Below, one piece after another: positions 1 to 64,000 of a stretch of DNA of 64,000 nucleotides; positions within the stretch are counted from its first letter, which is position 1; each line of letters starts with the position of its first letter. The stretch spans positions 20,587 to 84,586 of the forward strand of contig JAHDQN010000040.1 in the NCBI GenBank assembly GCA_018433775.1, given 5' to 3'. Made by a program: the position numbers and the translations under genes. The notes under the pieces are model-generated. The model searched no databases. It saw only the letters and a list, made by a program, of their open reading frames with translations, and had not been told where the DNA came from. The stretch is from Deltaproteobacteria bacterium (GTDB lineage: Bacteria; Desulfobacterota; Desulfomonilia; UBA1062).

Positions 1-440
1 GAAGTTGAATCCAAATGCTCATTGATGCAATCCCATGTAGATTGGCTAAATAAAGGATCTCTTTCAGTAAGGATCAAAAAACCTTGGCCATACTTAATAT
101 GCCATTCCTCATATGAAACCTTGGATATTTTTTTGTGTAGAGTGGTTATAAATGCAATAGCAGTTCTCTCATCTGGACTGAAAATTGGGTGTTCTTTTCT
201 TATATATGGCTTTTCGCCAGGAGTGACAAAGGACCGCTCTTCCTGGGCTTCTTCATAACTTCTATAAATGTCAGCATGTTCAATCCAAATAAGTTTATCA
301 CCATCTTTTGCTATTGCATCAGGGGGATCAGGTTTTTCGATGACAATAAAATTAGTTGTATTCTTTGAATTATACCAGGCAAGGAAGCTATTAATAACCG
401 CATCCTCGTGAGCTCGCTGTATTTGTTCTCTTGGCTTCAT
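1..440 (-). CDS. Hypothetical cassette protein, truncated by the window edge (N-terminal 146 aa visible, starting MKPREQIQRAHEDAV)
   Basis: An ATG at 440-438 opens a frame that runs off position 1. The start lies 8 bp from attC1. No motif was recognised. Confidence 0.45.
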   Translation of the reverse strand, partial: MKPREQIQRAHEDAVINSFLAWYNSKNTTNFIVIEKPDPPDAIAKDGDKLIWIEHADIYRSYEEAQEERSFVTPGEKPYIRKEHPIFSPDERTAIAFITTLHKKISKVSYEEWHIKYGQGFLILTERDPLFSQSTWDCINEHLDST

Positions 441-447
441 CTTTTAT

Positions 448-507
448 TCCCAACGTGGGCATCAGCGGCGCGGCTCCGCCGCGTCCGCCTGGATGCCTTG
501 GTTGGAT
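448..507. repeat. attC site 1 (59-base element)
   Basis: The element reads TCCCAAC...cagcggcgcggctccgccgcgtccgcctg...GTTGGAT, with an internal imperfect hairpin. Confidence 0.6.
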
Positions 508-1208
508 GATCTCTTGCATGTTTGAGGGACAGGCAGAATAAATCCTAATAATGAACTCATAATCAAAACTGCTATCCAAAAGTATATTGACAGGTAGAAA
601 GACCTCATCCCCCATTTGCTTAACTCTCTAGATTTCAATAGAGCTTCTCTTTGTTCTAGTTCTTTGTTTGTGGGTATGTATAATTCAATATTACCACTCT
701 CTGTAATGTAATTTGATTGAACACCATCTTCATAGAACAAAATTCCCGCATAAAATTTGCTTATTTTTGATTTTGTATTAATTGAGTCATTTGTAGAATT
801 AATGCGTGATACGATGATATCACGAATTGTATCTGGAGTCCTGTGAGGCGCTATTTTTTTGAATGTTTGGTATCCAACGACACTCATAAATAAACAAGAT
901 ACGATTATAAAAACACCTACAGCTGAATATATAAGTCCCTTTAAGGTGTAGCCGCTCTTTCGAATATCTCGGATACCAACAATAATCATTGTTGCTACCG
1001 CTGTTGTTAGTGCAACATCGCGAAATACGCGGATAAGCCATTCAATGAGTGCAACTTCGTGCGAAGCACTAAAAGGATCAAAATCAATAAAAATTAGGTA
1101 GAAAAGGTCAACAAAAATATAAAATGCAAAACCTAAAGGGATGATCCATTCACTGATACTTGATGGCCATCGAAATATTTTACTTATTATTGACATACCT
1201 ATTTTCAT
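462..1208 (-). CDS. Cassette-encoded polytopic membrane protein of unknown function
   Basis: The 248-aa product has several hydrophobic helices. Its stop codon lies inside attC1. Its ATG overlaps the inverse core site of attC2. Confidence 0.55.
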   Translation of the reverse strand: MKIGMSIISKIFRWPSSISEWIIPLGFAFYIFVDLFYLIFIDFDPFSASHEVALIEWLIRVFRDVALTTAVATMIIVGIRDIRKSGYTLKGLIYSAVGVFIIVSCLFMSVVGYQTFKKIAPHRTPDTIRDIIVSRINSTNDSINTKSKISKFYAGILFYEDGVQSNYITESGNIELYIPTNKELEQREALLKSRELSKWGMRSFYLSIYFWIAVLIMSSLLGFILPVPQTCKRSSNQGIQADAAEPRR

Positions 1209-1263
1209 CCAACGTACCGATCACCGGCGGCTAAAAGCCGTCCGGTGCATTGGCTGGTTGGGC
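1207..1263. repeat. attC site 2
   Basis: The element reads ATCCAAC gtacc gatcaccggcggctaaaagccgtccggtgcatt ggct GGTTGGGC. It is nearly identical to attC4 in the central stem. Confidence 0.65.
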
Positions 1264-1326
1264 CTTTCGTGCATATATGCAAGGTAATTAATTATAACAT
1301 GCGGGGTTTTATTGCTGTATATAGCT

Positions 1327-2028
1327 TCATTCCTTTTGACTTCTTCTGCTATCTCTTCTGGCTTTTGCAAGTTTAAGCCTTGCTGGCTCGGTATATATTC
1401 TTTCTAGTAGCATAATAGTGAAATCAAGTAAGTCTTCAGCGTCCTCTCGTTTCAGTGTCCCTGCATGTGCACCATCGTTACCATCTTCACGCACACAAGC
1501 AGATAAATCACGTAAGCTCTCTGGAAGTATGCATTGATCAAACATCCATGGTAATCGCAATCCTAAATCACGACGAATACGTTTATTTAAGCCATTTGCA
1601 TCTTCTTCGGGAAGCATTCCCCTTGTAACAATGTCAATACACAAACGAAACATTGTACCAGCAGCATTATTACATCCAACAGCTAGACATGTTGCACCTT
1701 CACGAAAGACCTTTTCCACATCATCTGGTATGTGTTCCGGAGGCTCTGTTGTGGCAGTATCTTTTAAGCTTATGAATCCCTCAATATCAACATAAGTGTT
1801 CACTGCGCCTTTGAAACTTAATAAACCTTTTTCATGTACAAGCTTATAATTACCGTGAACATTTTCTGACAGAACAAATATTGTTGCCCGATGACAATGG
1901 CGACATTTACAGAAGGATTCATACCATTGCTGCCAGTCATATTTTACATACGTAACATGGGCTGCAATAATGTCGAAGGTAATCTTTTGTGCATGACATC
2001 GTGGACAATTTGCTACTAACTCAGCCAT
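1327..2028 (-). CDS. Cassette protein with an N-terminal CxxC...CxxC zinc-ribbon and a C-terminal helical domain resembling DUF4145 (R..GN..AH motif)
   Basis: The motifs are CPRCH...CKCRHCH at the N-terminus and ACVREDGNDGAHAG at the C-terminus. This is a domain guess from memory, not a search result. Confidence 0.5.
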   Translation of the reverse strand: MAELVANCPRCHAQKITFDIIAAHVTYVKYDWQQWYESFCKCRHCHRATIFVLSENVHGNYKLVHEKGLLSFKGAVNTYVDIEGFISLKDTATTEPPEHIPDDVEKVFREGATCLAVGCNNAAGTMFRLCIDIVTRGMLPEEDANGLNKRIRRDLGLRLPWMFDQCILPESLRDLSACVREDGNDGAHAGTLKREDAEDLLDFTIMLLERIYTEPARLKLAKARRDSRRSQKE

Positions 2029-2070
2029 AAAATATTATTCCTTTCACATAAAAAACATTTGTGACTTGAT

Positions 2071-2127
2071 GCCCAACGTAAGGGTCAGCCGCGCGCGTAG
2101 CGCGTCGGCTGCAACCTATGGTTAGGC
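2071..2127. repeat. attC site 3
   Basis: The element reads GCCCAAC gtaag ggtcagccgcgcgcgtagcgcgtcggctgcaacc tatg GTTAGGC. Confidence 0.65.
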
Positions 2128-2130
2128 GAT

Positions 2131-2985
2131 TTAACTAATTGTTAAATTTACTAATTCCTTAAAATCGCTTTCTCTTATTATGCGAAGATACTGCCCCTTT
2201 TTAATCAGCGATTCTGCTTTTCTGTGTTTGGAGCTTTTGTCATGGCCTGCAAGTTTTTTTACATCTTGATCCCCAACTACCAAAATAGTTGTATCCTTCC
2301 TAACCCCGTTAGCTACTGTGCAACCTATTTTTGAAGCCATATCAGCTGCTTCTCGCCGTGGAATATCAAGAGCACCGGTGAAAACTAAGACCTCACCAAA
2401 GAGATATCCCTCTGGATTACCTTCTCTTGAAATGCTGCTTGAAGGATCGATTGGTTGTTCGACACGTCTTAGCCAACCTTGTAAATCGATGCCCGTCTTA
2501 GCAATTGCAGCTAAAAGAATATGTGCAGCAGCTTTTGCATCTTCAAGGGCGTCATGATGCGCAAATTGGTATCCTAAGTTATTGCATACATTTGCAAGGC
2601 CGTACCCACTCCATGCAAATTGTTCCCATGTCCTGCGTGTTACGCGAGCAGAATCTAGCCAAGTACATGAAGGATTGCGAAGGTCATATTTTAAGCAAGC
2701 TTGTTGAATAGCCACTCGATCGAAATGGGTATGACAAACAACAATTCTACCATCTAAGTAATTGTATAAACGACTTGCAGCATCTGGCAGAGTGGGAGAG
2801 CCTTCTACTGTGGATTCATCGATTCCATGTATAGAAATGTTCATCCAATCGAAAAAATCCTCTGGATCGATATATGTCTTCCACTCTTCTTGCAACAATC
2901 CATTTTTGAAGACTGCAAGTCCTATTTGGCAGATTGAAGACATATCAGCATTAGCAGTTTCAAAGTCCAATGCTATAAAGTCCAT
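2131..2985 (-). CDS. DnaQ-like (DEDDh) 3'-5' exonuclease fused to a C-terminal BRCT domain
   Basis: Exonuclease I-III motifs are present: LDFETA, HGI and HHDALEDA. The C-terminal VFTGALD...ILVVGD region looks like BRCT. A GGAGG ribosome-binding site precedes the ATG. Confidence 0.7.
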   Translation of the reverse strand: MDFIALDFETANADMSSICQIGLAVFKNGLLQEEWKTYIDPEDFFDWMNISIHGIDESTVEGSPTLPDAASRLYNYLDGRIVVCHTHFDRVAIQQACLKYDLRNPSCTWLDSARVTRRTWEQFAWSGYGLANVCNNLGYQFAHHDALEDAKAAAHILLAAIAKTGIDLQGWLRRVEQPIDPSSSISREGNPEGYLFGEVLVFTGALDIPRREAADMASKIGCTVANGVRKDTTILVVGDQDVKKLAGHDKSSKHRKAESLIKKGQYLRIIRESDFKELVNLTIS

Positions 2986-2995
2986 AATGCCTCCT

Positions 2996-3052
2996 GCCTA
3001 ACGTGCAGATCACCGGCGGCTGAAAGCCGTCCGGTGCATTTGCGGGTTAGCC
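2996..3052. repeat. attC site 4
   Basis: The element reads GCCTAAC gtgca gatcaccggcggctgaaagccgtccggtgcatt tgcgg GTTAGCC. Confidence 0.65.
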
Positions 3053-3079
3053 AGCCTACCCATATAATTTTATCTGGCA

Positions 3080-3880
3080 TTACAGCGGAAGACAATAAAT
3101 TAGATCTGTATAGCATTTTTCAACCACATTTTTTGGAAAAGGTAAATGTTCGTAATCACTTCCAATTATCCCTTTATTCAAATTCATTTGGTTGTCACAA
3201 AGGATAATTATGTATTTACCAAGGGCTTTAGCATACGATGTCTCACTAAGAATCCACGAGGTGTCTCCGGGTGTAAAGATACAGATAAAAATATCTTGTG
3301 AATGTATTTTTTGGGCCACTTTATCTGGTATATTCTTTGTTTCATAACCACTTCCTTCTTTAACGTCGAATCCGAGACGTCTGAGAAAGGTGTTGAGTTT
3401 GCCTGAAACATCATTTCCGTATTCATCAAACCTATGTGCTAAAAAAATAGACTTCTTTAACCCATACTTTGATACTTTGGCTGAAACATCTTCGCCGGGA
3501 TTACTGGCTTGGAAAAATGATTTTACATGATCATGTATTGAGCTAATAATATCTAGATCATCTGATCTTACACATACTTCAAGACCTGACTTGCGAATAT
3601 TAATTATAGTTGAAAACCCAAGAGATGCATTTTTGCCCCAATAGTAATGTACATATATTGGCAAAGCATTGGGATAAGTTTCAAGCAAACGCATGAACTC
3701 CTGAAAATTTTCAGCGTGAAGTCTTCTGAATTCACCAATATGCAGACTTAAAGAATGTGAGTCTGATTTTGGTTCTTGTGGTTTATATTTATTGATCTTC
3801 AAGTATTCATCAAATTGCCTAAAGGATGATAGTATATCTAAATTACTTGGGTATACAGAATACTCTCTATCTTCTTGCAT
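3080..3880 (-). CDS. Cassette protein with a C-terminal TIR-like domain and an N-terminal domain of unknown function
   Basis: The C-terminal roughly 130 aa show the TIR pattern: IFLAHRFDE...FLRRLGFDV...IFICIFTPG..SWILSETSYAKALGK. Confidence 0.55.
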   Translation of the reverse strand: MQEDREYSVYPSNLDILSSFRQFDEYLKINKYKPQEPKSDSHSLSLHIGEFRRLHAENFQEFMRLLETYPNALPIYVHYYWGKNASLGFSTIINIRKSGLEVCVRSDDLDIISSIHDHVKSFFQASNPGEDVSAKVSKYGLKKSIFLAHRFDEYGNDVSGKLNTFLRRLGFDVKEGSGYETKNIPDKVAQKIHSQDIFICIFTPGDTSWILSETSYAKALGKYIIILCDNQMNLNKGIIGSDYEHLPFPKNVVEKCYTDLIYCLPL

Positions 3881-3922
3881 AAATACTGCCCCCTATGGCT
3901 AACAACTTCCTCTACTGCATAA

Positions 3923-3960
3923 TTGCAGCAAAAGTTGCTATATAGCAACTTTTGCTGCAA
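3923..3960. repeat. 38-bp perfect palindrome at the junction of the cassette array and the chromosome
   Basis: The sequence ttgcagcaaaagttgcta|tagcaacttttgctgcaa has 18-nt arms. It follows an imperfect inverse-core-like GGCTAAC at about 3897-3903. Confidence 0.6.
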
Positions 3961-4311
3961 CATTATGAATTACGAATATACCATGCTCCTCTTTTCGGAA
4001 GACCTTTCTCCTGGGGGGAGAGCTCGTGAGGGCCGTGCAGGAATCAGGGCAGACTCCGTCAGTAGAAGGTGAACGTGAAGATAGAAAATGGTCTCCTCTC
4101 ATTCATTTCATGCATCGACAAGGTCCGGCCGCCATTCCTGGCGTCCGGGCAATAACCTGTGAATACGATATCATTTTTTCCGCGACAAATCCAGATGAAA
4201 GTGAAAATGCTCAAGCCGCACGGGACTGCACCGTTCATGGCCCTGCCGCTCTGTACGGGCGGTCGAGCGGGCTGAACAGACCCCGCCGGGGTTTCCGGAG
4301 GCGTTACAGCC

Positions 4312-5946
<1,635 letters not shown>

Positions 5947-6089
5947 CTACCGTAGAGATCTGTGGGCCGTCAAGCCACGGACGCCCCGGGTTAACGCTCC
6001 AAGCCTGCACATAAATTCCATAACGACTCTCCCCAAAACTTCGTGCCCGTAATCGCAATCATGCAGTCAAAAAAAACTCTTGAAAACTG

Positions 6090-6122
6090 CTTGATATTTC
6101 GCATGCGCACTTACGGCAACAG
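6090..6122 (-). promoter_or_regulatory. Conserved promoter-like motif upstream of pyrG (copy 1 of 2). On the minus strand it reads TTGCCG-N17-TATCAA with a GTGCGCATGCGAAA spacer.
   Basis: Over about 35 bp it is nearly identical to 25588-25625. Confidence 0.4.
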
Positions 6123-6271
6123 ATACTGAGAAATCATCGCCTGTACCACACCGCGCGACACCTCCCGGAGGGGGAAAAATCCCTGGCAACAGCCCCCGCG
6201 CACCGACCTCCGGCATAAACCCAGAAAAAACATTCCCGGGCGGCGGCAGGCTGCATCCACGGGCCACGGTC

Positions 6272-9200
6272 TTATTGCCGTGCATACAGGTCCTGCAGCG
6301 ACGACACGCCGAAGCCGCCCGCCTGCAGGGACCTGACGGCCTCGAGGCTCGCCCGCGAGGCCGCGACGGTCGTGGCGTAGGGGACGCTGTAGCGGATGGC
6401 GCTGCGGCGAATGTGGTGCGCGTCCTGCGAGGGTTTTCTGCCGATGCTCGTGTTGATGATCAACTGGATCTCGCGGTTCTTGATGTGGTCGACCACGTTG
6501 GGCCGGCCCTCGCTCACCTTGAGCACCACCTCGGCGTCAACGCCGCTCGCCTGCAGGTGCCGCGCGGTGCCCCGGGTGGCGACGATGCGGAAGCCGAGCC
6601 CGGCAAAGCCCTTTGCCACTTCCGTGATCCGGGCCTTGTGCATGTCGTGGACGCTGACGAACACGGTCCCGGAGTCCGGAAGGCCCGAGCCGGCCGCGAT
6701 CTGCGACTTGGCGAAGGCGGCCCCGAACGAGAAGTCCACCCCCATAACCTCGCCCGTCGACTTCATCTCCGGGCCAAGCCCCACGTCCGCGTCGGGAAAG
6801 CGCTGGAACGGAAACACGGCCTCTTTCACCGAGACGTGGGCAGGCACGACCTGCTCGGTGAAACCGAGCTCTTCAAGCGTCCGGCCCAGCATGACCTTGG
6901 TGGCGATCCGGGCCAGGGGCCTGCCGATTGCCTTGCTCACGAAGGGCACGGTCCTCGACGCCCGGGGGTTCACCTCCAGCACGTACACCTCGCCGTCCTT
7001 GACGGCGTACTGGATGTTCATGAGCCCGACCACCCCGATCTCTTTGGCGATCAGCCGGGTCTGCTCCCTGATCGTCTCCCGTATCTTCTCCGGCAGGGTC
7101 GCGGGCGGCAGCACGCACGCGCTGTCTCCGGAGTGGATGCCCGCCTCCTCGATGTGCTCCATGATCCCGCCGATCACCGTGGTTTGGCCGTCGCAGACCG
7201 CGTCCACGTCGACCTCGACCGCGTCCTCCAGAAAGCGGTCGATGAGCACGGCGTTGCCCGGAAAGAGCTTGAACACGCCGGTGATGAAGGTCTTCAGGGC
7301 TTGAGCGTCGTAGATGATCTCCATGGAGCGGCCGCCCAGCACATACGAAGGCCTGACCAGCACCGGGAAGCCGATCCCATCGGCCGCGGCGAGGGCCTCG
7401 TCAACGGTGAAGGCGATGTCGCTCTGCGGCTGCCTGAGATCGAGCTTCTTCACGATCTCGTTGAACCGCTCCCGGTCCTCGGCCCGGTCGATGGCGTCGG
7501 GCTGGGTGCCCAGGATGGTCACGCCCTCGTTCCACAGGTCCCGGGCGAGGTTGAGCGGGGTCTGGCCCCCGAACTGCACGATCACGCCCTCCGGGCTCTC
7601 GGCCCTGATCACGTGCAGCACGTCCTCCAGGGTGAGCGGCTCGAAGTAGAGCTTGTCCGAGATGTCGTAGTCCGTGCTCACGGTCTCGGGGTTGGAGTTG
7701 ATCATGATGCTCTCATAGCCCATCTCGCGCAGCGCGAACGAGGCGTGCACGCAGCAGTAGTCGAATTCGATCCCCTGGCCGATCCGGTTGGGCCCGCCGC
7801 CGATGATCACCACCTTGGGCCGCCCGGACGGCCTTGTCTCGGTCTCGGTCTCGTAGGTGGAGTAGTAGTAGGGCGTATAGGCCTCGAATTCGGCGGCGCA
7901 GGTGTCCACGAGCTTGTACACCGGCACGATTCCCTCGCGGAAACGCAGCCCCCGCACCCCGTCTTCGCCCATGCCCCAGGCCTCGGCCAGGAAGCGGTCG
8001 GAAAAGCCCATCCGCTTGGCCTCTTCCAGCAGCTCTTTTGAGGGCTTGCTGTTTTTGAGCGTGCCCTCGAACTCCACCAGCTCGCCTATGTGATAAAGAA
8101 ACCAGGGGTCGATCCCGGTCATGGCGTGTATCTCGTCCATGCCCATCCCGCTCCTGAGCGCCTCTGCCAGCCAGAACAGCCGGGCCGAGTTGGGATAGGT
8201 GAGCCGCGAGACGATCTCCTTGCGGTCTGCGGCGGCGCCTGCCTCGACCGGGCTGTTCAGGCCGTACCTGCCGGTCTCGAGCGAGCGGAGTGCCTTGCCG
8301 AGCGCCTCCTTGAAGGTGCGGCCGATGGCCATGGTCTCGCCCACGGACTTCATCGAGGTGGTGAGCAGGTCAGGGGTCTCCGGAAACTTCTCGAAGGTCC
8401 AGCGGGGGATCTTGACCACGCAGTAGTCGATGGCCGGCTCGAACGAGGCACAGGTCTCGCGGGTGATGTCGTTGGGGATCTCGTCCAGGGTGTAGCCCAC
8501 GGCCAGCTTGGCAGCGATCTTGGCGATGGGGAAGCCCGTTGCCTTTGACGCCAGGGCCGACGAGCGCGACACCCGGGGGTTCATCTCGATCACCACGATG
8601 TCCCCGTTCTTCGGGTTGACCGCGAACTGGACGTTGGAGCCGCCCGTCTCAACGCCGATCTCGCGCATGACCGCGACCGCGGCGTTGCGCAGATCCTGGT
8701 ACTCCACGTCGGTCAGGGTCTGGGCCGGGGCCACGGTGATGGAGTCGCCCGTGTGCACGCCCATGGGGTCGAGGTTTTCGATGGAGCAGATGATCACCAC
8801 GTTGTCCGCCCGGTCGCGCATGACCTCGAGCTCGTACTCCTTCCATCCGATCACCGACTCCTCGAGCATGATCTCGGTGATCATGCTCGCGTCGAGCCCG
8901 GCCTTTGCCATGACCTCGAGTTCTTCGGGGTTGTAGGCGATCCCGCCGCCGATCCCGCCCAGGGTGAACGAGGGCCGGACGATGACGGGGAAGCCGATCC
9001 GGCGGGCGATGGCAAACACCTCGTCCATGTTCCGGGCAAACCCGCTCTCCGGGACGCGCAGGCCGATGTTTTCCATGGCATGCCTGAACTTCTCGCGGTC
9101 CTCGGCCTTGTGTATGACCTCGGGTGTGGCACCGATCATCTCTACGCCGTACCTGTCGAGCACCCCCATCTCGTGGACCTTTACCGACACGTTCAGGCCG

Positions 9201-9481
9201 GTCTGGCCGCCCAGGGTCGGGAGTATGGCGTCGGGACGCTCCAGCTCGATTATCCTGGCCACCACCTCGGGCGTTATGGGCTCGATGTAGGTCCTGTCAG
9301 CGAGCTCCGGATCGGTCATGATGGTGGCCGGGTTCGAGTTGATGAGCACGACCCGGCAGCCCTCTTCCTTCAGGGCCTTGCAGGCCTGGACGCCCGAGTA
9401 GTCGAACTCGCACGCCTGGGAGATGACAATGGGTCCTGACCCGATGATGAGTATATTCTTCAGATCATTTCGTCGCGGCAT
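6272..9481 (-). CDS. carB: Carbamoyl-phosphate synthase large subunit
   Basis: The 1069-aa product has duplicated ATP-grasp halves and an MGS-like C-terminus. Confidence 0.95.
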
Positions 9482-9758
9482 GGTTTCCTTTTTTCTTGTG
9501 CGGTGAATTATCGCAAGTCGCAGATCAATGTCTCGTGCGGCATATCACGGCTGCACGTCCACTGTCTTCTCCTTTGTGGCGGCGATCGTCGTGCACCGGA
9601 CTCGAGTATCCTCTCTTGACGCAAGGCCTTAAACCGGCGTGCGCGATCTTCTTCAGGCAGGCAATGCCGTGAACAGACTCAGCGCCCGGACCGGGTGCTT
9701 GAGGAGACCGGCCGGGCAGCAGCCGCCCGAACAGGCATGCCTGCAGAATCGGGCCCTG

Positions 9759-10751
9759 TTATGCGCTCAGCTTCGACCCCGCGGGTGCCGGCACGTCGAC
9801 TTCCCTGATCCTGATGCCTCTGGCTTTGAGGGCCTGCCGGCCGGCCAGCAGGTCCCTGCCGGCGATCTTGTCGAGCACATAGATCAGGTTGCCGCCGCGC
9901 TCGGCGTATATCTGCCCGTACGAGATCGGGATCTCAGGGGAGGGGTCGTCGAGAATCGAGCGGGTGATCGGTTCGAGCTTGCGCTCGCCGTTGGCAAGGA
10001 GCATGACGGTCTTTGCCTTGTACACGAGCTCGGCCCCCATCGAGACGGCATACCGGGGAGAGTCTTTCTCGGTGGCGAAATGGCCGTCGGCCACCGCGTT
10101 GGCGACCGTGTTGCCGTCGAGCTTCACGAGCAGGACATTGCTTCCCTTAAAGGGGATGCCCGACTCATGGAAGGCCACGTGGCCCCTGCCGCCCACGCCG
10201 ATGACCTGCAGGTCGATGCCTCCGGCCTTGCGGATCTTGCGGGCATAGCCGTCCAGGATCTCTTTCCTGATCCACCCCAAATATGCGGAGTCCGGGTTGC
10301 TCCGGATGGCAACCGACTTCCCCTTGTCGGTCCCCCTCTCCTCCCAGTCCTGCGGGTTTGCCTTGAGCTCGGCCACGAGCTTTTTCTGCTCGATCAGCGC
10401 GCCGTAGGGCACGTTGGTCTCGATGAACTTGCCCTTGAGAAGGCTGAAGAACTCCTGAATCATAAAAAATGCATAGCTCTCGGGGTGCATGACGCGGAGC
10501 TGGGCGTTCTCGCCCGGCAGGCCCACGTACTCGTCCAGGTTGAAGCTCCGGCAGCGTTTCGAGTCGAACTCGCCCTGGTTCGCCGCCTGTGCGAGATGCT
10601 TGTAGAGCCCTGTGGGCGAGTTGCCCGTCGCAAGCCCCAGCACGGCCTCCTGCTTCTGTTTCAGCACCTGCTGGATTTTATCCTTGGCAATGTCCGCGGC
10701 AACCTCGCTCATCGAGGCAAAATCATCAGTTACGAAAATCTCGATTCCCAT
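9759..10751 (-). CDS. Glucosamine-6-phosphate deaminase / 6-phosphogluconolactonase family protein (NagB-like)
   Basis: The GLATGNSP motif and a Rossmann-like sugar-phosphate isomerase fold are present. The product is longer than a canonical NagB. Confidence 0.55.
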   Translation of the reverse strand: MGIEIFVTDDFASMSEVAADIAKDKIQQVLKQKQEAVLGLATGNSPTGLYKHLAQAANQGEFDSKRCRSFNLDEYVGLPGENAQLRVMHPESYAFFMIQEFFSLLKGKFIETNVPYGALIEQKKLVAELKANPQDWEERGTDKGKSVAIRSNPDSAYLGWIRKEILDGYARKIRKAGGIDLQVIGVGGRGHVAFHESGIPFKGSNVLLVKLDGNTVANAVADGHFATEKDSPRYAVSMGAELVYKAKTVMLLANGERKLEPITRSILDDPSPEIPISYGQIYAERGGNLIYVLDKIAGRDLLAGRQALKARGIRIREVDVPAPAGSKLSA

Positions 10752-10794
10752 GGATCTCTCTCTCCTCTCTCGATCTTTCCTGATGTTCCGCGGA

Positions 10795-12165
10795 TTATGA
10801 GGCTGCGGCCTCGCTCATGCCGAGCACCTTTTCCACGAGTTCCGCCAACTGGGTGCAGTATTTCTCCGTGACGTCCACCGACGGGCCTTCTACCATGACC
10901 CGGCACATGTTCTGGGTCCCGGAGTAGCGGACCAGGACGCGCCCCTGGTCGCCGAGCTCGCTCTCGACCTGGCTGATCGCGTCTCTGAGCTCGGGCACTG
11001 TGGAGATGTCCGGCTTGGTCTTCACGTTGACATTGATGAGCTTCTGCGGGTAGATGTCCATGAGCTTCGCCAGCTCCGAGAGCGGCTTGCCGGTCCTGAC
11101 CATGGCGGCTACGAGCTGCATGGCCGTGAGAATGCCGTCGCCCGTGGTGTGGTGGTCGAGGAAGATGAGGTGCCCCGAGTCCTCGCCGCCGATGACCCCG
11201 CCCATTTTGAGCATGTCCTCGAGCACGTAGCGGTCGCCCACCTTTGCGGCGTGATGGCTGAAACCGTACTTTTTGCAGGCCACCCTCAGCCCCAGGTTGC
11301 TCATGACCGTGCTCACCAGGAGATCGTTCTTGAGCCTGCCCTCTTCCTTGAGTATCCGGGCGCAGATGAGCAGGATCTGGTCCCCGCTGATCTCCTGCCC
11401 CTTCTCGTCGACCGCGATGAGCCGGTCCCCGTCTCCGTCGAACGCCAGGCCCACCGCCGCGCCGGTTTCCAGGACCCGCTTCTTCAGGTCAGCGGTATGC
11501 TGCGAGCCGCACGCGTCGTTGATGTTCAGCCCGTTCGGCGAGTTGTGCAGCACCTCGACATCGGCGCCCAGCTCGGTGAAGGCATCGGGCGCGACCCGGT
11601 ACGTGGCGCCGTTGGCGGTGTCCATGACGATCTTCATCTCCTCCATGGAGAGGTCCCGCGGAAAGGTGTTTTTCAGGAACACCACATACCGGCCGTTCAC
11701 GTCTTCCATCCGCAACGCCCGGCCCATGTCCTTGGAAGGGGGCAGGTGCTTTGCCAGTTTGCTGTTCAGGATGAGGTCCTCGATGGTGTCTTCCTGCTCG
11801 TCCGAGAGCTTGAACCCGTTGCCGCCGAAGATTTTGATCCCGTTGTCCTCGTAGGGGTTGTGCGAGGCCGAGATCACGATGCCCGCGTCGGCCCGCATGC
11901 TGTTGGCGATAAAGGCGATCCCCGGCGTGGGAAGCACGCCGACCAGATAAGGGTTGCCGCCCATGGAGGTGATGCCGGCTTCCAGCGAGCTCTCGAGCAT
12001 ATAGCCCGAGATGCGGGTGTCCTTGCCGATGATGATCCGTGTGCGGTGATGCTCCTTCCTGAGGAGATACGTCACCGCCTGGCCCACCAGGAAGGCGATC
12101 TGCGCGTTCATGGGGTATTTGTTCGCCTCCCCGCGTATTCCGTCCGTACCGAATAGCTTGCCCAT
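10795..12165 (-). CDS. glmM: Phosphoglucosamine mutase
   Basis: GTDGIRG and the active-site SASHNP motif are present. I trimmed the start to the internal ATG, which has an AGGAGG ribosome-binding site. Confidence 0.85.
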   Translation of the reverse strand: MGKLFGTDGIRGEANKYPMNAQIAFLVGQAVTYLLRKEHHRTRIIIGKDTRISGYMLESSLEAGITSMGGNPYLVGVLPTPGIAFIANSMRADAGIVISASHNPYEDNGIKIFGGNGFKLSDEQEDTIEDLILNSKLAKHLPPSKDMGRALRMEDVNGRYVVFLKNTFPRDLSMEEMKIVMDTANGATYRVAPDAFTELGADVEVLHNSPNGLNINDACGSQHTADLKKRVLETGAAVGLAFDGDGDRLIAVDEKGQEISGDQILLICARILKEEGRLKNDLLVSTVMSNLGLRVACKKYGFSHHAAKVGDRYVLEDMLKMGGVIGGEDSGHLIFLDHHTTGDGILTAMQLVAAMVRTGKPLSELAKLMDIYPQKLINVNVKTKPDISTVPELRDAISQVESELGDQGRVLVRYSGTQNMCRVMVEGPSVDVTEKYCTQLAELVEKVLGMSEAAAS

Positions 12166-12212
12166 GTAAAATCCTCCTTTGATCGTGTGTTCAGCTGGAA
12201 ATAATTCTGCCC

Positions 12213-13436
12213 TTAAAACAACTGCAGGCCGGGCATGGCCTGGGAAACCGCCTTGGCGTGTGATGTAACGACGCTTTCCAGCCATGCCGTCCCTTGATCG
12301 GAAACATCCGCGGGCAGACCCTGGATGGTTTCGATGTAACCGTCCCGTCCTGCCTGCATCGCCCTGTTCAGCCCGCCCAGGAACTCATCTTTCAGCGTTT
12401 CCGCGTCTGAACCAGGGATTGTATCCATCTCAAACATCTCTTTGATTTTATCGCTATTTTTTGTGAACCCGTCCCCGAATTGGGGGGCGCGCTTGGCCAT
12501 TGCCTCGAGCCGCTTCAGGCGTTCCTTGCGGGCGAGCGAGAGCTTGTCGAGGAGGCCTGCGTGGATGAGGGGGCCGAACTCGACCGCGTCCAGGAAGGGC
12601 TTGCGCACGTGGACATACCACTCGCGCAGGGCCGCGAGGTTCGCCAGATAGAGGATGTTGTTCTCCACCACGCGCTTGAGGTTCGGGTACAGGGCCGGCT
12701 GATACTCCCTTACTCCGCCCGGGTGCGGCTCGACCGTGATCAGACAGTTGTCGTCCGGGCAGTCCTGCCTGAGCACCGAGCCCGCGGCCACGACGTTGCC
12801 GAACCCCATGCGGACCGGCCCAACGATCCCCCCCTGGCCTCCGAGGAAGATGGGCGGCCGGTTCAGCATCACGCCCCTGGGCACGTCGCCGAGCAGCGAG
12901 GGGGTCGTCTTGTCGCCGTCCGGGGTGAAGTTGAAGTGGATGTACGAGCTCCCCACCTCGCTGTGGTCCTTGCGGCTGGTTCCCCCGGCCATGAGGCAGT
13001 CGCAGAAGTTGATCAGGCTGCCCAGGGTCACGAAGGGGAAGAGTATGGTCTGCTTGAGCCCCACGCAGTGGGCACCGCCCGCCTCCTCCTCCAGGATCGA
13101 ACCCTCGCGGACATGGGCGCCCAGGCCCATGTTGGATCTGTCGAGGAACACCGACTTGCTGAAATAGCCGCCCTTGAGCTCCACGTCGCGGCCGATCTGG
13201 CAGTCCTCGATCGTGACCGGGCCTTCGCGGCCGATCTGCGCGCCCGATGAGATGACGGTCTTCTCGCCGTAGATCCTGCACCCGGGATAGATCCTGACGC
13301 CCTGCGCGGATATCCGCCCGATGTCGACCTCTTCCCCGATATCGAGGGTCAGGGGGTTGGGGAGATCGATCCCCTTCTCGAGCAACTGCACGATCTTCTC
13401 ATGGCATCGCGGCGTTATGTCCATCGGCACCTCCAT
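12213..13436 (-). CDS. Left-handed beta-helix (hexapeptide-repeat) acetyltransferase. It resembles the GlmU C-terminal domain but has no nucleotidyltransferase domain and carries a helical C-terminal extension.
   Basis: Hexapeptide repeats run through the N-terminal roughly 280 aa. The start was trimmed to an internal ATG, either 13436 or 13424, with a GGAGG site. Confidence 0.55.
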   Translation of the reverse strand: MEVPMDITPRCHEKIVQLLEKGIDLPNPLTLDIGEEVDIGRISAQGVRIYPGCRIYGEKTVISSGAQIGREGPVTIEDCQIGRDVELKGGYFSKSVFLDRSNMGLGAHVREGSILEEEAGGAHCVGLKQTILFPFVTLGSLINFCDCLMAGGTSRKDHSEVGSSYIHFNFTPDGDKTTPSLLGDVPRGVMLNRPPIFLGGQGGIVGPVRMGFGNVVAAGSVLRQDCPDDNCLITVEPHPGGVREYQPALYPNLKRVVENNILYLANLAALREWYVHVRKPFLDAVEFGPLIHAGLLDKLSLARKERLKRLEAMAKRAPQFGDGFTKNSDKIKEMFEMDTIPGSDAETLKDEFLGGLNRAMQAGRDGYIETIQGLPADVSDQGTAWLESVVTSHAKAVSQAMPGLQLF

Positions 13437-13498
13437 ATACAGGCCAAATGAACGCCCTTTGTCAAAGAAAAAAATCGGTTCATCGTAATCTCCTTTAC

Positions 13499-16400
13499 TC
13501 AGATTCTTGAAGGCCGGGATTCCCCGATCCGTTCGAATATCAAGCTCGTGATCGTCTCCACGTCCTCCCCGAGCAGCAGCCTCAGGGGCAGACGCTCGAG
13601 ATACGCGTCGTCCCAGGCGACATTGTATTCGTCGACAAGGTTCCTGAGGTCGTTGTACTTCTCGGCCAGGATCTCCTTCTTGCGTTCGACGTCCAGGTCC
13701 TCGCAATAGTCGACGTGGAGCAGGAGCAGGTGCTCCACGGCCCGCAGGGAGTTCAGGAGCGGGACGATCACGATGGAGGCGTGGTCAGATTTGCCCTCGC
13801 CGGCATAGACGTTGCCGGTGCGGACAATGGTCTTTTTGGTGCCCATGAGTGTCCCGGTCTCGTCGAACCGCGAGCGCATGCCCGCGGCGACACCATGTTT
13901 CCCGATTGTCCGGATGGTCGAGCCCTCGGTGGGCCTCCCCTCATCGTCGAGGTTGCCCACGGCATAGAGGGTGTAGCCGTTGATGCGGCTTATCGCATCC
14001 TGCAGGCGCTTGAGCACGATGCCGCCCCTTGCGGGGATGTTCTCGACCGTGAACGACAGGTCTTCGAGCGCATCGAAGATAACGCCCCGTGGGGCCTCCA
14101 CCCGCCTGCTCGTGCCCACGGTAACGGTCTTGGCCTGGTGCCGGATGGCGTCAACGGGCCGCGAGAGCTCGTCGATCGCCCTGCCCAGGGCGGAATCCAG
14201 CTCGTCCAGGGGCGAGGCGGTCACCCGGTGGGCGCCGAACTCGCTCCAGAAATCCTCGATGGGCAGCTTGCCCACCGCGTACTTCAGAAGCAGGGTGATG
14301 TCGGAAGCGGTTTCCACGTTCATTGACGTGAGCATGCCCGATCTCCTCCAGGAGTTGAACATCGCGGAAAAGTCGTCCACGCAACGGTGCAGGTCGCGGT
14401 CTTCGATGCTCTCGTAGATGGAAAGACCTTTCTTCTCCTGGCAGCGCATGATCTCGGACAGGCTCGACCTGAACGGTTTGAAGGCCCCCGCCTGCGCGTC
14501 GAGACTGCACGCGGCATAGTATCCCCAGATGTGCCCTGCCAGGGTGTTGAGGATCACCGAGAGCGGAAAGCCCGAGCGGGGCACGTGGATCACCGAGTCC
14601 GCTATCGCGTCGAAGCGCTTCTCGCCCTGGTCCGCGATGACCACCACGCTCGATGCATGGGCGTGGAAGATGGCCACGTCCTTGACCACGTCTTCGAGCA
14701 CGATGTCCGGGCTCCCGGCCGCGCACACCAGGATCAGGGGCTCGGACGAGAGATCGATGTGCTTCTTGTCCTCGATCACGTCCGAGGAGATGGTCTTGTA
14801 GCACAGCTCGCTGAGCTTGATCCGGATCTCGTCGGACGCGGTCTTGTTTGCGCCGCTTCCCACCACTGCCCAGTATTTCTTTTTTCTCACCAGGTCCCAT
14901 GCCGAGCTCCTGATCGCCTCGCGCGAGGCGATGACCTCCTGCATGAGCTTAGGCGACTGCTCGATCCGGGAAATCTCCCGGACGATCCTTTCGCGGGAGA
15001 GCGCGCCCATAAGCTGCGCCATGAACAGGGCGAGAATATAGCCCGCGGTGATCTGCGAGTAGAACGCCTTGGTCGATGCCACGGACATCTCGATGTCGCG
15101 GCCGTCGCTCGTGTAGAATACCCCGTCCACCTTTGTGGTGATGTCCGACTGCCTCCGGTTCACGATGGCGATCAGGTGCGCGCCCCGCTCCCTGGCCATG
15201 GTCACGGCCCGGTTGGTGTCCGTGGTGGTGCCCGACTGGGTGATGGCGATCACCAGGCAGTCCGTCATGTCTTCGTCGAGGCAGAACCCGCTCAGATCGG
15301 TGGCCTTACGCGCCAGGACCGAGATAGGCGTGCCCTTCAGGTAGATCGCGAGCGCCTCGGCCACGGCAGCGCCCGCAATGGCCGCAGTGCCCTGACCCAC
15401 CACGTAGATCCGTCTGATCACGCCCGAGACGAGCGCATCGCGCACCGCGGCAGGAACCACGGCCTCGTCCAGGTTGAAGGCCACCCTCCGGCCGCCTTCC
15501 ACCCGGTACTTTCCCCGGATGGTCTTCCGGATCGACTCCGGCGCGTCCAGGATCTCCTTAAGGAGAAAATGGGGGAAGGTCCCGCGGTCGATATCCCGGG
15601 TGGTGATCTCGGCGCGCCGGATATCGCCCTGCCCGAGCTCCAGGGGCCGGCCGTCGTAGTACATGGCCTCGATCCCTCCGAGCCCGCCCCCGCCGGCATT
15701 ATCCAGGATGAAGATCTGGCCCCGGGTGCACTCATCGCCCGGGACGCGCTCCCGCTCGCCGTCCATTTTGATGAATAACGGGGTCTCCTCCACCAGGCCG
15801 TAGACCTCGGAGGAGAAGACATACTGGTTCTCGCAGATGCCCACATAGATGGTCTGTCCGCTTCCCTTTACACCAAGAAATACCCTGCCTGGCTCCAGGT
15901 TGCTCTCCATGGCGATGGCGTGCGAGCCCTCGAAGTCGTTCACGGCCCTCCTGAATGCCTCCTTGAGGTCGTGGCCCTGGCAGAGGTACCGCTCGATCAC
16001 GAGCGGGATGATCTTGGTATCGGTGGTCACGCGCGGGTCGATCCGGCACCCTATAGCCTGCAGGCCTTCCTTGAGCGGGAGATGGTTGTCGATGTCGCCG
16101 TTGAGCACGACATTGATGGCCCAGGTGCCGCTCCCGTAGAAGGGATAATGTTTCCTCGCCGTCTGGAAGTCCCACTGCTCGTTCGATTCCCCGTCCATGG
16201 CGAAGTTGTTGACCGGATGGCAGTTCGTCTCGTTGATGGCGCCCACCGAGGCCCAGCGCGTATGCGCCAGGTACATCTGCGAGTTTGGTGCATGATCCAT
16301 CACCAGACGAAGGATGGGGTCTGCGCTTATGGACGCTCTGAGCGATCTCGTGTTGTCTCCCAGGTCTCCGGTGACGAGCGCGGTCTTGTAGGTGAAAATC

Positions 16401-17230
16401 AGGGCTCCGGGCGAGACGTGGATGGATCCGTCCATCAGGTCTCCGGGAGGGCAGCGCCTCATGAAGAGATCGTAAAGACCTGCAGCCTTAATCCTTTCCA
16501 TCACGTCCTTCATCTCCCGCGGGCCGGGAAAGCAGAACGCGGCCTGCACCCCGCAGGAGTCTCTGCCCCGCACCTCGAGCCGGTCGAGGGCATTGAGGGC
16601 GAAGTTGAGCCGCTGGTACTTCTCGAATGCCGTAAGCGCCAGCTGGCGGGAGTCTGCGCAGAGCGACGCGATCTTTTTCTGGTTCCCGAGCACGTCCTCA
16701 TGAAGCGCCCATGAGATGTCCTTGAGAAGGATCAGGGACCTCATGAGGTTCTCCATGTCGAGGGTGGAGAGCGAGGCCGCCTCCTTTTCCAGGATACGCT
16801 CCTCCTGGTCCACGAATGCGTCCATGTCCGCGCACAGGTTCTCGAGGCGGTCGAAAAGCTCCTTGCGAGCGAGCGTCCACTGGTTCCCGGAACTCTGCTT
16901 CAGACGGTACACGTCCTGTTCGAAAACCCGGAGCTCTTTGGGGTCGAGGTACTCATCCGGCGCGATCTCCCTGCCGAGCACCCTGTTCAGTGCACATGCC
17001 CGCACCTGGTCGAAGTGCAGACCGAGTATACGAAGGATGTCGTCACGTGGTGCATCCTCCCCGCCCCTGACGACCAGGATACCGGCCAGGCCGCACAGGA
17101 GCGTGCAGGGCTGGACAGGGAAAAGTACCACGGACCGGGCCGGGAGGTTCTTCGGCTCGCGTCCGATGTACAACCTCCACTGGGCTGTTTTCTTCATCAT
17201 TGCCCGCACTATCGCCTTCATAGCATCCAT
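13499..17230 (-). CDS. Atypical 1243-aa glutamine--fructose-6-phosphate aminotransferase (GlmS)-like protein
   Basis: Class-II amidotransferase motifs (LCGLAGILVV, RGRDSCG, HTRWAS.G...N.HP) are followed by two SIS domains (TQSGTTTDT). The protein also has a 43-aa N-terminal leader, a roughly 160-aa insertion and a roughly 340-aa C-terminal extension. Confidence 0.65.
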   Translation of the reverse strand: MDAMKAIVRAMMKKTAQWRLYIGREPKNLPARSVVLFPVQPCTLLCGLAGILVVRGGEDAPRDDILRILGLHFDQVRACALNRVLGREIAPDEYLDPKELRVFEQDVYRLKQSSGNQWTLARKELFDRLENLCADMDAFVDQEERILEKEAASLSTLDMENLMRSLILLKDISWALHEDVLGNQKKIASLCADSRQLALTAFEKYQRLNFALNALDRLEVRGRDSCGVQAAFCFPGPREMKDVMERIKAAGLYDLFMRRCPPGDLMDGSIHVSPGALIFTYKTALVTGDLGDNTRSLRASISADPILRLVMDHAPNSQMYLAHTRWASVGAINETNCHPVNNFAMDGESNEQWDFQTARKHYPFYGSGTWAINVVLNGDIDNHLPLKEGLQAIGCRIDPRVTTDTKIIPLVIERYLCQGHDLKEAFRRAVNDFEGSHAIAMESNLEPGRVFLGVKGSGQTIYVGICENQYVFSSEVYGLVEETPLFIKMDGERERVPGDECTRGQIFILDNAGGGGLGGIEAMYYDGRPLELGQGDIRRAEITTRDIDRGTFPHFLLKEILDAPESIRKTIRGKYRVEGGRRVAFNLDEAVVPAAVRDALVSGVIRRIYVVGQGTAAIAGAAVAEALAIYLKGTPISVLARKATDLSGFCLDEDMTDCLVIAITQSGTTTDTNRAVTMARERGAHLIAIVNRRQSDITTKVDGVFYTSDGRDIEMSVASTKAFYSQITAGYILALFMAQLMGALSRERIVREISRIEQSPKLMQEVIASREAIRSSAWDLVRKKKYWAVVGSGANKTASDEIRIKLSELCYKTISSDVIEDKKHIDLSSEPLILVCAAGSPDIVLEDVVKDVAIFHAHASSVVVIADQGEKRFDAIADSVIHVPRSGFPLSVILNTLAGHIWGYYAACSLDAQAGAFKPFRSSLSEIMRCQEKKGLSIYESIEDRDLHRCVDDFSAMFNSWRRSGMLTSMNVETASDITLLLKYAVGKLPIEDFWSEFGAHRVTASPLDELDSALGRAIDELSRPVDAIRHQAKTVTVGTSRRVEAPRGVIFDALEDLSFTVENIPARGGIVLKRLQDAISRINGYTLYAVGNLDDEGRPTEGSTIRTIGKHGVAAGMRSRFDETGTLMGTKKTIVRTGNVYAGEGKSDHASIVIVPLLNSLRAVEHLLLLHVDYCEDLDVERKKEILAEKYNDLRNLVDEYNVAWDDAYLERLPLRLLLGEDVETITSLIFERIGESRPSRI

Positions 17231-17332
17231 TTCCCCCGCGCCGTCGAGTCCTTCCGTCCCGTTTGCACGCAGTACTGCTCGCCCTTCTTAAGTTAGTATG
17301 TATTTTGCAGACAGCAAAAAAACAACTTCTCC

Positions 17333-18493
17333 CTACGAGATGTGCCGCATTCCGGCGGTCAAGCCTGCAGGCGAGCCCATCATTCCAAGAAATTCCCTGA
17401 AGAGATAGCCGGCGTCGTGAGGCCCGGGAGACGCCTCGGGATGATACTGAACGCTGAACGCCCGGTAGGCTGGATACCTGACGCCCTCCAGGGTCTGGTC
17501 GTTGAGATTGACGTGAGTGACCTCGGCATCTTTGGGCAGCGTTTCCGTGACCACGGAAAACCCGTGATTCTGCGAGGTGATCTCCACGCGGCCGGTCAGC
17601 AGGTTCCTCACCGGCTGGTTCACGCCGTGGTGGCCGAACTTGAGCTTCTCGGTCCTGGCGCCGAAGGCCTGGGAGAGTATCTGGTGCCCCAGGCAGATCC
17701 CGAAAATGGGCACCCTGCCCAGCAGGCGCCGGACGGTTTCGATCTCGCAGGCGAGCGGGGCCGGATCGCCCGGACCGTTGGACAGCATGATCCCGTCGGG
17801 CTCAAGCGCCAGGATATCCTCGGCCCGGGTGCGCGAGGGCATCAGAACGACCTGGCACCCCAGGCGCTCCAGGCTTCTGAGGATGTTGTGTTTTGCGCCG
17901 CAGTCGAGCACGACCACACGATGCCCGCTGCCTTTCTGCAGGGGTCCTTCAAGGGGCGCCGCTTTCCCGGACTTCCAGAGATGCGGCCGGGAGCAGGTCA
18001 CCGACGACACGATATCCCTTCCGGTCAGCCCGGGATAGGCGCGCACCTGCTCCAGAAGCTCCGGCACCTTGTCATACCGCGTGGACACGATCCCCCGCAT
18101 GGCGCCCGCGGTCCTGATCCTGCGGGTCAGCGCCCGGGTGTCCACCCCTTCGACCCCGATCCGGCCGAACTCCTCCAGGTAGCTCTGAAGCGTCCCGGTC
18201 GATCTCCAGTTGCTCGGATGGTGCTGATATTCCCTGACCACGAACCCCTTAAGGTGAATGGCGGGGGATTCCCGGTCCTGGTCGTTGATGCCGTAGCTTC
18301 CCATGAGGGGATAGGTCATAACGAGTATCTGCTCGCAATACGACGGATCGGTGAGCGCCTCCTGGTAGCCGGTCATGGCGGTGTTGAACACCACCTCGCC
18401 GCAGGCGTCACCGCCTCCGGCAAAGGCGCGGCCGCGGAAGACCGAACCGTCTTCCAAAACCACGACCGCCGGGCGCTTGTCTCGTGCTGACAT
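17333..18493 (-). CDS. carA: Carbamoyl-phosphate synthase small subunit
   Basis: The CPSase small-subunit N-domain and a class-I amidotransferase domain (GICLGHQ) are present. The start was trimmed to MSARDK, which has a GGAGGAGG site. Confidence 0.9.
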   Translation of the reverse strand: MSARDKRPAVVVLEDGSVFRGRAFAGGGDACGEVVFNTAMTGYQEALTDPSYCEQILVMTYPLMGSYGINDQDRESPAIHLKGFVVREYQHHPSNWRSTGTLQSYLEEFGRIGVEGVDTRALTRRIRTAGAMRGIVSTRYDKVPELLEQVRAYPGLTGRDIVSSVTCSRPHLWKSGKAAPLEGPLQKGSGHRVVVLDCGAKHNILRSLERLGCQVVLMPSRTRAEDILALEPDGIMLSNGPGDPAPLACEIETVRRLLGRVPIFGICLGHQILSQAFGARTEKLKFGHHGVNQPVRNLLTGRVEITSQNHGFSVVTETLPKDAEVTHVNLNDQTLEGVRYPAYRAFSVQYHPEASPGPHDAGYLFREFLGMMGSPAGLTAGMRHIS

Positions 18494-18580
18494 AGAATAC
18501 TCCCCTCCTCCTTCTCCCTTTGCTTCCTTATGCTGTCTGCCTTCTTCGCCTTCCCTGACACTGCAGTGGTAACCAGTCAT

Positions 18581-18717
18581 AGGGTCAGTCACATCATGGG
18601 GTCATCATGGGGTCAGGTCTCAACATATGACACCGGGAGTGTCATATGTTGAGACCTGACCCCGATCATGACCGGGAGTGTCATATGTTGAGACCTGACC
18701 CCGATCATGACCCTGAT
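18581..18717. repeat. Complex repeat: a 13-nt tandem (catcatggggtca x2), a perfect palindrome with 23-bp arms and a cggga loop (18611-18661), and two tandem 39-bp units (gggagtgtcatatgttgagacctgaccccgatcatgacc)
   Basis: Read directly from the sequence between the glnA stop and the carA start. Confidence 0.75.
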
Positions 18718-18807
18718 CTCTAAGCTCCGCCACTGTAGTACTAAGTATCTGCGTGCAGAAACCCGGCCCGGTGTATACATCAACCGGGCCGGTCCGTCCA
18801 TCATTCT

Positions 18808-20139
18808 TTAGAGCAGCGGCAGATAGGTGTCGATCTCGTACTTGCTGACATGGGTCCTGAAGGCGTCCCACTCCTTCTTCTTGTTTTCTACGAACTTCTC
18901 GAAGATGTGGTCACCCAGGGCCTCCCTCACCAGCGTGCTCCCGGACACCTCCTGGATCGCCTCGAAGAGGTTGCCAGGCAGCGAGGTGATCCCGGCCTCC
19001 TCCCGCGCCTTCTCGTCCATCTCGAAGATATCCTTCTCGATGGGCTCGGGCAGGGTATACCCTTTTTCAATGCCCTCCAGCCCGGCCGCTATCTGCACCG
19101 CAAAGGCCAGGTAGGGGTTGCAGGCCGGGTCAGGCGCCCTGAACTCGATCCGGGTGGCCTTGGCCTTGCCCGGCTTGTACATGGGGACCCTGAGCATTGC
19201 CGAGCGGTTTCTCCTGGCCCAGGACACGTAGACCGGGGCCTCGTAGCCGGGAACGAGCCTCTTGTAGGAGTTCACCCACTGGTTGGTGACCGCGCAGATC
19301 TCCCGGGCGTGGTTGAGAATACCCGCGATGTAGTGCTTGCCCACCTTCGAGAGATGGTACTTGTCGCCCGCGTCGAAAAAGGCGTTGTCGTCGCCCGTGA
19401 ACAGCGACTGGTGGACGTGCATGCCGCTGCCGTTCTCGCAGGCGAGCGGCTTGGGCATGAAGGTGGCGTACACCCCGTGCTGGCGGGCGATCTCCTTGAC
19501 CGTGGTCCGGTAGGTCATGACGATGTCGGCCATGGTGAGCGCCTCTTTGTACCGCAGGTCGATCTCGTGCTGCGACGGGGCGACCTCGTGGTGGCTGTAC
19601 TCCACCTGGATGCCCATCTTCTGCAGGCTGAATATGGTGTCGCGCCGGATGTCGGGGCCCCGGTCGATGGGCAGGCCGTCGAAGTACCCTCCCCTGTCCA
19701 GGATGGTGGTGCACTTGTCGTCTGCGAAGTAGAAGTATTCCAGCTCCGGCCCGAGAAACACGTTGTACCCTTTCTCAGCCGCCCTGGCCAGCACGCGCTT
19801 GAGCGCGTATCGCGGGTCGCCTTCGTAGGGGGTGCCCTCCGGGGTCAGGATGTCGCACACCATGCGGGCCACGGGATAATCCGACGGTCTCCAGGGCAGG
19901 AGCTGGAAGGTGGCGGGGTCCGGCTTGGCGATCATGTCGCTCTCGTGGACCCGGGCAAAGCCCTCGATGGAGGACCCGTCGAAACCCATGCCCTCCTCGA
20001 TGCCTTCTTCAAGTTCCGAGGGCGTCAGATTGAAGCTCTTGAGCCTGCCCAGAACATCGGTGAACCAGAACTGTATGAAGCTGACCTTGTGTTCCTTTAC
20101 AGCCTTCATAACATCTTGCTTTGTCTTGCATTGTAACAT
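18808..20139 (-). CDS. glnA: Glutamine synthetase type I
   Basis: The GS beta-grasp and catalytic domains are present. The start was trimmed to MLQCK, which has a GGAGGA site. Confidence 0.9.
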   Translation of the reverse strand: MLQCKTKQDVMKAVKEHKVSFIQFWFTDVLGRLKSFNLTPSELEEGIEEGMGFDGSSIEGFARVHESDMIAKPDPATFQLLPWRPSDYPVARMVCDILTPEGTPYEGDPRYALKRVLARAAEKGYNVFLGPELEYFYFADDKCTTILDRGGYFDGLPIDRGPDIRRDTIFSLQKMGIQVEYSHHEVAPSQHEIDLRYKEALTMADIVMTYRTTVKEIARQHGVYATFMPKPLACENGSGMHVHQSLFTGDDNAFFDAGDKYHLSKVGKHYIAGILNHAREICAVTNQWVNSYKRLVPGYEAPVYVSWARRNRSAMLRVPMYKPGKAKATRIEFRAPDPACNPYLAFAVQIAAGLEGIEKGYTLPEPIEKDIFEMDEKAREEAGITSLPGNLFEAIQEVSGSTLVREALGDHIFEKFVENKKKEWDAFRTHVSKYEIDTYLPLL

Positions 20140-20187
20140 GGCTCGTCCTCCATTTTCGTCTTCTTGCATTATCAAGCGTTTCTTTGT

Positions 20188-22521
20188 CTATTCCAGGGGT
20201 TCGTTTTCCCTGAGCTCCCATATCCCGCACGGGCAGGCCCCTGCACAGAACCCGCACCCGATGCAGCGGTCGTCTTCGAGGCAGTACTCAAAGCCGCCTT
20301 CCGGGATGTCCTTCCGGAAGATTGCCTGACGGGGGCAAATCGCCTCGCATACCCCGCAGTCCCTGCATCCGCCGCAGGAGGCGCACATCTCCGAGCACTG
20401 TCCGATGTCCTCCGCAGCCCGGCGCCCCGGGTCGTAGTACTCGAGCCTCACCCGGCCGGCATCCATGGGTGACGGCGCTTCCGGCGGCCCGTGTACGCCT
20501 TTGATCAGCGCATCGATCGACTGCGACACCCTTCTGCCCGCACCGATGGCGTCGGTGATAAGCCCGGGCTTTACGCTGTCTCCGACGGCGTACACCTTTG
20601 GATCGGACGTGCGGCAACCATCGTCCGCCACGATGAAACCGTGACGGCTGTCTATGTCTTCGGGGAGGAATGATATGTCAGGCCGGTCGCCGATTGCAAC
20701 AACTACTGTATCACCCGGGAGAATTTTGCCGTCCGCAAGCTCGACGCCCGTGGCGTTTATCGCCCGTGCCGACACCGGCCAGAGAAACCGGGCACCCGCC
20801 CTTTCCGCAGCCGCGCGCTCGCGGCCGAAGGACGCGGGCTCCCGGACGTCGATCAGGGTGATTTCCTCAGCTCCCAGGCGGCTCGCCTCGGTGGCCGCAT
20901 CGCAGCCCACGTTGCCCGCGCCGATGATCACGACCCTGCCTCCAACCGTGATGTCGCCGCGCTTCGATCTTCGGAGAAAATCCAGTGCAGGCACCGCCAT
21001 CTCGCCACCCGGTATCCCGAGGGTGCAGGGAATCCCGGCACCCACGGCGATGACCGTGAAATCGTGACCTTCTTTCAGAGCCAGGAACTCCTTCTGACCG
21101 AACTCTCCCATTAGCCGTCTGAAAGAAATCTTTTCGAGAACCCGGCCGAGCTCCCTGCGGAACACCTCATCGGGAAAGCGGGTGCCCGGTATGGCCTCCG
21201 CGATCTTCCCGCCCGGCTCGGGCGACCGGTCGTACACCACGGGCTCGTGTCCCTTCATCCAGAGCTGCCAGGCAACGGACAACCCGGCCGGACCGGCCCC
21301 GAGGACCGCGACCTTCGCGCCCGTGGACGCACAAGGCCGGGGCTCGCGGGCATCCAGGCTCGCCCTGCCGAGCACGGTCACATCCACTGGGGTCATATGG
21401 TCCAGATTTCTGGTGCAGCTCTGCATGCACAGGTTCGGGCAGAGGTAACCGCACACCGTGGCCGGAAAAGGTGTGTACTGGAGCGCCAGGTCCACGGCCT
21501 CCTGCACCAGGCCCCTGCGGATGAGCTCCCAGCGCCTCTGCACCGGAATGCCGGCCGGGCAGGCCGCCTGGCAGGGCGGTACATGCTTGTGGTTTTCCCA
21601 TATGGGCGCGAACCTGCGCATCGGGCCGGTCGCGATCACCGGGACCTGGCCGCGGTCCATATCGGTGAGGTCCCCGATCAAGCCTCCCGTTCCCAGCTCC
21701 CGCTCCCATACCCGTGAACGGAACCGTGAAATGGATATCCGTTTCCCGCAGTCCTTCTCATGGGGCTCAAGCGCAGCGAGAAGCCGCCAGGCGGACCGGT
21801 CGCCGCTCAGCACATCGAGAAGATCCTCACGGCCGATGGCCCTCAAGAAATCCTTCATGCCGCTCTGAAGCCATTGCCAGTCCTCGTCGCCGATGCGGGT
21901 CATCCTGACGTCGGCCTCGCTGTAGCTCTTCTGGGTGCCGCGGAAGAAAATCCTGCCGCCCACCATGCCCACGCAGGGATTGTGCCCCAGGATATTGCCC
22001 CGATAATGCGAGCCCAGGCCGCATACCACGGCCACGCCACCGGCCATGAACTCGGCGAACGAATCGCCCACCCCTCCCAGGACCCAGAGCTCGGGCGGTG
22101 AGAACCGGGGGTTGCTCTTGGTCATGGTCATGCCCCTGGCGCCGATGTCGCCGGCAATATAGATCCTGCCCTGGGCCATGGCATTGGCGATGCCGTTGGT
22201 TGCATCGCCGTGCACCACGATGGTAGCACCTGCGTTGAGCCACCCCACATCATCGGATGCATGACCGTGAACCTCGATGAATGTGTGCGGTGATCCCATG
22301 GAGCCGATCCGCTGACCCGGGTGCCCATGGATGTCGATGAGCACCGGCTCCGGGCCGGTATTCCAGAGCCTGCCGCCGATCCCGTGCTGGCCGTAGGCCT
22401 GCACCTCGACCCTGGGGTATCCGCCTGCAACCGCCTTCTGGATGCGCTCTTCCAGAACCCGGGATTCCACCCGGCTCCCCTCTTCCATGCCCTGGATCAC
22501 GACCTTCTCGTGCCGGTTCAT
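20188..22521 (-). CDS. Glutamate synthase subunit: a GXGXG (GltB C-terminal) domain fused to a GltD-like NAD(P)H oxidoreductase and 4Fe-4S ferredoxin domains
   Basis: The N-terminal GXGXG-domain repeats are followed by a GAGPAG dinucleotide-binding site and C-terminal CxxCxxCxxxCP clusters. The start was trimmed to MNRHEK. Confidence 0.75.
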   Translation of the reverse strand: MNRHEKVVIQGMEEGSRVESRVLEERIQKAVAGGYPRVEVQAYGQHGIGGRLWNTGPEPVLIDIHGHPGQRIGSMGSPHTFIEVHGHASDDVGWLNAGATIVVHGDATNGIANAMAQGRIYIAGDIGARGMTMTKSNPRFSPPELWVLGGVGDSFAEFMAGGVAVVCGLGSHYRGNILGHNPCVGMVGGRIFFRGTQKSYSEADVRMTRIGDEDWQWLQSGMKDFLRAIGREDLLDVLSGDRSAWRLLAALEPHEKDCGKRISISRFRSRVWERELGTGGLIGDLTDMDRGQVPVIATGPMRRFAPIWENHKHVPPCQAACPAGIPVQRRWELIRRGLVQEAVDLALQYTPFPATVCGYLCPNLCMQSCTRNLDHMTPVDVTVLGRASLDAREPRPCASTGAKVAVLGAGPAGLSVAWQLWMKGHEPVVYDRSPEPGGKIAEAIPGTRFPDEVFRRELGRVLEKISFRRLMGEFGQKEFLALKEGHDFTVIAVGAGIPCTLGIPGGEMAVPALDFLRRSKRGDITVGGRVVIIGAGNVGCDAATEASRLGAEEITLIDVREPASFGRERAAAERAGARFLWPVSARAINATGVELADGKILPGDTVVVAIGDRPDISFLPEDIDSRHGFIVADDGCRTSDPKVYAVGDSVKPGLITDAIGAGRRVSQSIDALIKGVHGPPEAPSPMDAGRVRLEYYDPGRRAAEDIGQCSEMCASCGGCRDCGVCEAICPRQAIFRKDIPEGGFEYCLEDDRCIGCGFCAGACPCGIWELRENEPLE

Positions 22522-22570
22522 GCGTCCGCCCCCCGATGTCCGGGTGTTTTTTCTGTCATGGCCGGGCACC

Positions 22571-24205
22571 TCACACCACATACCTGATCTGAAGACGCTC
22601 GGCCGCATGAAAGTCGTCGATGCCGAGCGCGTCGGACATGCCGATGGGAAGAGAGGTGGACCTTCCCATGGGCGCGAGGATCTTCTTGAGTTCGGCGTCA
22701 AAGCTCAAAAACACGTCGACCAGCCGCCCGGCCACGTCTTCGGGGTCGAGCCTGCGGTAGAGTCTGGGGTCCTGCGAGGTGATCCCCTTGGGGCATCGGC
22801 CGAGGTTGCAGATGTTGCACCGGTCCCCCTCCGAACCGACGCACCCGGCCGCCGCCTGCATGAGATATTTGCCCACCTGAACCCCGCTTGCACCGAGCAT
22901 GATGAGCGCAGCGGCATTTGCCGCCAGGTTGCCGTTCTTTCCCGCGCCTCCTCCGGCGAAGAGAGGGATCTCGTTCTGCTTGCCGATCTTCACCAGGTTC
23001 AGGTATGCGTCTCGCACATTGGCGGCGATGGGATGGCCCATGTGGTTCATGGACACGTTGTATGCCGCTCCGGTTCCCCCGTCCTCGCCGTCGATGGCCA
23101 AGGCCGCCGCGTACCGGTTGCGCGCGATGTTGTTGAGCACGGCGGTCGTGGTGCTGGTAGCCGATATCTTCGGGTACACCGGCACCCTGAAGCCCCATGC
23201 CATTGAGAGCGACTGGATCATCTTGGCCACGGACTCCTCTATGGAGTATTTGGTCTGGTGCGTGGGCGGCGAGGGCAGGCTCACCCCGGGCGGCACCCCC
23301 CTGATGGCGGCGATGAGCCCGTTCACCTTATGCCACATGAGCAGCCCGCCGTCTCCGGGCTTGGCGCCCTGGCCGTACTTGATCTCGATGGCGCAGGGGT
23401 CTTCCTTCATCTCTGGCAGGGCGTGGATGATCTCGTCCCAGCCGAAATACCCGCTCGCGATCTGGAGGATCACATACTTGAGAAACCGCGACCTGAGCAG
23501 CCGCGGCGGGCACCCGCCCTCGCCCGTGGATATCCTCACGGGCATGCCAAGCTCCTCGTTCAGATAGGCCACGCCCATCTGGAGCCCCTCCCACATGTTC
23601 GGGGAGAGTGCCCCGAACGACATGCCGCCCACGATCAGGGGATAGATCTCCCGCACCGGTGGCGCCCATCCGTCCTCTTTTGCCGAGTTGAGGATCTCCT
23701 CGGGAGGCAGGATGCGCCCCAGGAGGGTCCTGAGCTCGAACTCGTGCCTGCCGGCGTCCAGGGCCGGGTCGGTGAGCATGGAGATGCGGACGAACTTGAT
23801 GCGGTCGAGCACGCTTGCCGTGTCGTTCCGCCTGCCTCCCCGCCGCCTCGGCTCTCCGCCCTGGTTGGCATGAAACTTCAGCTTGTCGGTCTCCTCGCTC
23901 CTTACGGGGAATATGGCGGAGTTGGGGCAGACGAACGAGCACATGCCGCACCCCACGCAGGCATGTGCCGGGTCGGTTTTCTGGTCGATCCCGTAATAAA
24001 CGCGGTAGACGTTTCCCGGCCTCTCGCCCAGGCCCATGAGAACCGGCACCTCCCGCCTGCGGTGCACGCCGAGCTCGATTGCCCTCACCGGGCACACCGC
24101 AGTGCACTGTCCGCACAGGGTGCACCGGTCCCTGTCCCAGCAGACGCGCCAGGGCAGGTCCCTGGGGCTCAGTGCAGATGGGTGCAGGGTTCCCATTGGC
24201 TCCAT
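22571..24205 (-). CDS. Glutamate synthase FMN-binding (central) domain subunit with N-terminal 2x[4Fe-4S] ferredoxin
   Basis: Two CxxCxxCxxxCP motifs precede the GltB FMN-domain motifs (GEGG, KYGQGAKPG.GG). The start was trimmed to MEPMG, which has a GGAGG site. Confidence 0.8.
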   Translation of the reverse strand: MEPMGTLHPSALSPRDLPWRVCWDRDRCTLCGQCTAVCPVRAIELGVHRRREVPVLMGLGERPGNVYRVYYGIDQKTDPAHACVGCGMCSFVCPNSAIFPVRSEETDKLKFHANQGGEPRRRGGRRNDTASVLDRIKFVRISMLTDPALDAGRHEFELRTLLGRILPPEEILNSAKEDGWAPPVREIYPLIVGGMSFGALSPNMWEGLQMGVAYLNEELGMPVRISTGEGGCPPRLLRSRFLKYVILQIASGYFGWDEIIHALPEMKEDPCAIEIKYGQGAKPGDGGLLMWHKVNGLIAAIRGVPPGVSLPSPPTHQTKYSIEESVAKMIQSLSMAWGFRVPVYPKISATSTTTAVLNNIARNRYAAALAIDGEDGGTGAAYNVSMNHMGHPIAANVRDAYLNLVKIGKQNEIPLFAGGGAGKNGNLAANAAALIMLGASGVQVGKYLMQAAAGCVGSEGDRCNICNLGRCPKGITSQDPRLYRRLDPEDVAGRLVDVFLSFDAELKKILAPMGRSTSLPIGMSDALGIDDFHAAERLQIRYVV

Positions 24206-25299
24206 CTCCTGACCTCCATCCGCGAGGCATCCACACAGGCGAGGTCGTATTTCATGGGCTGGAATTCGCAGTTTCCTTCCCGGACGGGAATGGCCCCGTC
24301 GAGCCCGCACATCTCGGAAGAGAAGGCGAACATCCCGGGCCTGCCTCCCACAACGCCCGGCCTGAGTTTCTTGCTGTCGTGGACCATGAAGAGTGTCTTG
24401 TCGGGCAGACACCCGATCACACAGTTGGGCCCGTCGATGGTGAGAAAACGGCAGCCGTGCTTGAGCCTTCTCAGAAACGCACTGTCCGGGTGCCTGGTCA
24501 GCTCCTCGTCCTTGAGCGGGGTGATGATGTGTTTGTAGGCATCGATCCCGAGCCCAAGCCGGTTTGCGGTGTAGTGCAGGATATGGGTGAACACCTCGGA
24601 GTCAGACTGATAGCCCGCATATCCGGGAAAACCCCGCGACATCAGATAATCCCGTATAGGCCCGAACGCGGTGTTCTCGCCGTTGGTCATGGTGGCGAAG
24701 CCCTGGAGAAAGAAGGGGTGGCAGGCATAGAGGGTAACGGCATAGTTGGTGTTCTGCCTGCCCTGGGCCATGATCACCCGCGCCTTCAGACTCTTCCGGT
24801 CGAGCCCGAGATATTCGGCTATGGCCAGGGGATCGCCTACTTCCTTGATCATGATCGTGTCCGGCCAGAAGGAAAAGACCATCATGGACCCGTCCTGCTC
24901 GCCCAGCCTCCTCAGGTCGATCCGGATCCTCATGAGCCGCGCCGCGATCTCGGCCTCGCTCAGGCCCTCCCACTCGAAAGGATACTCATACACCCGGATG
25001 AGGTACACGTCGCGTTTCGGGGTGCCCTCGGGCGGCTCCTTGGCGGGCCTGATGGAAAGCTTGAACTTGGTGAGCAGGCCCAGCTCCATCATGTAGCGAT
25101 CGAGCCTCTTGATCCCTTCCTGGGAGAAAACGCCCGAAAGGATGGGAGAACCCCTGAACTGTTCCAGGTCCCCGCCGAGGTCGGTCATGAACAGGCCGAC
25201 CCCGGAACCGTCGTGGCCTTCTTTCATGACGTCCAGGGCACGCAGGGCGACCATGGGCGAGAGCGGCTCGTTACTCGTTATGGCGAACAGACGGCACAC
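24169..25299 (-). CDS. Glutamate synthase class-II glutamine amidotransferase domain subunit
   Basis: It has an Ntn-type amidotransferase fold. The likely start is GTG, directly followed by Cys (M-CRLFAITS). A strong AAGGAGG site sits 11 nt upstream. The ORF track extends it to 25392. Confidence 0.65.
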   Translation of the reverse strand: MCRLFAITSNEPLSPMVALRALDVMKEGHDGSGVGLFMTDLGGDLEQFRGSPILSGVFSQEGIKRLDRYMMELGLLTKFKLSIRPAKEPPEGTPKRDVYLIRVYEYPFEWEGLSEAEIAARLMRIRIDLRRLGEQDGSMMVFSFWPDTIMIKEVGDPLAIAEYLGLDRKSLKARVIMAQGRQNTNYAVTLYACHPFFLQGFATMTNGENTAFGPIRDYLMSRGFPGYAGYQSDSEVFTHILHYTANRLGLGIDAYKHIITPLKDEELTRHPDSAFLRRLKHGCRFLTIDGPNCVIGCLPDKTLFMVHDSKKLRPGVVGGRPGMFAFSSEMCGLDGAIPVREGNCEFQPMKYDLACVDASRMEVRRWSQWEPCTHLH

Positions 25300-25587
25300 C
25301 TTGTTTTCGTCCTCCTTGTCGTGCTTGGACAGGAAAGAGCGAAATCCGTGCCATGGGTGCGGGTCCTGTTCCTTTCCGGAGCATCGGATCAATTTTATTC
25401 CATCGATTCCAGGTATTACAAAATAACATTACCCGGCCGGCACCATGTCTGCATCCGGAATTTCCCGGCGGAGCCGGTTTCCAGTATTTTCCAATAATGT
25501 TCGATCAGATATGCTTTGCACAATTTTGTTCCATCCTCCTCTTTCGTCCGCATGATCGTAATCCTTCGGTCAAGACCGCTCCATGAC

Positions 25588-25625
25588 TGCTTAACATATT
25601 TCGCATGCGCACGTACGACAACGTG
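25588..25625 (-). promoter_or_regulatory. Conserved promoter-like motif upstream of the gltB operon (copy 2 of 2). On the minus strand it reads TTGTCG-N17-TATGTT with the same GTGCGCATGCGAAA spacer.
   Basis: It is nearly identical to 6090-6122. Confidence 0.4.
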
Positions 25626-25784
25626 TACAAAGAAGGGGAATCCAATGGCATGGACCCCGGGGCTTGCCCTTGAGGTTCATGCCATTGATAAAAAGCTGCC
25701 CGGACAAAGGCTTGCCGGAACCGGTGCGATTTTTTCCGTGCCGATCCGCGGGGCGCGCTCCGCCGGGACTGAACGGGGTTTCGC

Positions 25785-27041
25785 TCAGAACTCGGTGAGC
25801 TCCGGGCCTTTCACCCCGTTGAGGAATTCCTGCACGATCCCGACCCCCCGTTTGAAGTCCGGAAGCGTGGGGGTCAGGACCGAGAGCCGGATGTAATGCG
25901 ACCAGCGGGCACCGTAGATGTCTCCGGGCGTGATTCGGATACCCTGCTCCAGCAGCCTGTCCCGGCAGATCCGGCTGGGTATGGGCGTCCTGATCCACAC
26001 GCAGGCCCCCCCCGGCTCCCACGGCGTGTTCTGTTCGAGATAGGCGCTCCGCTGGGCGAGCTCGTGCCGCAGCCGTTCGATATGCCCGGTCAGCCTCGAC
26101 GAGGTGAACACCGTGAGCAGAGAGCGCTGCAGGATTCCCGAAAGCGAGAGGTCGTTGATCTCCTTGAGATCGAGAATGCTTCTCTGCATGGATTCCGGAA
26201 AGACCGCGAACCCCATGCGCAGACCCGGGCCCAGGACGTTGGAGAGGCTCTTGATGTAGATGACCCGCCCGCGGGTATCCCTGGCCTTTAAGGGGGTGAT
26301 TCCGACAACATCGGAAAGGGGATCGTCCTCGACGATGAAGAAGTTCTTGTCGGAAGCCATGGAGACGAGATCGTCCCGCAAATCTTCCGGCATGGATCTT
26401 CCGGTGGGGATGTGGCCCTGCGGCATGGTGTAGAGCAGGCGGATATCCATGCCTTTGATCCGATCGAGATCGTCTCGGCTCGCGATGCGGGGGACGAAAA
26501 CAACCTCGGCCCCGAGTGACTCGAAGATCCGTACGGCCCCCATGTATCCGGGATCCTCAACGGCCACGGCATCGCCCTTGCTCAGCAGGGAAAGGCCAAG
26601 CAGAAAGAGGGCCTGCTGGGAGCCCGAGGTGACGATCGGGGCGGCGTCGATCCCGGAAGACCTGAGCCATTTCCCGGCCTGCTCGCGCAGGGGCTCGTAC
26701 CCCTGGGGAGGGTCGTACGCGTTGAGCCCTTCGATGGTGAGCCTGAGATGCTGGCTCACCCAGAGCATCAGCTCCTCGGGCGGGCGGATCGCCGCCATGT
26801 CGATATCGCCCCCGGTCAGACTGTGCGCCACAAAGGTGCCCGCGCCCTGCCGGCTCACGACCAGGCCCTGTTCGAAAAGATACCGGTACACGTTTTTCGC
26901 CGTCACCATGCTGATGTTTTCGCTCCTGGCCAGCTCCCTTACGCCGGGCAGCCGCTCTCCCGGCGTCCTGTCCCTGAGGATGCCGTCTGCGAGCCTCCGG
27001 GCGATCTGTTTGTACCGCATGAGATTCTCCTTTTCCATCAT
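25785..27041 (-). CDS. pdxR: MocR-family (GntR HTH plus aminotransferase-like domain) transcriptional regulator, probably PdxR
   Basis: The product has an N-terminal GntR winged helix and a C-terminal PLP-dependent fold-type-I domain. It is divergent from pdxST across 65 bp. Confidence 0.7.
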   Translation of the reverse strand: MMEKENLMRYKQIARRLADGILRDRTPGERLPGVRELARSENISMVTAKNVYRYLFEQGLVVSRQGAGTFVAHSLTGGDIDMAAIRPPEELMLWVSQHLRLTIEGLNAYDPPQGYEPLREQAGKWLRSSGIDAAPIVTSGSQQALFLLGLSLLSKGDAVAVEDPGYMGAVRIFESLGAEVVFVPRIASRDDLDRIKGMDIRLLYTMPQGHIPTGRSMPEDLRDDLVSMASDKNFFIVEDDPLSDVVGITPLKARDTRGRVIYIKSLSNVLGPGLRMGFAVFPESMQRSILDLKEINDLSLSGILQRSLLTVFTSSRLTGHIERLRHELAQRSAYLEQNTPWEPGGACVWIRTPIPSRICRDRLLEQGIRITPGDIYGARWSHYIRLSVLTPTLPDFKRGVGIVQEFLNGVKGPELTEF

Positions 27042-27106
27042 GACAAATAGTGATACAGTTCTCTATTATCACAATTAATGTTATATAACAATAGGAGTTG
27101 ACCAAT
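27042..27106. promoter_or_regulatory. Divergent pdxR/pdxS control region, AT-rich, with the inverted repeat GTGATA-N11-TATCAC
   Basis: Read directly from the sequence. Confidence 0.35.
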
Positions 27107-27994
27107 ATGAGTGATATCAGTGAAAGAATCATCGTCAACCGTGGGCTGGCACAGATGCTCAAAGGCGGGGTGATCATGGACGTGACCACGGCGGATCAGG
27201 CCCGTATCGCCGAGGATTCCGGGGCCGTGGCGGTTATGGCCCTGGAGCGTGTCCCCGCGGATATCCGCGCCCAGGGCGGTGTCGCCCGGATGAGCGACCC
27301 TGCCGTTATCCGTGCCATCCAGGAGGCAGTGACCATCCCGGTCATGGCCAAGGTGAGGATCGGCCACCTGGTCGAGGCCCAGGTGCTCCAGGCGCTGAAG
27401 ATCGACTATATCGACGAGAGCGAGGTCCTGACGCCCGCGGACGAGAGCAACCACATCGACAAGCACGCCTTCGAGGTGCCGTTCGTGTGCGGCTGCCGCG
27501 ACCTGGGAGAGGCGGCGCGCCGGATCGGCGAGGGCGCGAGCATGATCCGGACCAAGGGAGAGGCAGGCACGGGAAACGTGGTGGAGGCCGTCAGGCACAT
27601 GCGCACCCTCATGGGACAGATCCGTATGCTGCTCTCGATGCGTGAAGACGAGGTCCCGGGATTTGCCAGGGAGATCGCGGCGCCCTTCGAGGTCCTTGCC
27701 GATATCAGGAAATCAGGGGCTCTTCCCGTGGTGAACTTTGCCGCGGGCGGCGTGGCCACCCCGGCGGATGCCGCTCTCATGATGCAGCTCGGGGCTGACG
27801 GCGTGTTCGTCGGGTCGGGCATCTTCAAGTCGGGCGACCCTGCCCGGCGTGCAAAGGCCATCGTGGAGGCCGTGGCCCACTGCGACGACCCCGCCTGGAT
27901 CGCACGGGTTTCCGAAGGCCTGGGCGAGGCCATGTCCGGCCTCGACGTGCGGACCATGCCCGAGGGCGAGCGGCTTGCCGGGCGGGGGCGGTGA
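27107..27994 (+). CDS. pdxS: Pyridoxal 5'-phosphate synthase lyase subunit
   Basis: The match is full-length ([10 protein letters not shown]...). I prefer the ATG with an AGGAG site over the TTG in the ORF track. Confidence 0.95.
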
Positions 27995-28602
27995 TGGTGA
28001 TCGGGATACTCGCACTCCAGGGAAACGTGCGCGAGCATATGACGAACCTGAACAGACACGACGTGCAGGGACGCCCCGTTCGCCTGCCCGCCGATCTCGC
28101 CGGGATCGAGGGCCTCATCCTTCCGGGTGGTGAGAGCACCGCCATGAGGAATCTCGTCTCGTCCTCCGGGCTCGAAAAACCCGTGGGCGATCTCATCCGA
28201 CAGGGTCTGCCCGTATGGGGAACCTGCGCCGGGGTCGTACTGCTGGCCCGGGGAGGGATCTGGTCCAGCGTCGATATCACGGTGGAGCGCAATGCCTACG
28301 GCTCCCAGGTCTTCAGCCGCCTGGTGCATGGAAGCTCGGCCCTCTCGGAAACGCCGACCCCCATGGTCTTCATCCGCTCGCCCCGGATCACCTCTGCGGG
28401 GCGTGAAGTCGAAGTCCTCGCCGAGGTCGGGGGGGATGTCGTGGCTGTACGGCAGGGCAATATCCTGCTCACGACCTTTCATCCCGAGCTGGTCGACCAC
28501 AGCCCCTTCACTGCCTGTTTCATCGAAATGGTGAGCTCGGCCCGCTCGGATGAAACACCGGTCCCAGGGCACTGCCCGAAAGAGACCGGCCGGGCAGTCT
28601 GA
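27991..28602 (+). CDS. pdxT: Pyridoxal 5'-phosphate synthase glutaminase subunit
   Basis: It is a class-I amidotransferase (CAG) whose start overlaps the pdxS stop. Confidence 0.9.
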
Positions 28603-28707
28603 TCACGGTTTCGATCAATGGTATGAACCTTGAGGACAAGGCTGAGGCCCTGTTGAAGCCCGCAAACGGTGGGGAATGTGACCCTTCCGTTTCGTCCACA
28701 GGGTCTC

Positions 28708-30228
28708 TCAGCTCTTTTTCGCCTTGAACCTGTCGACGTCGATCCCGTATTTCTCCACCTTGTACTGGATGATGCGCTTGGTGGTGCCCAGGACCCGCGC
28801 GGCCTTGCTCTGGTTTCCCTTTGCATCCTTGAGGGCATCGACGATAAGGGAGCGCTCGTAGGCGCCGATGAGGCTGGAGAGCTGGCCCTGCTTCTTCTTC
28901 GCCGGAGCCACCACCTTCATCTGCAGCGAGGGCGGCAGGTGCGTGCTGTCGATGGTGTCGCCGCCCGCGAGCAGCACGGCCCGCTCGATGCAGTTTTCCA
29001 GCTCCCGGACGTTCCCGGGCCAGTGATAGGCGAGGAGCGAGTCGATGGCAGGGGTCGAGATCCGCTTGATGTGTTTGCCGAACTCGTGAGCGTATTTCTC
29101 CACGAAGTAGTCGGCCAGGAGCAGGATATCGCCTCCCCGCTCCTTGAGGGCCGGCATGTAGACCGGAAACACGTTGAGACGGTAGTAGAGGTCGGAGCGG
29201 AAACGCCCCGAGGCCGCGTCCTGCTCCAGGTCGCGGTTCGTGGCGGCGATGATGCGCACGTTGACCTTGACCGTCCGGGTGGTGCCCAGGGGTTGGAACT
29301 GCCGCTCCTGGATCACGCGCAGCAGCTTGGCCTGCGCCAGGGGCGAGAGCTCGCCCACCTCGTCAAGGAAGATGGTGCCCCCGTGTGCCTCCTCGAAACG
29401 GCCCCTCCGGCGCTGGCTCGCACCGGTGAACGCGCCTTTCTCGTGCCCGAAAAGCTCGCTCTCGATCAGGGTGTCGGGCATGGCGGCGCAGTTCACCTCG
29501 ATGAAGGGTCCCGCGGCGCGGGGTGAGTTACGGTGAATGGCCCTGGCCACCAGCTCCTTTCCGGTGCCGGTCTCGCCGTGGATGAGAACCGTGGTGTTGG
29601 AATCCGCGACCTGGGAGATCAGCCCGAAGATCTCCTTCATGCCTTTCGAGTTGCCTACGATCTCGGAGGCCGGCCTCTGGGTCCTGCCCAGGATGTTTTT
29701 CAGCCGCCGGTTCTCTTCTTCGATTGCGCGCGTGTGCACCGCCTTGGCGATCAGGCCCGCCACCTCGGAGAGGTATCGGATCTCGTAGTCCTGGCTGTCG
29801 ACCTGCCGGGCCACCTTGTCGGCGGAGAGCACGCCCACGACCTTGCCGTCGTAGATGATGGGCACGCAGAGGAACGAGAGCTCGGAGCGGTCCAGGAACT
29901 TTCTGGCCCCGGTGCGGTCGAGAAAATGCTCCTCCTTGCCCAGGTTCGCGATCACCATGGGCTTGCCGGTCTGGGCCACCTGGCCCGTAATCCCCTCGCC
30001 CGGTTTGTAGGTGATGTCGAGGCCCTCGATGTCCACACCGTGGGCCAGATCCAGGATCGCCTCCCCCGTGTCCCGGTCGAGGATGGAGATCATGCCGCGG
30101 TCCATCCCGGTCTTCTCGCTCAGAGTCTCGAGCACCTGTTCGAGCTGTTCCCGCAAGTCAAGGGGGGTAGCGAGAATCCGGGCCAGATCGTGGAGAACAT
30201 CCAGGTCTTCGTACTCAAAAAGTGTCAT
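28708..30228 (-). CDS. Sigma-54-dependent transcriptional activator with an N-terminal GAF domain (NifA/Fis family)
   Basis: The AAA+ sigma-54 interaction domain (GETGTGKE, GAFTGA) and a C-terminal Fis-type HTH are present. Confidence 0.85.
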   Translation of the reverse strand: MTLFEYEDLDVLHDLARILATPLDLREQLEQVLETLSEKTGMDRGMISILDRDTGEAILDLAHGVDIEGLDITYKPGEGITGQVAQTGKPMVIANLGKEEHFLDRTGARKFLDRSELSFLCVPIIYDGKVVGVLSADKVARQVDSQDYEIRYLSEVAGLIAKAVHTRAIEEENRRLKNILGRTQRPASEIVGNSKGMKEIFGLISQVADSNTTVLIHGETGTGKELVARAIHRNSPRAAGPFIEVNCAAMPDTLIESELFGHEKGAFTGASQRRRGRFEEAHGGTIFLDEVGELSPLAQAKLLRVIQERQFQPLGTTRTVKVNVRIIAATNRDLEQDAASGRFRSDLYYRLNVFPVYMPALKERGGDILLLADYFVEKYAHEFGKHIKRISTPAIDSLLAYHWPGNVRELENCIERAVLLAGGDTIDSTHLPPSLQMKVVAPAKKKQGQLSSLIGAYERSLIVDALKDAKGNQSKAARVLGTTKRIIQYKVEKYGIDVDRFKAKKS

Positions 30229-30334
30229 ACGGCTTTTCCTTTATCGCTTTCGCGTCGTGTCTTCGCATCGCTCATACGGTTTTCTCCCGCGGAATCCCTT
30301 TCCCTCGTTGAAGGATCCGGAACCCGCCTCTTCC

Positions 30335-32983
30335 CTATCCTTCAAAAAAGCACACCACCTTCTGCTGCACCACATTCGAGACGATTCGCACCTTTTTGTC
30401 GCGTACATCGAAGACCCGGACCACGTCCCGGTATCTTCTCTCCTCGGGCAGAACCTTTTCCAGGATATCGGTAAGACCGTCCTGCCACGATGAGTTGTAG
30501 TACACATCCTCTTTCCAGGGGAAAATGGCCACGAAGAAGATCCGGTTCTCCACGAGGTCCTGGAAAAAGTGCGTGCCGTAGGAGAGCTCGGGCATGAGGT
30601 TGCCCTCGATGGATGCGATCTCTCCCAGGACCGTCATATTGCAGATCTCGGAGAAGTGTACCGGCACACCCAGGGAGGGCGTGGTGGTCCCCCACCTGCC
30701 GGGCCCCAGGAGCATGGTGGACAGGTCGGTGCGTACGGGAGCCTGCCGGTTCAGGATTCCCACCACCCGGCCGATGTCGTACTTCCGCTGCAGCGGGAGA
30801 TCCATATAGGCACGGGGCTCCACAGAGATGATGCGGTCGATGGACTGCGAGATGCTGCCTCCCATGAAGTTGCCGTTCATGCGGAACAGGACGTTCCTGT
30901 CGTCCACCTGCCCGGGAAACTCCACGGGCCTCTCCTCGCCGATGGTCTGCAGCGGCCGGCACTGGACCAGATTTATCCGGAATTCGTCCGGGCCCGTGAA
31001 ATTGATCGTGAACTCGATGTCGACGGGATAATCGTAGCCTTTCTCCAAAACCTTCATCATGGATTGCATCAGGGAGGGGAAATCGGAGCTGGAGAGGAAG
31101 TCGTCAAAGGTGATGATCCATGCATCGTGATCCTCCCTGCCGTACTCCCTGAGCCTTTGGCTCGCCTCGTCGTCGAACACAGCGATGCTCTGGAGGGGCA
31201 TGTCGATGCGCTCGCGGGCGAGACCTGCAAACGCACGGGTCTGGAGCTCGTTGTCGTGGATGTTGATCACGTCCACGCTGTGCTGGGAGAAGGCGCGCAG
31301 TTCGTCCATTCCGGCAAAGGGCCGTTTCAGGGGGTCGTCCAGGGCCACCAGCCGGGGATAGTCCCCTTCCACCCGGTCCACGGCCCGAGTTCCCAGACCG
31401 AGCACCATCCTGAGCATGCCTGCCTTCGGGTCCATGCCCTCCTTCCAGACAAAGGTGTTGTAGGACACCCCCACCCCGCCGATATCCGGGAAGAAATACG
31501 GCCCGCGGTAGGAGCCGGACACCCGCTGGACCAGCAGGGCCATCTGCTCGTCCTGGGATTCCAGCCCCCGCTGCCTGCGGTAGATAAGGGCGCTCTCGTC
31601 CATGGTGCTGGCGAAAATCCGCTTCACCGCAGCTTCGAACCCGGCATAGCGCTCCTCGGGCGAGCCCTGGTTCGCGCAGAAGACGCTCTCATACTTGCCG
31701 GCAAAGGCGTTGCCGAAGGAGTCTTCCAGCAGCGAGCTGGAGCGCACGATGATGGGCGACTGTCCGAAGTACTCGATAATCTGGTAGAAGTGCTCCTTGA
31801 TGTCGTCCGGGAACACCCCCTCGCGCATCCTCTCTGCGAGCACCGGCGCCATGCTGAAAAACCCCTCGGGCGTCTTCTGCTCCATGCGCAGCTTCCAGCA
31901 GCCGTTGTTGACGAGATAGGAATAAAAGACGTCGGAGCCGATGTAGAACGAGTCGTGAGGCTCCAGACGGTTGTCCCAGTCCCTGCCCGTGTCCTCGGCC
32001 AGGAGCTTCCGGGAGAGCAGGAGCCCCACGGTCTTGCCGCCGATGAAGCCCGATCCGATGAGGCGCGCCTTGATGTCCAGAAGATCCTCCAGACTCAGGT
32101 GCTCCTTGACCAGGGCGGACATCCGCGGATCGCGGGTGATCATGAGGTCGCAGAGCAGAGAGACCATCCGCCGCCGCTCCTGCTCCCCGGCATTGGACGG
32201 GGTCAGGCCCTCGGCCTCCATGAAGAGCCTGTCCCAGTAATCCAGGTTCCTCCTCGAGCTCTCCGTGAACCGCGACATGTGCGTGAAGAGCTTCGAGGCG
32301 TCAACGCTGCTGGTCACGGGCATGAACCTGTCCCCCTTTTCCAGGTGGGGCAGGAACATGGTGGGAGAATAGCGTTTCCAGACCTTCAGCGGCTGGACAT
32401 AGAAATCGCTGTCACAGTTGTAGGCATCCAGCAGAACCTGGGTGGTCTCCCTGATCCGCGCCACGGTTGCATAGGAATGACGGTTTCTCACCAGGGCGAA
32501 GTAGGCGACGGTCTTGAGCTCGAAGAGGTAGGGACAGGTGATGAGAAAGAAGTTTCCGATCATCAGGTCCGTGGCCCATGCCGAGAGCAGATCGGAAAGG
32601 CTGTCGAACACATAGTACGTCCCTTCCCCCTCGCCGGTGATGATCGTGTGCACCTGGGTGGAGAACGTCTCGAACCCCTGGTTCGAATCCAGGCGATGGA
32701 TGGTGAGACCTTCCCGGGGCCGCACCAGGGGCTCGTGCCGGGCGAAACGCATGTAGACGACCCGGTTGCGGTCATCGAGCGCCCTGGCCACGAACCGCTC
32801 CGCGATGCCCTGATAATCGCGGATGTCGTCAACCTGCCAGACCACGTTGTCGCCCGGCCGCAGCCAGTCGATGACGGGATCGAGGCCTTCGAGACCTGTA
32901 CTGACGTGATCGATCGCCTTCATGGAATTATCCCGTAGCACATTTCGATTCACTATTGAAGCCTGTTCATAGTTTTTCAACAA
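30335..32983 (-). CDS. 882-aa protein with a central PPDK_N / PEP-synthase-like ATP-grasp nucleotide-binding domain, flanked by N- and C-terminal domains of unknown function
   Basis: The central domain shows GFIGGKTVGL and VRSSSLLEDSFGNAFAGKYES. The C-terminus has GPGRWGT. No confident function can be assigned. Confidence 0.5.
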   Translation of the reverse strand: MLKNYEQASIVNRNVLRDNSMKAIDHVSTGLEGLDPVIDWLRPGDNVVWQVDDIRDYQGIAERFVARALDDRNRVVYMRFARHEPLVRPREGLTIHRLDSNQGFETFSTQVHTIITGEGEGTYYVFDSLSDLLSAWATDLMIGNFFLITCPYLFELKTVAYFALVRNRHSYATVARIRETTQVLLDAYNCDSDFYVQPLKVWKRYSPTMFLPHLEKGDRFMPVTSSVDASKLFTHMSRFTESSRRNLDYWDRLFMEAEGLTPSNAGEQERRRMVSLLCDLMITRDPRMSALVKEHLSLEDLLDIKARLIGSGFIGGKTVGLLLSRKLLAEDTGRDWDNRLEPHDSFYIGSDVFYSYLVNNGCWKLRMEQKTPEGFFSMAPVLAERMREGVFPDDIKEHFYQIIEYFGQSPIIVRSSSLLEDSFGNAFAGKYESVFCANQGSPEERYAGFEAAVKRIFASTMDESALIYRRQRGLESQDEQMALLVQRVSGSYRGPYFFPDIGGVGVSYNTFVWKEGMDPKAGMLRMVLGLGTRAVDRVEGDYPRLVALDDPLKRPFAGMDELRAFSQHSVDVINIHDNELQTRAFAGLARERIDMPLQSIAVFDDEASQRLREYGREDHDAWIITFDDFLSSSDFPSLMQSMMKVLEKGYDYPVDIEFTINFTGPDEFRINLVQCRPLQTIGEERPVEFPGQVDDRNVLFRMNGNFMGGSISQSIDRIISVEPRAYMDLPLQRKYDIGRVVGILNRQAPVRTDLSTMLLGPGRWGTTTPSLGVPVHFSEICNMTVLGEIASIEGNLMPELSYGTHFFQDLVENRIFFVAIFPWKEDVYYNSSWQDGLTDILEKVLPEERRYRDVVRVFDVRDKKVRIVSNVVQQKVVCFFEG

Positions 32984-33085
32984 TATTTAGCCCATTTATA
33001 TTCTTTGAACAATATTGTACCATATACTTTTTGCCATTTGCAGAATTATACCTTATTTATCATAAAGTTATACCTTCCTGGGCAG

Positions 33086-33101
33086 CTGGCACCCCCCTTG
33101 C
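33086..33101 (+). promoter_or_regulatory. Sigma-54 (-24/-12) promoter upstream of amtB
   Basis: The sequence is TGGCAC-ccccc-TTGCT, about 48 nt upstream of the amtB ATG. Confidence 0.6.
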
Positions 33102-33148
33102 TCACCCTGAACAAGCATAAGCCTTGTGATGAAAGGAGACCCATTTTT

Positions 33149-34354
33149 ATGATTTCTTCAGGTGATACCGCTTGGATGCTTGTCGCAACCGCACTGGTCA
33201 TGCTCATGACGCCGGGGCTCTCCCTGTTCTACGGAGGCCTCGTGCGCTCGAAGAACGTTCTGGGCACCATGATGCAGAGCTTCATCTGCCTGGGGCTGGT
33301 TTCCGTCCTCTGGATAGCTTATGGTTACAGCCTGGCCTTCTGCGGCGATGCGGGTGGAGTCATCGGCACCTTCCGGTGGGTCGGCCTTAAGGGGGTGGGG
33401 ATCGATGCCGGGCCTTATTCCGACACCATACCCCATCTGCTCTTCGCGGCCTTCCAGCTCATGTTCGCCATCATCACCCCGGCTCTGATCACCGGCGCGT
33501 TTGCCGAACGAATGAAATTCTCCGTGTTTCTCCTCTTTGTCATCCTCTGGAGCACGTTCGTGTATCTTCCGGTGTGCCACTGGGTCTGGGGCGGAGGCTG
33601 GCTGGGCAGGCTGGGAGCGCTCGACTTTGCCGGCGGCACGGTCATCCACGTCAACTCCGGCACGGCCGCACTGATGGCGGTCCTCGTCATCGGGAGGCGC
33701 AAAGGCTACAAAACCCAGCCCATCTATCCCCACAACCTTCCGCTCACCGTGCTCGGCGCATCGCTTCTGTGGTTCGGATGGTTCGGGTTCAATGCGGGCA
33801 GCGCCCTGGCAGCAAACGGAACCGCCACCCTGGCGTTCTTTACCACACAGGTCGCCACTGGCACCGCGGCGCTCTCGTGGATCCTGGCCGAAAAGATCAT
33901 CCGGGGAAAACCCACCACCTTGGGAGCGGTGTCCGGGGCGGTTGCCGGCCTGGTAGCCATCACCCCGGCGGCAGGGTTCGTGGGACCTGTCTCGGCGATC
34001 ATCATCGGCTTCGTGGCGGGAATCCTCTGCTATCTGGCGGTACTGCTCAAGGAGCGGATCGGGTACGACGACTCTCTCGACGTGGTGGCTGTCCACGGCA
34101 TCGGAGGTCTCTGGGGGGCGCTCGCCACCGGTCTGTTCGCTTCGGTGGGGGCCAGCGGCCTGTTCTTTGGGAATGCCCATCAGTTCTTCGTCCAGATAAT
34201 CGGTGCAGGCAGCGCGATCATCTACTCGGGCATTGTCACCACGATCATCCTCCTGGTGCTGAAATACACCGTGGGCCTGCGGGTGAGCGAGGAAGAGGAG
34301 ATCCAGGGCCTGGATGTGAGCCAGCACAACGAATCCGGATACGCTATCCGCTGA
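33149..34354 (+). CDS. amtB: Ammonium transporter
   Basis: It is an Amt/MEP family protein with 11-12 transmembrane helices. The start was trimmed to MISSGDTAW, which has a GGAG site. Confidence 0.9.
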   Translation: MISSGDTAWMLVATALVMLMTPGLSLFYGGLVRSKNVLGTMMQSFICLGLVSVLWIAYGYSLAFCGDAGGVIGTFRWVGLKGVGIDAGPYSDTIPHLLFAAFQLMFAIITPALITGAFAERMKFSVFLLFVILWSTFVYLPVCHWVWGGGWLGRLGALDFAGGTVIHVNSGTAALMAVLVIGRRKGYKTQPIYPHNLPLTVLGASLLWFGWFGFNAGSALAANGTATLAFFTTQVATGTAALSWILAEKIIRGKPTTLGAVSGAVAGLVAITPAAGFVGPVSAIIIGFVAGILCYLAVLLKERIGYDDSLDVVAVHGIGGLWGALATGLFASVGASGLFFGNAHQFFVQIIGAGSAIIYSGIVTTIILLVLKYTVGLRVSEEEEIQGLDVSQHNESGYAIR

Positions 34355-34432
34355 TGTGTCCGGACAGTGATGATATCCGGGTCGTACCGGCAGGGGCAAC
34401 GGGATCACGAGCGATGCAACCAGACAGAATAG

Positions 34433-34789
<357 letters not shown>

Positions 34790-34816
34790 GGCCTCGCCGG
34801 CACAGATCGGAGAAAT

Positions 34817-37300
34817 ATGGACGAACCGATGGACAGCGCTGTGAGCGGCCCTGGTCTCGCCCGGGAACTCTCCTCCCGGGCGGACCGGCATATCCGCACC
34901 CTCTTTGACTCGTGCCGACCCCAGGCAATGAGCAGATGGAGCATCGTCGCACTGGGAGGATACGGGAGGCAGGAGATCTGTCCGTTTTCCGATCTCGACA
35001 TCCTCTTTCTCCTGGAGAAAAAGCCTGCGGCACAGGAGATCGAGAACACCCTGAAGGAAACGCTCTACCCCCTGTGGGATGCCGGATTCAACGCCAGCTA
35101 CAGCGTCAGGACCATACACGAGGTTCTCCTTGACGCCCGGTCGGATTTTTTCTTCCATACCTCGCTTCTCGACGCGCGCCACATCTGCGGCTCGGAGACG
35201 GCATACCGGAAGTGCATGCGTGTCCTCGCCTCAGACCGGTCTCTCAACGACGGCAGACAGTTCATCTCCCGGCTGTCGTTCCATACCCGGAAAAGACACG
35301 AGAAGTTCGGTGACGCCTCCTATTTCCTCGAGCCGCACATCAAAGACGGCAGGGGAGGATTGAGAGATCACCAGAGTATCGTCTGGATAGAAAAGGTCCT
35401 GAAGAACGGCCGCAGCGGATTCGCCCCGCTCATCATTCCCGCCGACCGCAGGGAGCTCGACGCCGCAGCGGAATTCATGCTGAAATCCCGGTTCATGCTC
35501 CACAGGCTCGCCGAGGGAAAAACAGACCGGCTGCACCTGGAATACCAGGAGGACCTCGCCGGGATATTGGGATATGGCCCGCGTTCGGGGGAGAGCCCGG
35601 TGGAGGTTTTCCTGCGGGAGTTTCACCTCAGGGCCGTAACCGTACGCACCGTGCTCGACACCATGCTGCGTTTTCTGGACCGGCCCCGGGGCATCCGGTC
35701 TTTCCTGAACAGGAAGAAATGCGATGGACGGTTCATCCTGTTCTCCGGCCTGTTGTCGTTTTTCCGCCCCGAGGAATTGAAAGACGACCCGCTCATCGTC
35801 ATGTCCGCCTTTGTGAAAATGGCGCGCGAGGGCCTTTCCCTGACGCCGGAGGCACGATCGCAGATTAAGAGCCTGAGCGAATACGACACCCCTCTGAAGG
35901 AGAGCGTCGAGGGGTGTTCGGACCTGCTGCACATCCTCCGGAGCCCGGGTGCGGAAAACACCCTGACCTCGATGCTCGAAACCGGTGTTCTGGAGCAGCT
36001 CGTCCCGGAATTCAGCGCAATACGCGGCAGGACCATCTTCGACGTTTACCATACCCATACCGTGGACCTGCACAGCATCCGCACCGTATGCGAGCTGAAC
36101 GGGCTGAAGGACGATGAACAGGGTGTCCTTGCGCGTGTCACCGATCTCGAGGTCCTGTACTTCAGCGCCTTTTTCCACGACATTGGCAAGGGTTATTCCA
36201 AGCCCCATACCGACTCCGGCGCGGAAATCGTCCGCGCCGTGGCCCCGCGGTTCGGGTTCGATCATGACCGGACCGAGCTTGCAGCCTTTCTCGTGAAAAA
36301 CCACCTGATCATGCCGGAGCTCGCTTACGGGCGCGATCTTTCCGAGGAAAAGGTGGTCAGCTCTCTTGCCCGGCTGGTCGCGACCCCCCGGAGGCTCTCC
36401 ATGCTGTACCTCCTGAGCGTGGCGGACTCGCGTGCAACCGGGCCCGAAGCCTGGAACGAATGGAAAGCCGCACTCCTCCGCGAGCTCTATACCCGGACGA
36501 TCAACATCCTTGAGAAAGGGCTGTTCAAAGATCCCGAAAACGCCATGCGCCTGGAGGAGAAATGGCATCGGCTCATCCGGGAGGCAGAGGGTAACGAAAA
36601 CATGTCGGGCCGGCTCTGGGCATTACCCCAGGCGTACATCCTGGCCGGGAATCTGAAAGACATCAAGCGTCACCTGGCCGTAAGCTCAACTCTCTCCGGA
36701 AGGGACGACCTGATCGTGGAGACAGACCGCCGCGCGGGCCATGTTCTCGTCACCTTCATCACCCGCGATCGTCCCGGTCTGTTCTCGCTGCTCGCAGGCC
36801 TTCTCGCCATCAACCGCCTCGAGATCATCTCCGCAAAGATATTTACCTGGTACGACGGTACCGTGATAGACACATTCATGGTAATCACGCCATGGCCCGA
36901 CTACCGGGGATTCAACTCCATGCACCATCAGTTCAGGGACGTTCTCTCCGGGAAGATCAGGCTGGAAGACCGGATCATGCGGATCAAGCCTCTGCGCACC
37001 ACCGGTGACCCCGGAACGGTTCCCTCCGAAGATGCCGCATCCGTTGCTATCGACAACGACACCTCCGACTTCTTCACCATCATCCATGTGCAGGCATGCC
37101 GCAGGGCCGGGCTCATTCACGATCTTTCCCGCGCCCTCAGCTCTCTCGATCTAGACATTCACCGGGCTTTCCTCACGCGCACGTCCGATCTCGTGACCGG
37201 TGTTTTCTACGTGGTGGACAAGGATGGGGAAAAACTATGGGGGGAAAAGGAACAAAACGAGGTTCTCCGGGCTATTCGCGAGGTGATCGGTACCGGTTGA
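34817..37300 (+). CDS. glnD: Bifunctional [protein-PII] uridylyltransferase/uridylyl-removing enzyme
   Basis: It has a nucleotidyltransferase domain (GGYGR.E..P.SDLD), an HD domain and two ACT domains. Confidence 0.9.
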   Translation: MDEPMDSAVSGPGLARELSSRADRHIRTLFDSCRPQAMSRWSIVALGGYGRQEICPFSDLDILFLLEKKPAAQEIENTLKETLYPLWDAGFNASYSVRTIHEVLLDARSDFFFHTSLLDARHICGSETAYRKCMRVLASDRSLNDGRQFISRLSFHTRKRHEKFGDASYFLEPHIKDGRGGLRDHQSIVWIEKVLKNGRSGFAPLIIPADRRELDAAAEFMLKSRFMLHRLAEGKTDRLHLEYQEDLAGILGYGPRSGESPVEVFLREFHLRAVTVRTVLDTMLRFLDRPRGIRSFLNRKKCDGRFILFSGLLSFFRPEELKDDPLIVMSAFVKMAREGLSLTPEARSQIKSLSEYDTPLKESVEGCSDLLHILRSPGAENTLTSMLETGVLEQLVPEFSAIRGRTIFDVYHTHTVDLHSIRTVCELNGLKDDEQGVLARVTDLEVLYFSAFFHDIGKGYSKPHTDSGAEIVRAVAPRFGFDHDRTELAAFLVKNHLIMPELAYGRDLSEEKVVSSLARLVATPRRLSMLYLLSVADSRATGPEAWNEWKAALLRELYTRTINILEKGLFKDPENAMRLEEKWHRLIREAEGNENMSGRLWALPQAYILAGNLKDIKRHLAVSSTLSGRDDLIVETDRRAGHVLVTFITRDRPGLFSLLAGLLAINRLEIISAKIFTWYDGTVIDTFMVITPWPDYRGFNSMHHQFRDVLSGKIRLEDRIMRIKPLRTTGDPGTVPSEDAASVAIDNDTSDFFTIIHVQACRRAGLIHDLSRALSSLDLDIHRAFLTRTSDLVTGVFYVVDKDGEKLWGEKEQNEVLRAIREVIGTG

Positions 37301-37394
37301 GTAATCGGAAGAGGATTCATCCCTTCACAGGGGAGGTAAAAACAGGGTATAGAGTGCGGGCGGTTTCTGCCGCCATACCAGGGGAGAAGGTGAC

Positions 37395-38174
37395 ATGCTG
37401 AGCAAGAGGATCATCGTATGCCTCGATGTGAGGGACGGGAAGACCACCAAGGGGGTCAGGTTCGAGGGCAACGTGGATATCGGCGACCCGGTGACCATGG
37501 CCAGGGAATACTACGAGCAGGGCGTGGACGAGCTCGTCTTCTACGACATCACGGCGTCGCACGAGAGGCGGGACATCATGATCGACGTGGTCGATCGCGT
37601 GGCCCGCGAGATCTTCATCCCCTTCTCCGTGGGCGGCGGCATCAGGAGCGTCGACGATATGTATCGGGCCCTTGACGCTGGGGCCGAGAAGATCAGCGTG
37701 AACTCGGCCGCGGTGCGCAGCCCGGACATCATCTCCCAGGGTGCCTGCCACTTCGGAAGCCAGTGCATCGTGCTCGGGATGGACGCCAGAAAGGTGCCGG
37801 CCTCACCCGCCATACCCTCGGGCTATGAGGTGGCGATCAACGGCGGCAGGACCTTCACGGGCATGGACGCCCTGCAGTGGGCCAGGAAGGCCCAGGACCT
37901 GGGTGCCGGAGAGATCTGCCTGAACTCCATCGACGCCGACGGCACCAACGACGGCTACGAGCTCGACCTCACCGGCATGATCTCGCGCAGCGTGGGCATT
38001 CCGGTCATCGCCTCGGGCGGGGCAGGCAGGCCGGAACATCTGCGCGACGTCTTCCTCCAGGCCGATGCCGATGCCGCGCTCATCGCCTCCATGGTCCACT
38101 TCGGCCGCTACACCATCCCGGGTATCAAGGCCTTTCTTAAAAACGCCCACATTCCGGTGCGCGACGTGGTCTGA
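37395..38174 (+). CDS. hisF: Imidazole glycerol phosphate synthase cyclase subunit HisF-like protein, with no other his genes adjacent
   Basis: The match is full-length to the HisF (beta/alpha)8 barrel. Confidence 0.8.
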
Positions 38175-38429
38175 GCCCGGCTCTTCCACCCAGGAGGCTC
38201 TATCCCGATCTCTCTGCCGGCTTATCGGCCCCGAGAGGTTTCATGACATGAACAGAGACCGGGGCTTCTCTTGCGGGATTTTCCCGGAATCCAGCCGCTG
38301 TCTGCTCTTCGGAACCGGCAACCGCCCCGGGCCGCGAAATGCTCCTCGAGCCGCTCAAACCGGGGCCCCGGGTGATGAAACAGCTCAGGTGATCGCATGC
38401 TCGGCGACTTCTGATGCACGAGCGCGAAA

Positions 38430-40079
38430 TCACTCGCCCGTTGTCCTGAACTTCTTCACGTCGCTTGAGAGTACCGAGGCATCCGCCCTGAGACTGTCAA
38501 GGGTGCAGGCAAGCTCTTCAACGGTGGTGGCGTTGTTCTGTGTGAATGAGTCTATCTGGCTGACGGCTATGGAGAGCTCCTTCATGTTCTGGCTCTGCTC
38601 CATGCTTGCCGTGGTAATCTCTTCCATCATCTTGAAAAAGAAATCGAAGCGCGACATGAGCTCTTCGAGGGACTCGGCCGTCTTTTTCATGAATTCGTCA
38701 CCGGTCTTGATACGGCCCACGGTTCCGTCGATGAGATTCCGGATCTCCCTGGCCGCATCGCCCGAGCGCTGGGCAAGGGCACGGACCTCACCTGCCACCA
38801 CCGCGAATCCTTTCCCGTGCTCGCCTGCCCGGGCGGCCTCCACCGATGCATTGAGGGCCAGGAGGTTTGTCTGGAAGGCCACTTCGTTGACCGTCACCAC
38901 GATATCCCCGATCTTCCGGGAATCCTGGGAAATTTCCCGGGTGGCATCCATCAGCCGGGAGAAGACCTCCCTGTTCTTGTCGATGAGCCCGGTGATGATC
39001 TGGGAGGTTTCCCTCCCCCCCTTCACCACCTGGGTGTTGTGCTGAATCGATCCGTTCATTTCTTCTATCGATGCGGATATCTCCTCAATGGACGCCGACT
39101 GTTCCTGAGTCGCCTGTGACAGGCCCTGTGAGCCCGAGCTCACCTGCTCGATGGAGCCATGGAGTTGTAAAGAGATGTGCCTCACATGCCGTATGATCTC
39201 TTCCAGGTCGTTCATGAACTCGTTGAACCAGTGGGCAAGCTGGCCCACCTCATCGATGCCCCTCACCTCCAGCCGTCTTGTGAGATCGCCCTTGCCTCCC
39301 GCCATGTCCTTGAGCATGCGGGACATGCCGCCAACGGAGGCGGTGATCCCCTTCATGAGAAGATATCCGTTGAGGAAGGTCATGATGACGGTCTGGAGGA
39401 CTATGAGAGGAAAGCTCATCTGGATAGTGGAAAGCGGCATGCCGGCGAATATGGAGAGATAGATGGTGCCGATCAGATCGCCGATTGGAGGGATTGCGAT
39501 GAGAAGAATGATGGCGAAGAGCTTCTGGTTGAGGCTGATTCTCAGATAACCCGTGCCATCTGCGAGGATTCCCTTCCTGCTGCACTCCCGGTAAAAGGGG
39601 GCGAGGCTGTTCTCGGCCACCAGGTAATAGAGCGCCATTCCTGACAATCCGGTCATACCCAGGATATTGCCCCCGAATATGAGCAAATCGAACGGCAGGT
39701 AATCTTTCATGTAAAGGGGCATCACCACGGACAGCCATGCAATCCCGGCCCACCTGATGAATATCAGGACAGCCTCTGCAAAGGGGAGGATCGAAGCACA
39801 GCGCAGGGCATACCTCGCCTCCCGCTCGTCAAGTCCTCCGTCCTCCATCACCCTGACGGCAGGACTCACCAGATGATATTTGACCGCCGCTCCGATAGCC
39901 ACCGAGATCACGGTCTGCAGGAATACCAGGGTGATGCCTTCGAGAAAATGTTCCCTGAACCCTTGAGATATGGGAAGAAAAAACATGATGACCGTCGGCA
40001 CCAGCACGAGATACGTGATTCCCTCCTGGAGCAGGAACGGGCGCAGGGAAAAGACCTTTGTGTACTCCTTCATGAGCAA
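38430..40079 (-). CDS. Methyl-accepting chemotaxis protein with a polytopic membrane-embedded N-terminal region
   Basis: HAMP and MCP signalling domains are present. The N-terminus has at least six hydrophobic helices. Confidence 0.8.
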   Translation of the reverse strand: MLMKEYTKVFSLRPFLLQEGITYLVLVPTVIMFFLPISQGFREHFLEGITLVFLQTVISVAIGAAVKYHLVSPAVRVMEDGGLDEREARYALRCASILPFAEAVLIFIRWAGIAWLSVVMPLYMKDYLPFDLLIFGGNILGMTGLSGMALYYLVAENSLAPFYRECSRKGILADGTGYLRISLNQKLFAIILLIAIPPIGDLIGTIYLSIFAGMPLSTIQMSFPLIVLQTVIMTFLNGYLLMKGITASVGGMSRMLKDMAGGKGDLTRRLEVRGIDEVGQLAHWFNEFMNDLEEIIRHVRHISLQLHGSIEQVSSGSQGLSQATQEQSASIEEISASIEEMNGSIQHNTQVVKGGRETSQIITGLIDKNREVFSRLMDATREISQDSRKIGDIVVTVNEVAFQTNLLALNASVEAARAGEHGKGFAVVAGEVRALAQRSGDAAREIRNLIDGTVGRIKTGDEFMKKTAESLEELMSRFDFFFKMMEEITTASMEQSQNMKELSIAVSQIDSFTQNNATTVEELACTLDSLRADASVLSSDVKKFRTTGE

Positions 40080-40766
40080 CCTTCCTTTCCCGATAAAAGG
40101 CTTTTATGTCATATTGTATGTTTATATTATTCATTCATTCTTCCTGGGTATATCGGCGACACAGTGCTGTAAATTTAATCGCATACCTGCCGGCATTGCA
40201 AAGGTTTACGACCGGTAACTTTTAGGGAGTAAGAAAAGAAGGAACCCTGCCCTGGAAGACAGGAAAAGAAACCGGATGTTCGGAAAAGCCGACTCCTTAA
40301 AAACCACCAAACCGAAAGATTCACAAGAATGAACACCATCCGCCCTCAACGGGAAATCAGTGCACGGGGAGGTTCGTGTATGTATGATTTCTTATAGAGA
40401 TATGAATTCTGTATCTCGCGATCTCAGGTTGAGATAGCCAGTTGATATATGCAATGTAGGCTAAGCCTTGTTATCCTCACACGATATATGAACTCTTCAA
40501 AAGACCTGTTTAATGGGAAAGGCTCTCTGCGGTGCCAGGAGAAATGATTGGGACTAATAGTGTAGTTGTAAAATCACCGACGATCCAAGTTTACCTATCC
40601 TCTGTTCGAGCTATACTGATCATTCACTTTTTTTAGGCAAGGGGCGTAATAATTATATTGATGATGGCTACCGATACTATCGGCAGATGACGCTTCGGCG
40701 TGTCACGATTCATTCCAGGCGTTAATTGCCTGGGTAAAGGCAACGTCCAGAGGAGGAGTAGCGATC

Positions 40767-42077
40767 ATGAGGCACCTTCGTATATCCATCATGGGTCTTG
40801 CAGTGTGCGTAGCGGTCATGTTCACGTGCGGATGCAGCGCGGTGCGGTATACCACCACCATGAAGCCTTCCTGCGACAAGGACCTGCAGTACGGCCCGGT
40901 CCGCCTCAACGTGTCGAGCTTCACCTACGAGATGCCTGGTGTTCAGCCCCAGCCGCCGGACATCGACCGGAAGGCGAAAGAGCTCTTCCCGAGCGTGTTC
41001 ACGGACGACCTCGCAGGACTGCCTGTCCACATCGACATCAAGAAAACGTACGACGACACGTCCATGGGCGTCACGAGGCTCCTCTCGCTTACCTTCACGC
41101 TTGGGGTGATCCTGATACCGGGCACCCAGGAGTACGGGTTCATTGTCCGTACGAGCGTGCTGGACTCCCTGGGCGAGCCCCTGGTCGAGAAAGAGGGGAA
41201 GTTCGGAATCGACACGGTGTCATGGGGCAGCTACTGGCCCTGGGGCCTCCTGCCGGTGATCGGGCCCTCCGACCTTCCGAGGGCATCCCTTTTCAGCGGG
41301 AGCAACTTCGCGTCCGGCACGATAGAGTCTCAGACCAAGATCAACGACCACGCCGCCGCGTGCATCGCCGAGATCGCGGCCCGGTCGCTCCAGTCGGCAG
41401 ATCAGGCCAGGCTCGAAGCAGCCTACCGTGAACGGCAGTCCCGCGTGCAGGAGGTCACCATCGACGGCCGGAAGTGCACAAGTTTCCTCACCATGAACCC
41501 GGTGTCCAGGCCGAAGGTTGGCAGCGTCTTCAAGGCGCTCGTGTACGATGGCGAACCGAAGCAGTGGACAAAACCGCTGCATACCGCGGTCGTGGCCCGA
41601 TACGACGAGTCCGGCCGCTGGCGGCCCGTGAAAACCTACCTGCGCCATGCCCGCACGCTCACCTCGGTGAGCGCCCTGATCGAGAACAATATCCCGGTCA
41701 AAGTGGCGGTGCGCACGCCCGAAGCGCCTCCCCTGGAGGACTTCATCGACACCCCGGACCTCTCGGGTGCCGACCGTGCCGAGGTCTTGCGCTGGAGCAA
41801 CTCCATGCTGCTCGATGCCAAGAACCGGTCCCTGGAGAGGCTGCTGCAAGAGGAGAGCAGGGAAACGCTGCTCGCGCTCGCGACCCGTATCGAGCGCTCC
41901 ATCCTGGACCTGAACGAGCAGGCGGAGCGAGCCAAGGACAAGGCCCAGGCCATGGTGGAAAAGGGAGAGGGCGACCCTGCCCCCGAGAGAGAGCTGTCGG
42001 TCCTGTGCCGCCAGCGCATCGAGGTGCTCAAGCCCGTGCTCGCAGCCGTCAAGGTTGCTGCAGCGGGAAAGCAGTAA
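40767..42077 (+). CDS. Lipoprotein of unknown function, paralog A of a tandem pair
   Basis: It has a signal peptide and lipobox (FTCGCS). The C-terminus is conserved with the next gene (PPLEDFID.PDLSG.DRA..LRWSN). Confidence 0.6.
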   Translation: MRHLRISIMGLAVCVAVMFTCGCSAVRYTTTMKPSCDKDLQYGPVRLNVSSFTYEMPGVQPQPPDIDRKAKELFPSVFTDDLAGLPVHIDIKKTYDDTSMGVTRLLSLTFTLGVILIPGTQEYGFIVRTSVLDSLGEPLVEKEGKFGIDTVSWGSYWPWGLLPVIGPSDLPRASLFSGSNFASGTIESQTKINDHAAACIAEIAARSLQSADQARLEAAYRERQSRVQEVTIDGRKCTSFLTMNPVSRPKVGSVFKALVYDGEPKQWTKPLHTAVVARYDESGRWRPVKTYLRHARTLTSVSALIENNIPVKVAVRTPEAPPLEDFIDTPDLSGADRAEVLRWSNSMLLDAKNRSLERLLQEESRETLLALATRIERSILDLNEQAERAKDKAQAMVEKGEGDPAPERELSVLCRQRIEVLKPVLAAVKVAAAGKQ

Positions 42078-42176
42078 CAGAGGATCAGGGGGAGCCGGCG
42101 CTTGGGCGCACCAGGCTCAGGTATCAAAAAAGGGATGCCGACATGAACAGTATTCAATGAACAGGGAGGAGCGGCA

Positions 42177-43511
42177 ATGAGAGCATACCGGGCGATGTTG
42201 ATATCGGGCACGATGATCCTGCTGGCCATGCTTCTGACCGGCTGCGCATCGATGCGCATAGCGAGCGCCCTGAAACCCTCGGGCGAAACGGGCCTCGCCC
42301 TCGGCAAGGCGCGCTTCAGCCTCATCGATTACACCGGCACGTACGACAAGGACAATCCGGCCGCGAAGTCCTGGATGGACACGATCACCCGCGATTTCCT
42401 GGCACAGCGGGCCAAAGCCCTTTATCCGGAGATCTTTACGGACGAATGGACGGCGTTGCCGGTCATGGTCAAGGCCGAAAGCACGCTCCACCACAACACA
42501 ATGATACCCGCATTCCTGACAATCCTGACCGCAGGTGTAGTCCCCGTTCCCCAGAAGGCGTCCTTGAACCTGACCGTGTCCTCGGATGCGCGGGACGCGC
42601 TGGGCGAAAGCCTGATCGCCAGGGACAGGAAATTCGAGGTCGAGCAGGTCGCGTGGGTGAGCCTCGTCGGTCCGCTGGGCTGCTTCCCGGTCCCAGGACA
42701 GGCCGACCTGGAGCGGGACAGCGTCTTTCTCTTCATCCCGCTGAGCAAGGATGCCTATTCCAGGACCAAGCTCCCGACGTATGTCGCGGACTGCATCGTC
42801 GAATCCGTGGTCAGGGACCTCCGCGAGGCGGACCCCGGCCTCGTCGACTCCGCCTACAAGGCCCGCGCATCGCGCCTCCAGGAGGTCGCCGTCGACGGCC
42901 GCGCCTTCTGGGTCTTCCTCGCGCCGTCGCTCTCGCAGGAAACCGGGAAACCGGTCGCCTTCACGGCCTTGTTCTACGGTGAGCAGCCGAGGCGCGGGAT
43001 GGTGCCCTATGAACAGGTTGTCGTGGCACGCCGCGACGGCAGCGGCACCTGGGTCCCGGAGACCGGATACCTGCGCCGGGCGAAGAGCCTGACCGCCGTC
43101 GGCGTCCTCATGGACAAGGGCATCCCGGCGAAGGTTGCGGTGCGGGTTGTTAACGAGCCTCCCCTGGAGGACTTCATCGATCTCCCTGACCTCTCCGGCC
43201 CGGATCGAGCCGACAGATTGCGCTGGAGCAACGGCGTTCTGCTCGAAGCCAAGAACAGGTCGCTCACGAAGACGCTGAAGGAAAAAACCGGCGACGAGCT
43301 GCTGACCCTGGTGACCCGCATCGAGAAGGCAATCCTCGATCTGAGCGGTCTGGCCGAACGCGCCAAGGACAACGCCCAGTCGATCGTGGAAAAGGGCCAG
43401 GGCGACCCGGGACCGGACCGTGAGCTCTCCGTCCTGTGCCGCCAGCGGATCGAGATCTTCAAGCCCATCCTGGCCGCAGCCAAGCAGGAAGCGGTGCTTA
43501 CAAGACCATAG
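42177..43511 (+). CDS. Lipoprotein of unknown function, paralog B
   Basis: The lipobox is LLTGCAS. It shares about 40-50% identity with the upstream paralog along its whole length. Confidence 0.6.
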   Translation: MRAYRAMLISGTMILLAMLLTGCASMRIASALKPSGETGLALGKARFSLIDYTGTYDKDNPAAKSWMDTITRDFLAQRAKALYPEIFTDEWTALPVMVKAESTLHHNTMIPAFLTILTAGVVPVPQKASLNLTVSSDARDALGESLIARDRKFEVEQVAWVSLVGPLGCFPVPGQADLERDSVFLFIPLSKDAYSRTKLPTYVADCIVESVVRDLREADPGLVDSAYKARASRLQEVAVDGRAFWVFLAPSLSQETGKPVAFTALFYGEQPRRGMVPYEQVVVARRDGSGTWVPETGYLRRAKSLTAVGVLMDKGIPAKVAVRVVNEPPLEDFIDLPDLSGPDRADRLRWSNGVLLEAKNRSLTKTLKEKTGDELLTLVTRIEKAILDLSGLAERAKDNAQSIVEKGQGDPGPDRELSVLCRQRIEIFKPILAAAKQEAVLTRP

Positions 43512-43632
43512 GAGGATACCGGGAGAGACTGCACGCCAACCCTCTCCGGGCGGGGCGCGTGATCCGGAATCCGCTTCCCGGTCCTCGAGAGGCCTTATCC
43601 GAACCGCCGCACCGCCGTTTCCTGGATAGGCC

Positions 43633-46422
43633 TCACAGCGCCCCGGCAATGCGCTTAAGGGCCGCCGGGACATCCTCGTCCAGGATGTGGAGGCGCAGCA
43701 CCCTCCTTCCCTTTTCCTTCAGCGCGTTCCAGTCGCCCAGGGCCTGGGCGCTCTCCAATGTTCCGAACGAGATGGACGATTGCCATGACCCGGGCTCGTC
43801 AGGAATCGCGAGATCATCCGAAACCTGCCGGGTGATCTGGACGAAGAGCCCCCTGCCCTCGTCGCCCTTGTGGAGCTGGCCCGTGGAGTGGAGGTAACGG
43901 GGCCCGTACCCGCTCATGACCGCGATCCTGCGGGTGTCCCTGATCTTCGTGCGGAACCCGTCGAGGGCTTCGCCGATCTCATCCGTTGGCGGCAGATACG
44001 CCTGTATCGCTACGTATGAGGCATCGCCAGCATCTTTCAGAAATGATGCCAGGGCATCGGGCAGGGTTCCTGCCCGCACGTCGCCGTACACGCTGATGTG
44101 CTGGTCCTTCAGCGCCGGGGCGTGCCCGGGGAGCGAACCGGTCTTCCGGAACAGCTCCACCGCCTCTGTCGCTCGTTTCTTCGCGGCCTCCACGTCGGGC
44201 TGATCAAAGGGGTTGACGCCGAGAATGTGCCCTGCCACGGCAGTGGCTGTCTCCCAGAGGTAGAACTGCCCGCCGATATCGCACAGATCGTGGAGCCCGA
44301 TGCGCACCACGGGGTGCCCGGCCTTTTCGAGCCCGTCCAGGATCTTGTCGTGGGTGTGATCGCCTTCAAGCCGCAGGCTCACGAAGAGCCGGTCGTCCCG
44401 GTACTGCCCGGGCGATCCCGGGCGTTCGCGCACGATGGGGACGATGCCCTTGCCCTGCTTGCCCGTGCTCTCGGCAATGAGCTGCTCCACCCAGTCTCCG
44501 AACGAGGCGATCCCGGGCGACAGGAAAAAGGTCGCCTTGTTCCTGCCCGCCAGGGCCGCCTCACCGAGGATCGCGCCGAGGACGCCCCCGGAGTTTGCGC
44601 CCTTCGGGGTGCAGGTTCCGGCCTGGCAGTTCTCGGTCATGACCAGGGCCCTGTCCAGGAGCGACTTGACGTCCACTCCCATGAGCGCCGCAGGCACGAG
44701 CCCGAAATGGGAGAGGGCCGAGTATCTGCCGCCCAGATCGGGTTCGTTGAGGAAGATGTTCCTGAAATTGTACTTCCGGGCCGTTTCCATCAGGGGGGAG
44801 CCCGGATCCGTGATCGCGACGAAGTGCTCCCCGGCATTGTCCGCGCCCAGGGCGTCGGCGGTCACGGTGAAGAAGTATCTGAACAGCGAGAGCGTCTCCA
44901 CCGTGGTGCCCGATTTGGTCGATACGATGAACAGGGTCGTGGCCGGGTCGACCTTCTGGAATTCGGCGGCAAGAAAGTCGGGGTCGGTGCTGTCGATGAC
45001 GTTAAGGTCGAGATATCCCTCGCGCACGCCGAAGATCGACCGCATCACGTCGGGGGCCAGCGATGACCCGCCCATGCCCAGAAGGATCGCGCGGGTGTAT
45101 CCCTTCGATGCCATGTCCCGCGCGAACTGCTCCATCCCGTCCGCGTGATCGAGAATGTCTGCTGGCAGGGAGAGCCAGGCCAGCCGGTTGGTGATTTCCC
45201 CGGGGCTCTCGCTCCACACCGTGTGGTCGTGCGCGTAGATCCGGGACATGACCCCGGCCTTGTCCATCTCCTGAAGGCGGGTATCCACCCTGGCCTGAAG
45301 GTCTCCCAGGGCGGCTGTCATCTGATGCCACCCGGAGATGATGGCCCGCCTCTTGGCCGCGATGCTGTCCATGAGCGAACGGAACGACCCCGCGAACAGA
45401 TCAACGCCGTCTTTCTGCAGCTTGGAGGTCACGGCTTCGAGGTCGATGCCCGCCTGTGCGAGCCGCTCGATCTGCGCGAGGGCCTCCTCAATTCCCGTGC
45501 CCAGCGTGCTCTCCGTCTTTCCGTGGTCGAGAAAGGCCTGGAGCGTGGCTGGTGGAAGGGTGTTGACCGTGTGGGGGCCGATGAGCTCGTCCACGTAGAG
45601 CGTGTCCGGATATTTCGGGTTCTTGGTCCCGGTGCTCGCCCACAGCAGCCTCTGGGGACGCGCTCCCTGCTGCTCGAGCGCCTGCCACCGATCACCGGAG
45701 AAGATCCCGCCGAAAAGCCCGTAGGCAACCTTGGCGTTGGCCACCGCGATCTTCCCCGTGAGGTCGCTCAGGGAATGTCTTTCGAGCTCGGGATCGAGCG
45801 AGGTGTCAACCCTGCTCACGAAAAACGAGGCCACCGAGGCCACGCGGGCGAGGTCACCGCCCGAGGCAAGATATTTTTCCAGGCCGCGCAGGTAGGCGTG
45901 AGCCACCTCCTCGTAGCGCCCCACGGAAAAGAGCAGGGTCACGTTGACGTTGATGCCTTCGGCGATCAGGGTTTCGATCGCAGGCACCCCTTCTGCGGTG
46001 GCAGGGACCTTGATCATGATATTCGGACGCCCCAGGGCCGCAAAGAGCCGCCTGGCTTCGTGGACGGTCTGTTCGGTGTCGTAGGCCAGCACCGGGCTCA
46101 CCTCGATGCTCACATACCCGTCCAGACCCTTTGTGTCGTCATAGACCTTCCGGAACAGGTCCGCTGTCCGGGCGATGTCGTCGAGCGCGAGGTGCTCGTA
46201 GATCTCCTCGATCGACAGGCCGTCCCGCACCAGGGCCGTGAGATAGTCATCGTAATCCGAGCTGCCCGCTATGGCCTTTTCGAAGATCGTGGGGTTTGAC
46301 GTGACTCCGCGGATGCCCTGATCGATGAGTGACTGAAGCTCGCCCGAGGTGATCAGCGACCTGCGGATGTAGTCGAACCATATCGCCTGCCCTATGTGGG
46401 CCAATGTATGGAGTTTCGCCAT
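43633..46422 (-). CDS. Bifunctional transaldolase / glucose-6-phosphate isomerase
   Basis: The transaldolase N-domain is fused to a PGI SIS-type C-domain. Confidence 0.85.
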   Translation of the reverse strand: MAKLHTLAHIGQAIWFDYIRRSLITSGELQSLIDQGIRGVTSNPTIFEKAIAGSSDYDDYLTALVRDGLSIEEIYEHLALDDIARTADLFRKVYDDTKGLDGYVSIEVSPVLAYDTEQTVHEARRLFAALGRPNIMIKVPATAEGVPAIETLIAEGINVNVTLLFSVGRYEEVAHAYLRGLEKYLASGGDLARVASVASFFVSRVDTSLDPELERHSLSDLTGKIAVANAKVAYGLFGGIFSGDRWQALEQQGARPQRLLWASTGTKNPKYPDTLYVDELIGPHTVNTLPPATLQAFLDHGKTESTLGTGIEEALAQIERLAQAGIDLEAVTSKLQKDGVDLFAGSFRSLMDSIAAKRRAIISGWHQMTAALGDLQARVDTRLQEMDKAGVMSRIYAHDHTVWSESPGEITNRLAWLSLPADILDHADGMEQFARDMASKGYTRAILLGMGGSSLAPDVMRSIFGVREGYLDLNVIDSTDPDFLAAEFQKVDPATTLFIVSTKSGTTVETLSLFRYFFTVTADALGADNAGEHFVAITDPGSPLMETARKYNFRNIFLNEPDLGGRYSALSHFGLVPAALMGVDVKSLLDRALVMTENCQAGTCTPKGANSGGVLGAILGEAALAGRNKATFFLSPGIASFGDWVEQLIAESTGKQGKGIVPIVRERPGSPGQYRDDRLFVSLRLEGDHTHDKILDGLEKAGHPVVRIGLHDLCDIGGQFYLWETATAVAGHILGVNPFDQPDVEAAKKRATEAVELFRKTGSLPGHAPALKDQHISVYGDVRAGTLPDALASFLKDAGDASYVAIQAYLPPTDEIGEALDGFRTKIRDTRRIAVMSGYGPRYLHSTGQLHKGDEGRGLFVQITRQVSDDLAIPDEPGSWQSSISFGTLESAQALGDWNALKEKGRRVLRLHILDEDVPAALKRIAGAL

Positions 46423-46571
46423 GTCTTGCGCTCCTTCACAGGTATTGGAAAGTTACTGACCGGTCACCTACCATACAGGAATCAGGGATGAAATCTCAAG
46501 CACCTTTCTCCGCTCAGGAAAATTCTCCGGCGTTTCGCTTTCCGGGCCGTTCTCCCGGGGCTCTCGCTGAC

Positions 46572-47576
46572 TCAAGGCAGGGTGTCCATGATATCCAGCC
46601 CGAAATGGGCTGCCCCTATGAGACCGGCCTTGGGATTGAGAATGACATGGACCGGAAAGGCGGAGATGACTCCCGCGAGCCTGCCCTTGCGGCGATATGC
46701 CTCCATGAACGGGCTCTGCCCGATGATGGACACGAGTCTGGGAGGTATGCCTCCCCCCACGTACACCCCACCGGAGGCGAGGATCTTGAGCGCCAGGTTG
46801 CCGGTCTCCGCCCCGAGAATGGAGAGGAAGACGCGCACCGTCTCCTGACAGATTTCGCAGGTCGTATCCCGATCCAGGGCTGCGTTCACGATGACGGCGG
46901 TGGCATCGGGCTCCCGGACCAGGCTTTCCGCGAGCCAGGCAGGCTCTTCATGCCTGCCCTGGTCCTTCAGGAACGAGTAGATGTTGGGAATGCCGCTGCC
47001 CGAGCATATCCGCTCGTAGCTGACATGCTCGAAGCGGTCCATGAGGTATTTCAGCAGCTCGAGCTCGATGGCGTCCGCGGGGCCGAACTCGGTGTGCCCG
47101 CCCTCGGATGCGTGGGCGAGATAGCGGTCGCCGTCCCAGGTGAGGTATGCCTCGCCCAGGCCGGTCCCGGCCGCGATGACCGCGCGCGGACCCGTGGGGA
47201 TCGGCCTGCCCGCGTTCAGGGTGAGCAGGTCCTCGCCCCTGAGCAGGGGAATGCTGTAGGCAACAGCCTGGAGATCGTTGATCAGGCGCACCCTGTCTAT
47301 ATTCAGCTCGGTCTGGAGATACCCGGCATCGATCTCCCACGGCAGGTTCGTGATCTGAGCGCGTTTTCCCACCACGGGGCCCGCCACGCCGAAGACCGCG
47401 TGATCGACCCCCGTGATATGATGCCGGGTCGAGAACTCCTTGATTATGGCCCTCAGCGAGCTATAAGACCCGCTGGGATAAATGCCCTCGTACAGGGGCC
47501 TTTCGGGACCGCTCTGCGGGGTGTACAGAGCGAGTATGGTCTTGGTCCCTCCGATATCACCTGCAATCAATTTCAT
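46572..47576 (-). CDS. glk: Glucokinase
   Basis: It belongs to the Glk family (MKLIAGDIGGTKT). Confidence 0.8.
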   Translation of the reverse strand: MKLIAGDIGGTKTILALYTPQSGPERPLYEGIYPSGSYSSLRAIIKEFSTRHHITGVDHAVFGVAGPVVGKRAQITNLPWEIDAGYLQTELNIDRVRLINDLQAVAYSIPLLRGEDLLTLNAGRPIPTGPRAVIAAGTGLGEAYLTWDGDRYLAHASEGGHTEFGPADAIELELLKYLMDRFEHVSYERICSGSGIPNIYSFLKDQGRHEEPAWLAESLVREPDATAVIVNAALDRDTTCEICQETVRVFLSILGAETGNLALKILASGGVYVGGGIPPRLVSIIGQSPFMEAYRRKGRLAGVISAFPVHVILNPKAGLIGAAHFGLDIMDTLP

Positions 47577-47796
47577 GGCGTGCTCCGTTTCCTTGGTTTA
47601 TTATATATTATCCGTCATGGCGCTCTCGATGGCAACATGATGAATGGGGTGCTCATACCCTGTTCACCCGTTTCCTTCGAGAAGGGTGCCGAGTTCCCCG
47701 TTTTTCAGACGCCGCCCTTTTTGCAGCACCCGGGAAAGGGCGGGGAATGCCCTCCCCTGCCATCGGCCATTTTCCATCTCGAAGCTGCCTGGGGGA

Positions 47797-48222
47797 TCAC
47801 CCCGGAAAACTCAGCCTGACAAGCTTCTGCGTCTCGAAAATATTTTTCACCTTGTTGACGTAATCTCTTTCCCTGATGGGCTTGCGGATGTATGCGTCCG
47901 CGAGCCTCCCCTCGAAGAGTTCCTCGATGTCTCTGATTTTTGCGCTTCCCGAGCAGATGAGCACCTTGATGTGAGGATATTTGAATTTGACATAGTGGAT
48001 GAACACGATTCCGTCCATGCCGGGGCGGCTGATGTTGGTGGAGATGATATCGATGTCGCCGTGCCTCTCTTCGATCAACTGCAGGGCCGTGTCACTGGAG
48101 GGGGCGGTGAGGATGTCCAGATCATACTCCTCGAAGTTGTTTTCGATGACCGCCCTGATGAATGACCTGACCACCCGTTTGTCATCCACGACCAGGACGA
48201 TCTTTTTTCTCTTCACGCTCAT
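47797..48222 (-). CDS. Single-domain response regulator (CheY-like receiver)
   Basis: It has a REC domain with the acidic pocket and a conserved Lys. Confidence 0.75.
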   Translation of the reverse strand: MSVKRKKIVLVVDDKRVVRSFIRAVIENNFEEYDLDILTAPSSDTALQLIEERHGDIDIISTNISRPGMDGIVFIHYVKFKYPHIKVLICSGSAKIRDIEELFEGRLADAYIRKPIRERDYVNKVKNIFETQKLVRLSFPG

Positions 48223-48334
48223 GTGGTGGTGTCCCTTACGAAACTCAGTATACGTGTCTCAGGACAATTTACAAAGAATGCTTCACTCCGGGACGGTATT
48301 GTCCTATACATGAGTGAAGAGGAAATGAAGAATC

Positions 48335-48865
48335 ATGGCGCCTGAAAAAGGGAGAATCCTTCTCCATACCTGCTGCGGACCGTGCGCCACCACCTGCGTG
48401 GAGCGCCTCGTTCCGGATTACGAGGTCATCCTGTTCTTCAGCAACTCGAACATCGCGCCCGAGGCCGAGTATCTCAAGCGCCTGGAGCACGCCGGAAGGC
48501 TCGCGCAGATCCTGGGCATCGCTATCAGGGAGGACGTTTACGATCACCGGGCATGGCTCGAGCACATCAGGGGGCTCGAAGACGAGCCCGAGAGAGGAAA
48601 GAGGTGCGAGAAATGCTTCGCGTTCAGCCTGGCGAGGACCGCGGCCATGGCCGGTGATCTCCGGATTCCGGCCTTCACCACGAGCCTGAGCGTGAGCCGC
48701 TACAAATCCTCGCCCACCATCTTCTCCCTGGGCAGGGCGTATCAGGCGTTCGAGGCGATAGACTTCAAGAAGAGAAACGGCTATGCCCGGAGCATCGAGC
48801 TGAGCCGGCAGTACGGCCTCTACCGGCAGACCTACTGCGGATGCGAATTCAGCATGAGGCCCTGA
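48335..48865 (+). CDS. queH: Epoxyqueuosine reductase QueH (DUF208)
   Basis: The LLHTCCGPC and YCGCEFS motifs are present. Confidence 0.8.
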   Translation: MAPEKGRILLHTCCGPCATTCVERLVPDYEVILFFSNSNIAPEAEYLKRLEHAGRLAQILGIAIREDVYDHRAWLEHIRGLEDEPERGKRCEKCFAFSLARTAAMAGDLRIPAFTTSLSVSRYKSSPTIFSLGRAYQAFEAIDFKKRNGYARSIELSRQYGLYRQTYCGCEFSMRP

Positions 48866-48979
48866 TCCAGCGCACCCCTTACGGGTGCGGGGGTCCTTGA
48901 AGCATGCGCATCCCTCCGCAGCTTCGGAAAGGAGCCGTCTTATCATCAATAGCCAAGAAGGGAGATTCAAGTCTCCGGG

Positions 48980-49351
48980 CTATTCCGCTTCCGCCTTTTT
49001 CTTTGCCTCTTTCTTCACCGGCTGCTCCCCGCCCTCTTCCTTCTTCTTTTTCTTCTTGGGCTTGGCCTCCACTACGGGCGCGGCCTCTTTCTTGCCCTTT
49101 TCCTTCTGAGGCGCGGCCTTTTTCTCTTCCCTGAGTCTGGCCATGTCGAGGAGCTTCTTCTCGTTCGCATCGATCGCGGCGAGCCTGATGTTGGTATCGT
49201 TGATCTTCGCCTTGAGCTTCTTTACCACCGAATCCTTTTCGATCAGCTTCCCGTCGATCCCCATCTCGGCCAGCACGGCCTTGCGCCGGCCCAGTTTCTC
49301 AATCCAGTACGCCTTCTGCGACTCACGTACGCTCCGAAGCTTTGAAGCCAT
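48980..49351 (-). CDS. Small basic protein with a Lys/Ala/Glu-rich C-terminal tail (KKKKKKEE...), possibly nucleic-acid-binding or histone-H1-like
   Basis: The call rests on composition only. Confidence 0.4.
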   Translation of the reverse strand: MASKLRSVRESQKAYWIEKLGRRKAVLAEMGIDGKLIEKDSVVKKLKAKINDTNIRLAAIDANEKKLLDMARLREEKKAAPQKEKGKKEAAPVVEAKPKKKKKKEEGGEQPVKKEAKKKAEAE

Positions 49352-49523
49352 ATGTTCTCCTTTCGCTCTGGATACTCTCGATCATGAAATCGCCCTGCCG
49401 GACTTATGGTCCATAAGCTGCTCCGACAAGGGTGTTTTCCTCTAGCACAGTTTTTTTCGGATTTCCAGCCCGTAAGATCTCGGAAAAGATGGTACGCTTC
49501 GCCTGATATATCAAAAGCTTCTC

Positions 49524-50414
49524 TTACCGGTGTACATCAGGCCCGTTTGAGAGCGAGCCGAACCGGATGGAGACCGCGGCCTCATGGTCGAAGGGCGGGG
49601 CCAGGAGCGACAGCGCCTGTTGCCGGCTGTCGCAGGACTCCACGATGCCGAGCGAGAGCACGAAACCCTCCCGGTCGCACGCCGCTGCGAGCAGGCCCTC
49701 ATGCACGCCGTGACCGCCGTGGGCCGGGACAGCCCCATGCATCCCTCTGCCCTCCATGCTCACCTTCTGGAGACGAGCCCCTTTGAAGTAGGCTCCGAAC
49801 ATCCGGTGCCGGTATTCCCTCCGCTGGATCATGCCGCGGGACCTGACCTCGGGAGAGACAGGCATGCGCAGGATCGAGATCCCGGGATGCCCGGAAAATC
49901 CGGCGAGCAGGCCCTCAAGCTCGTATTCACGCTGGAAGGCGACCAGGAAACCAGGCTGCAGCAGGTCGATGACGTGAAACTGGAATTCCCGGGCGGCATC
50001 CGGAAGCACGAATCCCGAGGAGTCGAGCACCAGGACCTCGAATCCGAGCTTGCGCGCCTTTTCCACGAGTTTTTTAGTCCCGCTCAGACAGGGCAGCAGA
50101 TGCCCCCGGGGAGAGGTCGACCCGATGAAGTACCGGGTAGGCGCGCCATCAGGCTCTCCGGGTCCGCTCGTCTCCTGCATTCCAATGGTGGTGGGCGGGC
50201 CGATGGACGATTGTCCGGGATCACAGTCGATATACGCAACCCTCGTCCGGCTGCTCAGACGCAGGGCCAGGGAGCGGCAGAAGGTGGTCTTGCCCCGGTT
50301 GCCGGCCCCGACGACATACACCATCCGCTCGCCGCGCGCATCGCGTACCACGGAGGCGAGCTCTTCCCACGGCCCCTCCATGCCGGGCAAAAGCGGTTCG
50401 TTCATAAGGTACAT
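49524..50414 (-). CDS. Clp1/Grc3-like P-loop polynucleotide kinase family protein
   Basis: The Walker A motif VVGAGNRGKTT is followed by IDCDPGQSSIGPP, which resembles the Clp1 signature. Confidence 0.5.
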   Translation of the reverse strand: MYLMNEPLLPGMEGPWEELASVVRDARGERMVYVVGAGNRGKTTFCRSLALRLSSRTRVAYIDCDPGQSSIGPPTTIGMQETSGPGEPDGAPTRYFIGSTSPRGHLLPCLSGTKKLVEKARKLGFEVLVLDSSGFVLPDAAREFQFHVIDLLQPGFLVAFQREYELEGLLAGFSGHPGISILRMPVSPEVRSRGMIQRREYRHRMFGAYFKGARLQKVSMEGRGMHGAVPAHGGHGVHEGLLAAACDREGFVLSLGIVESCDSRQQALSLLAPPFDHEAAVSIRFGSLSNGPDVHR

Positions 50415-50794
50415 GATCTTTCTTCCGGACGCTCATCTCAAACAGCCCGCTGTATACTTCCCTCATTTCAAGCGCCGGCCCGGCTTTTAGTGACCCGGCT
50501 CTCCCTGCAGCCCGCGGTTCGTTCGTCCGATGTGCGGCCGCCACGGTCTTATTCCATCATGAGCTTCATGTCTCGCCCGCTCCCCGTATCAGGGGGGCAC
50601 CCTGGGTCCGGGTTTCGGATCAGCACTCAGGAGAACCGCCGGAGAGGTGCGCGCACTTCCGTGTTCCGCTCCTTGAATCCGGCCCTGCGGGCCGTACTAT
50701 GTCATTGAGAAACGATCGCTTTGCTCCGGGGATCGGCCCCCTCTGATTTTCAGGGGCTCGGCCCCGGTGGAACCTAAGGAAAGGAGGTGTCTGC

Positions 50795-51406
50795 ATGAGG
50801 GTGCTGGTATTGTTTTATTCATCCTACGGTCATATCTACCGAATGGCAGAGGCCGAGGCCGAAGGCGCGCGACAGGTGAGCGGGGCCGAGGTGGATATCA
50901 GGCGCGTTCCCGAGACGCTCTCGGACGAGATCCTGGCCAAGATGGGGGCCGCGGAGGCCCAGAAGAAGTTCGCCCACATTCCCGTGGCACACGTGAGCGA
51001 TCTGGCCGAGTACGAGGCCATCATATTCGGCACCCCAACCAGGTATGGAAACATGGTCGGCCAGATGCGCCAGTTTCTCGATGCCGCAGGGTCGCTGTGG
51101 GCCGGGGACAAACTGGTGGGAAAAGTGGGGAGCGTGTTCACGAGCAGCGGAACGCAGCACGGCGGCCAGGAGTCGACCATTCTCACCTTTCACGTCAACC
51201 TCCTCCACTTCGGCATGATCCTGGTGGGGCTTCCTTACAGCTTCAAGGGGCAGACGACCCTCGACGGGATCACAGGCTGTTCTCCCTACGGGGCATCGAC
51301 CATTGCCGGCTCCAGCGGCGAGCGGTGGCCGAGCGAGACAGAGCTCGAGGGTGCGCGCTTCCAGGGAAGGATGGTGGCCGAGACCGCGAAGAAGCTCTTT
51401 GCCTGA
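50795..51406 (+). CDS. wrbA: NAD(P)H:quinone oxidoreductase, flavodoxin-like (WrbA)
   Basis: WrbA family motifs are present. Confidence 0.85.
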
Positions 51407-51446
51407 CCTCTCTCCCGGCTGGAGGAACTTCGTATCGAGCGGGCGA

Positions 51447-52448
51447 TCAGGTGCGGATGCGCTTTTTGAGCTCTCTGATCAGGGTGGTGCAGACCTGGCC
51501 CGCGTCGGCTACGATGGCCACGTCGGCCATCTTCATCATGGCGGCGTTGGGGTTCTTGTTGACCGCGATGATGAACCCGGCGTTCTTGATCCCCGCCGTG
51601 TGCTGGATGGCGCCCGAGACGCCGAACGAGAAGAGCACCTTGGGGCTGATATGCCTGTCCGCCTGGCCAACCAGGGCGTCCTCGTCCGCCCATTTGGCAT
51701 AGACGACGGGCCTCGTGGCGCCCACCTCGCCGCCCAGCACCCGGGCCAGCTCAAAGAGGTTTTTGAACCTGGTCTTGCTGCCCATGCCCCGTCCCCCGCA
51801 CACCACCACCGGTGCCTCGCCGAGCTTCTGCTCCCGGGAGACCTGCCGCTCGGAGCTGATGAGCCTGATCCTGTCCCTGGGGAGGTCTCCGGGCAGGGGC
51901 ACGTTCACGATTTCTCCGGTTGCCTGGTAGTTATGGGGTATCTCCTGGAACACGCCCGGCCGCACGGTCGCCATCTGTGGCCGTTTCTCCGGGGTGACGA
52001 TCCTGGTGAGGAGGTTCCCGCCGAAGGCGGGAGCGGTCTGCACCAGCAGGCCCGCATCGTCGACGTCCAGACCCACGCAGTCGGCGGTGAGCCCGGTCTT
52101 GAGGCGCTTCGCCAGGCGGGGGGTGAATTCCCTGCCGAACGAGGTGGCGCCCACCAGGATGATCTCCGGGCCATACTGCCGCACGATCCGCTCCATCAGC
52201 GCCACGTAGATATCCGTGCTGTAAAACTTCAGCCCGGGGTTGTCGCAGACATAGACCCTCGCGGCCCCGTGCGCGATGTACTCGCCGACCCACTCGTCCA
52301 CCTCGTGGCCGAACACAGTGGCGCACACCTCGGCGCCGATCTTCTTCGCCAGGTCGGTTGCCCGCGAGAGAAGCTGCAGGGTCACCCGGTTCTGGAAATA
52401 GTTGCGGTAGTCGCCGAACACCCAGATGCTGCGTTTTCTCTGAGCCAT
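51447..52448 (-). CDS. etfA: Electron transfer flavoprotein alpha subunit
   Basis: The FAD-binding EtfA C-domain is present. Confidence 0.85.
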   Translation of the reverse strand: MAQRKRSIWVFGDYRNYFQNRVTLQLLSRATDLAKKIGAEVCATVFGHEVDEWVGEYIAHGAARVYVCDNPGLKFYSTDIYVALMERIVRQYGPEIILVGATSFGREFTPRLAKRLKTGLTADCVGLDVDDAGLLVQTAPAFGGNLLTRIVTPEKRPQMATVRPGVFQEIPHNYQATGEIVNVPLPGDLPRDRIRLISSERQVSREQKLGEAPVVVCGGRGMGSKTRFKNLFELARVLGGEVGATRPVVYAKWADEDALVGQADRHISPKVLFSFGVSGAIQHTAGIKNAGFIIAVNKNPNAAMMKMADVAIVADAGQVCTTLIRELKKRIRT

Positions 52449-52451
52449 GGG

Positions 52452-53279
52452 TTATTTCACCGCCTTGAGGTCTTTGCGGATCAGGCTCCCGATCGTGTCG
52501 TCGAACCGGTCGAGAAGCTCTTCCACAATCTTCTTGGGCGCCCCTTTGAGCACGATGTTTTCCTTTTTCGCAACGGGCGAGAAGATGTCCATGATCCGCG
52601 TGGCCGATCCCTGCAGGCCTACGGCATCTTCACCCAGGCCCAGATCTCGGGCCCCCACGGTCAGGATGCCGGGCTCCCTGAACGCATCGTGCAGGCCGGC
52701 CATCGAGGCATAGCGCGGCGTGAAGAAGCCGGTGGCCACGGTGACGAGCCCGGGCAGATCCATCTCCAGGGTCTCGAGAAAGTTGTCCGACACCCGTTTG
52801 ATCCGCAGGGCGTTCCCGCGGAGGTCGAGGTCTTCGACCGCGGCGATCGACGGGATGTCCAGCTCCTCGGCAAGCTGGGGCCCCACCTGGGCGGTCTCGC
52901 TGTCGGATGTGTGGCACCCGCAGAGGATCAGGTCGAAGTCGGGGCAGAAGATCTCGATTGCCCGAGCAAGGGTGAACGAGGTGGCCAGGGTGTCCGCGCC
53001 CGCCATCTTCGGGTCAGAGACCATGAGGCAGCGGTCCGCGCCCAGGGCGATGGCCTCCCTGAGGATCTCCTCCGCCATGGGCGGCCCCATGGTCATGGCC
53101 GTGATCTGCCCGCCGCAAAGCTCCTTGAGCATCAGCGCCGCTTCCAGCGCATGCTTGCAGGCGGGGTTCATCATGCCCTCGGCCGCGTCCCTGGTGAGGG
53201 TGCCGGTCACCGGGTCCCACGGAAGGTCGCTCACCATGGGCACCTGCTTCATGCATACGATCATCTTGAGCATCGTCAT
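52452..53279 (-). CDS. etfB: Electron transfer flavoprotein beta subunit
   Basis: The EtfB fold starts MTMLKMIVCMKQVP, with an AAGAGGG site upstream. The ORF track merges it with a spurious upstream extension. Confidence 0.8.
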   Translation of the reverse strand: MTMLKMIVCMKQVPMVSDLPWDPVTGTLTRDAAEGMMNPACKHALEAALMLKELCGGQITAMTMGPPMAEEILREAIALGADRCLMVSDPKMAGADTLATSFTLARAIEIFCPDFDLILCGCHTSDSETAQVGPQLAEELDIPSIAAVEDLDLRGNALRIKRVSDNFLETLEMDLPGLVTVATGFFTPRYASMAGLHDAFREPGILTVGARDLGLGEDAVGLQGSATRIMDIFSPVAKKENIVLKGAPKKIVEELLDRFDDTIGSLIRKDLKAVK

Positions 53280-53287
53280 CACCCTCT

Positions 53288-54421
53288 TTACACCGGCTCG
53301 GCCAGGATGGCCCGGGATATCACCATGCGCTGGATCTCGCTCGTTCCCTCGTAGATCTCGGTCACCTTGGCGTCGCGGAAGTAGCGCTCCACGTCGTATT
53401 CCTTGCTGTATCCGTAACCGCCGTGGATCTGTACGGCCTTTCCGGTGACCCTCGATGCAGTGGCGCTGGCATAGAGCTTGGCCATGGAGGCCTCCTTGCC
53501 GAAGGGCCTGCCGCTGTCCTTGCATGCGCTGGCACGATATACCAGCAGGCGGGCCGCATCGATCTCGGTGGCCATGTCCGCGAGCATGTTCTGGATGGAC
53601 TGGAACGACGATATGGGCTTCTTGAACTGCTGCCGCTCCCGGGAGTACTTGACCGAGGCTTCGTAGGCCGCCTGGGCGATCCCCACGGCCTGGGCCCCGA
53701 TCCCGATCCTGCCGGTGTCGAGCGCGTCGAGCCCGATCTTCAGGCCGTCGCCTTCGCGGCCGAGCAGGTTCTCCCTTCCGGCCCGGCAGTCCTCGAAGAA
53801 CAGCGATGACACGGGGTTCGCCCGCATGCCGCACAGGTCTTCGATCTCGCCGACGGAGAATCCGGGCATCCCCTTCTCCATGATGAATACGCTCGCGTTC
53901 CGGCCCGGTTTGGCCTGCGGGTCGGTGATGGCGAAGATGAGCGGCAGGCTGCACACCCCGCCGTTGGTCACGAAGATCTTGGTGCCGTTGATCACGTAGT
54001 GCCCGTTGTCAAAGACCGCGTGGGTCTCAACGCCGCCCGCGTCGGAGCCCGCATTGGCCTCGGTGAGGCAGAACGCGCCGATGCACTCCCCGCCCGCGAG
54101 CCTGGGCACGAAGCGCTCCTTCTGCTCTGGTGTGCCGTACTTGAGGATCGGCGATATCCCCACACTGTTGTGGACCGTGAGGCACAGCCCCAATGAGCCG
54201 CTCACCCGGGAGATCTCCTCGATGGCGATCGCATAGCTGATGCTGTCGATCCCGGCACCGCCGTACTCTTTCGGCACCTGGAGCCCGAAAAAGTTCAGGG
54301 GGCGCATCTTCTCGACGACCTCCAGGGGGAACCGGGCCTCCTGGTCGATCTCGTGGGCGATGGGCCCGAGCTCGGCCTCCGCGAACTCCCGCACGCTCTT
54401 GCGGACGAGCTTATGCTTCAT
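53288..54421 (-). CDS. Acyl-CoA dehydrogenase (short/medium-chain, Bcd-like)
   Basis: The ACAD N, middle and C domains are present. The start was trimmed to MKHKLV. Confidence 0.8.
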   Translation of the reverse strand: MKHKLVRKSVREFAEAELGPIAHEIDQEARFPLEVVEKMRPLNFFGLQVPKEYGGAGIDSISYAIAIEEISRVSGSLGLCLTVHNSVGISPILKYGTPEQKERFVPRLAGGECIGAFCLTEANAGSDAGGVETHAVFDNGHYVINGTKIFVTNGGVCSLPLIFAITDPQAKPGRNASVFIMEKGMPGFSVGEIEDLCGMRANPVSSLFFEDCRAGRENLLGREGDGLKIGLDALDTGRIGIGAQAVGIAQAAYEASVKYSRERQQFKKPISSFQSIQNMLADMATEIDAARLLVYRASACKDSGRPFGKEASMAKLYASATASRVTGKAVQIHGGYGYSKEYDVERYFRDAKVTEIYEGTSEIQRMVISRAILAEPV

Positions 54422-54647
54422 GCATGCATCGAATTCCACAGCAGTTGCCGCTCCTTTGTCATGAACCGTTTCTCGTGTGGTCCGGAGCAGCACCATAACC
54501 CAATTCACCGGAAAGATCAATGGCATGCAATACCCGGTCCGGGCTTAAAAAATGTGTGCGCAGGGCCTTGAATATTCCTGCTTGAGATCCTAGGTAAACG
54601 AATGATATCCATACATATTCAAAACCGACACTCAAGATGGAGGAACC

Positions 54648-56612
54648 ATGGAGCACAAGAAGGAAACCCGCCAGTTCAAGACCGAGGTGCAGCAGCTGAT
54701 GAAGCTCATCATCAACTCGCTCTATTCGCATCCCGAAATCTTTCTGCGGGAGCTGATATCCAACGCCTCGGACGCCATTGACAAGGTCAGGTTCAAGGCC
54801 CAGACCGACCCGGACATCCTCGGGCAGGACGCCGAGCTCAGGATCAGGATCATACCGGGCAAGGAGAACCGCACCATCACCGTGGAGGACAACGGCATCG
54901 GCATGACCTATGACGAGGTGGTGGAGAACATCGGGACCATCGCGCAGAGCGGCACAAAGGCCTTTCTCGACGCCATGGAAAAGGCGAAGAACAAAGAAAG
55001 CCTTCTGCCCGAGCTCATCGGCCAGTTCGGGGTCGGATTCTACAGCGCCTTTATCGTGGCCGAGAAGGTCACGCTCATCACCCGGGCCGCGGGACAGGAC
55101 AAGGCGGTCAGGTGGGAATCTTCGGGAGACGGTTCCTACACCATCGAGGAGACGGACAGGGGGCCGCGCGGCACCAGCGTGATCCTCACGCTCAAACCCC
55201 GCGGCGACGACGAGCCCGACTACACAGACGAGTGGACCATCAGGGGCATCGTGAAGCGCCACTCCGACTTCGTGAGCTATCCCATCGTCATGGACGTCGA
55301 GCGCCGGGAGCCGATCCCGGAGGGCGAGCTCATCAGGGACAAGGAAGGGAATCCCGTGGGCTCCACCACCCGCACCGTGGCGAAGGAAGAGACGCTCAAC
55401 TCCATGAAGGCCATCTGGACCAGGAACAAGTCAGAGGTCGCCGAGGAGGAATACACCGAGTTCTACAAGCACATCAGCCACGACTGGGAGCCCCCCCTTG
55501 CGCATCTCCACATCCGGTTCGAAGGCACCACCGAGTACCAGGCCCTGCTGTACATCCCCTCCCATCTGCCCTTGGACTTCACCCTGAGGGAGCGCAGGCA
55601 CGGCATCCACCTCTACAGCAAGCGGGTCTTCATCATGGACGACTGCCGCGAACTCATGCCCGAATATCTCGGGTTTGTCCACGGCGTGGTGGACGCCCCG
55701 GACCTGAACCTCAACATCAGCCGCGAGATCCTGCAGCAGGATTCTCTGGTGAGGAACATCCGCAAAAACCTTCTCAAGCGAATCTTCGACCTGCTCGAAA
55801 ACATGGAGCCCGAAAAGTACGAACAGTTCTTCTCCGAGTTCGGCGCCATCCTGAAGATCGGCGTCCCCACGGACCACGAAAACCGGGAGCGGATCGCGAA
55901 GCTGCTCAGGTACCGCACCACCAGATCCGAGGGAAAGTTCGTGTCGCTCAAAGACTACGTGGAGCGGATGCAGCCGGACCAGGACGAGATCTACTACATC
56001 ACGGGCGACAACTTCGCCGCCCTTGCCAACAGCCCTCACCTGGAGCGTCTCAAGGAAAAGGATCTGGAGGTGGTGCTCATGACCGACCCCATCGACGAGT
56101 GGGTGGTCCAGCACCTGGGGCAGTTCGATGACAAGAAGTTTACCAGCGCGGAAAAGGGCGATCTGGGCCTGGACAAGCCGGACGACAAAAAAACAGGCGA
56201 GTTCGGCGATTTCTTCGCCTTTCTCAAGGACGAGCTCATGGACCTGGTCAAGGAGGTCAAGCCCTCGACCCACCTGAAGGACTCGCTCTCGTGCCTTTCC
56301 GGCGAGGCGTACGACATGAGCGCCTACATGGAGAAGATCCTTAAGGCCTCGGGCCAGAAGACCGAGCCCGTGAAACGGGTGCTCGAGCTCAACATCGACC
56401 ATCCGGCCATCGCGAACGTCAAGTACGTGTTCGAGAAGGACCGGACCGACCCGGCTCTCAAGGATTATGCCCGGCTCCTCTATGACCTGGCCGTGGTCGC
56501 CGAGGGGGGCAAGGTGGAGGACCCCTCGCGCTTTTCCCGGACCGTGGGCCTGCTCATGGCAGAGGCCATCACCGCGGAAGAGCTCATGGCAGGGGACGCG
56601 ATCGAGGTGTGA
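54648..56612 (+). CDS. htpG: Chaperone Hsp90
   Basis: The match is full-length, with the GHKL ATPase N-domain. Confidence 0.95.
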
Positions 56613-56629
56613 GAAGGAAATAAAAAACA

Positions 56630-56663
56630 GGGGACCCTGCTCAGAGCAGGGTCCCCCTTTTCC
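56630..56663. terminator. Intrinsic terminator, bidirectional
   Basis: The hairpin GGGGACCCTGC-tcaga-GCAGGGTCCCC is followed by CTTTTCC. Confidence 0.6.
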
Positions 56664-56689
56664 ATTTCAGATGAAACTGTCTTTTTACC

Positions 56690-57706
56690 CTATTCCACCC
56701 AGTCGACATCGGACAGCTGGGTAGGATAACTGTTCAAGAAGCCAAGGCAGAGATCGTTTGTTTCGTCAATGAACGCCAATGCCCCCTCTTCGTAATCCGG
56801 CATATCCGCGGAAAGGATCGGCACTACCTCTTCAGGGGTAGCACTCTCGATGTTGTCCAGGGTGGTGACAATATAATAATCTTGCGGGACACCTCCATCT
56901 GCAATAATAGCCCTGAATGCCATATCGCTGTCCACTTCGCCTCCTGCCAGAATTTCCCACTGGGCATCCACGTTCATCCCGGCATCTGTAGACTGGGTGA
57001 TGGAGAACCATCCCTCATCCGGACTCCCCCTCCACTTGAATGCGCAGTGAAAATCATCCTCGCCTTCCGGCTCCGAGACTCCGGCGAACCACAAGTCCAT
57101 GATGCCGGTGCCGATGTCCTTGCATCCGTAAAAGATTCCCGCTTCCCCGCCGTCCAGCAGCACGTCCCGGACAACCACGACCTCTTTGCTGGAATTTGTC
57201 ACAAAAGCCATTTCCGTGATGTACGTTTCACCCTCCACCTCGATTTCTATGGTGACCATCCGATCCACGGAGACTTCATTTTCGAAGAAAGGCACTGTCA
57301 CCGTCCGTGCGGTTGAATCAACGGTCACGTTTAACGTGTATTCGCCGTAAGCCCTCTCATGCTCCCCATCGGAATTCCACAGATCCGACACCTCGTTGAT
57401 CATCTCGATGTATTCATCGATCTTTTCCACGGCGTAGAAAATTCCTTCCCATCCGCTGATGTCGGGGTCGTCGAACAGCTTTTGAAGGACCGTATACTGC
57501 ACAGTCGGGTTCCAGCCTCCCCATGTTGAGAGCGGTTCGGCGGCGCTCTCACCCAGAAACGGCGTGCACGCCATCACGTCCTCTCCGTAAGTGGAAAGCT
57601 GGGATACAACCGGATCATCGTCACTGCTGCTGTTGCAGCCCGAGACTGCCACTATGCCCGCAAAAAGGCAGAGCGCACAAACGCCCAATAGCTTCCTCGT
57701 GATCAT
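56690..57706 (-). CDS. Acidic lipoprotein of unknown function
   Basis: It has a signal peptide and lipobox (VSGCNS). Confidence 0.5.
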   Translation of the reverse strand: MITRKLLGVCALCLFAGIVAVSGCNSSSDDDPVVSQLSTYGEDVMACTPFLGESAAEPLSTWGGWNPTVQYTVLQKLFDDPDISGWEGIFYAVEKIDEYIEMINEVSDLWNSDGEHERAYGEYTLNVTVDSTARTVTVPFFENEVSVDRMVTIEIEVEGETYITEMAFVTNSSKEVVVVRDVLLDGGEAGIFYGCKDIGTGIMDLWFAGVSEPEGEDDFHCAFKWRGSPDEGWFSITQSTDAGMNVDAQWEILAGGEVDSDMAFRAIIADGGVPQDYYIVTTLDNIESATPEEVVPILSADMPDYEEGALAFIDETNDLCLGFLNSYPTQLSDVDWVE

Positions 57707-57978
57707 TGTTTACCTCCTGTTGTTGGATTGTATCTTTCCTTCTTCGGCAATTGGGTTGAGAAACTTTCGTTATTTTACGCAATGAAATATTAATTTTAGA
57801 TTTTGTATTATTCCGGGCCTGAGGTTCACCGGCTGATGCGGGCGCTATGCCCGGCACGACAGTATGTCCGGTATGACGAAAAGGAACGAATGAGCGCATG
57901 ACAGTGGATACGAAATCATGCTTGTGATACAAGACAACCGGATTTATCAACTGACAGACAGGGGTTCTTGAGGAAGGT

Positions 57979-58416
57979 ATGAAGAAACTCATCCTGATCC
58001 TGCTCGCCGCAGCCTATGCCGCGAGCCCCTATGACCTGCTGCCGGATTTTCTCATCGGCTGGGGCTGGCTCGACGACCTGTTCGTCGGATATCTCCTGTA
58101 CCGGTATGTGCTCTTCCCGGTCGCGGGCCGATTCGCCAGGACAGAGAGCTCCGGCGGCCGGAGGCGGGAATATGCGGGCCGGGATTCAGCTGCGGGCGGT
58201 CGGCACGATTCCGGAAGCGCGCCCGGCCCCAAAGACCCCTACTCCGTGCTCGGCCTGGACCGTGGGGCGTCAAGGGACGAGATTCAGAAGGCCTACCGGG
58301 AGCTGGCGAACAAGTATCACCCGGACAAGGTCCAGCACCTGGGCGAGGAGTTCAGGATGCTGGCCGAAGAGCGTTTCAAGGAAATCCGCCAGGCATACGT
58401 CTCGCTGACGGAATGA
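57979..58416 (+). CDS. Membrane-associated DUF1232 (YkvA-like) domain fused to a C-terminal DnaJ J-domain
   Basis: The N-terminus has [15 protein letters not shown]. The J-domain shows DPYSVLG...[14 protein letters not shown]. Confidence 0.7.
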
Positions 58417-58720
58417 GCGCGGCACGCGTTCCCATCCGCATCATTCAGGGTCGAGAAGCCCCTCGGGGCGTCGCAAGGACATCGCCCTGACGGATTCTCC
58501 GGCACACTTTCCTTAGCTGTATGAAAACAAACCCTTGCAGATATCTTTCACGGATACTATAGTGCCTGGCCATGAGCAGCCCGTGTGTCCACAGATAACT
58601 CATAATGATACGCGGTCTGCGGGATATTCATTCTCAAGTATTGAATGGCACGGGACGATAGGGACCTTCAGAAAGCAATACCGATTACCCTCAGGCGAGG
58701 AGAAAGGACGTCGAAGCGCC

Positions 58721-59125
58721 ATGGGAATTTTCCGGAGGAGTGAGATGGGGATAAAGAACGGATCGAACATGGATAATATCGTGGGCCTGCTCGGCAAGGG
58801 CACCGAGTTCGAAGGCAAGCTGATTTTCGAAGGAACCTTACGGATCGACGGCAAATTCAAGGGAGAGGTGATCACCAGCGGGATCCTCGCCGTCGGCGAC
58901 GGCGCCCTGGTCCATGCCGAGATCCAGGCCGATACGATCATCGTGCGCGGAGAGGTTCACGGGAATCTCAAGGCCGCCAAACAGGTGGAGATCAAAGGCA
59001 ACGGCAGGCTTTACGGCAACATCAGCACGCCTTCCCTCATCGTGGACGAAGGGGTGGTTTTCGAGGGGAGCTGTCAGATGACCAACGCCGAGAAGACCGT
59101 CATCCCTCTGGATGTGAAGAAGTAG
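58721..59125 (+). CDS. Bactofilin
   Basis: The DUF583 beta-helical repeats are present. The start was trimmed to MGIFRR. The ORF track begins at 58535. Confidence 0.7.
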   Translation: MGIFRRSEMGIKNGSNMDNIVGLLGKGTEFEGKLIFEGTLRIDGKFKGEVITSGILAVGDGALVHAEIQADTIIVRGEVHGNLKAAKQVEIKGNGRLYGNISTPSLIVDEGVVFEGSCQMTNAEKTVIPLDVKK

Positions 59126-59232
59126 CTGCCGGTTTTCCCGCGTCTTTTCTCCATTGCCCCGCCGCATTCCTTTTCACGGGAATACCTGAAATGGACTCCA
59201 GTTACGACAGTACCGGACCCTGCCTGAAAAGA

Positions 59233-60621
59233 CTATGACCGCGTCGAGACCTTGCAGGAGCGGGCGCGCGCATTCCCGGCTCCGACAAGAGGAGCAGGCT
59301 TTCTGTCCGTGCTGCAGCGAACGAAGCAGCTCTTGCGTTCCTTTGCCTGATACATGGCCTCGTCCGCGCGTTTCAGAAGCACCTCGGCGTCATGGCCGTC
59401 TTCGGGAAAGACACTGATCCCGATACTGGTTGAGATGAAATCGATAGTGATGCCCATGATGTGATACGGCATGCACAGCACCTCGACGATCCTCCCCGCC
59501 ACCCGCTCGGCATTGAGGTTTCGCGAATTGGTGAGGATGACCGAAAACTCGTCGCCGCCGAGCCTGCTCACGTAATCGCTTTCGCGCACGGTCCTCCGGA
59601 GTCTGGCCGCCACCTCGGTGAGAAGCCGGTCGCCGGTCTCGTGACCATGAATGTCATTAACCTTCTTGAATGAATCCAGGTCCAGAAAAAGCACCGCTCT
59701 CCTGCCTTCGTAGCGTCTTGCCTCTTTGATGGTTTCGGTGAGCTTTTCCACGAAGGCCTTCCGGTTGAACAGCCCGGTAAGGGGATCGTGATACGCCATA
59801 TAGGTAAGCTCCTGCTCGAACCTCTTGCGTTCGGTGACATCGCGGATGATCCCCTGGAATCCGACCGGATCGCCCTTGCGGTCTTTTTTCAGGGAAACCG
59901 AGGTATCGGCGACGAAACGGGACCCGTCCTTCTTCATGAGCTCCCACTCGATCGACTTGACGGATTCGCCTGTGGTGAAGATCTTGTGGAACGCGCTGAA
60001 GACGTACGCGGCGTTGGTCTCGTCCATCAGCATCCGGTAGTTCATTCCCACCATCTCTTCCTCGGTGTAACCCATGTGTGCGGGAACCCGGTTGTTGAAA
60101 AAGGTGAAGTTGCCCGCCAGGTCAACCTCAAAGTATCCGTCTTCTATGGAGTCGAGAATGATCCGGAAGCGGGTGTCGCTCTCGATGAGGGCATGTTCCG
60201 TCTCCAGGCGTTCGGTGACGTCTCGGGCCACGCCCTGCACCATCTTCTTCCCCTCTTTGTCCGTGACCAGAATATTCTTGTACTCAATGACGTGGGATCG
60301 GCCGTCCCTGGATACCACCTGCATGAGCCCCTCGTCCTTTCCGTTTGAGGTGACCCGCTGGAGATAGTCGTCGAACTGTTTGCGGAAATGCTTCGGCATC
60401 ATGCTGCGGGCGTTTCTGCCCACCACGTCCTCGCGGTACAGCCCGAGCCTCCCGGTATAGTGGGGATTGAGCTCGGTGAAATTGCCTTCCAGATCGTGCT
60501 CGAACACGAACTCGGTGATGTCCTTGGAAATCTCCGCAAAACGCTCGCAGTAGTCTCCCAGCCTCATGTTGAGCTCGGATATCTTCCGCTCCAGATCCCG
60601 GTATGTCGGTTTTCCGGACAT
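59233..60621 (-). CDS. Diguanylate cyclase with two PAS domains (PAS-PAS-GGDEF)
   Basis: The RLGGDEF active-site motif is present. Confidence 0.85.
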   Translation of the reverse strand: MSGKPTYRDLERKISELNMRLGDYCERFAEISKDITEFVFEHDLEGNFTELNPHYTGRLGLYREDVVGRNARSMMPKHFRKQFDDYLQRVTSNGKDEGLMQVVSRDGRSHVIEYKNILVTDKEGKKMVQGVARDVTERLETEHALIESDTRFRIILDSIEDGYFEVDLAGNFTFFNNRVPAHMGYTEEEMVGMNYRMLMDETNAAYVFSAFHKIFTTGESVKSIEWELMKKDGSRFVADTSVSLKKDRKGDPVGFQGIIRDVTERKRFEQELTYMAYHDPLTGLFNRKAFVEKLTETIKEARRYEGRRAVLFLDLDSFKKVNDIHGHETGDRLLTEVAARLRRTVRESDYVSRLGGDEFSVILTNSRNLNAERVAGRIVEVLCMPYHIMGITIDFISTSIGISVFPEDGHDAEVLLKRADEAMYQAKERKSCFVRCSTDRKPAPLVGAGNARARSCKVSTRS

Positions 60622-61026
60622 GGAGGCCTTCCTCAGGCAGGACCGGCGGCATGAACGAGGAAATACCGCGTTTCATCCGCTGCTTGCTGCGCGTTCCGGA
60701 GCTTCAAGTATAGACCCCCCCATCAAGTACTTATTAGCATTCAGCACCTATCGGAAAATCTTCAGGAAAAAATTACCTTGATTTCAGGCCCCATGCTGCG
60801 GGCGGTTCGCGATCCGCTTCTACCTTTCACATTTTGCGCAGGCATCTTGACTTCATCCCGCACACCATTATCATTAACCCTACGCCTTGGGTTCACCTTC
60901 AAAAAAGTGAGTATCTCCCCATAGACCCTCACTCGGATTGGACCCAAGGCCTCCCTCTCGACCAGCGGATCCGGACCGGCACGCACATCCTTCACCGCCG
61001 GGGCCGCGCATGCGTACCGTGCACAT

Positions 61027-61764
61027 CTATACGCACATCCCTGTATGGCCCACCGCGCTCAGGTACAGCACGCTCTCCCGGATGCCGTCCACGCCGAGGA
61101 TCTCGTTGACCTCATTGTCGAACAGGGCCCCTGCGTGGCAGCACCCGAGCCCCATGCTGATGCTGGCCAGCGACAGGTTCTGGGCCATGTGCCCCGCCTC
61201 GATATACACGTACCGGTATCCCCGCTGCCGGTATCTCCACACCGTCCTCTGGAACACGGCGGTAAAGACGATGACCGCAGCGGCATGTGCGCACATGGCC
61301 TGGCCCAGTGCGGCCCGGGCCATAGCCTCGCTGAAGTCGCCCAGCTTCAGCTCTTCGAGCTGGTGCGTCTTCACCTGGTAGTGGTATACCCCCTGCTCCA
61401 GCCCTGCGGTCCTGGCGGCGATCACATAGGACTCCACCGGGTAGAGCGCCCCGGCCGAAGGGACCGTGCGGAAGGCAAAGCCCATCTCTTTTCTCTGGAT
61501 GCCGCTCGAGGTCCACAGAAGCGAGGAAAGGTTTTCCAGTGAAATCGGGGTGTCGAGAAAACGCCGGAGGCTCTTTCTCCTCAGCAGGGCTTCGTACAGG
61601 CTCAGGTCGCCGCACCGGTCGATGGCCGGCAGCGCTATCTTGCGCGCATGAGGATAATCCTTGTAGGTGGGCGGCTTCCCGTCCAGATCCAGGGATCCCC
61701 TGGGCATCCGCATCCTGTTGTACTTCGTCTCTCTTTGAAACCTCTCCCCGATTCCATCTTTCAT
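61027..61764 (-). CDS. SagB-type dehydrogenase / nitroreductase-family protein
   Basis: It has the nitroreductase fold. The start was trimmed to MKDGIG, which has a GGGGGAGGGG site. Confidence 0.6.
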   Translation of the reverse strand: MKDGIGERFQRETKYNRMRMPRGSLDLDGKPPTYKDYPHARKIALPAIDRCGDLSLYEALLRRKSLRRFLDTPISLENLSSLLWTSSGIQRKEMGFAFRTVPSAGALYPVESYVIAARTAGLEQGVYHYQVKTHQLEELKLGDFSEAMARAALGQAMCAHAAAVIVFTAVFQRTVWRYRQRGYRYVYIEAGHMAQNLSLASISMGLGCCHAGALFDNEVNEILGVDGIRESVLYLSAVGHTGMCV

Positions 61765-61891
61765 GGCACCCCTCCCCCGATTCATCACTGGTGCGAAAAG
61801 GAAAACGTATGTATATCGCACACCCTTAAGCAGCAGGGAAAAGAATCACGCCTTTTGAAAGCGGCGCCCCCCTTCCAGGAGAAGGCGCCCT

Positions 61892-62173
61892 TCAATCCTT
61901 GCGGGATCCGTAGTGCTCATCGAGCAGCTTCCTGGTCACCGACCCCGGCTTCTTCAGAATCTTCGAGCCCCGGGTTATTTTACAGAGGCTGATCTGATGG
62001 CGCGCAGCGATAGTTCTCTGGGCATGTCCGGCATGCAGCTCCTTGAGCAGCTCCCACCTGAGCTCCAGGTCCTTGATCTCCTTGGGGGTGAATATTTCCT
62101 GAAAAAACGAGGCCATCTCCTGATGGTCGTGGATGTCGGCGAATATCTTTTCCAGCTCGTGACGGGCAGTCAT
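61892..62173 (-). CDS. TrpR/YerC-YecD-like small DNA-binding protein
   Basis: The conserved core is LRWELLKELHAG...ITRGS. The start was trimmed to MTARHE. Confidence 0.5.
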   Translation of the reverse strand: MTARHELEKIFADIHDHQEMASFFQEIFTPKEIKDLELRWELLKELHAGHAQRTIAARHQISLCKITRGSKILKKPGSVTRKLLDEHYGSRKD

Positions 62174-62314
62174 GGCAGCCTCCTGCAAGGGAATTATGGA
62201 TATAATTACAACACAACGATTCCTTTTTCCAGCGGTTCCTTGCTCATCCCGGATGGCGCCCATCCCCGCCGCTCCGCAGGGACAGCCGGCCTCGCGGGGC
62301 TCGTCGTGCCGGGC

Positions 62315-63469
62315 TCAGCGCATTATCCACTGGAGACGGCCCTTCTTCAGGGATATCGCCGCCTTCGGGCACACCTCGAGACAGCAGAGACACCGGATGC
62401 ACGCGCCGTAGTCGAACCGGGGTATCTCTTCTCCCTCTTCCGCCCTGCCGATCGCCTGGGCAGGGCAGATCTCCCTGCACTGATAGCAGAGCGTGCACCG
62501 TCCGGCCACCGGCACCGGGCGGTCGGTGAACAGATCCTTCATGATCCTGCGGAGAAGGGGAACCTGCAGAAGCCGGGTCGCCCCGGCCTTTTGCGGCGCC
62601 TGGAAACCGCGTAGGCGCATTTCGGCGATCCGCTCGCCTACGACCTCGACCTCTTCTCCCGACGAGATCCCGAACCCCCGCTGAAAACCCTCGGTCAGGG
62701 TGGCGCACCGGCTGATATCGAGGCCGCTCACCTGCACACCCACCCAGTCAACAGCCAGGGCATCGAGGCCTGCGACAATCGCATTCATGGGCCTGGGCCT
62801 GCCTGCAGACCCCGGGCCGTCGCCCTCCATGGCGACAATGGCATCCATGAGATGAACCATGGTCATGGGAGGATCGAACCCGTTGAGGAAGGCGCCGTAC
62901 AGGTCCAGAAGAAAGCCGGAAAAATCGTCCTTTTCCGGAAACTTGAGGTGCATCTGAGACTTCCGCAACCCTGGCACGGCCCCGAAAAGATTCTTCACCG
63001 CGGCGGTGATATAGGTGAGCCCGTGGGTCTTGAACTTGGGCAGGTTGACGATCAGGTCCGCATCGAAGAAGGCACGGGCGATCTCGAAGGTCTTCACCCT
63101 CCTGCCCCCGGGGTAGGAGAGCTTTTCGGTTTCGGACAGATCCGCCACCGGGATTCCGAGATCCTTGAGCACCGGCGCGTAACCGGCAGCCTTCAGGGCG
63201 TTGCCGAGGGATGCCACGGCGGGTGACTCAGCCAGGACCGGCCTACCCCCATGTTCTATGACGATCTCGGCGGCCGCGCGGAAAAAATGCGGATGGGTGA
63301 CCACCGCGCTCTGGGGCCGGGCCGCGGAGAGGAGATTCGGCTTCAGGACGACACGTGCCCCGCGAAACGACGAGACTGAGAAGCCGATGTCATTGAGGCC
63401 GCGGAGCATAGTTTCTTTGAGTGCCGGCAGTTCGTAGCCCCTGCATCGCAGAAGCGCAACACTGGTCAT
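62315..63469 (-). CDS. DUF362 domain protein with C-terminal 2x[4Fe-4S] ferredoxin
   Basis: The C-terminal CxxCxxCxxxCP and CIRCLCCLEVCP motifs are present. The start was trimmed to MTSVALL. Confidence 0.6.
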   Translation of the reverse strand: MTSVALLRCRGYELPALKETMLRGLNDIGFSVSSFRGARVVLKPNLLSAARPQSAVVTHPHFFRAAAEIVIEHGGRPVLAESPAVASLGNALKAAGYAPVLKDLGIPVADLSETEKLSYPGGRRVKTFEIARAFFDADLIVNLPKFKTHGLTYITAAVKNLFGAVPGLRKSQMHLKFPEKDDFSGFLLDLYGAFLNGFDPPMTMVHLMDAIVAMEGDGPGSAGRPRPMNAIVAGLDALAVDWVGVQVSGLDISRCATLTEGFQRGFGISSGEEVEVVGERIAEMRLRGFQAPQKAGATRLLQVPLLRRIMKDLFTDRPVPVAGRCTLCYQCREICPAQAIGRAEEGEEIPRFDYGACIRCLCCLEVCPKAAISLKKGRLQWIMR

Positions 63470-63728
63470 GACTGAGGACCTCTCTTTCATCAATGGGTAT
63501 GAACCTTCAACGGCAAGCCTTGTACCCTTTCTAAGCAGCAAGCTTGAACGGGAGTCAGACCCGCCCTTGCGTCCTCCGTAGCGAATGCGAAGGAGGATTG
63601 AGAATGAATGATATTCTTCATAATACCGGATGTATTTTCCCGGTCAATCCGAAGATGATTTGACGCATGAAATCCCCAAGGGTTATAGAAAACGGGAGAA
63701 TCATGCAAGGAGGAGGTGACCGGGAAGG

Positions 63729-64000
63729 ATGAAGCTGATCTCATGGAACGTCAACGGGCTCAGGGCCGCAGTGAAAAGCGGGTTTCAGGAAAAGGTGCAA
63801 ACGCTCGACGCCGATGTCGTATGCATTCAGGAGACAAGAACGGGTAACGGTGAAATCGCTGTCGATCTTCCCGGCTACCTGCAGTACTGGAACAACGCCG
63901 AGAAAAAAGGATATTCGGGAACGGCCGTGTTCTCCCGGAAGGAGCCGCTGTCCGTCTCGTACGGCATGGGCATGCCCGAGCACGACCGGGAGGGGAGGAT
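63729..64000 (+). CDS. xth: Exodeoxyribonuclease III (AP endonuclease), truncated by the window edge (N-terminal fragment)
   Basis: The sequence reads MKLISWNVNGLRA...CIQETR, with an AGGAGG site. Confidence 0.75.
   Translation, partial: MKLISWNVNGLRAAVKSGFQEKVQTLDADVVCIQETRTGNGEIAVDLPGYLQYWNNAEKKGYSGTAVFSRKEPLSVSYGMGMPEHDREGR

Follow-up and report, generated by a model that had tools for sequence, protein, structure and literature searches.

The left end of the window, the 64 kb stretch of DNA analysed here, carries a row of gene cassettes that stops close to pyrG, a housekeeping gene that runs in the cassettes' own direction and sits at the usual place of intI. The locus raises the questions of whether the row is an integron array, in which direction it grows and where the integrase serving it might be. 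The best reading, considered quite probable, is an orphan-attI cassette array at pyrG, served in trans by an intI at another locus. The features are listed below; bit scores refer to R1, a model built from the attC family of the window and validated on arrays adjoining TIGR02249 integrases.

3 to 440, minus strand: ORF of cassette 5 (cassette <1 to 453), cut by the window edge, 146 aa seen, ATG at 440.
448 to 507, minus strand: attC1, 60 nt, top strand ATCCAAC...GTTGGGA, 70.4 bits on the minus strand versus 23 bits on the plus strand.
462 to 1208, minus strand: ORF of cassette 4 (cassette 454 to 1212), 248 aa, hydrophobic.
1207 to 1263, minus strand: attC2, 57 nt, top strand GCCCAAC...GTTGGAT, 62.5 bits, fold z -4.1.
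1327 to 2028, minus strand: ORF of cassette 3 (cassette 1213 to 2076), 233 aa, DUF4145, PD-T7-4-like.
2071 to 2127, minus strand: attC3, 57 nt, top strand GCCTAAC...GTTGGGC, 64.6 bits.
2131 to 2985, minus strand: ORF of cassette 2 (cassette 2077 to 3001), 284 aa, predicted DEDDh 3'-5' exonuclease with a C-terminal BRCT domain.
2996 to 3052, minus strand: attC4, 57 nt, top strand GGCTAAC...GTTAGGC, 62.3 bits, fold z -4.9.
3080 to 3880, minus strand: ORF of cassette 1, the attI-proximal one (cassette 3002 to 3901), 266 aa, weak TIR/ThsB-like hints.
3896 to 3902, minus strand: attI/cassette junction, GTTAGCC on the minus strand, predicted crossover between 3902 (G) and 3901 (T).
3903 to 3979, minus strand: putative orphan attI, a 38-nt perfect palindrome (3923-3960) followed by GCAGTAGAGGAAGTTG up to the crossover.
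3980 to 4311, minus strand: non-coding spacer separating attI from pyrG; conserved within the clade.
4312 to 5946, minus strand: ORF of pyrG (CTP synthase), 94% identical to pyrG of Phox-21 and related MAGs.

As for the four elements, coordinates and folding agree with the sequence-only reading that had placed four structures of 57-60 bp in the gaps between five same-strand ORFs; this length lies within the 57-141 nt range of attC sites, and each of the four minus-strand ORFs bounded downstream has one attC at its 3' side, on the same strand. All four are far more stable than their shuffles (z from -3.4 to -4.9), with a DNA fold of -22.1 kcal/mol (z -4.9) for attC1. In the stems, compensatory changes occur at 12 of the 21 pairs and 92.9% of the cells are paired, versus only 29-45% in slid controls with the partners moved by 1-3 columns; the covariation score was reached by none of 500 shuffles. 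The cores follow RYYYAAC...GTTRRRY less strictly than claimed: the full pattern holds at two of the four sites only, attC2 and attC3, and the 7-nt consensus at six of the eight cores, TCCCAAC and GTTAGCC being one base off each. What stands is the AAC/GTT triplets, invariant in the four window sites and in six relatives. The exact chain of cores between neighbouring sites (GTTGGAT/ATCCAAC, GTTGGGC/GCCCAAC and GTTAGGC/GCCTAAC) was also found as described, and it extends one step beyond, with the attC4 end GTTAGCC pairing with GGCTAAC at 3896-3902. On these cores and this covarying hairpin, the four elements are identified as genuine attC sites.

Searched with R1, the window gives these four sites and nothing else, and the 1.2 Mb of pyrG neighbourhoods outside the clade described below give no match; an Rfam scan had no match anywhere in the window. 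The window-derived model matched about 60 further sites, every one within cassette arrays, and dozens of R1 sites lie in arrays downstream of intI and attI at five related loci, always oriented away from intI; attC identity between different arrays is 85-96%, attC4 reaching 96% with sites from other arrays. The integrases at two related loci (L086 and L138) reach 412 and 453 bits on TIGR02249, against a cut-off of 265 bits. GC-rich hairpins within intergenic gaps might also be genome-wide REP-like palindromes, the alternative that had been named beforehand, or transcription terminators, yet the probability of this is close to nil: no further copy occurs elsewhere in 60 kb of the window or in the 1.2 Mb of related pyrG neighbourhoods, the elements have no T-tract and are not called as terminators, their cores chain between neighbours, and the same family recurs beside TIGR02249 integrases. 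Both identities were rejected on the R1 searches and the intI-linked arrays of the same family.

Regarding its composition, the array block has 38.9% GC versus 61.1% in the rest of the window, the AT-rich contrast noted beforehand, with 34-41% in the cassette bodies and 61-70% in the attC sites. The block ends at 3902, leaving 410 nt to the stop codon of pyrG at 4312, close to the 400 bp previously estimated. The earlier statement that the window lacks intI holds as well, the protein searches being without a match: tblastn with an IntI1 probe over the window gave nothing below E=3, a verified integron integrase searched against the window gave nothing at E<1e-5, and no tyrosine recombinase was found in 3903-64000, i.e. 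there is no integrase within 60 kb to the right. Where a complete integron has intI adjacent to attI, the window has pyrG. A CALIN is a cluster of attC sites lacking an integron integrase (Cury et al. 2016, PMC4889954), and this integron-type array, with its four attC sites and, over 60 kb rightwards, no intI (the left side being the window edge), is operationally a CALIN, one of the two options given in the sequence-only reading.

The orientation, instead, is the reverse of that in the other option given there, namely that the array is the distal part of an ordinary integron whose intI and attI lie past the left edge. The window does cut the array on the left, and the chain of core complementarity is symmetric and alone would fit either direction. 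The published signature of the recombining bottom strand consists of extrahelical bases opposite AAC, the last one a conserved T, with 6 bp from first to last (PMC5027507). On the plus strand, the 3' arm of attC2, attC3 and attC4 has a bulged T, 6 bp and a bulged C, so that the conserved T and the 6-bp spacing are present in three of the four sites, with C and not the usual G as the first bulged base; attC1 bulges three bases (T, C and G) on the same arm, with a first-to-last spacing of 5 bp. By this signature the plus strand is the recombining bottom strand, and the minus strand, which also carries the ORFs, is the top strand of the cassettes. The complete type B arrays L119 and L120 start at attI, pass through 12 attC sites and continue into core genes; intI is absent from both sides, and the distal ends are thus without an integrase. 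Bulges, ORF strand and the intI-linked arrays of the same family, which point away from intI, together place the start of the array at 3902 beside pyrG, from where it runs leftwards; the pyrG end is thus the insertion end and not the distal one. With a G|TT junction and a conserved attI at this boundary as well, the distal-part reading is contradicted and very improbable.

The junction itself (3896-3902) is the reverse complement of the R'' core of attC4. The homology of the window with seven related genomes breaks off precisely at G|TT; with L002, L003 and L010 the shared sequence runs from pyrG to ...GAGGAAGTTG|TT and then ends, and the homology with L096, L097 and L099 stops at the same point. 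The 77 positions ahead of it (3903-3979), where the sequence-only reading had seen no attI, are 85-92% identical to the sequence that directly precedes G|TT next to intI in L085 and L086, and this homology to the intI side is confined to about 80 nt. The same stretch also lies beside intI in L129 to L138. Eight variants were aligned; the stretch is invariant among close relatives and more conserved than the surrounding spacer. By this homology it is identified as the attI site that heads the array. The spacer (3980-4311), for its part, contains neither an intI remnant nor a predicted terminator or consensus promoter; a sigma-70-type promoter search on the minus strand of 3903-4311 had no match, no terminator follows pyrG, and indels in the spacer break the frame, which argues against a conserved ORF.

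The layout pyrG, spacer, attI, cassettes is ancestral to a Desulfomonilia clade that includes the Candidatus Phosphitivorax anaerolimi Phox-21 lineage (attI type A, the type of the window) and a sister lineage (type B); the pyrG-linked position is common to both, and in the syntenic loci pyrG is called as CTP_synth_N/GATase. Within this conserved frame, the first cassettes change. L010, L096, L097 and L099 have 330-nt spacers that are 100% identical, yet four distinct first cassettes; L092 and L093 share 2.5 kb of upstream sequence at 100% identity and differ in the first cassette; the first cassette of L099 is the second of L010 (100% identity, 720 nt); and L119 and L128 match as far as G|TT, have different proximal cassettes and match again from within an attC onwards. 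IS elements have inserted in some related arrays.

Gain and loss of first cassettes, precise at G|TT between near-identical strains, provide strong comparative evidence in favour of integrase recombination. Homologous recombination after DNA uptake between relatives sharing the pyrG-attI platform could produce strain variation with no resident integrase; natural transformation drives cassette shuffling in chromosomal integrons (PMC12614218), the attC sites, 85-96% identical between arrays, offer possible homology, and the pyrG flank is conserved. The variable blocks, however, begin precisely at the attI G|TT, where the attC R' core has only about 7 nt in common with attI, and it follows that the junctions must have been made by site-specific recombination somewhere in the lineage. 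As the MAGs also hold an intact cognate intI, this explanation is judged improbable.

Concerning the integrase, MAGs of both lineages have an intact intI adjoining oppC, with a near-identical attI; this co-residence of the orphan array and the oppC-intI integron is based on MAG binning and accession-number runs, not on a closed genome. In type B, L122 matches the L119 array at 100% identity over 14.8 kb, and it occurs with L138, an oppC-intI locus, in the same assembly (ERZ773360), at coverages of 14.8 and 16.1; the two are also linked by NCBI accession numbers, with HQM21493-5 for the cassette proteins, HQM21696 for IntI and HQM21697 for OppC. In type A, PyrG HPD22184, which has the same sequence as the PyrG of L096, occurs with IntI HPD22486; MFY9168068/MFY9168009 and MGI6398100/MGI6397615 are further PyrG/IntI co-occurrences of this kind. 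At the crossover, the type B orphan attI shares an identical stretch of 17 nt with its co-resident, intI-linked counterpart, and attI sites are recognised only by their cognate integrase (PMC2095811). By extrapolation from relatives with 94% identical PyrG, the genome of the window would carry such an intI as well.

These data bear on a further possibility, that the array is a frozen relic, a CALIN left after loss of intI from the genome, with cassettes merely inherited and decaying. Consistent with it are the lack of intI within 60 kb, the invasion of related arrays by IS elements, and the inactive arrays at conserved loci in Xanthomonas (10.1101/2025.06.18.660453); opposed to it are the different first cassettes joined precisely at G|TT behind identical flanks, an attI more conserved than its surrounding spacer, the intact intI in the MAGs of both lineages, and the four fully readable cassette ORFs, all of which are intact. 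A relic is thus regarded as unlikely, and the comparison suggests an array that is still being rewritten by an integrase from a different chromosomal locus.

Under the preferred reading of an orphan attI served in trans, window positions 1-3902 are the attI-proximal part of a chromosomal integron array that reads along the minus strand. It comprises at least five cassettes, in each of which an AT-rich ORF precedes a GC-rich attC hairpin; upstream of them come attI (3903-3979), and then the 330-nt conserved spacer and pyrG in place of intI. The integrase adjoining oppC in the same genome, with its own near-identical attI and its own array, is presumably the one that acts at the pyrG-linked array: it would join the folded bottom strand (window plus strand) of circular cassettes to the orphan attI at G|TT, excision would occur by attI x attC or attC x attC recombination, and one integrase would serve two arrays. 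Read-through from pyrG, or a promoter within the spacer, probably drives transcription of the cassettes.

A more extended version of this reading, advanced tentatively and rated as somewhat short of likely, is a stable arrangement of one integrase and two platforms: the attI would have moved behind a constitutive pyrG and been retained since before two species-level lineages split apart, as an active capture site served in trans by the oppC-linked IntI; the second array would be expressed by pyrG read-through, and a conserved 200-nt spacer element and the compensated 38-nt attI palindrome would be functional. If true, cassette expression from the second array would be uncoupled from the intI/Pc control region.

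Among known systems, class 1 integron derivatives whose intI1 has been truncated or deleted keep attI1 and cassettes, and recombination is possible with IntI1 in trans, as in standard two-plasmid assays. Such derivatives are recent deletion products on mobile elements. The locus resembles them in having attI and cassettes with no functional integrase in cis, whereas the pyrG-linked arrangement is old, chromosomally fixed and conserved across species. In sedentary chromosomal integrons, e.g., the Vibrio cholerae superintegron, intI lies beside attI in divergent orientation; here pyrG adjoins attI and is co-directional with the cassettes, and the integrase is at the oppC locus. The likeness to this group lies in a chromosomal, lineage-specific array with a conserved position, homogeneous attC sites and many cassettes (12 attC in L119), in both cases including toxin-antitoxin and anti-phage genes (10.1101/2024.07.02.601719).

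About half of the known CALINs lie on a replicon that also carries an intI, which is considered able to mobilise their cassettes; the attI sequence is unknown for most integrons (PMC4889954). Like CALINs, the array carries mostly unknown genes and no resistance genes. Unlike them, as their definition ignores attI, it is headed by an attI orthologous to the intI-linked one, and loci of this type vary mostly at the attI end and are conserved across species; therefore, it appears to behave as an insertion platform and not as a mere cassette store. In the ilvD-linked integrons of Xanthomonas, intI or a remnant of it remains at ilvD and arrays without a working integrase appear frozen (10.1101/2025.06.18.660453; for such integrons and CALINs at conserved loci also Gillings et al. 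2005, as cited there). These arrays too sit next to a housekeeping gene, in a place that different species have in common, with an integrase often nonfunctional or not adjacent; the pyrG-linked locus differs in having no intI remnant and a first cassette that still turns over. The orphan-attI array is best read as a variant of the known CALIN and sedentary chromosomal integron themes.

As for the cargo, the defence flavour previously ascribed to the cassettes is supported in part. Cassette 3 matches PF13643 (E 5e-6), PADLOC PD-T7-4 (E 1.4e-8) and phrog_1305 (E 1.2e-33), and cassette 2 matches PF00929 (E 1.9e-15), PF00533 (E 7.4e-5), the PADLOC candidate system PDC-S48 (E 1.9e-28) and NF004844 (E 1.2e-50, yet below the cut-off of that model); both may be defence-like. 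Two cassettes are without known function: cassette 4, the stop codon of which falls within attC1, gave no match in family searches, and cassette 5 had none in Pfam, NCBIfam and PADLOC, its sole match being phrog_23471 (unknown function, E 1.1e-11). The TIR/ThsB assignment of cassette 1 is weak, with TIR_2 at E 0.025 (below cut-off) and ThsB at E 0.009. Cassette 1 alone also occurs as a 941-nt contig in the Logan sample SRR13787005.

The array occupies positions 1-3902 of the window, and its layout of five minus-strand ORFs parted by four hairpins is as the sequence-only reading had described it, both on reading the sequence and in the ORF listing; the cassettes are numbered 1 to 5 leftwards from the end nearest pyrG, where an attI site lies.

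Features of the array and its right-hand boundary
3-440, minus strand: cassette ORF, truncated by the window edge
448-507: attC1, GC-rich hairpin between ORFs
462-1208, minus strand: cassette ORF
1207-1263: attC2, GC-rich hairpin between ORFs
1327-2028, minus strand: cassette ORF
2071-2127: attC3, GC-rich hairpin between ORFs
2131-2985, minus strand: cassette ORF
2996-3052: attC4, GC-rich hairpin between ORFs
3080-3880, minus strand: cassette ORF
3903-3979: attI site, with no intI adjoining
3980-4311: spacer between attI and pyrG
4312-5946, minus strand: pyrG

Regarding the hairpins, each folds as single-stranded DNA 3.4-4.9 standard deviations better than dinucleotide shuffles, and the proposed chain of complementary cores between neighbouring sites is exact; it is one step longer than claimed, as the GTTAGCC at the end of attC4 pairs with GGCTAAC at 3896-3902. 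The consensus RYYYAAC...GTTRRRY, attributed to all four sites, holds strictly for attC2 and attC3; attC1 starts with TCCCAAC, and attC4 departs from it at the GTTAGCC end. In an alignment of the four window sites with six from close relatives, the AAC and GTT triplets are invariant, and the 21-pair hairpin has 92.9% of its cells paired, with compensatory changes in 12 of the 21 pairs and a covariation score reached by none of 500 shuffles; when the partners were slid by 1-3 columns as a control, pairing fell to 29-45%. Rfam gave no match anywhere in the window at the gathering thresholds, and only chance-level matches to the spacer and the attI palindrome at an E-value threshold. The window elements pass on all the attC features that could be tested.

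The block is indeed AT-rich (38.9% GC vs 61.1% for the remaining window), with cassette bodies at 34-41% and attC sites at 61-70%. This contrast between bodies and attC sites is present in every array of the attC family (41-48% GC overall), also at 3111-11603 of locus L119 and from 8265 to the end of locus L129, the host genome having 61% GC; the cassettes appear foreign in composition to their host genomes. The sole other GC dip in the window is at 39000-40500 (51.6% vs about 61%).

As for orientation, the recombined bottom strand can be told by its extrahelical bases, which face the AAC triplet with a 6-bp spacing and end in a conserved T (Nivina et al., PMC5027507). In attC2-4, the bulges are on the 3′ arm of the plus strand, opposite the AAC arm, in the order T, 6 bp, C; attC1 has three bulged bases (T, C, G), also on the plus-strand 3′ arm. 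The bulges match the bottom-strand mark; therefore, the plus strand is the bottom and the ORF-bearing minus strand the top. Independent validation of this call came from intI-linked arrays at other loci, in which the top-strand direction of R1, the covariance model of the attC family, runs away from intI. The pyrG end, the far end of the array in one of the two earlier readings, is the insertion end.

In the 64 kb window, R1 found only the four sites, with scores of 62-70 bits for the minus strand against 21-24 for the plus, and stayed at or below 10.4 bits everywhere in the remainder; in 1.2 Mb around pyrG from 80 genomes, its sole matches were the sites it had been trained on, in the three closest relatives. 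The alternative that the elements are a genome-wide repeat is ruled out, since R1 matches in the window and in these pyrG neighbourhoods are confined to arrays. Loci fetched later yielded dozens of new sites, every one inside an array and in a single orientation, and several of these arrays begin at an integron integrase; on the family model TIGR02249 (cut-off 265), the integrases of loci L086 and L138 scored 412 and 453 bits, respectively. The window attC sites share 85-96% identity with those of other arrays, and the window cassette bodies are unique. A further integron is at 4300-5440 of L108 (JAHDOV010000029), in the accession series of LM3-B1m and SV3-B1.1; its attC belongs to the family of the window sites (73.5 bits), its integrase is only 68% identical, its attI region is different and without the palindrome, and the flanking genes are other ones.

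The sequence-only reading found no attI in the window, which proved wrong: a site conserved up to the crossover point G|TT, and homologous to the attI beside intI elsewhere, bounds the array. The nearest genomes by PyrG (~94% identical), namely LM3-B1m (L002), SV3-B1.1 (L003) and Deltaproteobacteria bacterium Phox-21 (L010), which we take to be Candidatus Phosphitivorax anaerolimi, have 84-90% identity to the window from pyrG through the spacer, and the alignment ends exactly after ...GCAGTAGAGGAAGTTGTT. Past GTT, each genome differs (AGCC, ATGT, CGGC, AGGC), and unlike cassettes and attC sites follow.

Scanning metagenomes with the palindrome gave 19 additional loci. In three, the junction motif of the window is followed by still different first cassettes; a further ten constitute a sister type, GAGAAACTTG|TT, with PyrG 90% identical to that of the window, hereafter type B (type A being the attI of the window and the Phox-21 lineage). 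The other six (L085, L086, L088, L090, L091 and L100) are away from pyrG: in the first four an integron integrase is ~200 nt off in divergent orientation, L100 holds just the first ~37 residues of an integrase at the contig end, and L091 has no integrase within its 4.3-kb contig. Homology between the window and the canonical intI loci is limited to the last ~80 nt before G|TT (85-92%), as expected of the attI site proper, and the site is recognisable here because the same 80 nt adjoin intI in related genomes. Eight attI variants have in common a 34-38-nt palindrome and a GCAG...AAGTTG motif, in two direct copies and one inverted; in the palindrome, L129 has a compensated change with respect to the window (AATAG/CTATT vs AAAAG/CTTTT). 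The palindrome is not considered a degenerate attC, as R1 does not match it, no GTT core follows, and it is part of the intI-linked attI in relatives.

The first cassettes at this site differ between otherwise near-identical strains. L010, L096, L097 and L099 have 330-nt spacers 100% identical to each other and four different first cassettes, with L010 and L096 sharing 99.57% identity over 5.3 kb upstream; likewise, in L092 and L093, L094 and L101, the upstream 2.5 kb are identical and the first cassettes differ. The first cassette of L099 is the second of L010 (100% identity over 720 nt), thus a 2449-nt first cassette was gained or lost precisely at G|TT. In type B, L119 and L128 agree at 99.4% as far as G|TT, then have unrelated proximal cassettes for ~4.3 kb, and are again 99.9% identical from inside an attC. 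Judged from these alignments, variation that clusters at the attI end and breaks off at attI and attC is what integrase-mediated capture and excision would be expected to leave, and the array would not be a fossil. Overall, the two orphan attI types carry at least 11 different first cassettes; one type B cassette has 93% identity to the cassette that comes first in an intI-linked integron, so that orphan and intI-linked arrays draw on a common cassette pool.

Elsewhere, the window cassette proteins were found only on ~950-nt Logan contigs of SRR13787005, a sample with the window organism in it; cassettes 2 and 1 are there on separate contigs of 953 nt (L001) and 941 nt (L082) whose two ends lie within the flanking attC sites, the short-read assembly breaking at every attC. 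Insertion sequences (DDE transposases of several families, an IS3-type element) lie inside related arrays, at 13090-14700 of L002, 12490-14110 of L010, and 1360-2474 and 7381-end of L083.

The integrase itself is missing from the window, as had been claimed: an IntI1 probe gave nothing below E=3, and the L086 IntI probe nothing at E<1e-5. Tyrosine recombinases ~8 kb from pyrG (L026, L031) were set aside at 25-28% identity to IntI. Whole type B arrays (L119-L128) were obtained by look-up of a type B cassette protein. In L119, carB, pyrG and attI (crossover 3110) are followed by 12 attC sites up to 11603 and by core genes (AMP-binding enzyme, RNase D, purC, transketolase), and the L120 array ends before rarA; integrases are absent from all of L119-L128. 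Being bounded by core genes and with no integrase, these arrays are therefore operationally CALINs (attC clusters without an integron integrase), yet with an attI. Type B arrays with identical proximal cassettes continue distally in one of two ways, into abhydrolase, AMP-binding enzyme and RNase D (L119, L122 and L124) or into IS, Fic and rarA (L120, L121, L123 and L127), which suggests IS-associated rearrangement at the far end.

The canonical order, oppC (of an oligopeptide permease operon), intI, attI, cassettes, occurs in L085, L102, L109-L118 and L129-L138. One assembly (ERZ773360) contains both L122, which matches L119 at 100% along 14,772 nt of array and distal flank, and L138, which bears oppC and an intact intI of 324 aa; the two contigs have similar coverage, and in their NCBI deposits, the array proteins are HQM21493-21495, the integrase HQM21696 and OppC HQM21697. 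Both loci also occur in three further metagenomes. For type A, PyrG HPD22184, identical to the PyrG of L096 with its orphan attI, is in one accession run with IntI HPD22486 and OppC HPD22485, and the same co-occurrence was found for MFY9168068 with MFY9168009 and MGI6398100 with MGI6397615. Orphan array and oppC-intI are thus together in five MAGs, at the level of binning rather than of a closed genome. The attI of L138 and the orphan type B attI have 17 identical nt at the crossover. A passage of one study (PMC2095811) has attI sites recognised only by the cognate integrase; the oppC-linked IntI seen in MAGs of relatives would therefore be the obvious candidate for serving the orphan attI. 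The IntI matches P0003, P0022, P0033, P0013 and P0002 are in MAGs other than Phox-21, LM3-B1m and SV3-B1.1; P0013 sits in JAHDOV01, where attI differs.

As for expression, the cassettes are co-directional with pyrG, and a scan between pyrG and attI gave no terminator and no sigma-70-type promoter; therefore, read-through from pyrG is the simplest guess, by inference only. The spacer has no intI remnant and no conserved ORF, because indels among relatives break the frames; a small ORF at 3938-4102 was rejected for this reason. About 200 nt of it (~4010-4230, minus strand; 2790-3010 in L119) are conserved between types A and B far more strongly than either side, contain AGGAGACC without a conserved ORF, and could be a promoter, a leader or a small RNA; a consensus fold of the spacer exists, with covariation too scant to call an RNA. 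Compared with L002, L003 and L010, the window carries a ~31-nt insertion at 4283-4311 (CTGTAACGCCTCCGGAAACCCCGGCGGGG...), directly following the pyrG stop, and type B a different one of 170 nt at the same place; in L087, the spacer is interrupted by an IS (474-1565) at 157 nt upstream of the attI crossover.

CALINs are common, and their origin and activity have so far been a matter of inference, partly because, to our knowledge, attI sites are unknown for most integrons. The window array has no adjoining intI, so it is not a complete integron and falls under the CALIN definition. An array with an orphan attI served in trans is mechanistically unsurprising, because integrases act in trans in every laboratory assay known to us. 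The new element is an orphan attI orthologous to the intI-linked one and fixed behind pyrG before two lineages split, with first cassettes apparently still turning over; the literature searched contained no description of an orphan attI fixed behind a housekeeping gene with cassette turnover. For CALINs, intI loss or rearrangement has been proposed as the origin, and excision of their cassettes by an integrase elsewhere is considered possible (Cury et al., PMC4889954); attI sites could not be sought in that work, whereas here an orphan attI is seen.

For an array lacking an integrase, ongoing capture and loss of cassettes at its own attI can be demonstrated here in a natural setting. Should this hold, intI-based integron counts would underestimate active platforms, some CALINs would have to be re-read as satellite arrays, and placing attI behind a housekeeping gene would be one way for cassettes to be expressed constitutively. 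The array also offers a testable system, made up of one defined IntI, attI in two variants and attC sites as short as 57 nt, and, for the phosphite-oxidising Desulfomonilia of digesters, a hot spot of strain-level variation with defence-type genes.

Regarding the cargo, "defence-flavoured" is fair for two cassettes: cassette 3 (DUF4145, PD-T7-4-like) and cassette 2 (a match to the candidate system PDC-S48 that combines a DEDDh exonuclease with BRCT). For cassette 1, the TIR/ThsB hints stay below threshold and the label is a guess, and cassettes 4 and 5 obtained no function in family, defence and phage-protein searches. Among the cargo of related arrays are a SIR2-HerA pair, a PD-T4-3-like GIY-YIG protein, HEPN proteins, RelE-type toxin-antitoxin pairs and Fic, in agreement with a published description of integrons as reservoirs of defence genes (10.1101/2024.07.02.601719). 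In the intI-linked L086, the two-gene SIR2-HerA lies between two attC at 1225-4127 (PADLOC, SIR2 E 1.2e-72, HerA E 2.1e-129), and the PD-T4-3-like GIY-YIG cassette and a PDC-S31-like one are also present. The first cassette of SV3-B1.1 (L003, 12024-14271) is ~2.2 kb long and has three consecutive ORFs before its attC, by eye a putative histidine-kinase-like protein and two putative receiver-domain proteins.

Follow-up and report, generated by a model that had tools for sequence, protein, structure and literature searches.

The gene at positions 3080-3880 on the minus strand of the window, a stretch of 64,000 nucleotides from Deltaproteobacteria bacterium (GCA_018433775.1 JAHDQN010000040.1:20587-84586), was found to be a true single-gene integron cassette in the first position of its array, and it encodes a 266-aa two-domain protein in which a putative sensor domain precedes a TIR-type domain predicted to act as an N-glycosidase. 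Proteins of this kind, namely a TIR-type effector joined to a sensor and acting alone on a mobile platform, are already known, and so are defence genes in integron cassettes. What is new is the protein family, with an N-terminal domain without relatives, a TIR domain intermediate between canonical TIR domains and nucleoside deoxyribosyltransferases (NDT), and at least three subfamilies. The family is not represented in PADLOC, Pfam or PHROGs.

The ORF extends from ATG to stop (stop codon at 3080-3082), with a purine-rich, RBS-like GGGGG located 9 bases 5' of the ATG, and the start MQEDREYSVYPS was kept across the family in the alignment of full-length homologues. No sigma-70-type promoter was detected on the coding strand upstream of the ORF by the promoter scan. 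A total of 122 homologues were obtained from 5.8 billion proteins, nearly all of them 262-269 aa in length and aligned from end to end. Conservation was determined on an alignment of 56 full-length homologues with 40-74% identity, in which F146, A148, F151, D152, G176, Y179, K187, D196, G205, W209, E213, A217, G237, G240, D242 and E244 were invariant, and H149, R150, L166, L169, G170 and F171 were at least 90% conserved. The TIR pattern described in the original prediction was thereby largely recovered: its IFxxH..D box is present as I145-F-L-A-H149-R-F-D152 and its L..LG..V box as L166-R-R-L-G170-F-D-V173. The third box, proposed as S.W...E...A, corresponds to S208-W209-I-L-S-E213-T-S-Y-A217, in which the W...E...A part is exact, but S and W are adjacent rather than separated by one residue. 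Since the residues listed for the three boxes are invariant or at least 90% conserved in the 56 homologues, their occurrence is not due to chance. At the family level no match for the 266-aa protein was found in PADLOC (only a weak one to ThsB, E 0.009), PHROGs or NCBIfam. The AlphaFold2 model built with the family alignment (mean pLDDT 87) displayed two globular parts connected by a low-confidence linker at residues 126-140.

The C-terminal domain comprises aa 141-266 (3083-3460, minus strand) and was modelled as a flavodoxin-like, five-stranded parallel beta/alpha fold, which superposes on solved TIR domains. The secondary structure elements follow in the order betaA (144-148), alphaA (153-168), betaB (172-175), a 10-residue loop, alphaB (186-193), betaC (197-202), alphaC (208-219), betaD (223-229), betaE (244-248) and alphaE (253-263). 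The loop between betaB and alphaB, aa 176-185 (GSGYETKNIP; 3326-3355, minus strand), is the equivalent of the BB loop, and besides the invariant G176 and Y179, its residues G178, E180, I184 and P185 were at least 90% conserved in the 56 homologues. When the model was searched against the PDB by Foldseek, the TIR domains of C. elegans TIR-1 and human SARM1 ranked at the top (E 2.9e-5 to 1e-4). The best Pfam match of the protein, TIR_2 (PF13676), scored 15.5 bits (E 0.025) and fell short of the gathering score of 28. The same family was matched by 34 of the 56 members, all below the threshold in this per-sequence search (best member 26.8 bits, best E 7.9e-6). The HMM consensus of the C-terminal domain matched it at 29.9 bits (E 9e-7), marginally over the gathering score, with profile positions 1-110 of 122 covered. 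The CAP12/Pycsar-TIR family was matched by 9 of the 56 members and by the consensus at 17.1 bits (CAP12-PCTIR_TIR), and a Thoeris type III TIR protein was retrieved from NCBIfam with E 1.8e-4. Sequence searches of the PDB, by a single sequence and by two profile HMMER searches, gave nothing significant, the best matches being a SIS-domain protein (E 0.096) and an NDT (E 0.7); of the comparisons with the PDB, the structural one alone was informative. Taken together, the prediction that the C-terminal part, about 125 aa, is TIR-like was borne out by TIR_2 as the best and most recurrent Pfam match and by the SARM1 and TIR-1 domains as the top structural matches.

The putative active site was assigned by invariance and by hhalign comparison with the TIR domain of SARM1. 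In the alignment of residues 145-228, W209 corresponded to W638, E213 to the catalytic E642, and G221-K222 to GK. Codons W209-E213 (3242-3256, minus strand), located in helix alphaC, form the W-x3-E catalytic motif. When relatives of 23-28% identity were added, E213 was still invariant and W209 at least 90% conserved, and the invariance of E213 extended to three subfamilies, down to 23% identity. A catalytic Glu had been expected within the BB loop; the Glu is indeed present and invariant, but it is located on helix alphaC after betaC, whereas the BB loop occupies 176-185.

The N-terminal half is an alpha/beta domain of aa 1-125 (3506-3880, minus strand) with a putative sensor or regulatory function and without a known family, and it is followed by the linker, aa 126-140 (3461-3505, minus strand), which starts with a conserved ASNP, is otherwise variable and has pLDDT below 50 at 131-135. 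Modelled alone, the domain reached pLDDT 94.5 and pTM 0.88, with a b-a-b-b-a-b-b-b-a sandwich. In agreement with its description as uncharacterised, it had no match in Pfam, and the profile search of 1.84 billion representative proteins returned 46 clusters, all fragments or proteins of about 256-290 aa with the same layout, the sole exception being a spurious eukaryotic FF-domain protein. One distant relative, P0145, carries the same N-terminal domain (E 3e-13) together with another TIR domain, of canonical TIR_2 type (35.8 bits, which exceeds the gathering score), and only the N-terminal domains of P0145 and the main family could be aligned by hhalign. This combination showed that the N-terminal domain is a module that pairs with TIR effectors. 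A sister family was also found in metagenome contigs, with proteins of about 260 aa, a very divergent N-terminal half and the same C-terminal domain, in which TWLxQE keeps the W-x3-E motif. The sister and main families were aligned by hhalign over residues 11-264 (E 5e-32), with low confidence in the N-terminal half. The mean pairwise identity within the main family was 35% for the N-terminal domain versus 61.5% for the C-terminal domain, and the columns at least 90% conserved accounted for 9% versus 37%. The N-terminal domain thus evolves at roughly twice the rate of the TIR half, and such a fast-changing recognition module on a conserved enzyme would be the pattern expected of an immune sensor-effector.

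The position of the C-terminal domain between TIR and NDT required that another enzyme class be weighed. The domain could function as an NDT/DrHyd/MilB-like enzyme, with E213 as the nucleophile acting on a nucleoside or nucleotide (e.g. dNMP, CMP/hmCMP or ATP) instead of NAD+; such an enzyme could still serve in defence by depletion or destruction of nucleotides, or have a role in salvage or detoxification. This is consistent with the Foldseek matches next in rank, the CMP N-glycosidases MilB and BcmB as well as DNPH1 (E 3e-4 to 3e-3), and with Nuc_deoxyrib_tr (PF05014), which was weakly matched by 7 of the 56 members. In addition, the L. leichmannii NDT (1f8x) was the only PDB match of the broad family profile, a non-significant one (E about 0.7-1), and in that alignment (E 0.85) E213 fell on the nucleophile E98, with the motif E-x2-YA-x3-GKY-hydrophobic common to both. 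Nevertheless, the profiles did not place the domain in a flavodoxin-like family other than TIR and devoid of the catalytic residue: the Glu is conserved, and the consensus scored 13.9 bits (E 0.063) on Nuc_deoxyrib_tr, 16 bits lower than on TIR_2. The Nuc_deoxyrib_tr gathering score of 28.8 bits was never reached (best member 17.2). TIR domains characteristically have a Trp four positions ahead of the catalytic Glu, where NDT has Gly; here the near-invariant Trp corresponds to W638 of SARM1. The column of the NDT residue D92, six before the Glu, is a variable Ser/Thr, and the near-invariant D206 lies one position out of register in the same non-significant alignment. The relatives point in the same direction, since in the sister family TIR_2 was the only Pfam match (3 of 12 members, against 0 of 12 for NDT) and the domain swapped into P0145 is a canonical TIR_2 domain, not an NDT. 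For these reasons an NDT-type enzyme is considered unlikely.

The C-terminal domain therefore sits between canonical TIRs and NDTs in sequence and fold. In our reading, it would belong within the TIR/NDT N-glycosidase superfamily and be closer to TIR in sequence, because of the 16-bit advantage of TIR_2, the Trp instead of Gly before the Glu, and the sugar-binding Asp of NDT being out of register. The predicted chemistry, Glu-assisted cleavage of an N-glycosidic bond, would follow whether the domain is of TIR or NDT type, but the substrate does not follow from it. We infer that NAD+ is the likeliest substrate.

The array in which the gene lies was defined by its attC sites. Downstream of each of four minus-strand ORFs, an imperfect hairpin rich in GC spans 57-60 nt, with xxxxAAC and GTTxxxx at its ends. 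When six attC sites were aligned, compensatory changes were found in 10 of the 20 predicted pairs. The covariance model built from these six sites detected four attC sites in the array, each of them on the minus strand, and no match was obtained in the rest of the window (60 kb). The attC of the TIR cassette (2996-3052, 57 nt; 69 bits, E 3e-14) lies directly 3' of the stop codon. The others belong to the second cassette (attC 2071-2127, 69.4 bits), with a DEDDh exonuclease-BRCT gene at 2131-2985; the third (attC 1207-1263, 70.3 bits), with a gene at 1327-2028 that matches DUF4145 and PD-T7-4; and the fourth (attC 448-507, 54.9 bits), whose gene at 462-1208 encodes a 248-aa hydrophobic product in which several TM-like stretches were noted by eye. 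Rfam and tRNA scans of the window returned nothing. The imperfect hairpin of the TIR-cassette attC has a folding energy of -28.5 kcal/mol for the top strand and -35.3 kcal/mol for the bottom strand, and its plus strand has two unpaired bases in the 3' arm. Unpaired bases of this kind mark the recombinogenic bottom strand of attC sites; the plus strand is thus the bottom strand, and the ORFs are in the usual cassette orientation.

The boundaries of the TIR cassette were determined from the complementarity of its ends. Its 5' boundary GTTAGCC (3903 to 3897) matches the reverse complement of its own R'' box GGCTAAC exactly, and the same relation was observed in all four cassettes, the other pairs being GCCTAAC/GTTAGGC, GCCCAAC/GTTGGGC and ATCCAAC/GTTGGAT. 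An R'' box complementary to the 5' 7-mer of its own cassette is predicted by circular excision and reinsertion. Together, the attC site and the R''/5'-boundary match defined a complete gene cassette of 901 bp with one ORF at 3002-3902 on the minus strand, from the TT of the upstream GTT core to the G of the downstream GTTAGGC. The proposal of a cassette-borne lone gene was thereby upheld.

The TIR cassette is the first of the array, with no attC upstream of it, and it adjoins an attI-like insertion site (3900-3990, minus strand), which contains a 38-bp perfect palindrome at 3923-3960, then GCAGTAGAGGAAGTTGTT. The insertion site is located downstream of pyrG, at a distance of 400 nt. The host is a Desulfomonilia MAG: the closest relatives retrieved for its PyrG share 94-96% identity with it, and those that have a name (94%) belong to Desulfomonilia. 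Three close relatives, L030, L105 and L106 (PyrG 94-95% identical), do not have the TIR gene at the pyrG locus, but share with the window pyrG, a non-coding spacer of about 370 nt (81-88% identity), the palindrome and the GAAGTTGTT core. The homology ends at the GTT core, after which a different first cassette is found in each genome. The four first cassettes carry the TIR-like gene, a 104-aa Cys-rich ORF, a trio of histidine kinase, response regulator and REC-CAP12-type TIR protein, and a trypsin-like protease. An attC is located downstream in all three relatives, directly after the ORF of the first cassette in L030 and L106, and 91 nt past the third gene in L105. This turnover of the first cassette after a conserved block is the behaviour of an attI site. 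No integrase was found by tblastn with IntI1 in the window or in 29 loci (L001-L029), nor in the gene tables of L030, L105 and L106 within 6-10 kb of the site. The absence of an adjacent intI made the array an integrase-less cluster with a conserved attI-like site.

The first ~4 kb of the window have a GC content of 34-42%, while the remainder has about 60-65%. A chimeric assembly was considered, since a perfect palindrome forms the join between the 38%-GC array and the 62%-GC genome, and the short-read contig L001 is broken at this point. It was rejected because the same junction of pyrG, spacer and palindrome is present in three related genomes; homologues in other MAGs are likewise low-GC inserts with high-GC DNA on both sides, which also argues against a chimeric join. 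Given the attI-like behaviour of the site, the transition from low to high GC is genuine, and the TIR cassette represents a recent first-position acquisition specific to this strain.

The distribution of the family was consistent with a mobile cassette gene. The full-length relatives (>120) were all located in environmental chromosomes, from MAGs of Nitrospirae, Desulfobacterota, Acidobacteria, Chlorobi, Bacteroidetes, Verrucomicrobia, Planctomycetes and Firmicutes, and the hosts are free-living bacteria of sediment, groundwater and peat. The collections of phages, plasmids and viral contigs contained no relatives, so that a phage-borne or plasmid-borne origin was not supported. The homologous genes often have 32-40% GC within genomes of 60-65% GC. 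An attC on the strand of the gene flanks the homologues at at least 6 of about 20 genome loci and at least 12 of 74 metagenome loci, and these counts are lower bounds, as the covariance model was narrowly trained. No conserved neighbour gene was found in more than 15 independent genomic contexts from many phyla. In the window, the neighbours in the second and third cassettes match defence models in PADLOC (PDC-S48, E 2e-28, and PD-T7-4, E 1e-8), and the arrays that hold homologues elsewhere include HEPN/PD-Lambda-3_B, an LmuA-like protease, a NucC-like nuclease, ubiquitin-like (Bub-type) and toxin-antitoxin cassettes. Genes unrelated to defence are also numerous in cassette arrays, among them those for FMN reductase, a DNA alkylation repair enzyme and PGA hydrolase, and the defence context is therefore only suggestive.

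Based on these results, the promoter-proximal single-gene cassette could encode a self-contained sensor-effector, an abortive-infection NADase similar to SpbK, and we would give this model about an even chance. It builds on the ORF and its two-domain family, the TIR/NDT fold, the invariant Glu that corresponds to the catalytic residue in SARM1 and in NDT, and the cassette in first position without a conserved partner. In the model, the C-terminal domain would be a TIR-type N-glycosidase with its active site formed around W209 and E213 of alphaC and the BB loop. The N-terminal domain would act as the sensing part, keeping the enzyme off until an infection-derived trigger binds, most likely a phage protein. 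Activation would be triggered by oligomerisation: binding of the trigger would gather the TIR domains through the conserved BB loop and complete a composite active site, after which E213 would cleave NAD+ and the NAD+ pool would be depleted. The growth of the infected cell would then stop before the phage cycle is completed, which would be abortive infection, the presumed anti-phage role of the protein. A defence role is plausible and consistent with the genomic context.

Several other readings were compared with the model. The protein might work as a signal generator like ThsB, in which the TIR domain makes a cADPR-type or other ADPR-derived messenger for an effector encoded elsewhere in the genome. 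With a single ORF in the cassette and no conserved neighbour at the many loci compared, a generator moving alone as a 0.9-kb cassette would seldom meet its effector; the lone-gene, highly mobile distribution therefore weakens this reading, and it is regarded as very unlikely. A non-immune function would take the form of a toxin or addiction module that stabilises the array, with the N-terminal domain as a cis-antitoxin, or of a TIR effector directed against other cells, or of a housekeeping NAD or nucleotide enzyme. Toxin-antitoxin modules are abundant in the arrays, where DUF4160/DUF2442 and Phd/ParE pairs adjoin homologues, and TIR proteins of integron cassettes elsewhere have been interpreted as host-interaction effectors (PMC11089894). 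However, the Pfam scan of the 266-aa protein, which is not specific for signal peptides, showed no secretion-associated domain or signal peptide, the hosts are free-living, and the combination of a fast N-terminal domain with a conserved enzyme fits an immune sensor-effector. A housekeeping role is also at odds with the patchy, strain-specific distribution, including the three close relatives without the gene at this locus. Overall, a non-immune function was rated as rather improbable. A non-catalytic TIR scaffold or adaptor, acting through protein-protein interaction only, is hardly to be expected, given the strictly invariant Glu and near-invariant Trp across the three subfamilies, and the conservation, in the main (A1) family, of the BB loop and of the His-Arg that follows betaA. 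Of the readings considered, the self-contained NADase model has the best support.

The protein closest in layout is SpbK (YddK) from ICEBs1 of B. subtilis, which has 267 aa, with the N-terminal domain at 1-94, a linker, and the TIR domain at 116-267 with the catalytic E192 (PMC11984713). SpbK is encoded alone on ICEBs1 and is an NADase that depletes NAD+ when its N-terminal domain binds the phage portal protein (PMC11984713). The likeness, drawn from the published domain map, concerns the layout only, i.e. an N-terminal domain, a linker and a TIR domain in about 266 aa encoded by a lone gene on a mobile element. [quoted passage not shown] SARM1 forms octamers and is under the control of ARM and SAM domains, but here an unrelated 125-aa domain precedes the TIR domain, which in the model is more compact (about 125 aa) than those of SARM1 and TIR-1 and lacks the alphaD helix. 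Different from Thoeris, in which thsB adjoins a thsA-type effector, the gene is one ORF with unrelated neighbours at every locus examined. Compared with the TIR effectors of CBASS and Pycsar (Cap12 TIR-SAVED or TIR-STING, and PycTIR), no adjacent cyclase gene is present, and the N-terminal domain is not SAVED, STING or cNMP-binding. The protein differs from NDT, MilB/BcmB and DNPH1 by the much lower profile score, the Trp in place of Gly and the sugar-binding Asp out of register described above; moreover, NDTs are stand-alone metabolic enzymes, and the present protein is a two-domain cassette protein.

Small anti-phage genes are documented to be stored in integron cassettes and to become active when in the first position (PMC13434031), as reported for mobile integrons (Kieffer et al. 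2025) and the superintegron of V. cholerae (Darracq et al. 2025), both summarised in PMC13434031, and TIR proteins have previously been noted among integron cassettes (PMC11089894). The TIR cassette resembles these anti-phage cassettes in being a small single-gene cassette in the first position of an array with defence-like and toxin-antitoxin cassettes. It differs from them in its host range, Desulfomonilia and other environmental phyla, in having no adjacent integrase, and in not being included in the PADLOC models. A wider reading is offered more tentatively, with somewhat less than even confidence: the gene may represent an undescribed superfamily of single-gene anti-phage cassettes of about 260 aa, with at least three subfamilies across many phyla that would share the TIR/NDT-intermediate N-glycosidase and a fast-diversifying, family-specific sensor. 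Here the gene would occupy the first, expressed position of an attI hotspot that lies downstream of pyrG and lacks an integrase, where cassettes are exchanged among Desulfomonilia. Within this reading, the exchange of first cassettes among genomes with PyrG 94-95% identical would indicate active cassette capture, with an integrase acting in trans.

If the SpbK-like model is correct, the cassette would provide a small, mobile immune module that depletes NAD by means of one gene and senses its trigger with a novel type of domain, and would be a candidate for phage-resistance screens and for identification of the recognition target of the N-terminal domain. As the C-terminal domain lies between TIR and NDT, its substrate would help to show how the N-glycosidase families diverged. 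The pyrG locus offers a clean natural case of first-cassette turnover at an attI-like site without a neighbouring integrase, and bears on how integrase-less attC clusters stay active. A separate observation at this locus was that an IS element splits the palindrome in L030.

The attI-like cassette insertion hotspot (3900-4303, minus-strand orientation) downstream of pyrG was compared with the loci L030, L105 and L106, in which related Desulfomonilia genomes carry the same pyrG-side junction. A conserved non-coding spacer of ~370 nt, a perfect palindrome of 38 bp (3923-3960) and GAAGTTGTT were common to the four genomes, and the homology among them ended at the GTT core. The first cassette at the hotspot differed in each of the four. 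No integrase gene was detected by tblastn, with an IntI1 query, in the window or in loci L001-L029, and the gene tables of L030, L105 and L106 listed no integrase within 6-10 kb of the site. These results suggested that cassette capture at the pyrG hotspot was driven in trans.

The first hotspot cassette of L105, a close relative of the host, was a three-gene unit, in which histidine kinase and response regulator genes were accompanied by one (9257-10111) for a REC-like protein of 284 aa that carries a TIR domain of the CAP12/Pycsar type. The pyrG hotspot has thus captured two different TIR-type effectors, of which this is the second. In L030 (12063-13753, GCA_050949605.1), the centre of the palindrome was interrupted by an IS element whose transposase belongs to DDE_Tnp_1, and CTATATAG was found on both sides of the element; these copies may represent a target duplication. 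Further transposases (Y1_Tnp and DDE_Tnp_1) were located later in the L030 array.

The TIR cassette of the window was also recovered in L001 (Logan contig SRR13787005_27844, 941 nt), which was independently assembled from short reads. One end of this contig lay inside the palindrome and the other inside the attC. The fragmentation was attributed to the attC core GCACCGGACGGCTTT(C/T)AGCCGCCGGTGATC, which occurs twice, in the attC of the TIR cassette (2996-3052) and in that of the third cassette (1207-1263).

The GC content of the TIR-type gene in the window was 0.34 versus 0.62, and the homologue genes in loci L017 and L018 had values of 0.32-0.33 with flanks of 0.61-0.64, so that the family stayed low in GC even inside high-GC genomes. 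The attC was not detected in some of the loci with a low-GC gene and high-GC flanks. The low GC of the family suggested either very recent transfer or a composition under constraint. Against a genome GC of otherwise ~0.60-0.65, the window also showed local dips at ~40000-41000 (0.48) and ~57000-58000 (0.52), and no tRNA or Rfam match was obtained across its entire length.

In L006 (1653-3503 and 4897-5509), a homologue was flanked on one side by an operon for ubiquitin-like conjugation (Multi_ubiq, DUF6791-ThiF E1-like and BubE) and on the other by a Phd/ParE toxin-antitoxin pair, surroundings which are defence-island-like.

The remaining cassette genes of the window were all on the minus strand. 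The second (2131-2985) encoded a 284-aa fusion of a DEDDh (RNase T-type) exonuclease with BRCT, which matched PDC-S48 (E 1.9e-28), a candidate defence model of PADLOC, as well as PHROG 192, DNA polymerase exonuclease subunit (E 1e-42). The 233-aa product of the third (1327-2028) has a zinc-ribbon-like motif (CxxC...CxxC) at its N-terminus in addition to a DUF4145 domain, and it matched PADLOC PD-T7-4 (E 1.4e-8) and PHROG 1305 (E 1e-33); a DUF4145 cassette was likewise present in the array of locus L021. The fourth (462-1208), whose ORF overlapped its own attC (448-507), encoded a hydrophobic 248-aa protein with multiple TM-like stretches as judged by eye and no family match. The fifth ORF (1-441), with its start near 441, was truncated by the left end of the window, and the array therefore extends past it.

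Follow-up and report, generated by a model that had tools for sequence, protein, structure and literature searches.

A long GlmS-like protein family with an internal catalytic C-tail and, in one clade, an N-terminal leader

The long GlmS gene and its locus

An open reading frame on the reverse strand (positions 13499-17230) of the 64-kb window, the whole stretch of DNA analyzed, encodes a GlmS-like protein of 1243 amino acids when read from the first ATG. An alternative start at Met4 (position 17221) yields 1240 residues; its spacing to the GGGGGAA ribosome-binding site is better than that of the first ATG, and a start of this type is NCBI's choice for close relatives. More than 115 full-length relatives, 1200-1293 residues long, share 52-91% identity with the protein, and the long gene is present in 380 species genomes. 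Each feature named below is kept in 86-116 homologues; judged by this sequence comparison, these features are not a matter of chance.

Downstream, on the same strand, lies a block of amino-sugar genes. The immediate partner (12213-13430), which adjoins the long GlmS gene in 34 of 80 loci, encodes a left-handed β-helix (LbH) protein that resembles the acetyltransferase half of GlmU and lacks the uridylyltransferase domain. It is followed by the phosphoglucosamine mutase gene glmM (10795-12285; TIGR01455, 586 bits), whose true start is probably Met41, near position 12165; glmM is adjacent in 26 of the 80 loci and also at loci L081, L082 and L087. The last gene of the block (9759-10751), found in 16 of the 80 loci, is NagB-like, belonging to the glucosamine-6-phosphate deaminase family, and carries an internal insertion. 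Were the two enzymes active together, its product would counteract GlmS. The order of these genes differs between lineages (long GlmS-LbH-glmM-nagB-like, long GlmS-glmM-LbH, and LbH-long GlmS). As expected of a GlmS, the gene is linked to genes of UDP-GlcNAc synthesis, here glmM and the one resembling glmU.

A search for a second, canonical glmS across the window and the 80 flanking loci, which add ~1.3 Mb of DNA, came up empty, and neither a glmS ribozyme nor any other Rfam element reached its gathering score in the 64-kb window. A candidate sigma-54 promoter in the spacer between carA and the long GlmS gene was rejected by inspection, its spacing being wrong.

Glutaminase and SIS core

The class-II (Ntn) glutaminase domain spans residues 46 to ~545 (15596-17095, reverse strand) and is split by insertions. 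It was delineated by Pfam GATase_6, Foldseek and a residue map; Foldseek matched it to the glutaminase domains of GlmS and GFAT (E 6.5e-12, TM 0.74 to 1xff), with PurF structures also among the fold matches. Two SIS (isomerase) domains follow at residues ~560-913 (14492-15553), as defined by Pfam SIS, the residue map and a sequence alignment with PDB 1jxa (E 9e-25, residues 372-907). The NCBIfam glmS profiles score 219-245 bits across residues 312-911, below the family cut-off in both cases (TIGR01135, 219 versus 418 bits; NF001484, 245 versus 381 bits), and identity to E. coli GlmS is only ~25%. The GlmS-homologous core stops at about residue 913, with ~330 residues beyond.

The catalytic apparatus is complete at the level of residues. 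In E. coli numbering, Cys1, Arg26, Asp29, Arg73, Trp74, His86, Asn98, Gly99 and Asp123 of the glutaminase site, as well as Thr302, Gln348, Ser349, Thr352, Ser401, Lys485, Glu488, His504 and Lys603, are conserved in all 116 sequences compared. The glutaminase residues other than the cysteine correspond to R221, D224, R325, W326, H338, N377, G378 and D404, and the sugar-phosphate and catalytic residues of the SIS domains are T615, T664-Q-S666, T669, S719, K721, K805, E808 and H824. The fructose-6-phosphate site and the isomerase residues are those of GlmS with the exception of two invariant, conservative changes, Ala616 in place of Ser303 and Thr664 in place of Ser347, both of them in the sugar-phosphate site.

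Helical insertions

The large insertion A (residues 56-209; 16604-17065, reverse strand) places ~150 helical residues between strand β1 and helix α1, as seen in the AF2 model. Two AF2 models were used, covering separate pieces of the long GlmS. The earlier note had predicted a helical insertion, and the model bears this out with confident helices at residues 65-218 (pLDDT mostly >90). The same note had the RGxDSxG box displaced by about 160 residues; the displacement holds, and the box, RGRDSCG at 221-227, lies 175 residues past the cysteine, versus 25 in E. coli GlmS. Insertion A measures 120-177 residues in 53 of 54 distant members, the exception being an N-terminally truncated sequence with 77. 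Insertion B (residues 232-295; 16346-16537) stands where E. coli GlmS has a short hairpin. A third addition, a predicted four-helix bundle (residues 914-1025; 14156-14491), separates the last SIS helix from the catalytic tail.

Internal C-tail and C-terminal domain

The catalytic C-tail of GlmS, which in the canonical enzyme is the free C-terminus, is kept in the long GlmS as an internal loop, VDAIRHQAKTVTVG. The internalized segment VDAIRHQAKTVTVGTSR occupies residues 1026-1042 (14105-14155, reverse strand), and its motif (1026-1039) contains Lys1034, the equivalent of E. coli Lys603. The Lys603 decapeptide is invariant but internal: the 112-residue bundle is inserted ahead of it and an α/β domain of ~200 residues follows. 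The tail motif remains near-invariant in relatives down to 33% identity, and had been overlooked previously. The roughly 340-residue C-terminal extension proposed earlier is real, at ~330 residues, although it is not a simple appended domain since it holds the GlmS C-tail motif.

The C-terminal α/β domain proper (residues 1043-1243; 13502-14104) contains the conserved elements S1120-R1121, G1130-T-K1132 and Y-A-G-x-G-[KR]-S-D (1142-1149). Its description as novel is upheld by the absence of any Pfam or PDB sequence match. Pfam at E<=10 gave only sub-threshold noise (DUF6082 and DUF4277) for the leader with insertion A, the bundle and the C-terminal domain; a profile search of PDB sequences using the C-terminal module was empty; and residues 1041-1243 gave no hit to the Pfam GAF profiles (PF01590, PF13185 and relatives) at this same permissive threshold of E<=10. 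When the C-terminal model was compared with PDB structures, Foldseek returned nothing below E 0.01. The predicted model shows a weak similarity to the GAF fold, which extends over 85-96 aligned residues at Foldseek E >= 0.01 and is not significant.

Leader sequence and the catalytic cysteine

The nucleophile motif LLCGLAGILVV, reported earlier at about residue 47, is present, with its cysteine at residue 46. This cysteine (codon tgc, 17093-17095, reverse strand) is homologous to the GlmS Cys1 nucleophile and is found in 116 of 116 sequences. Rather than following the initiator methionine directly, as in GlmS, it is preceded by a leader of 45 residues (17096-17230) that ends just before it and carries the conserved motif W18..G23-R-x-P26..P30..S33-[IV]-V-h-F37-P38. 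AF2 models the leader with a helix at 2-15 and strands at 19-22 and 33-38 (pLDDT 59-71); the model is not confident at residues 41-49 (pLDDT <50). LLCG was also inspected as a possible signal peptide or lipobox and rejected as such, because a hydrophobic h-region is missing and position -1 is occupied by L, F, C, Y or H instead of G, A or S.

Leader length ranges from 17 to 71 residues within the leader-bearing clade. Distant members of the family (33-43% identity; Planctomycetota, Xenobia, Schekmanbacteria and further contigs) begin directly with Met-Cys-Gly, ~40 full-length ones opening with MCG[IVLF], and they retain all the other extra modules. Because of this, the sequences indicate that the leader is a derived addition in one clade and that Met-Cys is the ancestral state of the family. 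A neighbor-joining tree agrees, with the leader-bearing sequences forming one derived clade and making up 30 of its 31 tips. The earlier note had overlooked these leaderless relatives. Leader presence showed no consistent pattern with the length of insertion C (residues 340-366).

Class-II amidotransferases use the free α-amino group of an N-terminal cysteine. The requirement for this cysteine has been described (PMC7948480), and self-processing class-II precursors, in which a propeptide directly precedes the nucleophile of the Ntn fold, are known as MEROPS family C44 (PMC5753285). Since a free N-terminal cysteine is needed and the glutaminase residues are invariant in the leader clade, the leader is most likely cleaved. 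By analogy to the PurF and GltB precursors it is probably a self-removed propeptide, most likely cut at the Leu45-Cys46 bond, in which case the primary translation product would be a zymogen. Between the two earlier proposals, a propeptide or an inactive glutaminase, the former appears to fit better, given the invariant glutaminase residues and the Met-Cys-Gly start of basal relatives.

The conservation of the leader, together with its predicted secondary structure, exceeds what a throw-away propeptide needs and counts against removal. Such a conserved leader could stay attached or bound. In the extreme case Cys46 would never become N-terminal, the glutaminase would be silent or conditional, and the protein would use free ammonia, act as a GlcN-6-P/Fru-6-P isomerase-deaminase, or serve as a regulator; the adjoining NagB-like and ammonia-assimilation genes are in keeping with this. 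We consider it unlikely. Every residue that binds glutamine or forms the oxyanion hole is unchanged in 116 of 116 leader-bearing sequences, which is hard to reconcile with a dead domain; the tail is likewise invariant, as is Trp326, which gates the ammonia channel, and the long GlmS family descends from a Met-Cys form.

Identity of the enzyme

On balance, sequence comparison makes it fairly likely that the protein is a genuine member of a large family of long GlmS proteins (~1135-1290 residues) and, most probably, the glutamine:fructose-6-phosphate amidotransferase with which the cell begins UDP-GlcNAc synthesis. An enzyme that aminates another ketose phosphate with glutamine, leading to a specialized amino sugar instead of UDP-GlcNAc, is unlikely. 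In its favor are the low identity to GlmS, the scores under the equivalog cut-off, the two invariant changes in the sugar-phosphate site and the neighbors of the long GlmS gene in the Desulfobacterales clade, a DegT-type sugar aminotransferase and an Fe-ADH. The remaining sugar-site residues, however, are all identical to those of GlmS, and no canonical glmS turned up in the window or the ~1.3 Mb of flanking DNA. In addition, glmM, whose product acts on GlcN-6-P, recurs as a neighbor in unrelated gene orders: rplM-rpsI-glmM precedes the long GlmS gene at L081 and L082, where acpS-nnr-alr follow, and on the shorter L087. This is the slot that glmS occupies in M. tuberculosis. The earlier suggestion of a different sugar-aminating enzyme thus loses ground to a GlmS function.

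That the gene is an artefact, either several genes fused by a frameshift or in assembly or a wrongly called start whose true position lies just before the cysteine, is extremely improbable and is already refuted by the comparative data. Apart from the unusual length and the CTG codon at Leu45 nothing speaks for it. A fusion is excluded because the full-length relatives and the 380 species genomes carry the gene with the same length, domain order and unbroken architecture in hundreds of independent assemblies. A hidden start is rejected since the residue preceding the cysteine can be L, F, C, Y, H, R, P, S or T and is often one that no start codon encodes, codon 45 has no ribosome-binding site upstream, and the leader is conserved at the protein level down to 43% identity. 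The open reading frame, leader, helical insertion and unmatched C-terminal region described in the earlier note are therefore all real and conserved across homologues.

Proposed regulation and significance

The extra modules of the long GlmS are probably regulatory. The catalytic tail, which shuts the sugar site and seals off the ammonia channel, would now be tethered at both ends to extra modules, and the most likely role of insertion A, the four-helix bundle and the GAF-like domain is to link tail closure to oligomerization or to the binding of a ligand. Such coupling would provide built-in allosteric control where no glmS ribozyme is seen. A tentative extension, which we regard as possible rather than likely, is a doubly gated valve of the hexosamine pathway. 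The protein would be made as a zymogen whose conserved leader is autoproteolytically removed or displaced, after which a metabolite-binding GAF-like domain would open or close the tail via the four-helix bundle; candidate ligands are anionic nitrogen or cell-wall signals such as UDP-GlcNAc, GlcN-6-P or 2-oxoglutarate. If correct, many uncultured phyla would control the pathway at the protein level instead of through the glmS ribozyme or the small RNAs GlmY and GlmZ.

GlmS controls entry into the synthesis of peptidoglycan and other amino sugars, and the ways in which it is regulated are textbook material: Gram-positives use a ribozyme, enterobacteria rely on small RNAs, and in eukaryotes the enzyme is subject to feedback inhibition. 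In its canonical form the enzyme is catalytic at its two ends, the N-terminal cysteine and the C-terminal tail. The long GlmS breaks this pattern at both ends, with a leader in one clade and, in the whole family, a tail inside the ~330-residue add-on. If it is active, the tail can function as an internal loop, and the hexosamine pathway would have a new form of allosteric or zymogen control. Uncultured bacteria commonly carry this family; its members may be the sole GlmS in some Thermodesulfobacteriota, Planctomycetota, Xenobia and Schekmanbacteria, and possibly occurs in actinobacteria-like lineages as judged by gene neighborhoods only. Databases currently call these proteins "SIS domain-containing protein" or simply GlmS, names that do not describe them.

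Comparison with known systems

A characterized family of long GlmS proteins was not found: the NCBIfam scores are below cut-off, the NCBI names are generic, and a literature search for long, GAF-fused or propeptide-bearing GlmS returned nothing relevant. With bacterial GlmS (E. coli; PDB 1jxa, 2j6h, 4amv; TIGR01135) the long GlmS shares the class-II glutaminase and two SIS domains, the catalytic and substrate residues (aside from the two sugar-site changes), the Lys603 tail motif, the Trp74 channel gate, and the linkage to glmM and a GlmU-like gene. The ammonia channel formed by the C-tail and Trp74 in GlmS-type enzymes has been described (PMC7948480). In contrast to bacterial GlmS, the long protein is twice the length, ~25% identical and below the family cut-off, has a 45-residue leader before the nucleophile (in its clade), a ~150-residue helical insertion after β1 and further insertions, and carries ~200 residues after a tail that in GlmS is the C-terminus.

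The precursors of B. subtilis PurF and glutamate synthase GltB (MEROPS C44) resemble the leader-bearing form in having an N-terminal propeptide before the catalytic cysteine of the same fold. These propeptides are 11 and ~40 residues long, respectively, and to our knowledge no propeptide has been reported for an enzyme of the GlmS type. Propeptides of the PurF/GltB type must come off for activity (PMC5753285). The long GlmS leader differs in being conserved in sequence with predicted secondary structure, and its processing is a prediction. The C-terminal domain is without sequence similarity to GAF small-molecule sensor domains such as DevS GAF-B (2vks), PDE2A (3ibj) and PtsP GAF (3trc).

Eukaryotic GFAT1 and GFAT2 (PDB 6r4e and others) are likewise GlmS enzymes whose glutaminase domain contains an additional, regulatory insertion, and GFAT is subject to allosteric feedback control (PMC7948480). 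The GFAT insertion, however, is a disordered loop of ~46 residues at another position, and GFAT has no leader and no extra C-terminal domain, its tail remaining at the C-terminus.

Gene model, homologues and correspondence to E. coli GlmS

The GlmS-like protein studied here, the long GlmS, is encoded by an ORF of 1243 codons at 13499..17230 (-). Around the start, the DNA reads GGGGGAA-ATG-GAT-GCT-ATG, and because Met4 is better spaced from the ribosome-binding site and corresponds to the start that NCBI assigns to close relatives (1240 aa), the protein is perhaps three residues shorter. The earlier note had described an amidotransferase motif and a displaced RGxDSxG box, and this description is correct: LLCGLAGILVV contains Cys46 (codon tgc, 17093-17095), RGRDSCG occupies residues 221-227, and Pfam identifies one SIS domain together with GATase_6/7. 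The NCBIfam glmS models match aa 312-911 at 219-245 bits, below their cut-offs of 381-418, and E. coli GlmS is the best solved relative, with query residues 372-907 aligned to its residues 93-588.

Searching proteins yielded more than 115 full-length homologues (1200-1293 aa, 52-91% identity), and relatives turned up in 380 genomes when one genome was scanned for each species. The 80 best-matching of these 380 are without exception MAGs, with labels such as Desulfomonilia, Syntrophales and Desulfobacterales; the closest are MAG LM3-B1m (92%) and Phox-21 (84%). These homologues rule out the frameshift or assembly fusion that the earlier note had raised against its own reading. The leader (residues 1-45, ahead of Cys46) is conserved as protein. 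Its conserved positions are W18, G23-R-x-P26, P30, S33 and F37-P38; in a clade of 43% identity, tblastn matches begin at residue 20. An alternative start codon is excluded as the cause of the cysteine position by the residue preceding the Cys46 equivalent, which varies among L, F, C, Y, H, R, P, S and T.

For residue mapping, E. coli GlmS was added to the family alignment. Its MCGIVGAIAQR and ILLEGLRRLEYRGYDSAGL segments correspond to residues 45-55 and 210-228, respectively, of the long GlmS, and its C-terminal catalytic tail, VDQPRNLAKSVTVE, to VDAIRHQAKTVTVG at 1026-1039. All catalytic and substrate residues checked, except two, are conserved in 116/116 sequences: E. coli Cys1 (C46), Arg26 (R221), Asp29 (D224), Arg73 (R325), Trp74 (W326), His86 (H338), Asn98/Gly99 (N377/G378), Asp123 (D404), Thr302 (T615), Gln348/Ser349 (Q665/S666), Thr352 (T669), Ser401 (S719), Lys485 (K805), Glu488 (E808), His504 (H824) and Lys603 (K1034). 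The sole differences, Ser303 to Ala616 and Ser347 to Thr664, are themselves invariant in the long-GlmS alignment. Relative to E. coli GlmS, the extra segments are the leader, insertions A (56-209), B (232-295) and C (340-366), a short insert at ~511-526, a 112-aa insertion preceding the tail (914-1025) and a post-tail stretch of ~200 aa (1043-1243). The extension after the SIS domains noted earlier is thus a real extra region, but it contains the aligned GlmS tail.

Predicted structures

The structure prediction proposed in the earlier note was run on two pieces, residues 1-560 and 905-1243, from 86-sequence alignments, with mean pLDDT values of 85 and 90, respectively. Insertion A is modelled as long helices (97-112, 114-120, 123-153, 156-191 and 199-218) with pLDDT mostly >90, bearing out the helical insertion anticipated there. 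In the leader, one helix (2-15) is followed by strands at 19-22 and 33-38, with pLDDT of 59-71; values drop below 50 at residues 41-49, which flank the presumed scissile position. Foldseek placed the GlmS and GFAT glutaminase domains first for the N-terminal model (E 6.5e-12; TM 0.74 on 1xff) and PurF next.

The C-terminal model is helical to ~1038, with a predicted four-helix bundle at 914-1025, and continues as an alpha/beta domain of five strands with flanking helices. Foldseek found no PDB match to this model below E 0.01; GAF, PAS and IclR-C sensor folds were prominent in its weak list, and the domain has no match in Pfam or in a PDB profile search. The predicted domain is therefore called GAF-like in fold, not a member of the GAF family. 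Its invariant polar residues, S1120-R1121, G1130-T-K1132 and the hairpin Y-A-G-x-G-[KR]-S-D at 1142-1149, could form a putative anion-binding site.

Wider family and origin of the leader

A profile of the C-terminal module (residues 910-1243: bundle, tail and GAF-like domain), searched against 1.84 billion representatives, matched 532 clusters. Among the 150 matches listed, every near-full-length protein (1077-1277 aa) has the module as its C-terminal part and the remainder are apparent fragments; among these matches, therefore, the module is specific to the long-GlmS family. Several proteins of 335-345 aa (P0126, P0139, P0186 and P0218) consist of the module alone, starting ~14 residues before it, and may stem from split genes or from fragmentary gene calls.

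Fifty-four distant, near-full-length representatives, mostly 33-45% identical to the query, were aligned with it. About 40 start with MCG[IVLF], the ordinary GlmS N-terminus, and these retain insertions A and B, the bundle, the tail motif and the C-terminal domain; 11 of the 54 have leaders of 17-71 residues. Insertion A spans 120-177 aa in the set, except in one truncated sequence. In a quick, rough neighbour-joining distance tree rooted on E. coli GlmS, all leader-bearing sequences fall in one derived clade, with a leader on 30 of its 31 tips, and the leaderless Met-Cys forms are basal. Thus, on this phylogeny, the leader was gained once, onto an enzyme already using an N-terminal cysteine, and the glutaminase residues stayed invariant afterwards. 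The named Met-Cys members come from MAGs of Planctomycetota, Candidatus Xenobia and Candidatus Schekmanbacteria, where NCBI calls them 'SIS domain-containing protein'.

Genomic neighbourhood

In the window, the long GlmS lies within a minus-strand block of glutamine-using genes: glutamate-synthase subunits (gltB/gltD-like), glnA, carA, long GlmS, LbH, glmM, nagB-like, carB and pyrG. The order is kept in nine related MAG loci, all members of the block use glutamine or ammonia, and four amino-sugar genes separate carB (6272-9481) from carA (17333-18592). The carA/long-GlmS spacer (17231-17332) holds an AT-rich element, GTTGTTTTTTT..TCTGCAAAATACATACTAACTTAA, that is conserved in the upstream regions of the long GlmS at loci L001, L003, L005, L039 and L040, its ATACATACTA core being kept in more distant loci too; the element resembles an internal promoter that would serve the amino-sugar genes. 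Neither the window nor ~1.3 Mb of flanks contains a canonical glmS, and no glmS ribozyme was found in the window.

LbH, a left-handed beta-helix protein of 405 aa (12213-13430, -) with a C-terminal extension, resembles GlmU in the acetyltransferase half alone (~52 bits). It lacks a uridylyltransferase domain, and its sequence has no significant match in Pfam and none in the PDB. No gene borders the long GlmS more often: LbH is adjacent in 34/80 loci and glmM in 26/80. The frequency of LbH suggests that it is part of a split GlmU or else a partner protein dedicated to the long GlmS. The NagB-like protein (9759-10751, -; 330 aa) has a ~50-aa insertion that splits its glucosamine-6-P deaminase match in two; its gene is oriented as if co-transcribed with that of the long GlmS, and the two enzymes would make a futile cycle if both were active.

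Other lineages show the orders longGlmS-glmM-LbH or LbH-longGlmS. In a Desulfobacterales clade (L057, L062, L064, L072 and L079), a conserved set of three genes, for a PBP transpeptidase, a DegT/DnrJ/EryC1 aminotransferase and an Fe-containing alcohol dehydrogenase, immediately precedes the long GlmS, standing where glmM and LbH would be. On three independent contigs, Met-Cys genes (L081 8001-11735, L082 7001-10612 and L087 6001-9408) follow rpsD-rpoA-rplQ-truA-rplM-rpsI-glmM; acpS-nnr-alr come next in L081 and L082, L081 continues with tsaE-tsaB-rimI-tsaD-groES-groEL, and L087 stops just past the gene. The M. tuberculosis order from Rv3443c to Rv3417c mirrors this arrangement, with glmS (Rv3436c) in the long-GlmS position. 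Another Met-Cys member adjoins UbiA, FAD-oxidase and short-chain-dehydrogenase genes, the latter two read as DprE1- and DprE2-like.

The surrounding region is a nitrogen-control neighbourhood, with a GlnD-type PII uridylyltransferase (34817-37300, +) and a GAF-sigma54 activator (28708-30228, -); a 929-aa transaldolase/phosphoglucose-isomerase fusion (43633-46422, -) is a source of Fru-6-P. Positions 1-4000, adjoining pyrG, have a GC content of 39% vs ~61% across the rest of the window and look like a foreign island. Of its four minus-strand ORFs, 1327-2028 matches DUF4145 and 2131-2985 encodes an RNase_T-type exonuclease, whereas 462-1208 and 3080-3880 have no match in Pfam.

Proposed mechanism and comparison with known enzymes

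The nucleophile of class-II amidotransferases is an N-terminal cysteine, and the GlmS ammonia channel is formed by Trp74 and the C-tail once both substrates are bound (PMC7948480). PurF and glutamate synthase are self-processing precursors of this fold, MEROPS C44 (PMC5753285). In the most economical reading, the long GlmS would be a working GlmS, the one element of that reading with strong, though indirect, support. Its leader would be cut at Leu45-Cys46, activating the glutaminase, as enzyme-family chemistry and the phylogeny suggest. The tail would act as an internal loop whose closure, judging from the models, may be under the control of the bundle and GAF-like domain on either side, perhaps with insertion A as well. 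The main oddity is the conserved leader sequence. Chains of other Ntn hydrolases stay bound after cleavage, and the leader may do the same, or may be regulatory.

In the literature searched, no paper reports a GlmS that bears a propeptide, has its tail internal or is fused to a sensor-like domain, and the protein is of relevance to amidotransferase and cell-wall specialists. Set against the criteria for GlmS membership, the long GlmS scores below the cut-off, lacks a cysteine at position 2 and does not end in the tail as a free C-terminus. Like GlmS, however, it appears to keep all of the chemistry, and does not amount to a novel type of system.

Follow-up and report, generated by a model that had tools for sequence, protein, structure and literature searches.

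The PPDK_N-domain gene analysed here encodes an 862-aa protein of a large family, spread across phyla and without a proper name, that probably takes part in nitrogen assimilation and has been overlooked there. Comparative genomics strongly supports a functional place for this family within the central nitrogen-assimilation gene set. The gene lies in a 64-kb window, i.e., the whole stretch of DNA that was analysed (64,000 nucleotides). Clustered at 90% identity, the family forms at least 8000 groups, its database names are only generic ("PEP/pyruvate-binding domain-containing protein", also "phosphoenolpyruvate synthase"), and topic-directed literature searches found nothing on it. With a median identity of 56%, versus 61% for glutamine synthetase (GS), 60% for CarB, 46% for GlnK and ~50% for the adjacent activator, the protein is about as conserved as GS, an enzyme-like level of conservation.

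The gene, its product and its neighbours in the window

The ORF list contained a frame at 30335-32983 (minus strand), whose translation includes VRSSSLLEDSFGNAFAGKYES; counted from its TTG at 32983, which lies within AT-rich intergenic DNA, the product has the 882 aa given in the initial annotation. Since a database protein of 862 aa (P0001) was 100% identical over 100% of the query and ~100 homologues had lengths of 858-875 aa, the true start was placed at the ATG at 32923, shortening the product to 862 aa (Table 1).

Table 1. Features of the window (strand: +, forward; -, reverse;., none).
Feature	Coordinates	Strand	Basis
pyrG, carB, glmM, 1243-aa GlmS-like protein, carA (rest of glutamine-amidotransferase array)	4312..18592	-	Pfam
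glnA and three-piece GOGAT	18808..25392	-	Pfam, GS translation, promoter search
NifA-like enhancer-binding protein	28708..30228	-	Pfam GAF, Sigma54_activat, AAA lid, HTH_8
PPDK_N gene, three-domain protein of 862 aa	30335..32923 (stop codon included)	-	ORF list, translation, homologue alignment
C-domain, residues 668-862, swivelling beta/beta/alpha-like fold	30338..30922	-	
His785 codon	30569..30571	-	Alignment; codon position checked by translation
Nucleotide-binding ATP-grasp domain of PPDK_N type, residues 294-667	30923..32044	-	
Helical linker, residues 206-293, with conserved RNLDYWDRLF helix	32045..32308	-	AF2 secondary structure, alignment
N-domain, residues 1-205, KaiC/RecA-fold pseudo-ATPase	32309..32923	-	
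AT-rich divergent intergenic region, PPDK_N gene/amtB	32924..33149	.	Sequence, promoter scan
Sigma-54 promoter TGGCACCCCCCTTGCT	33087..33102	+	Zero mismatches; 48 nt upstream of amtB ATG
amtB 33150-34354 (true ATG 33150), glnK 34451-34789, glnD 34817-37300	33150..37300	+	Pfam, translations

A Pfam search of the protein matched only PPDK_N (PF01326; E 1.4e-46; residues 294-667 in 862-aa numbering), and neither the PEP-utilizers domain (PF00391) nor the PEP/pyruvate TIM barrel (PF02896) was found, bearing out the initial description of a central PPDK_N ATP-grasp without the barrel. Across 44 sequences with identities as low as 36%, none of the canonical PPDK_N motifs for nucleotide and Mg (GGK297, RSSS394-397, ED400-401, GK409-410, E637, and QCR654-656) varied, and rifampin phosphotransferase (RPH) was the top solved-structure match for this part of the protein. 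Judged from its sequence, the centre is an ATP-grasp of the PPDK/RPH type.

The two ends had been regarded as unassignable, at ~290 aa and ~260 aa; the first length held (~293 aa), whereas the protein ends ~195 aa past the ATP-grasp, and both ends can now be assigned, the first with a KaiC/RecA-fold pseudo-ATPase domain and the second, by a weak match, with a swivelling fold. The N-domain has a RecA-like alpha/beta core in which a hydrophobic strand leads to the acidic residue of Walker B; this Asp107 (YVFD107) was invariant in the 44 sequences and Glu85 nearly so. The Walker A P-loop GxxxxGK(T/S), with its Gly-Lys-Thr, was absent from every family member aligned (44 sequences, AF2 model), and in its place strand 26-31 (NVVWQV) enters helix 34-50 via "DD". 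Conserved loops (GPGRWGTTTP and PELS(Y/F)G(T/S)HFFQDLVE) mark the C-domain, in which homology to PF00391 was not detectable. Its sole strictly invariant residue in the same alignment was His785, which in the AF2 model opens a helix preceded by a strand and then by a loop that is flexible and modelled with low confidence. This makes the C-domain a candidate phospho-carrier domain and His785 a candidate phosphorylated histidine.

The flanking GAF/sigma-54 activator of the initial annotation was confirmed by Pfam and NCBIfam. It sits 106 bp downstream on the same strand, carries a Fis-type HTH, and no terminator was predicted in the gap. Its score against the NCBIfam NifA model (TIGR01817), 518.7 bits, was just below the cut-off of 528.85, and its GAF/sigma-54/HTH architecture fits; no nif genes were seen among those ORFs of the window that were annotated (about 4-42 kb). 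On the other side, the divergent arrangement with a sigma-54-driven amtB-glnK-glnD operon was likewise upheld. Using the consensus TGGCAC-N5-TTGCW (-24 GG/-12 GC), the site upstream of amtB was the sole zero-mismatch sigma-54 site in the 64-kb window, and the glnA/GOGAT genes lie behind a one-mismatch site at 25338-25353 (minus strand). Ahead of the PPDK_N gene itself the search for sigma-54 promoters gave no match, and the promoter scan gave a weak sigma-70-like site (32980-32952, minus strand); the intergenic region also contains a direct repeat of AACAATATT at 32979-32987 and 33008-33016. The window's GlnK retains Tyr51 and its GlnA is of the GSI-alpha type, without the adenylylation motif. 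The pyrG, carB, and carA families of the window also flanked homologues of the PPDK_N gene in other phyla, as shown by neighbour clustering.

Gene neighbourhoods of the family across phyla

We examined 84 loci of homologues from other organisms for an 11-family nitrogen-assimilation set (GOGAT, GDH, GS, AmtB, GlnK, GAF activator, NrpR, CarAB, and CTP synthase). Results showed that 68 of them had at least one such gene within five genes, and that this context reaches at least seven phyla: Desulfobacterota (22/28), Planctomycetota (18/21), Omnitrophota (14/16), Spirochaetota (5/6), Margulisiibacteriota (3/3), Clostridia (2/3), and Aegiribacteria (1/1). The share of nitrogen-assimilation genes among ORFs fell from 43% within 2 kb of the homologue to 16% at 8-10 kb. 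The association recurs in other phyla and is far above chance. Spacing was often operon-like, with an estimated gap of ~3 bp in 8 of 9 cases in which the activator precedes the homologue and of ~11-12 bp after a GltD-like GOGAT subunit in 9 of 14 cases. The context was missing in 16 loci and was seen in none of the tandem-duplicated members, and upstream of the homologues neither sigma-54 promoters nor NrpR operators were enriched.

Co-occurrence of the gene pair elsewhere, which the initial annotation had proposed to check, was limited: orthologues of the activator lay within five genes in 20 of the 84 loci, about a quarter; GOGAT and GDH were commoner neighbours. Directly adjoining the homologue, the activator was found in 15 loci and NrpR in 9. 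A GAF domain was fused to 12 of the 120 top family matches, though it is absent from the window protein, and this GAF was 38% identical (E 7e-36) to that of the window's activator. The fused members are encoded in purF-carA-guaA-carB operons, and their surroundings lack the activator.

Proposed role and rival readings

The initial annotation suggested that the protein may be a kinase, for phosphotransfer or regulation, with a link to nitrogen status. Its nitrogen link is supported by the neighbourhoods, the operon-like spacing and the GAF fusions, while phosphotransfer is what we infer from the invariant ATP-grasp motifs and His785. We give even chances to an ATP-driven, His-phosphorylated regulatory enzyme acting at the glutamate/glutamine node, a reading in which both the chemistry and the target are deduced. 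The ATP-grasp, to judge by its motifs, would bind Mg-ATP and might then phosphorylate His785 on a mobile C-domain, as in PEP synthase, PPDK, RPH, and VadK, although the fold match of that domain is weak. More speculatively, the phosphorylated C-domain could dock on the very highly conserved N-domain, which keeps the Walker-B Asp and a Glu, and the N-domain might relay the phosphoryl group or alter the protein's binding to a partner. Flux at the 2-oxoglutarate/glutamate/glutamine node would in this way come under post-translational control, with GOGAT, GDH, GS, GlnK, or the GAF activator as candidate partners. Nitrogen status would be sensed by the NifA-type GAF, either in trans from the activator or, in some members, fused in cis. 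Such a protein would act much as VadK or EI-Ntr (PtsP) does, but with ATP as the driver.

Several observations go against this reading: the gene clustering suits a metabolic enzyme equally well, conservation as high as this is seen more often in enzymes, there are loci and tandem duplicates without nitrogen context, and neither promoters nor operators were enriched. A metabolic enzyme, i.e., a small-molecule "X, water dikinase" or PigC-like ligase, is in our estimate unlikely. Such an enzyme would use phosphorylation to activate an oxygen, hydroxyl or carbonyl, of a metabolite of the nitrogen pathways, e.g., for amination, with the N-domain as substrate site. Conservation equal to that of GS, CarB, and PyrG favours it, as does the presence of enzymes (GOGAT, CarAB, PyrG, PurF, and GuaA), and not regulators alone, among the operon neighbours; these neighbouring enzymes all aminate ATP-activated oxygens, and most characterised PPDK_N members that we encountered (PEP synthase, RPH, and HpeI) act on small molecules. 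However, no candidate substrate was found, RecA-fold pseudo-ATPases are better known for oligomerisation and protein or nucleic-acid binding than for small-molecule catalysis, homologues often stand beside the activator or NrpR, and GAF fusion suits signalling at least equally. A bolder form, which we hold to be very unlikely, makes the protein a previously unrecognised AMP-forming, His-mediated phosphoryl-activating step of ammonia assimilation and not a regulator, spending two phosphoanhydride bonds to activate a carbonyl or hydroxyl oxygen (e.g., of 2-oxoglutarate) for attack by ammonia; if true, it would feed GDH/GOGAT at very low ammonium in energy-limited anaerobes.

Adjacency to the activator here and in the 15 other loci, the ~3-bp gaps, the homologous GAF fusions, and the window's sigma-54 promoters ahead of amtB and GOGAT could all be read as signs of a dedicated NifL-like modulator that binds or modifies the activator and so sets transcription of the amtB-glnK and GOGAT-glnA operons. 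This is decidedly unlikely, with the activator missing within five genes in three quarters of loci and from the surroundings of the GAF-fused members, with the catalytic motifs fully kept, and with 56% identity across phyla being unusual for a partner-specific modulator, the activator itself reaching only ~50%. Invariance of the ATP-grasp nucleotide and Mg motifs together with His785 in 44 divergent members argues for catalysis and leaves little probability to a silent scaffold or ATP/AMP sensor that, perhaps as a KaiC-like ring, would bind nucleotide and organise a complex of nitrogen-assimilation enzymes without phosphotransfer, even though the pseudo-ATPase fold of the N-domain is one that forms rings and the C-domain has no detectable PF00391 homology. 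A xenobiotic or secondary-metabolite phosphotransferase (RPH or PigC/RedH type) placed near nitrogen genes by chance could appeal to the structural match with RPH and to weak NCBIfam matches to RPH and PigC, but scarcely squares with a context kept in at least seven phyla or with PADLOC, which gave no match, and we rate it as highly improbable. The RPH model (NF041857) scored 28.3 bits versus a cut-off of 999, confined to ~100 ATP-grasp residues, and the rifampin-binding insert (~430 aa) is absent from the AF2 model; the PigC/RedH prodigiosin ligase models gave 35.1 versus 1300 and 26.3 versus 1350. The known antibiotic or RiPP phosphotransferase that the initial annotation had named as its refutation was therefore not what homology revealed. 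Lastly, the idea that the protein is a true PEP synthase or PPDK that has diverged, as some database names imply, has hardly any probability, with PF02896 and PF00391 both unmatched; PEP synthase models in NCBIfam scored 52 bits versus 883 and 38 versus 740.

Comparison with known systems

Set against the His-dependent dikinases (RPH, PEP synthase, PPDK, HpeHI, and phenylphosphate synthase), which use a TIM barrel or a rifampin-binding domain as acceptor module, the window protein has an N-terminal RecA-fold pseudo-ATPase, a candidate carrier domain not recognisable as PF00391, and a nitrogen-assimilation context. That N-domain compares with the pseudo-ATPases of the KaiC/RecA superfamily (Elp4-6, the BcsE N-domain, FlaH, and PH0284); unlike the ATPases of that superfamily it lacks the P-loop, its strand-to-helix turn being merely "DD". 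No solved structure among the structure-search matches had a RecA-like domain fused to a dikinase-type module. The pairing of a large ATP-binding protein with an adjacent, probably co-transcribed NifA-like sigma-54 activator that contains a GAF recalls NifL-NifA, but unlike NifL the protein has no PAS or histidine-kinase-like domain, and in most loci of the family the activator is absent. EI-Ntr takes its phosphoryl group from PEP via a TIM barrel, whereas the proposed donor here is ATP via the ATP-grasp; EI-Ntr also bears an N-terminal NifA-type GAF, which the window protein lacks, though some family members and the activator carry one. The neighbourhoods of the homologues showed no gene for an HPr/NPr-like acceptor.

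VadK (Rv1127c) of Mycobacterium tuberculosis is a truncated PPDK without TIM barrel that serves as a regulatory histidine autokinase, autophosphorylates on His422, and binds and regulates methylcitrate-cycle enzymes (PMC13400623). At the level of architecture only, the two proteins are alike: both carry a His-bearing domain after an ATP-binding domain of PPDK type, and both lack the barrel. Pathway fine-tuning by enzyme binding is the mode of action proposed for the window protein. VadK differs in its size (~490 aa), its lack of a KaiC-like N-domain, its recognisable PPDK His domain, and its action on the methylcitrate cycle in Actinobacteria. Against the 534-position short "pyruvate, phosphate dikinase" model NF004531 (PRK05878), which we take to cover VadK-type proteins, the window protein scored 18.5 bits versus a cut-off of 456, which points to independent derivation from VadK-type kinases and not to membership among them.

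The target gene and its surroundings

The protein described in the initial annotation is the translation of an ORF at 30335-32983 on the minus strand, and VRSSSLLEDSFGNAFAGKYES is present in that translation. Its length, however, was revised from 882 to 862 aa. Since the database contains an identical protein of 862 aa, and ~100 homologues are 858-875 aa long, the start was placed at the ATG at 32923; the 20 extra codons of the longer ORF begin at a TTG and fall within AT-rich intergenic DNA. By base composition, the window has a G+C content of ~62%, and an antisense ORF of 789 aa, together with other overlapping ORFs, was taken as a high-GC artefact because the minus-strand frame of the target has thousands of homologues.

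The neighboring genes were as initially annotated. A gene encoding GAF, sigma-54 AAA+ and HTH domains (the activator) lies on the same strand, 106 bp downstream of the target. No terminator was predicted in this gap, and the activator scored 518.7 bits on the NCBIfam NifA model, below its cut-off of 528.85. Opposite the target lies the divergent operon of amtB (ATG at 33150), glnK, whose product retains Tyr51, and glnD, with a sigma-54 promoter, TGGCACCCCCCTTGCT, predicted from sequence. Upstream of the target itself, the window has no sigma-54 site even when two mismatches are allowed, and a promoter scan gave a weak sigma-70-like site. Among homologous loci, sigma-54 promoters preceded the target in 3/78 (vs. 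~10% in intragenic controls) and the methanogen form of the NrpR operator, GGAA-N6-TTCC, in 1/79, i.e., neither was enriched. The amtB and GOGAT sigma-54 promoters had no activator site of 8 bp or more in common, and no TGT-N10-ACA. A direct repeat in the target/amtB intergenic region, AACAATATT, is a candidate binding site for a regulator. The region upstream of the GOGAT sigma-54 promoter had no element matching it.

Genes at ~4-38 kb form a single ammonia/glutamine supercluster, with the target mid-way. Beyond the activator, the minus-strand order is pdxR/pdxST, three-piece GOGAT, GSI-alpha glnA, carA, a GlmS-like gene, glmM, carB and pyrG. The first 4 kb, beside pyrG, resembles a small defence island acquired horizontally, judging from its composition and PADLOC matches; its other two ORFs gave no matches.

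Features of the window (positions in nucleotides)
Position	Strand	Feature	Remarks
1-4000		Low-G+C segment	39% G+C vs. ~62% elsewhere; four minus-strand ORFs
1327-2028	-	DUF4145 ORF	PADLOC PD-T7-4 match, E 1e-8
2131-2985	-	DEDDh RNase_T exonuclease with BRCT domain	PADLOC PDC-S48 match, E 2e-28
4312-25392	-	21-kb same-strand array: pyrG, carB, glmM, GlmS-like gene, carA, glnA, GOGAT	Nearly all glutamine-amidotransferase pathways behind one candidate sigma-54 promoter
9639-10871	+	ORF within supercluster	No Pfam match
9759-10751	-	ORF	Overlaps 9639-10871 on opposite strand
12213-13706	-	ORF within supercluster	No Pfam match
13499-17230	-	1243-aa GATase_6/7 + SIS (GlmS-like) protein	~2x normal GlmS length; ~600 extra residues
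20188-25392	-	GOGAT in three ORFs, archaeal-style split	Weak GATase match; FMN/Fer4; GXGXG fused to GltD-like FAD/NAD(P) domain; overlapping ORF calls (22571-22701, 24169-24412), starts provisional
25338-25353		Candidate sigma-54 promoter of GOGAT	One mismatch
25785-28602		MocR/PdxR-type GntR-aminotransferase regulator divergent from pdxS-pdxT (another glutamine amidotransferase)	Between GOGAT operon and activator
28708-30228	-	Activator	GAF/sigma-54, NifA-like
30335-32923	-	Target	862 aa
30569-32938	+	Antisense ORF	Taken as artefact
32979-32987, 33008-33016		Direct repeat	29-bp spacing
33087-33102		Sigma-54 promoter of amtB	Only zero-mismatch site in window
33150-37300	+	amtB-glnK-glnD	

Nitrogen genes around target homologues

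ORFs were called in 84 loci carrying target homologues (80 from species-representative genomes, at 52-61% identity, and four from assemblies; designated by L numbers), and all neighbors were clustered without prior labels. The largest clusters after the target, identified with window seeds and Pfam, were GOGAT large-subunit pieces (39/84 loci), glutamate dehydrogenase (33/84), a GltD-like subunit (25/84), AmtB (21/84), GlnK (20/84), the GAF/sigma-54 activator (20/84), GS (19/84), CarB (15/84), NrpR (14/84), CarA (11/84) and CTP synthase (10/84). At least one of these 11 nitrogen-assimilation families lay within five genes of the target in 68/84 loci, despite many short contigs. The association was present in every group sampled, i.e., Desulfobacterota (22/28), Planctomycetota (18/21), Omnitrophota (14/16), Spirochaetota (5/6), Margulisiibacteriota (3/3), Clostridia (2/3) and Aegiribacteria (1/1), and these families accounted for 43% of ORFs up to 2 kb from the target vs. 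16% at 8-10 kb. Results showed that, across phyla, the target is tightly linked to glutamate- and glutamine-producing or -consuming enzymes and to the regulators of these.

Gene order varied with lineage. In Omnitrophota and Planctomycetia it is typically amtB-glnK-glnA-(activator)-gltB-gltD-target-pyrG/carAB; in Phycisphaerae and Pirellulales, activator-target, divergent from amtB-glnK-glnA; and in Syntrophales and Syntrophorhabdus the target stands beside nrpR-gdh. Estimated gaps were ~3 bp from activator to target in 8/9 cases and ~11-12 bp from gltD to target in 9/14. The pairing with the activator held elsewhere in part: an activator lay within five genes of the target in 20/84 loci but was missing from three quarters. 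Adjacency to glnD is specific to this window, since GlnD was near the target in 0/84 other loci.

Several other neighbors recurred. Bacterial homologues of NrpR, the archaeal nitrogen repressor, carry a winged helix and NRD1_2 (L002, L003, L010, L012, L041, L042, L049, L056, L063, L071, L075, L080); in Syntrophales, Syntrophorhabdus, Margulisiibacteriota and others, they adjoin gdh and the target. In L009, L057, L072, L074 and L076, a PyrK-like Fe-S flavoprotein (DHODB_Fe-S_bind) and a GltD-like protein form a pair beside gdh, presumably an NfnAB-like one that generates NADPH. A Gcw_chp-family protein is encoded directly upstream of amtB in L008, L014, L015, L032, L061 and L062, from Planctomycetota, Aegiribacteria and a Syntrophaceae (Desulfobacterota) MAG (L062), and where the contig reaches, its gene lies between amtB and the activator-target pair.

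The family is large, with at least 8000 scored database matches (sequence clusters at 90% identity), the best 120 of which are 48-100% identical and essentially full-length. The few matches that are named include Desulfomonilia, Desulfobacterales, Planctomycetota, Sedimentisphaerales, Omnitrophota and Geobacter; Desulfomonilia MAGs are the nearest named relatives among the matches listed (72-76% identity). Their sole functional labels are "PEP/pyruvate-binding domain-containing protein" or "phosphoenolpyruvate synthase". Median identity across loci was 56% for the target, a value biased upward because loci were picked by similarity to it, and 61% for GS, 60% for CarB, 59% for PyrG, 50% for the activator and 46% for GlnK; conservation of the target is thus on par with that of core enzymes.

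Two variants occur among the best 120 matches: 12 carry an N-terminal GAF domain (~1055 aa), and seven are tandem forms (~1460-1500 aa) in which an ATP-grasp and C-domain copy lacking the N-domain precedes a full copy. Tandem members (L004, Geobacter sp. OR-1; L088 and L089, metagenome contigs) showed no consistent association with glycogen or nitrogen genes and lay outside nitrogen clusters. In Geobacter sp. OR-1 the tandem gene is flanked by pgi and a gene for a 1149-aa alpha-amylase-family protein; among the carriers in this analysis, this strain alone derives from neither a metagenome-assembled nor a single-cell genome.

Domains of the target protein

As initially proposed, the protein has a PPDK_N center without a PEP/pyruvate TIM barrel: Pfam gave PPDK_N alone (residues 294-667, E 1.4e-46), with neither a PEP-utilizers domain nor the barrel. 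A profile search matched the center to PEP synthases (E 1.2e-10). The PPDK-type ATP site is shown to be intact as judged by its residues, with GGK297, RSSS394-397, E400-D401, G409-K410, E637 and Q654-C-R656 invariant across 44 sequences with identities as low as 36%. When the whole target and two family profiles (A1, A3) were compared with PDB sequences, nothing beyond the ATP-grasp matched, and two of the three domains have no Pfam model.

The N-domain (residues 1-205) is a pseudo-ATPase, since the Walker A P-loop is missing (a "DD" links strand 26-31 to helix 34-50) while the Walker-B-like Asp107 is invariant and Glu85 almost so. It is nearly as conserved as the catalytic center. A phmmer search of 1.84 billion representatives gave 910 matches; among the best 150, the domain occurs in the target architecture only, all long matches being of ~825-917 aa, plus one tandem form.

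The C-domain (residues 668-862) was compared with known carriers of phospho-histidine. All 22 C-domain sequences were without a Pfam match at E 10, its profile retrieved from PDB sequences only phosphoketolase at chance level (E 1.1), and the domain modelled alone (pLDDT 82) had no Foldseek match in the PDB below E 0.1. Lower-ranking likenesses of the model were maize PPDK, RPH (rifampin phosphotransferase), Enzyme I, EI-Ntr, RraA and chaperonin apical domains, a set that we take to represent the "swivelling beta/beta/alpha" fold class. Homology to PF00391 was not demonstrated, since hhalign probabilities were 0.7% or less both against the His domains of E. coli PpsA, PtsI and PtsP and, in the last of three rounds, against an alignment of 25 non-redundant PF00391 sequences from a dedicated database search. 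A carrier role is nevertheless favored because the domain stands directly after the ATP-grasp, the order around His785 in the model is strand, flexible loop, (T/S)-His, helix, strand, and His785 is the sole strictly invariant residue of the domain in 44 sequences. The conserved His belongs to a distinct C-terminal domain whose conserved loops are flexible, and His785 is a plausible phospho-His.

The GAF domain fused to some family members is 38% identical to the GAF of this window's activator (E 7e-36), and E. coli PtsP GAF is 23-28% identical to both. The fused genes belong to purF-carA-guaA-carB-[GAF-target] operons and have no activator in their vicinity. Therefore, one sensor module is supplied either in trans or in cis, which ties the target to whatever the NifA-type GAF senses. 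The GAF domains of NifA and PtsP sense 2-oxoglutarate or glutamine status.

Possible function and precedents

The catalytic module of the target is of a known kind, and several known proteins of that kind were rejected as identities. The target is neither a PEP synthase nor a PPDK, since it lacks the TIM barrel and scored 52 and 38 in NCBIfam against cut-offs of 883 and 740. Nor is it a known antibiotic or RiPP phosphotransferase, the identity that would have spoken against the initial reading: it scored 28 (cut-off 999) for rifampin phosphotransferase and 35 (cut-off 1300) for PigC/RedH. PADLOC matched the target to no known defence protein. The suggestion of a phosphotransfer or regulatory protein tied to nitrogen is supported in outline, by the nitrogen genes at 68/84 loci for its context and by inference for phosphotransfer.

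We propose that His785 would be phosphorylated at the expense of ATP, that the His-bearing C-domain would then dock on the N-domain, and that the GOGAT/GDH/GS node would be controlled as a result, through phosphotransfer to a partner or through binding that depends on phosphorylation. In the main rival reading, the target would be a metabolic enzyme, a dikinase or ligase whose substrate is a metabolite of a nitrogen pathway. This reading is less likely but plausible: its high conservation and the enzyme-rich operons around it speak for it, whereas the adjoining regulators, the fusion to GAF and the RecA fold of the N-domain speak for regulation. A narrower, NifL-like role toward the activator fits this window, but three quarters of the loci have no activator, making it quite improbable as the function of the family.

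The finding on the target is real, and the family merits experimental test. Topic-directed literature searches found nothing on it; judging by those searches and by family libraries, novelty lies in the fusion to the N-domain, the putative carrier domain that no library recognises and the probable role in nitrogen assimilation, although absence there does not prove that nothing on the family exists. The parts list of nitrogen assimilation (AmtB/GlnK, GS, GOGAT, GDH) is viewed as complete, and control of the pathway is known chiefly from Proteobacteria, Firmicutes, cyanobacteria and methanogens. Here, a still unnamed family of ~860 aa occurs in nitrogen-assimilation operons of Desulfobacterota, Planctomycetota, Omnitrophota, Spirochaetota, Margulisiibacteriota and Clostridia. 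Were it to regulate the glutamate/glutamine node through a phospho-His, it would constitute a new layer of post-translational control, with a function comparable to that of GlnE/GlnD, PknG-GarA or PTS-Ntr in many environmentally dominant anaerobes.

The two best functional precedents are EI-Ntr (PtsP) and VadK (Rv1127c) of Mycobacterium tuberculosis. EI-Ntr, a His-phosphoenzyme linked to a GAF domain, reports nitrogen status. VadK is a PPDK derivative without the TIM barrel that autophosphorylates on His422 and binds methylcitrate-cycle enzymes, thereby tuning that cycle (PMC13400623). A regulatory target would be the second, independent dikinase scaffold recruited to metabolic regulation, after VadK.
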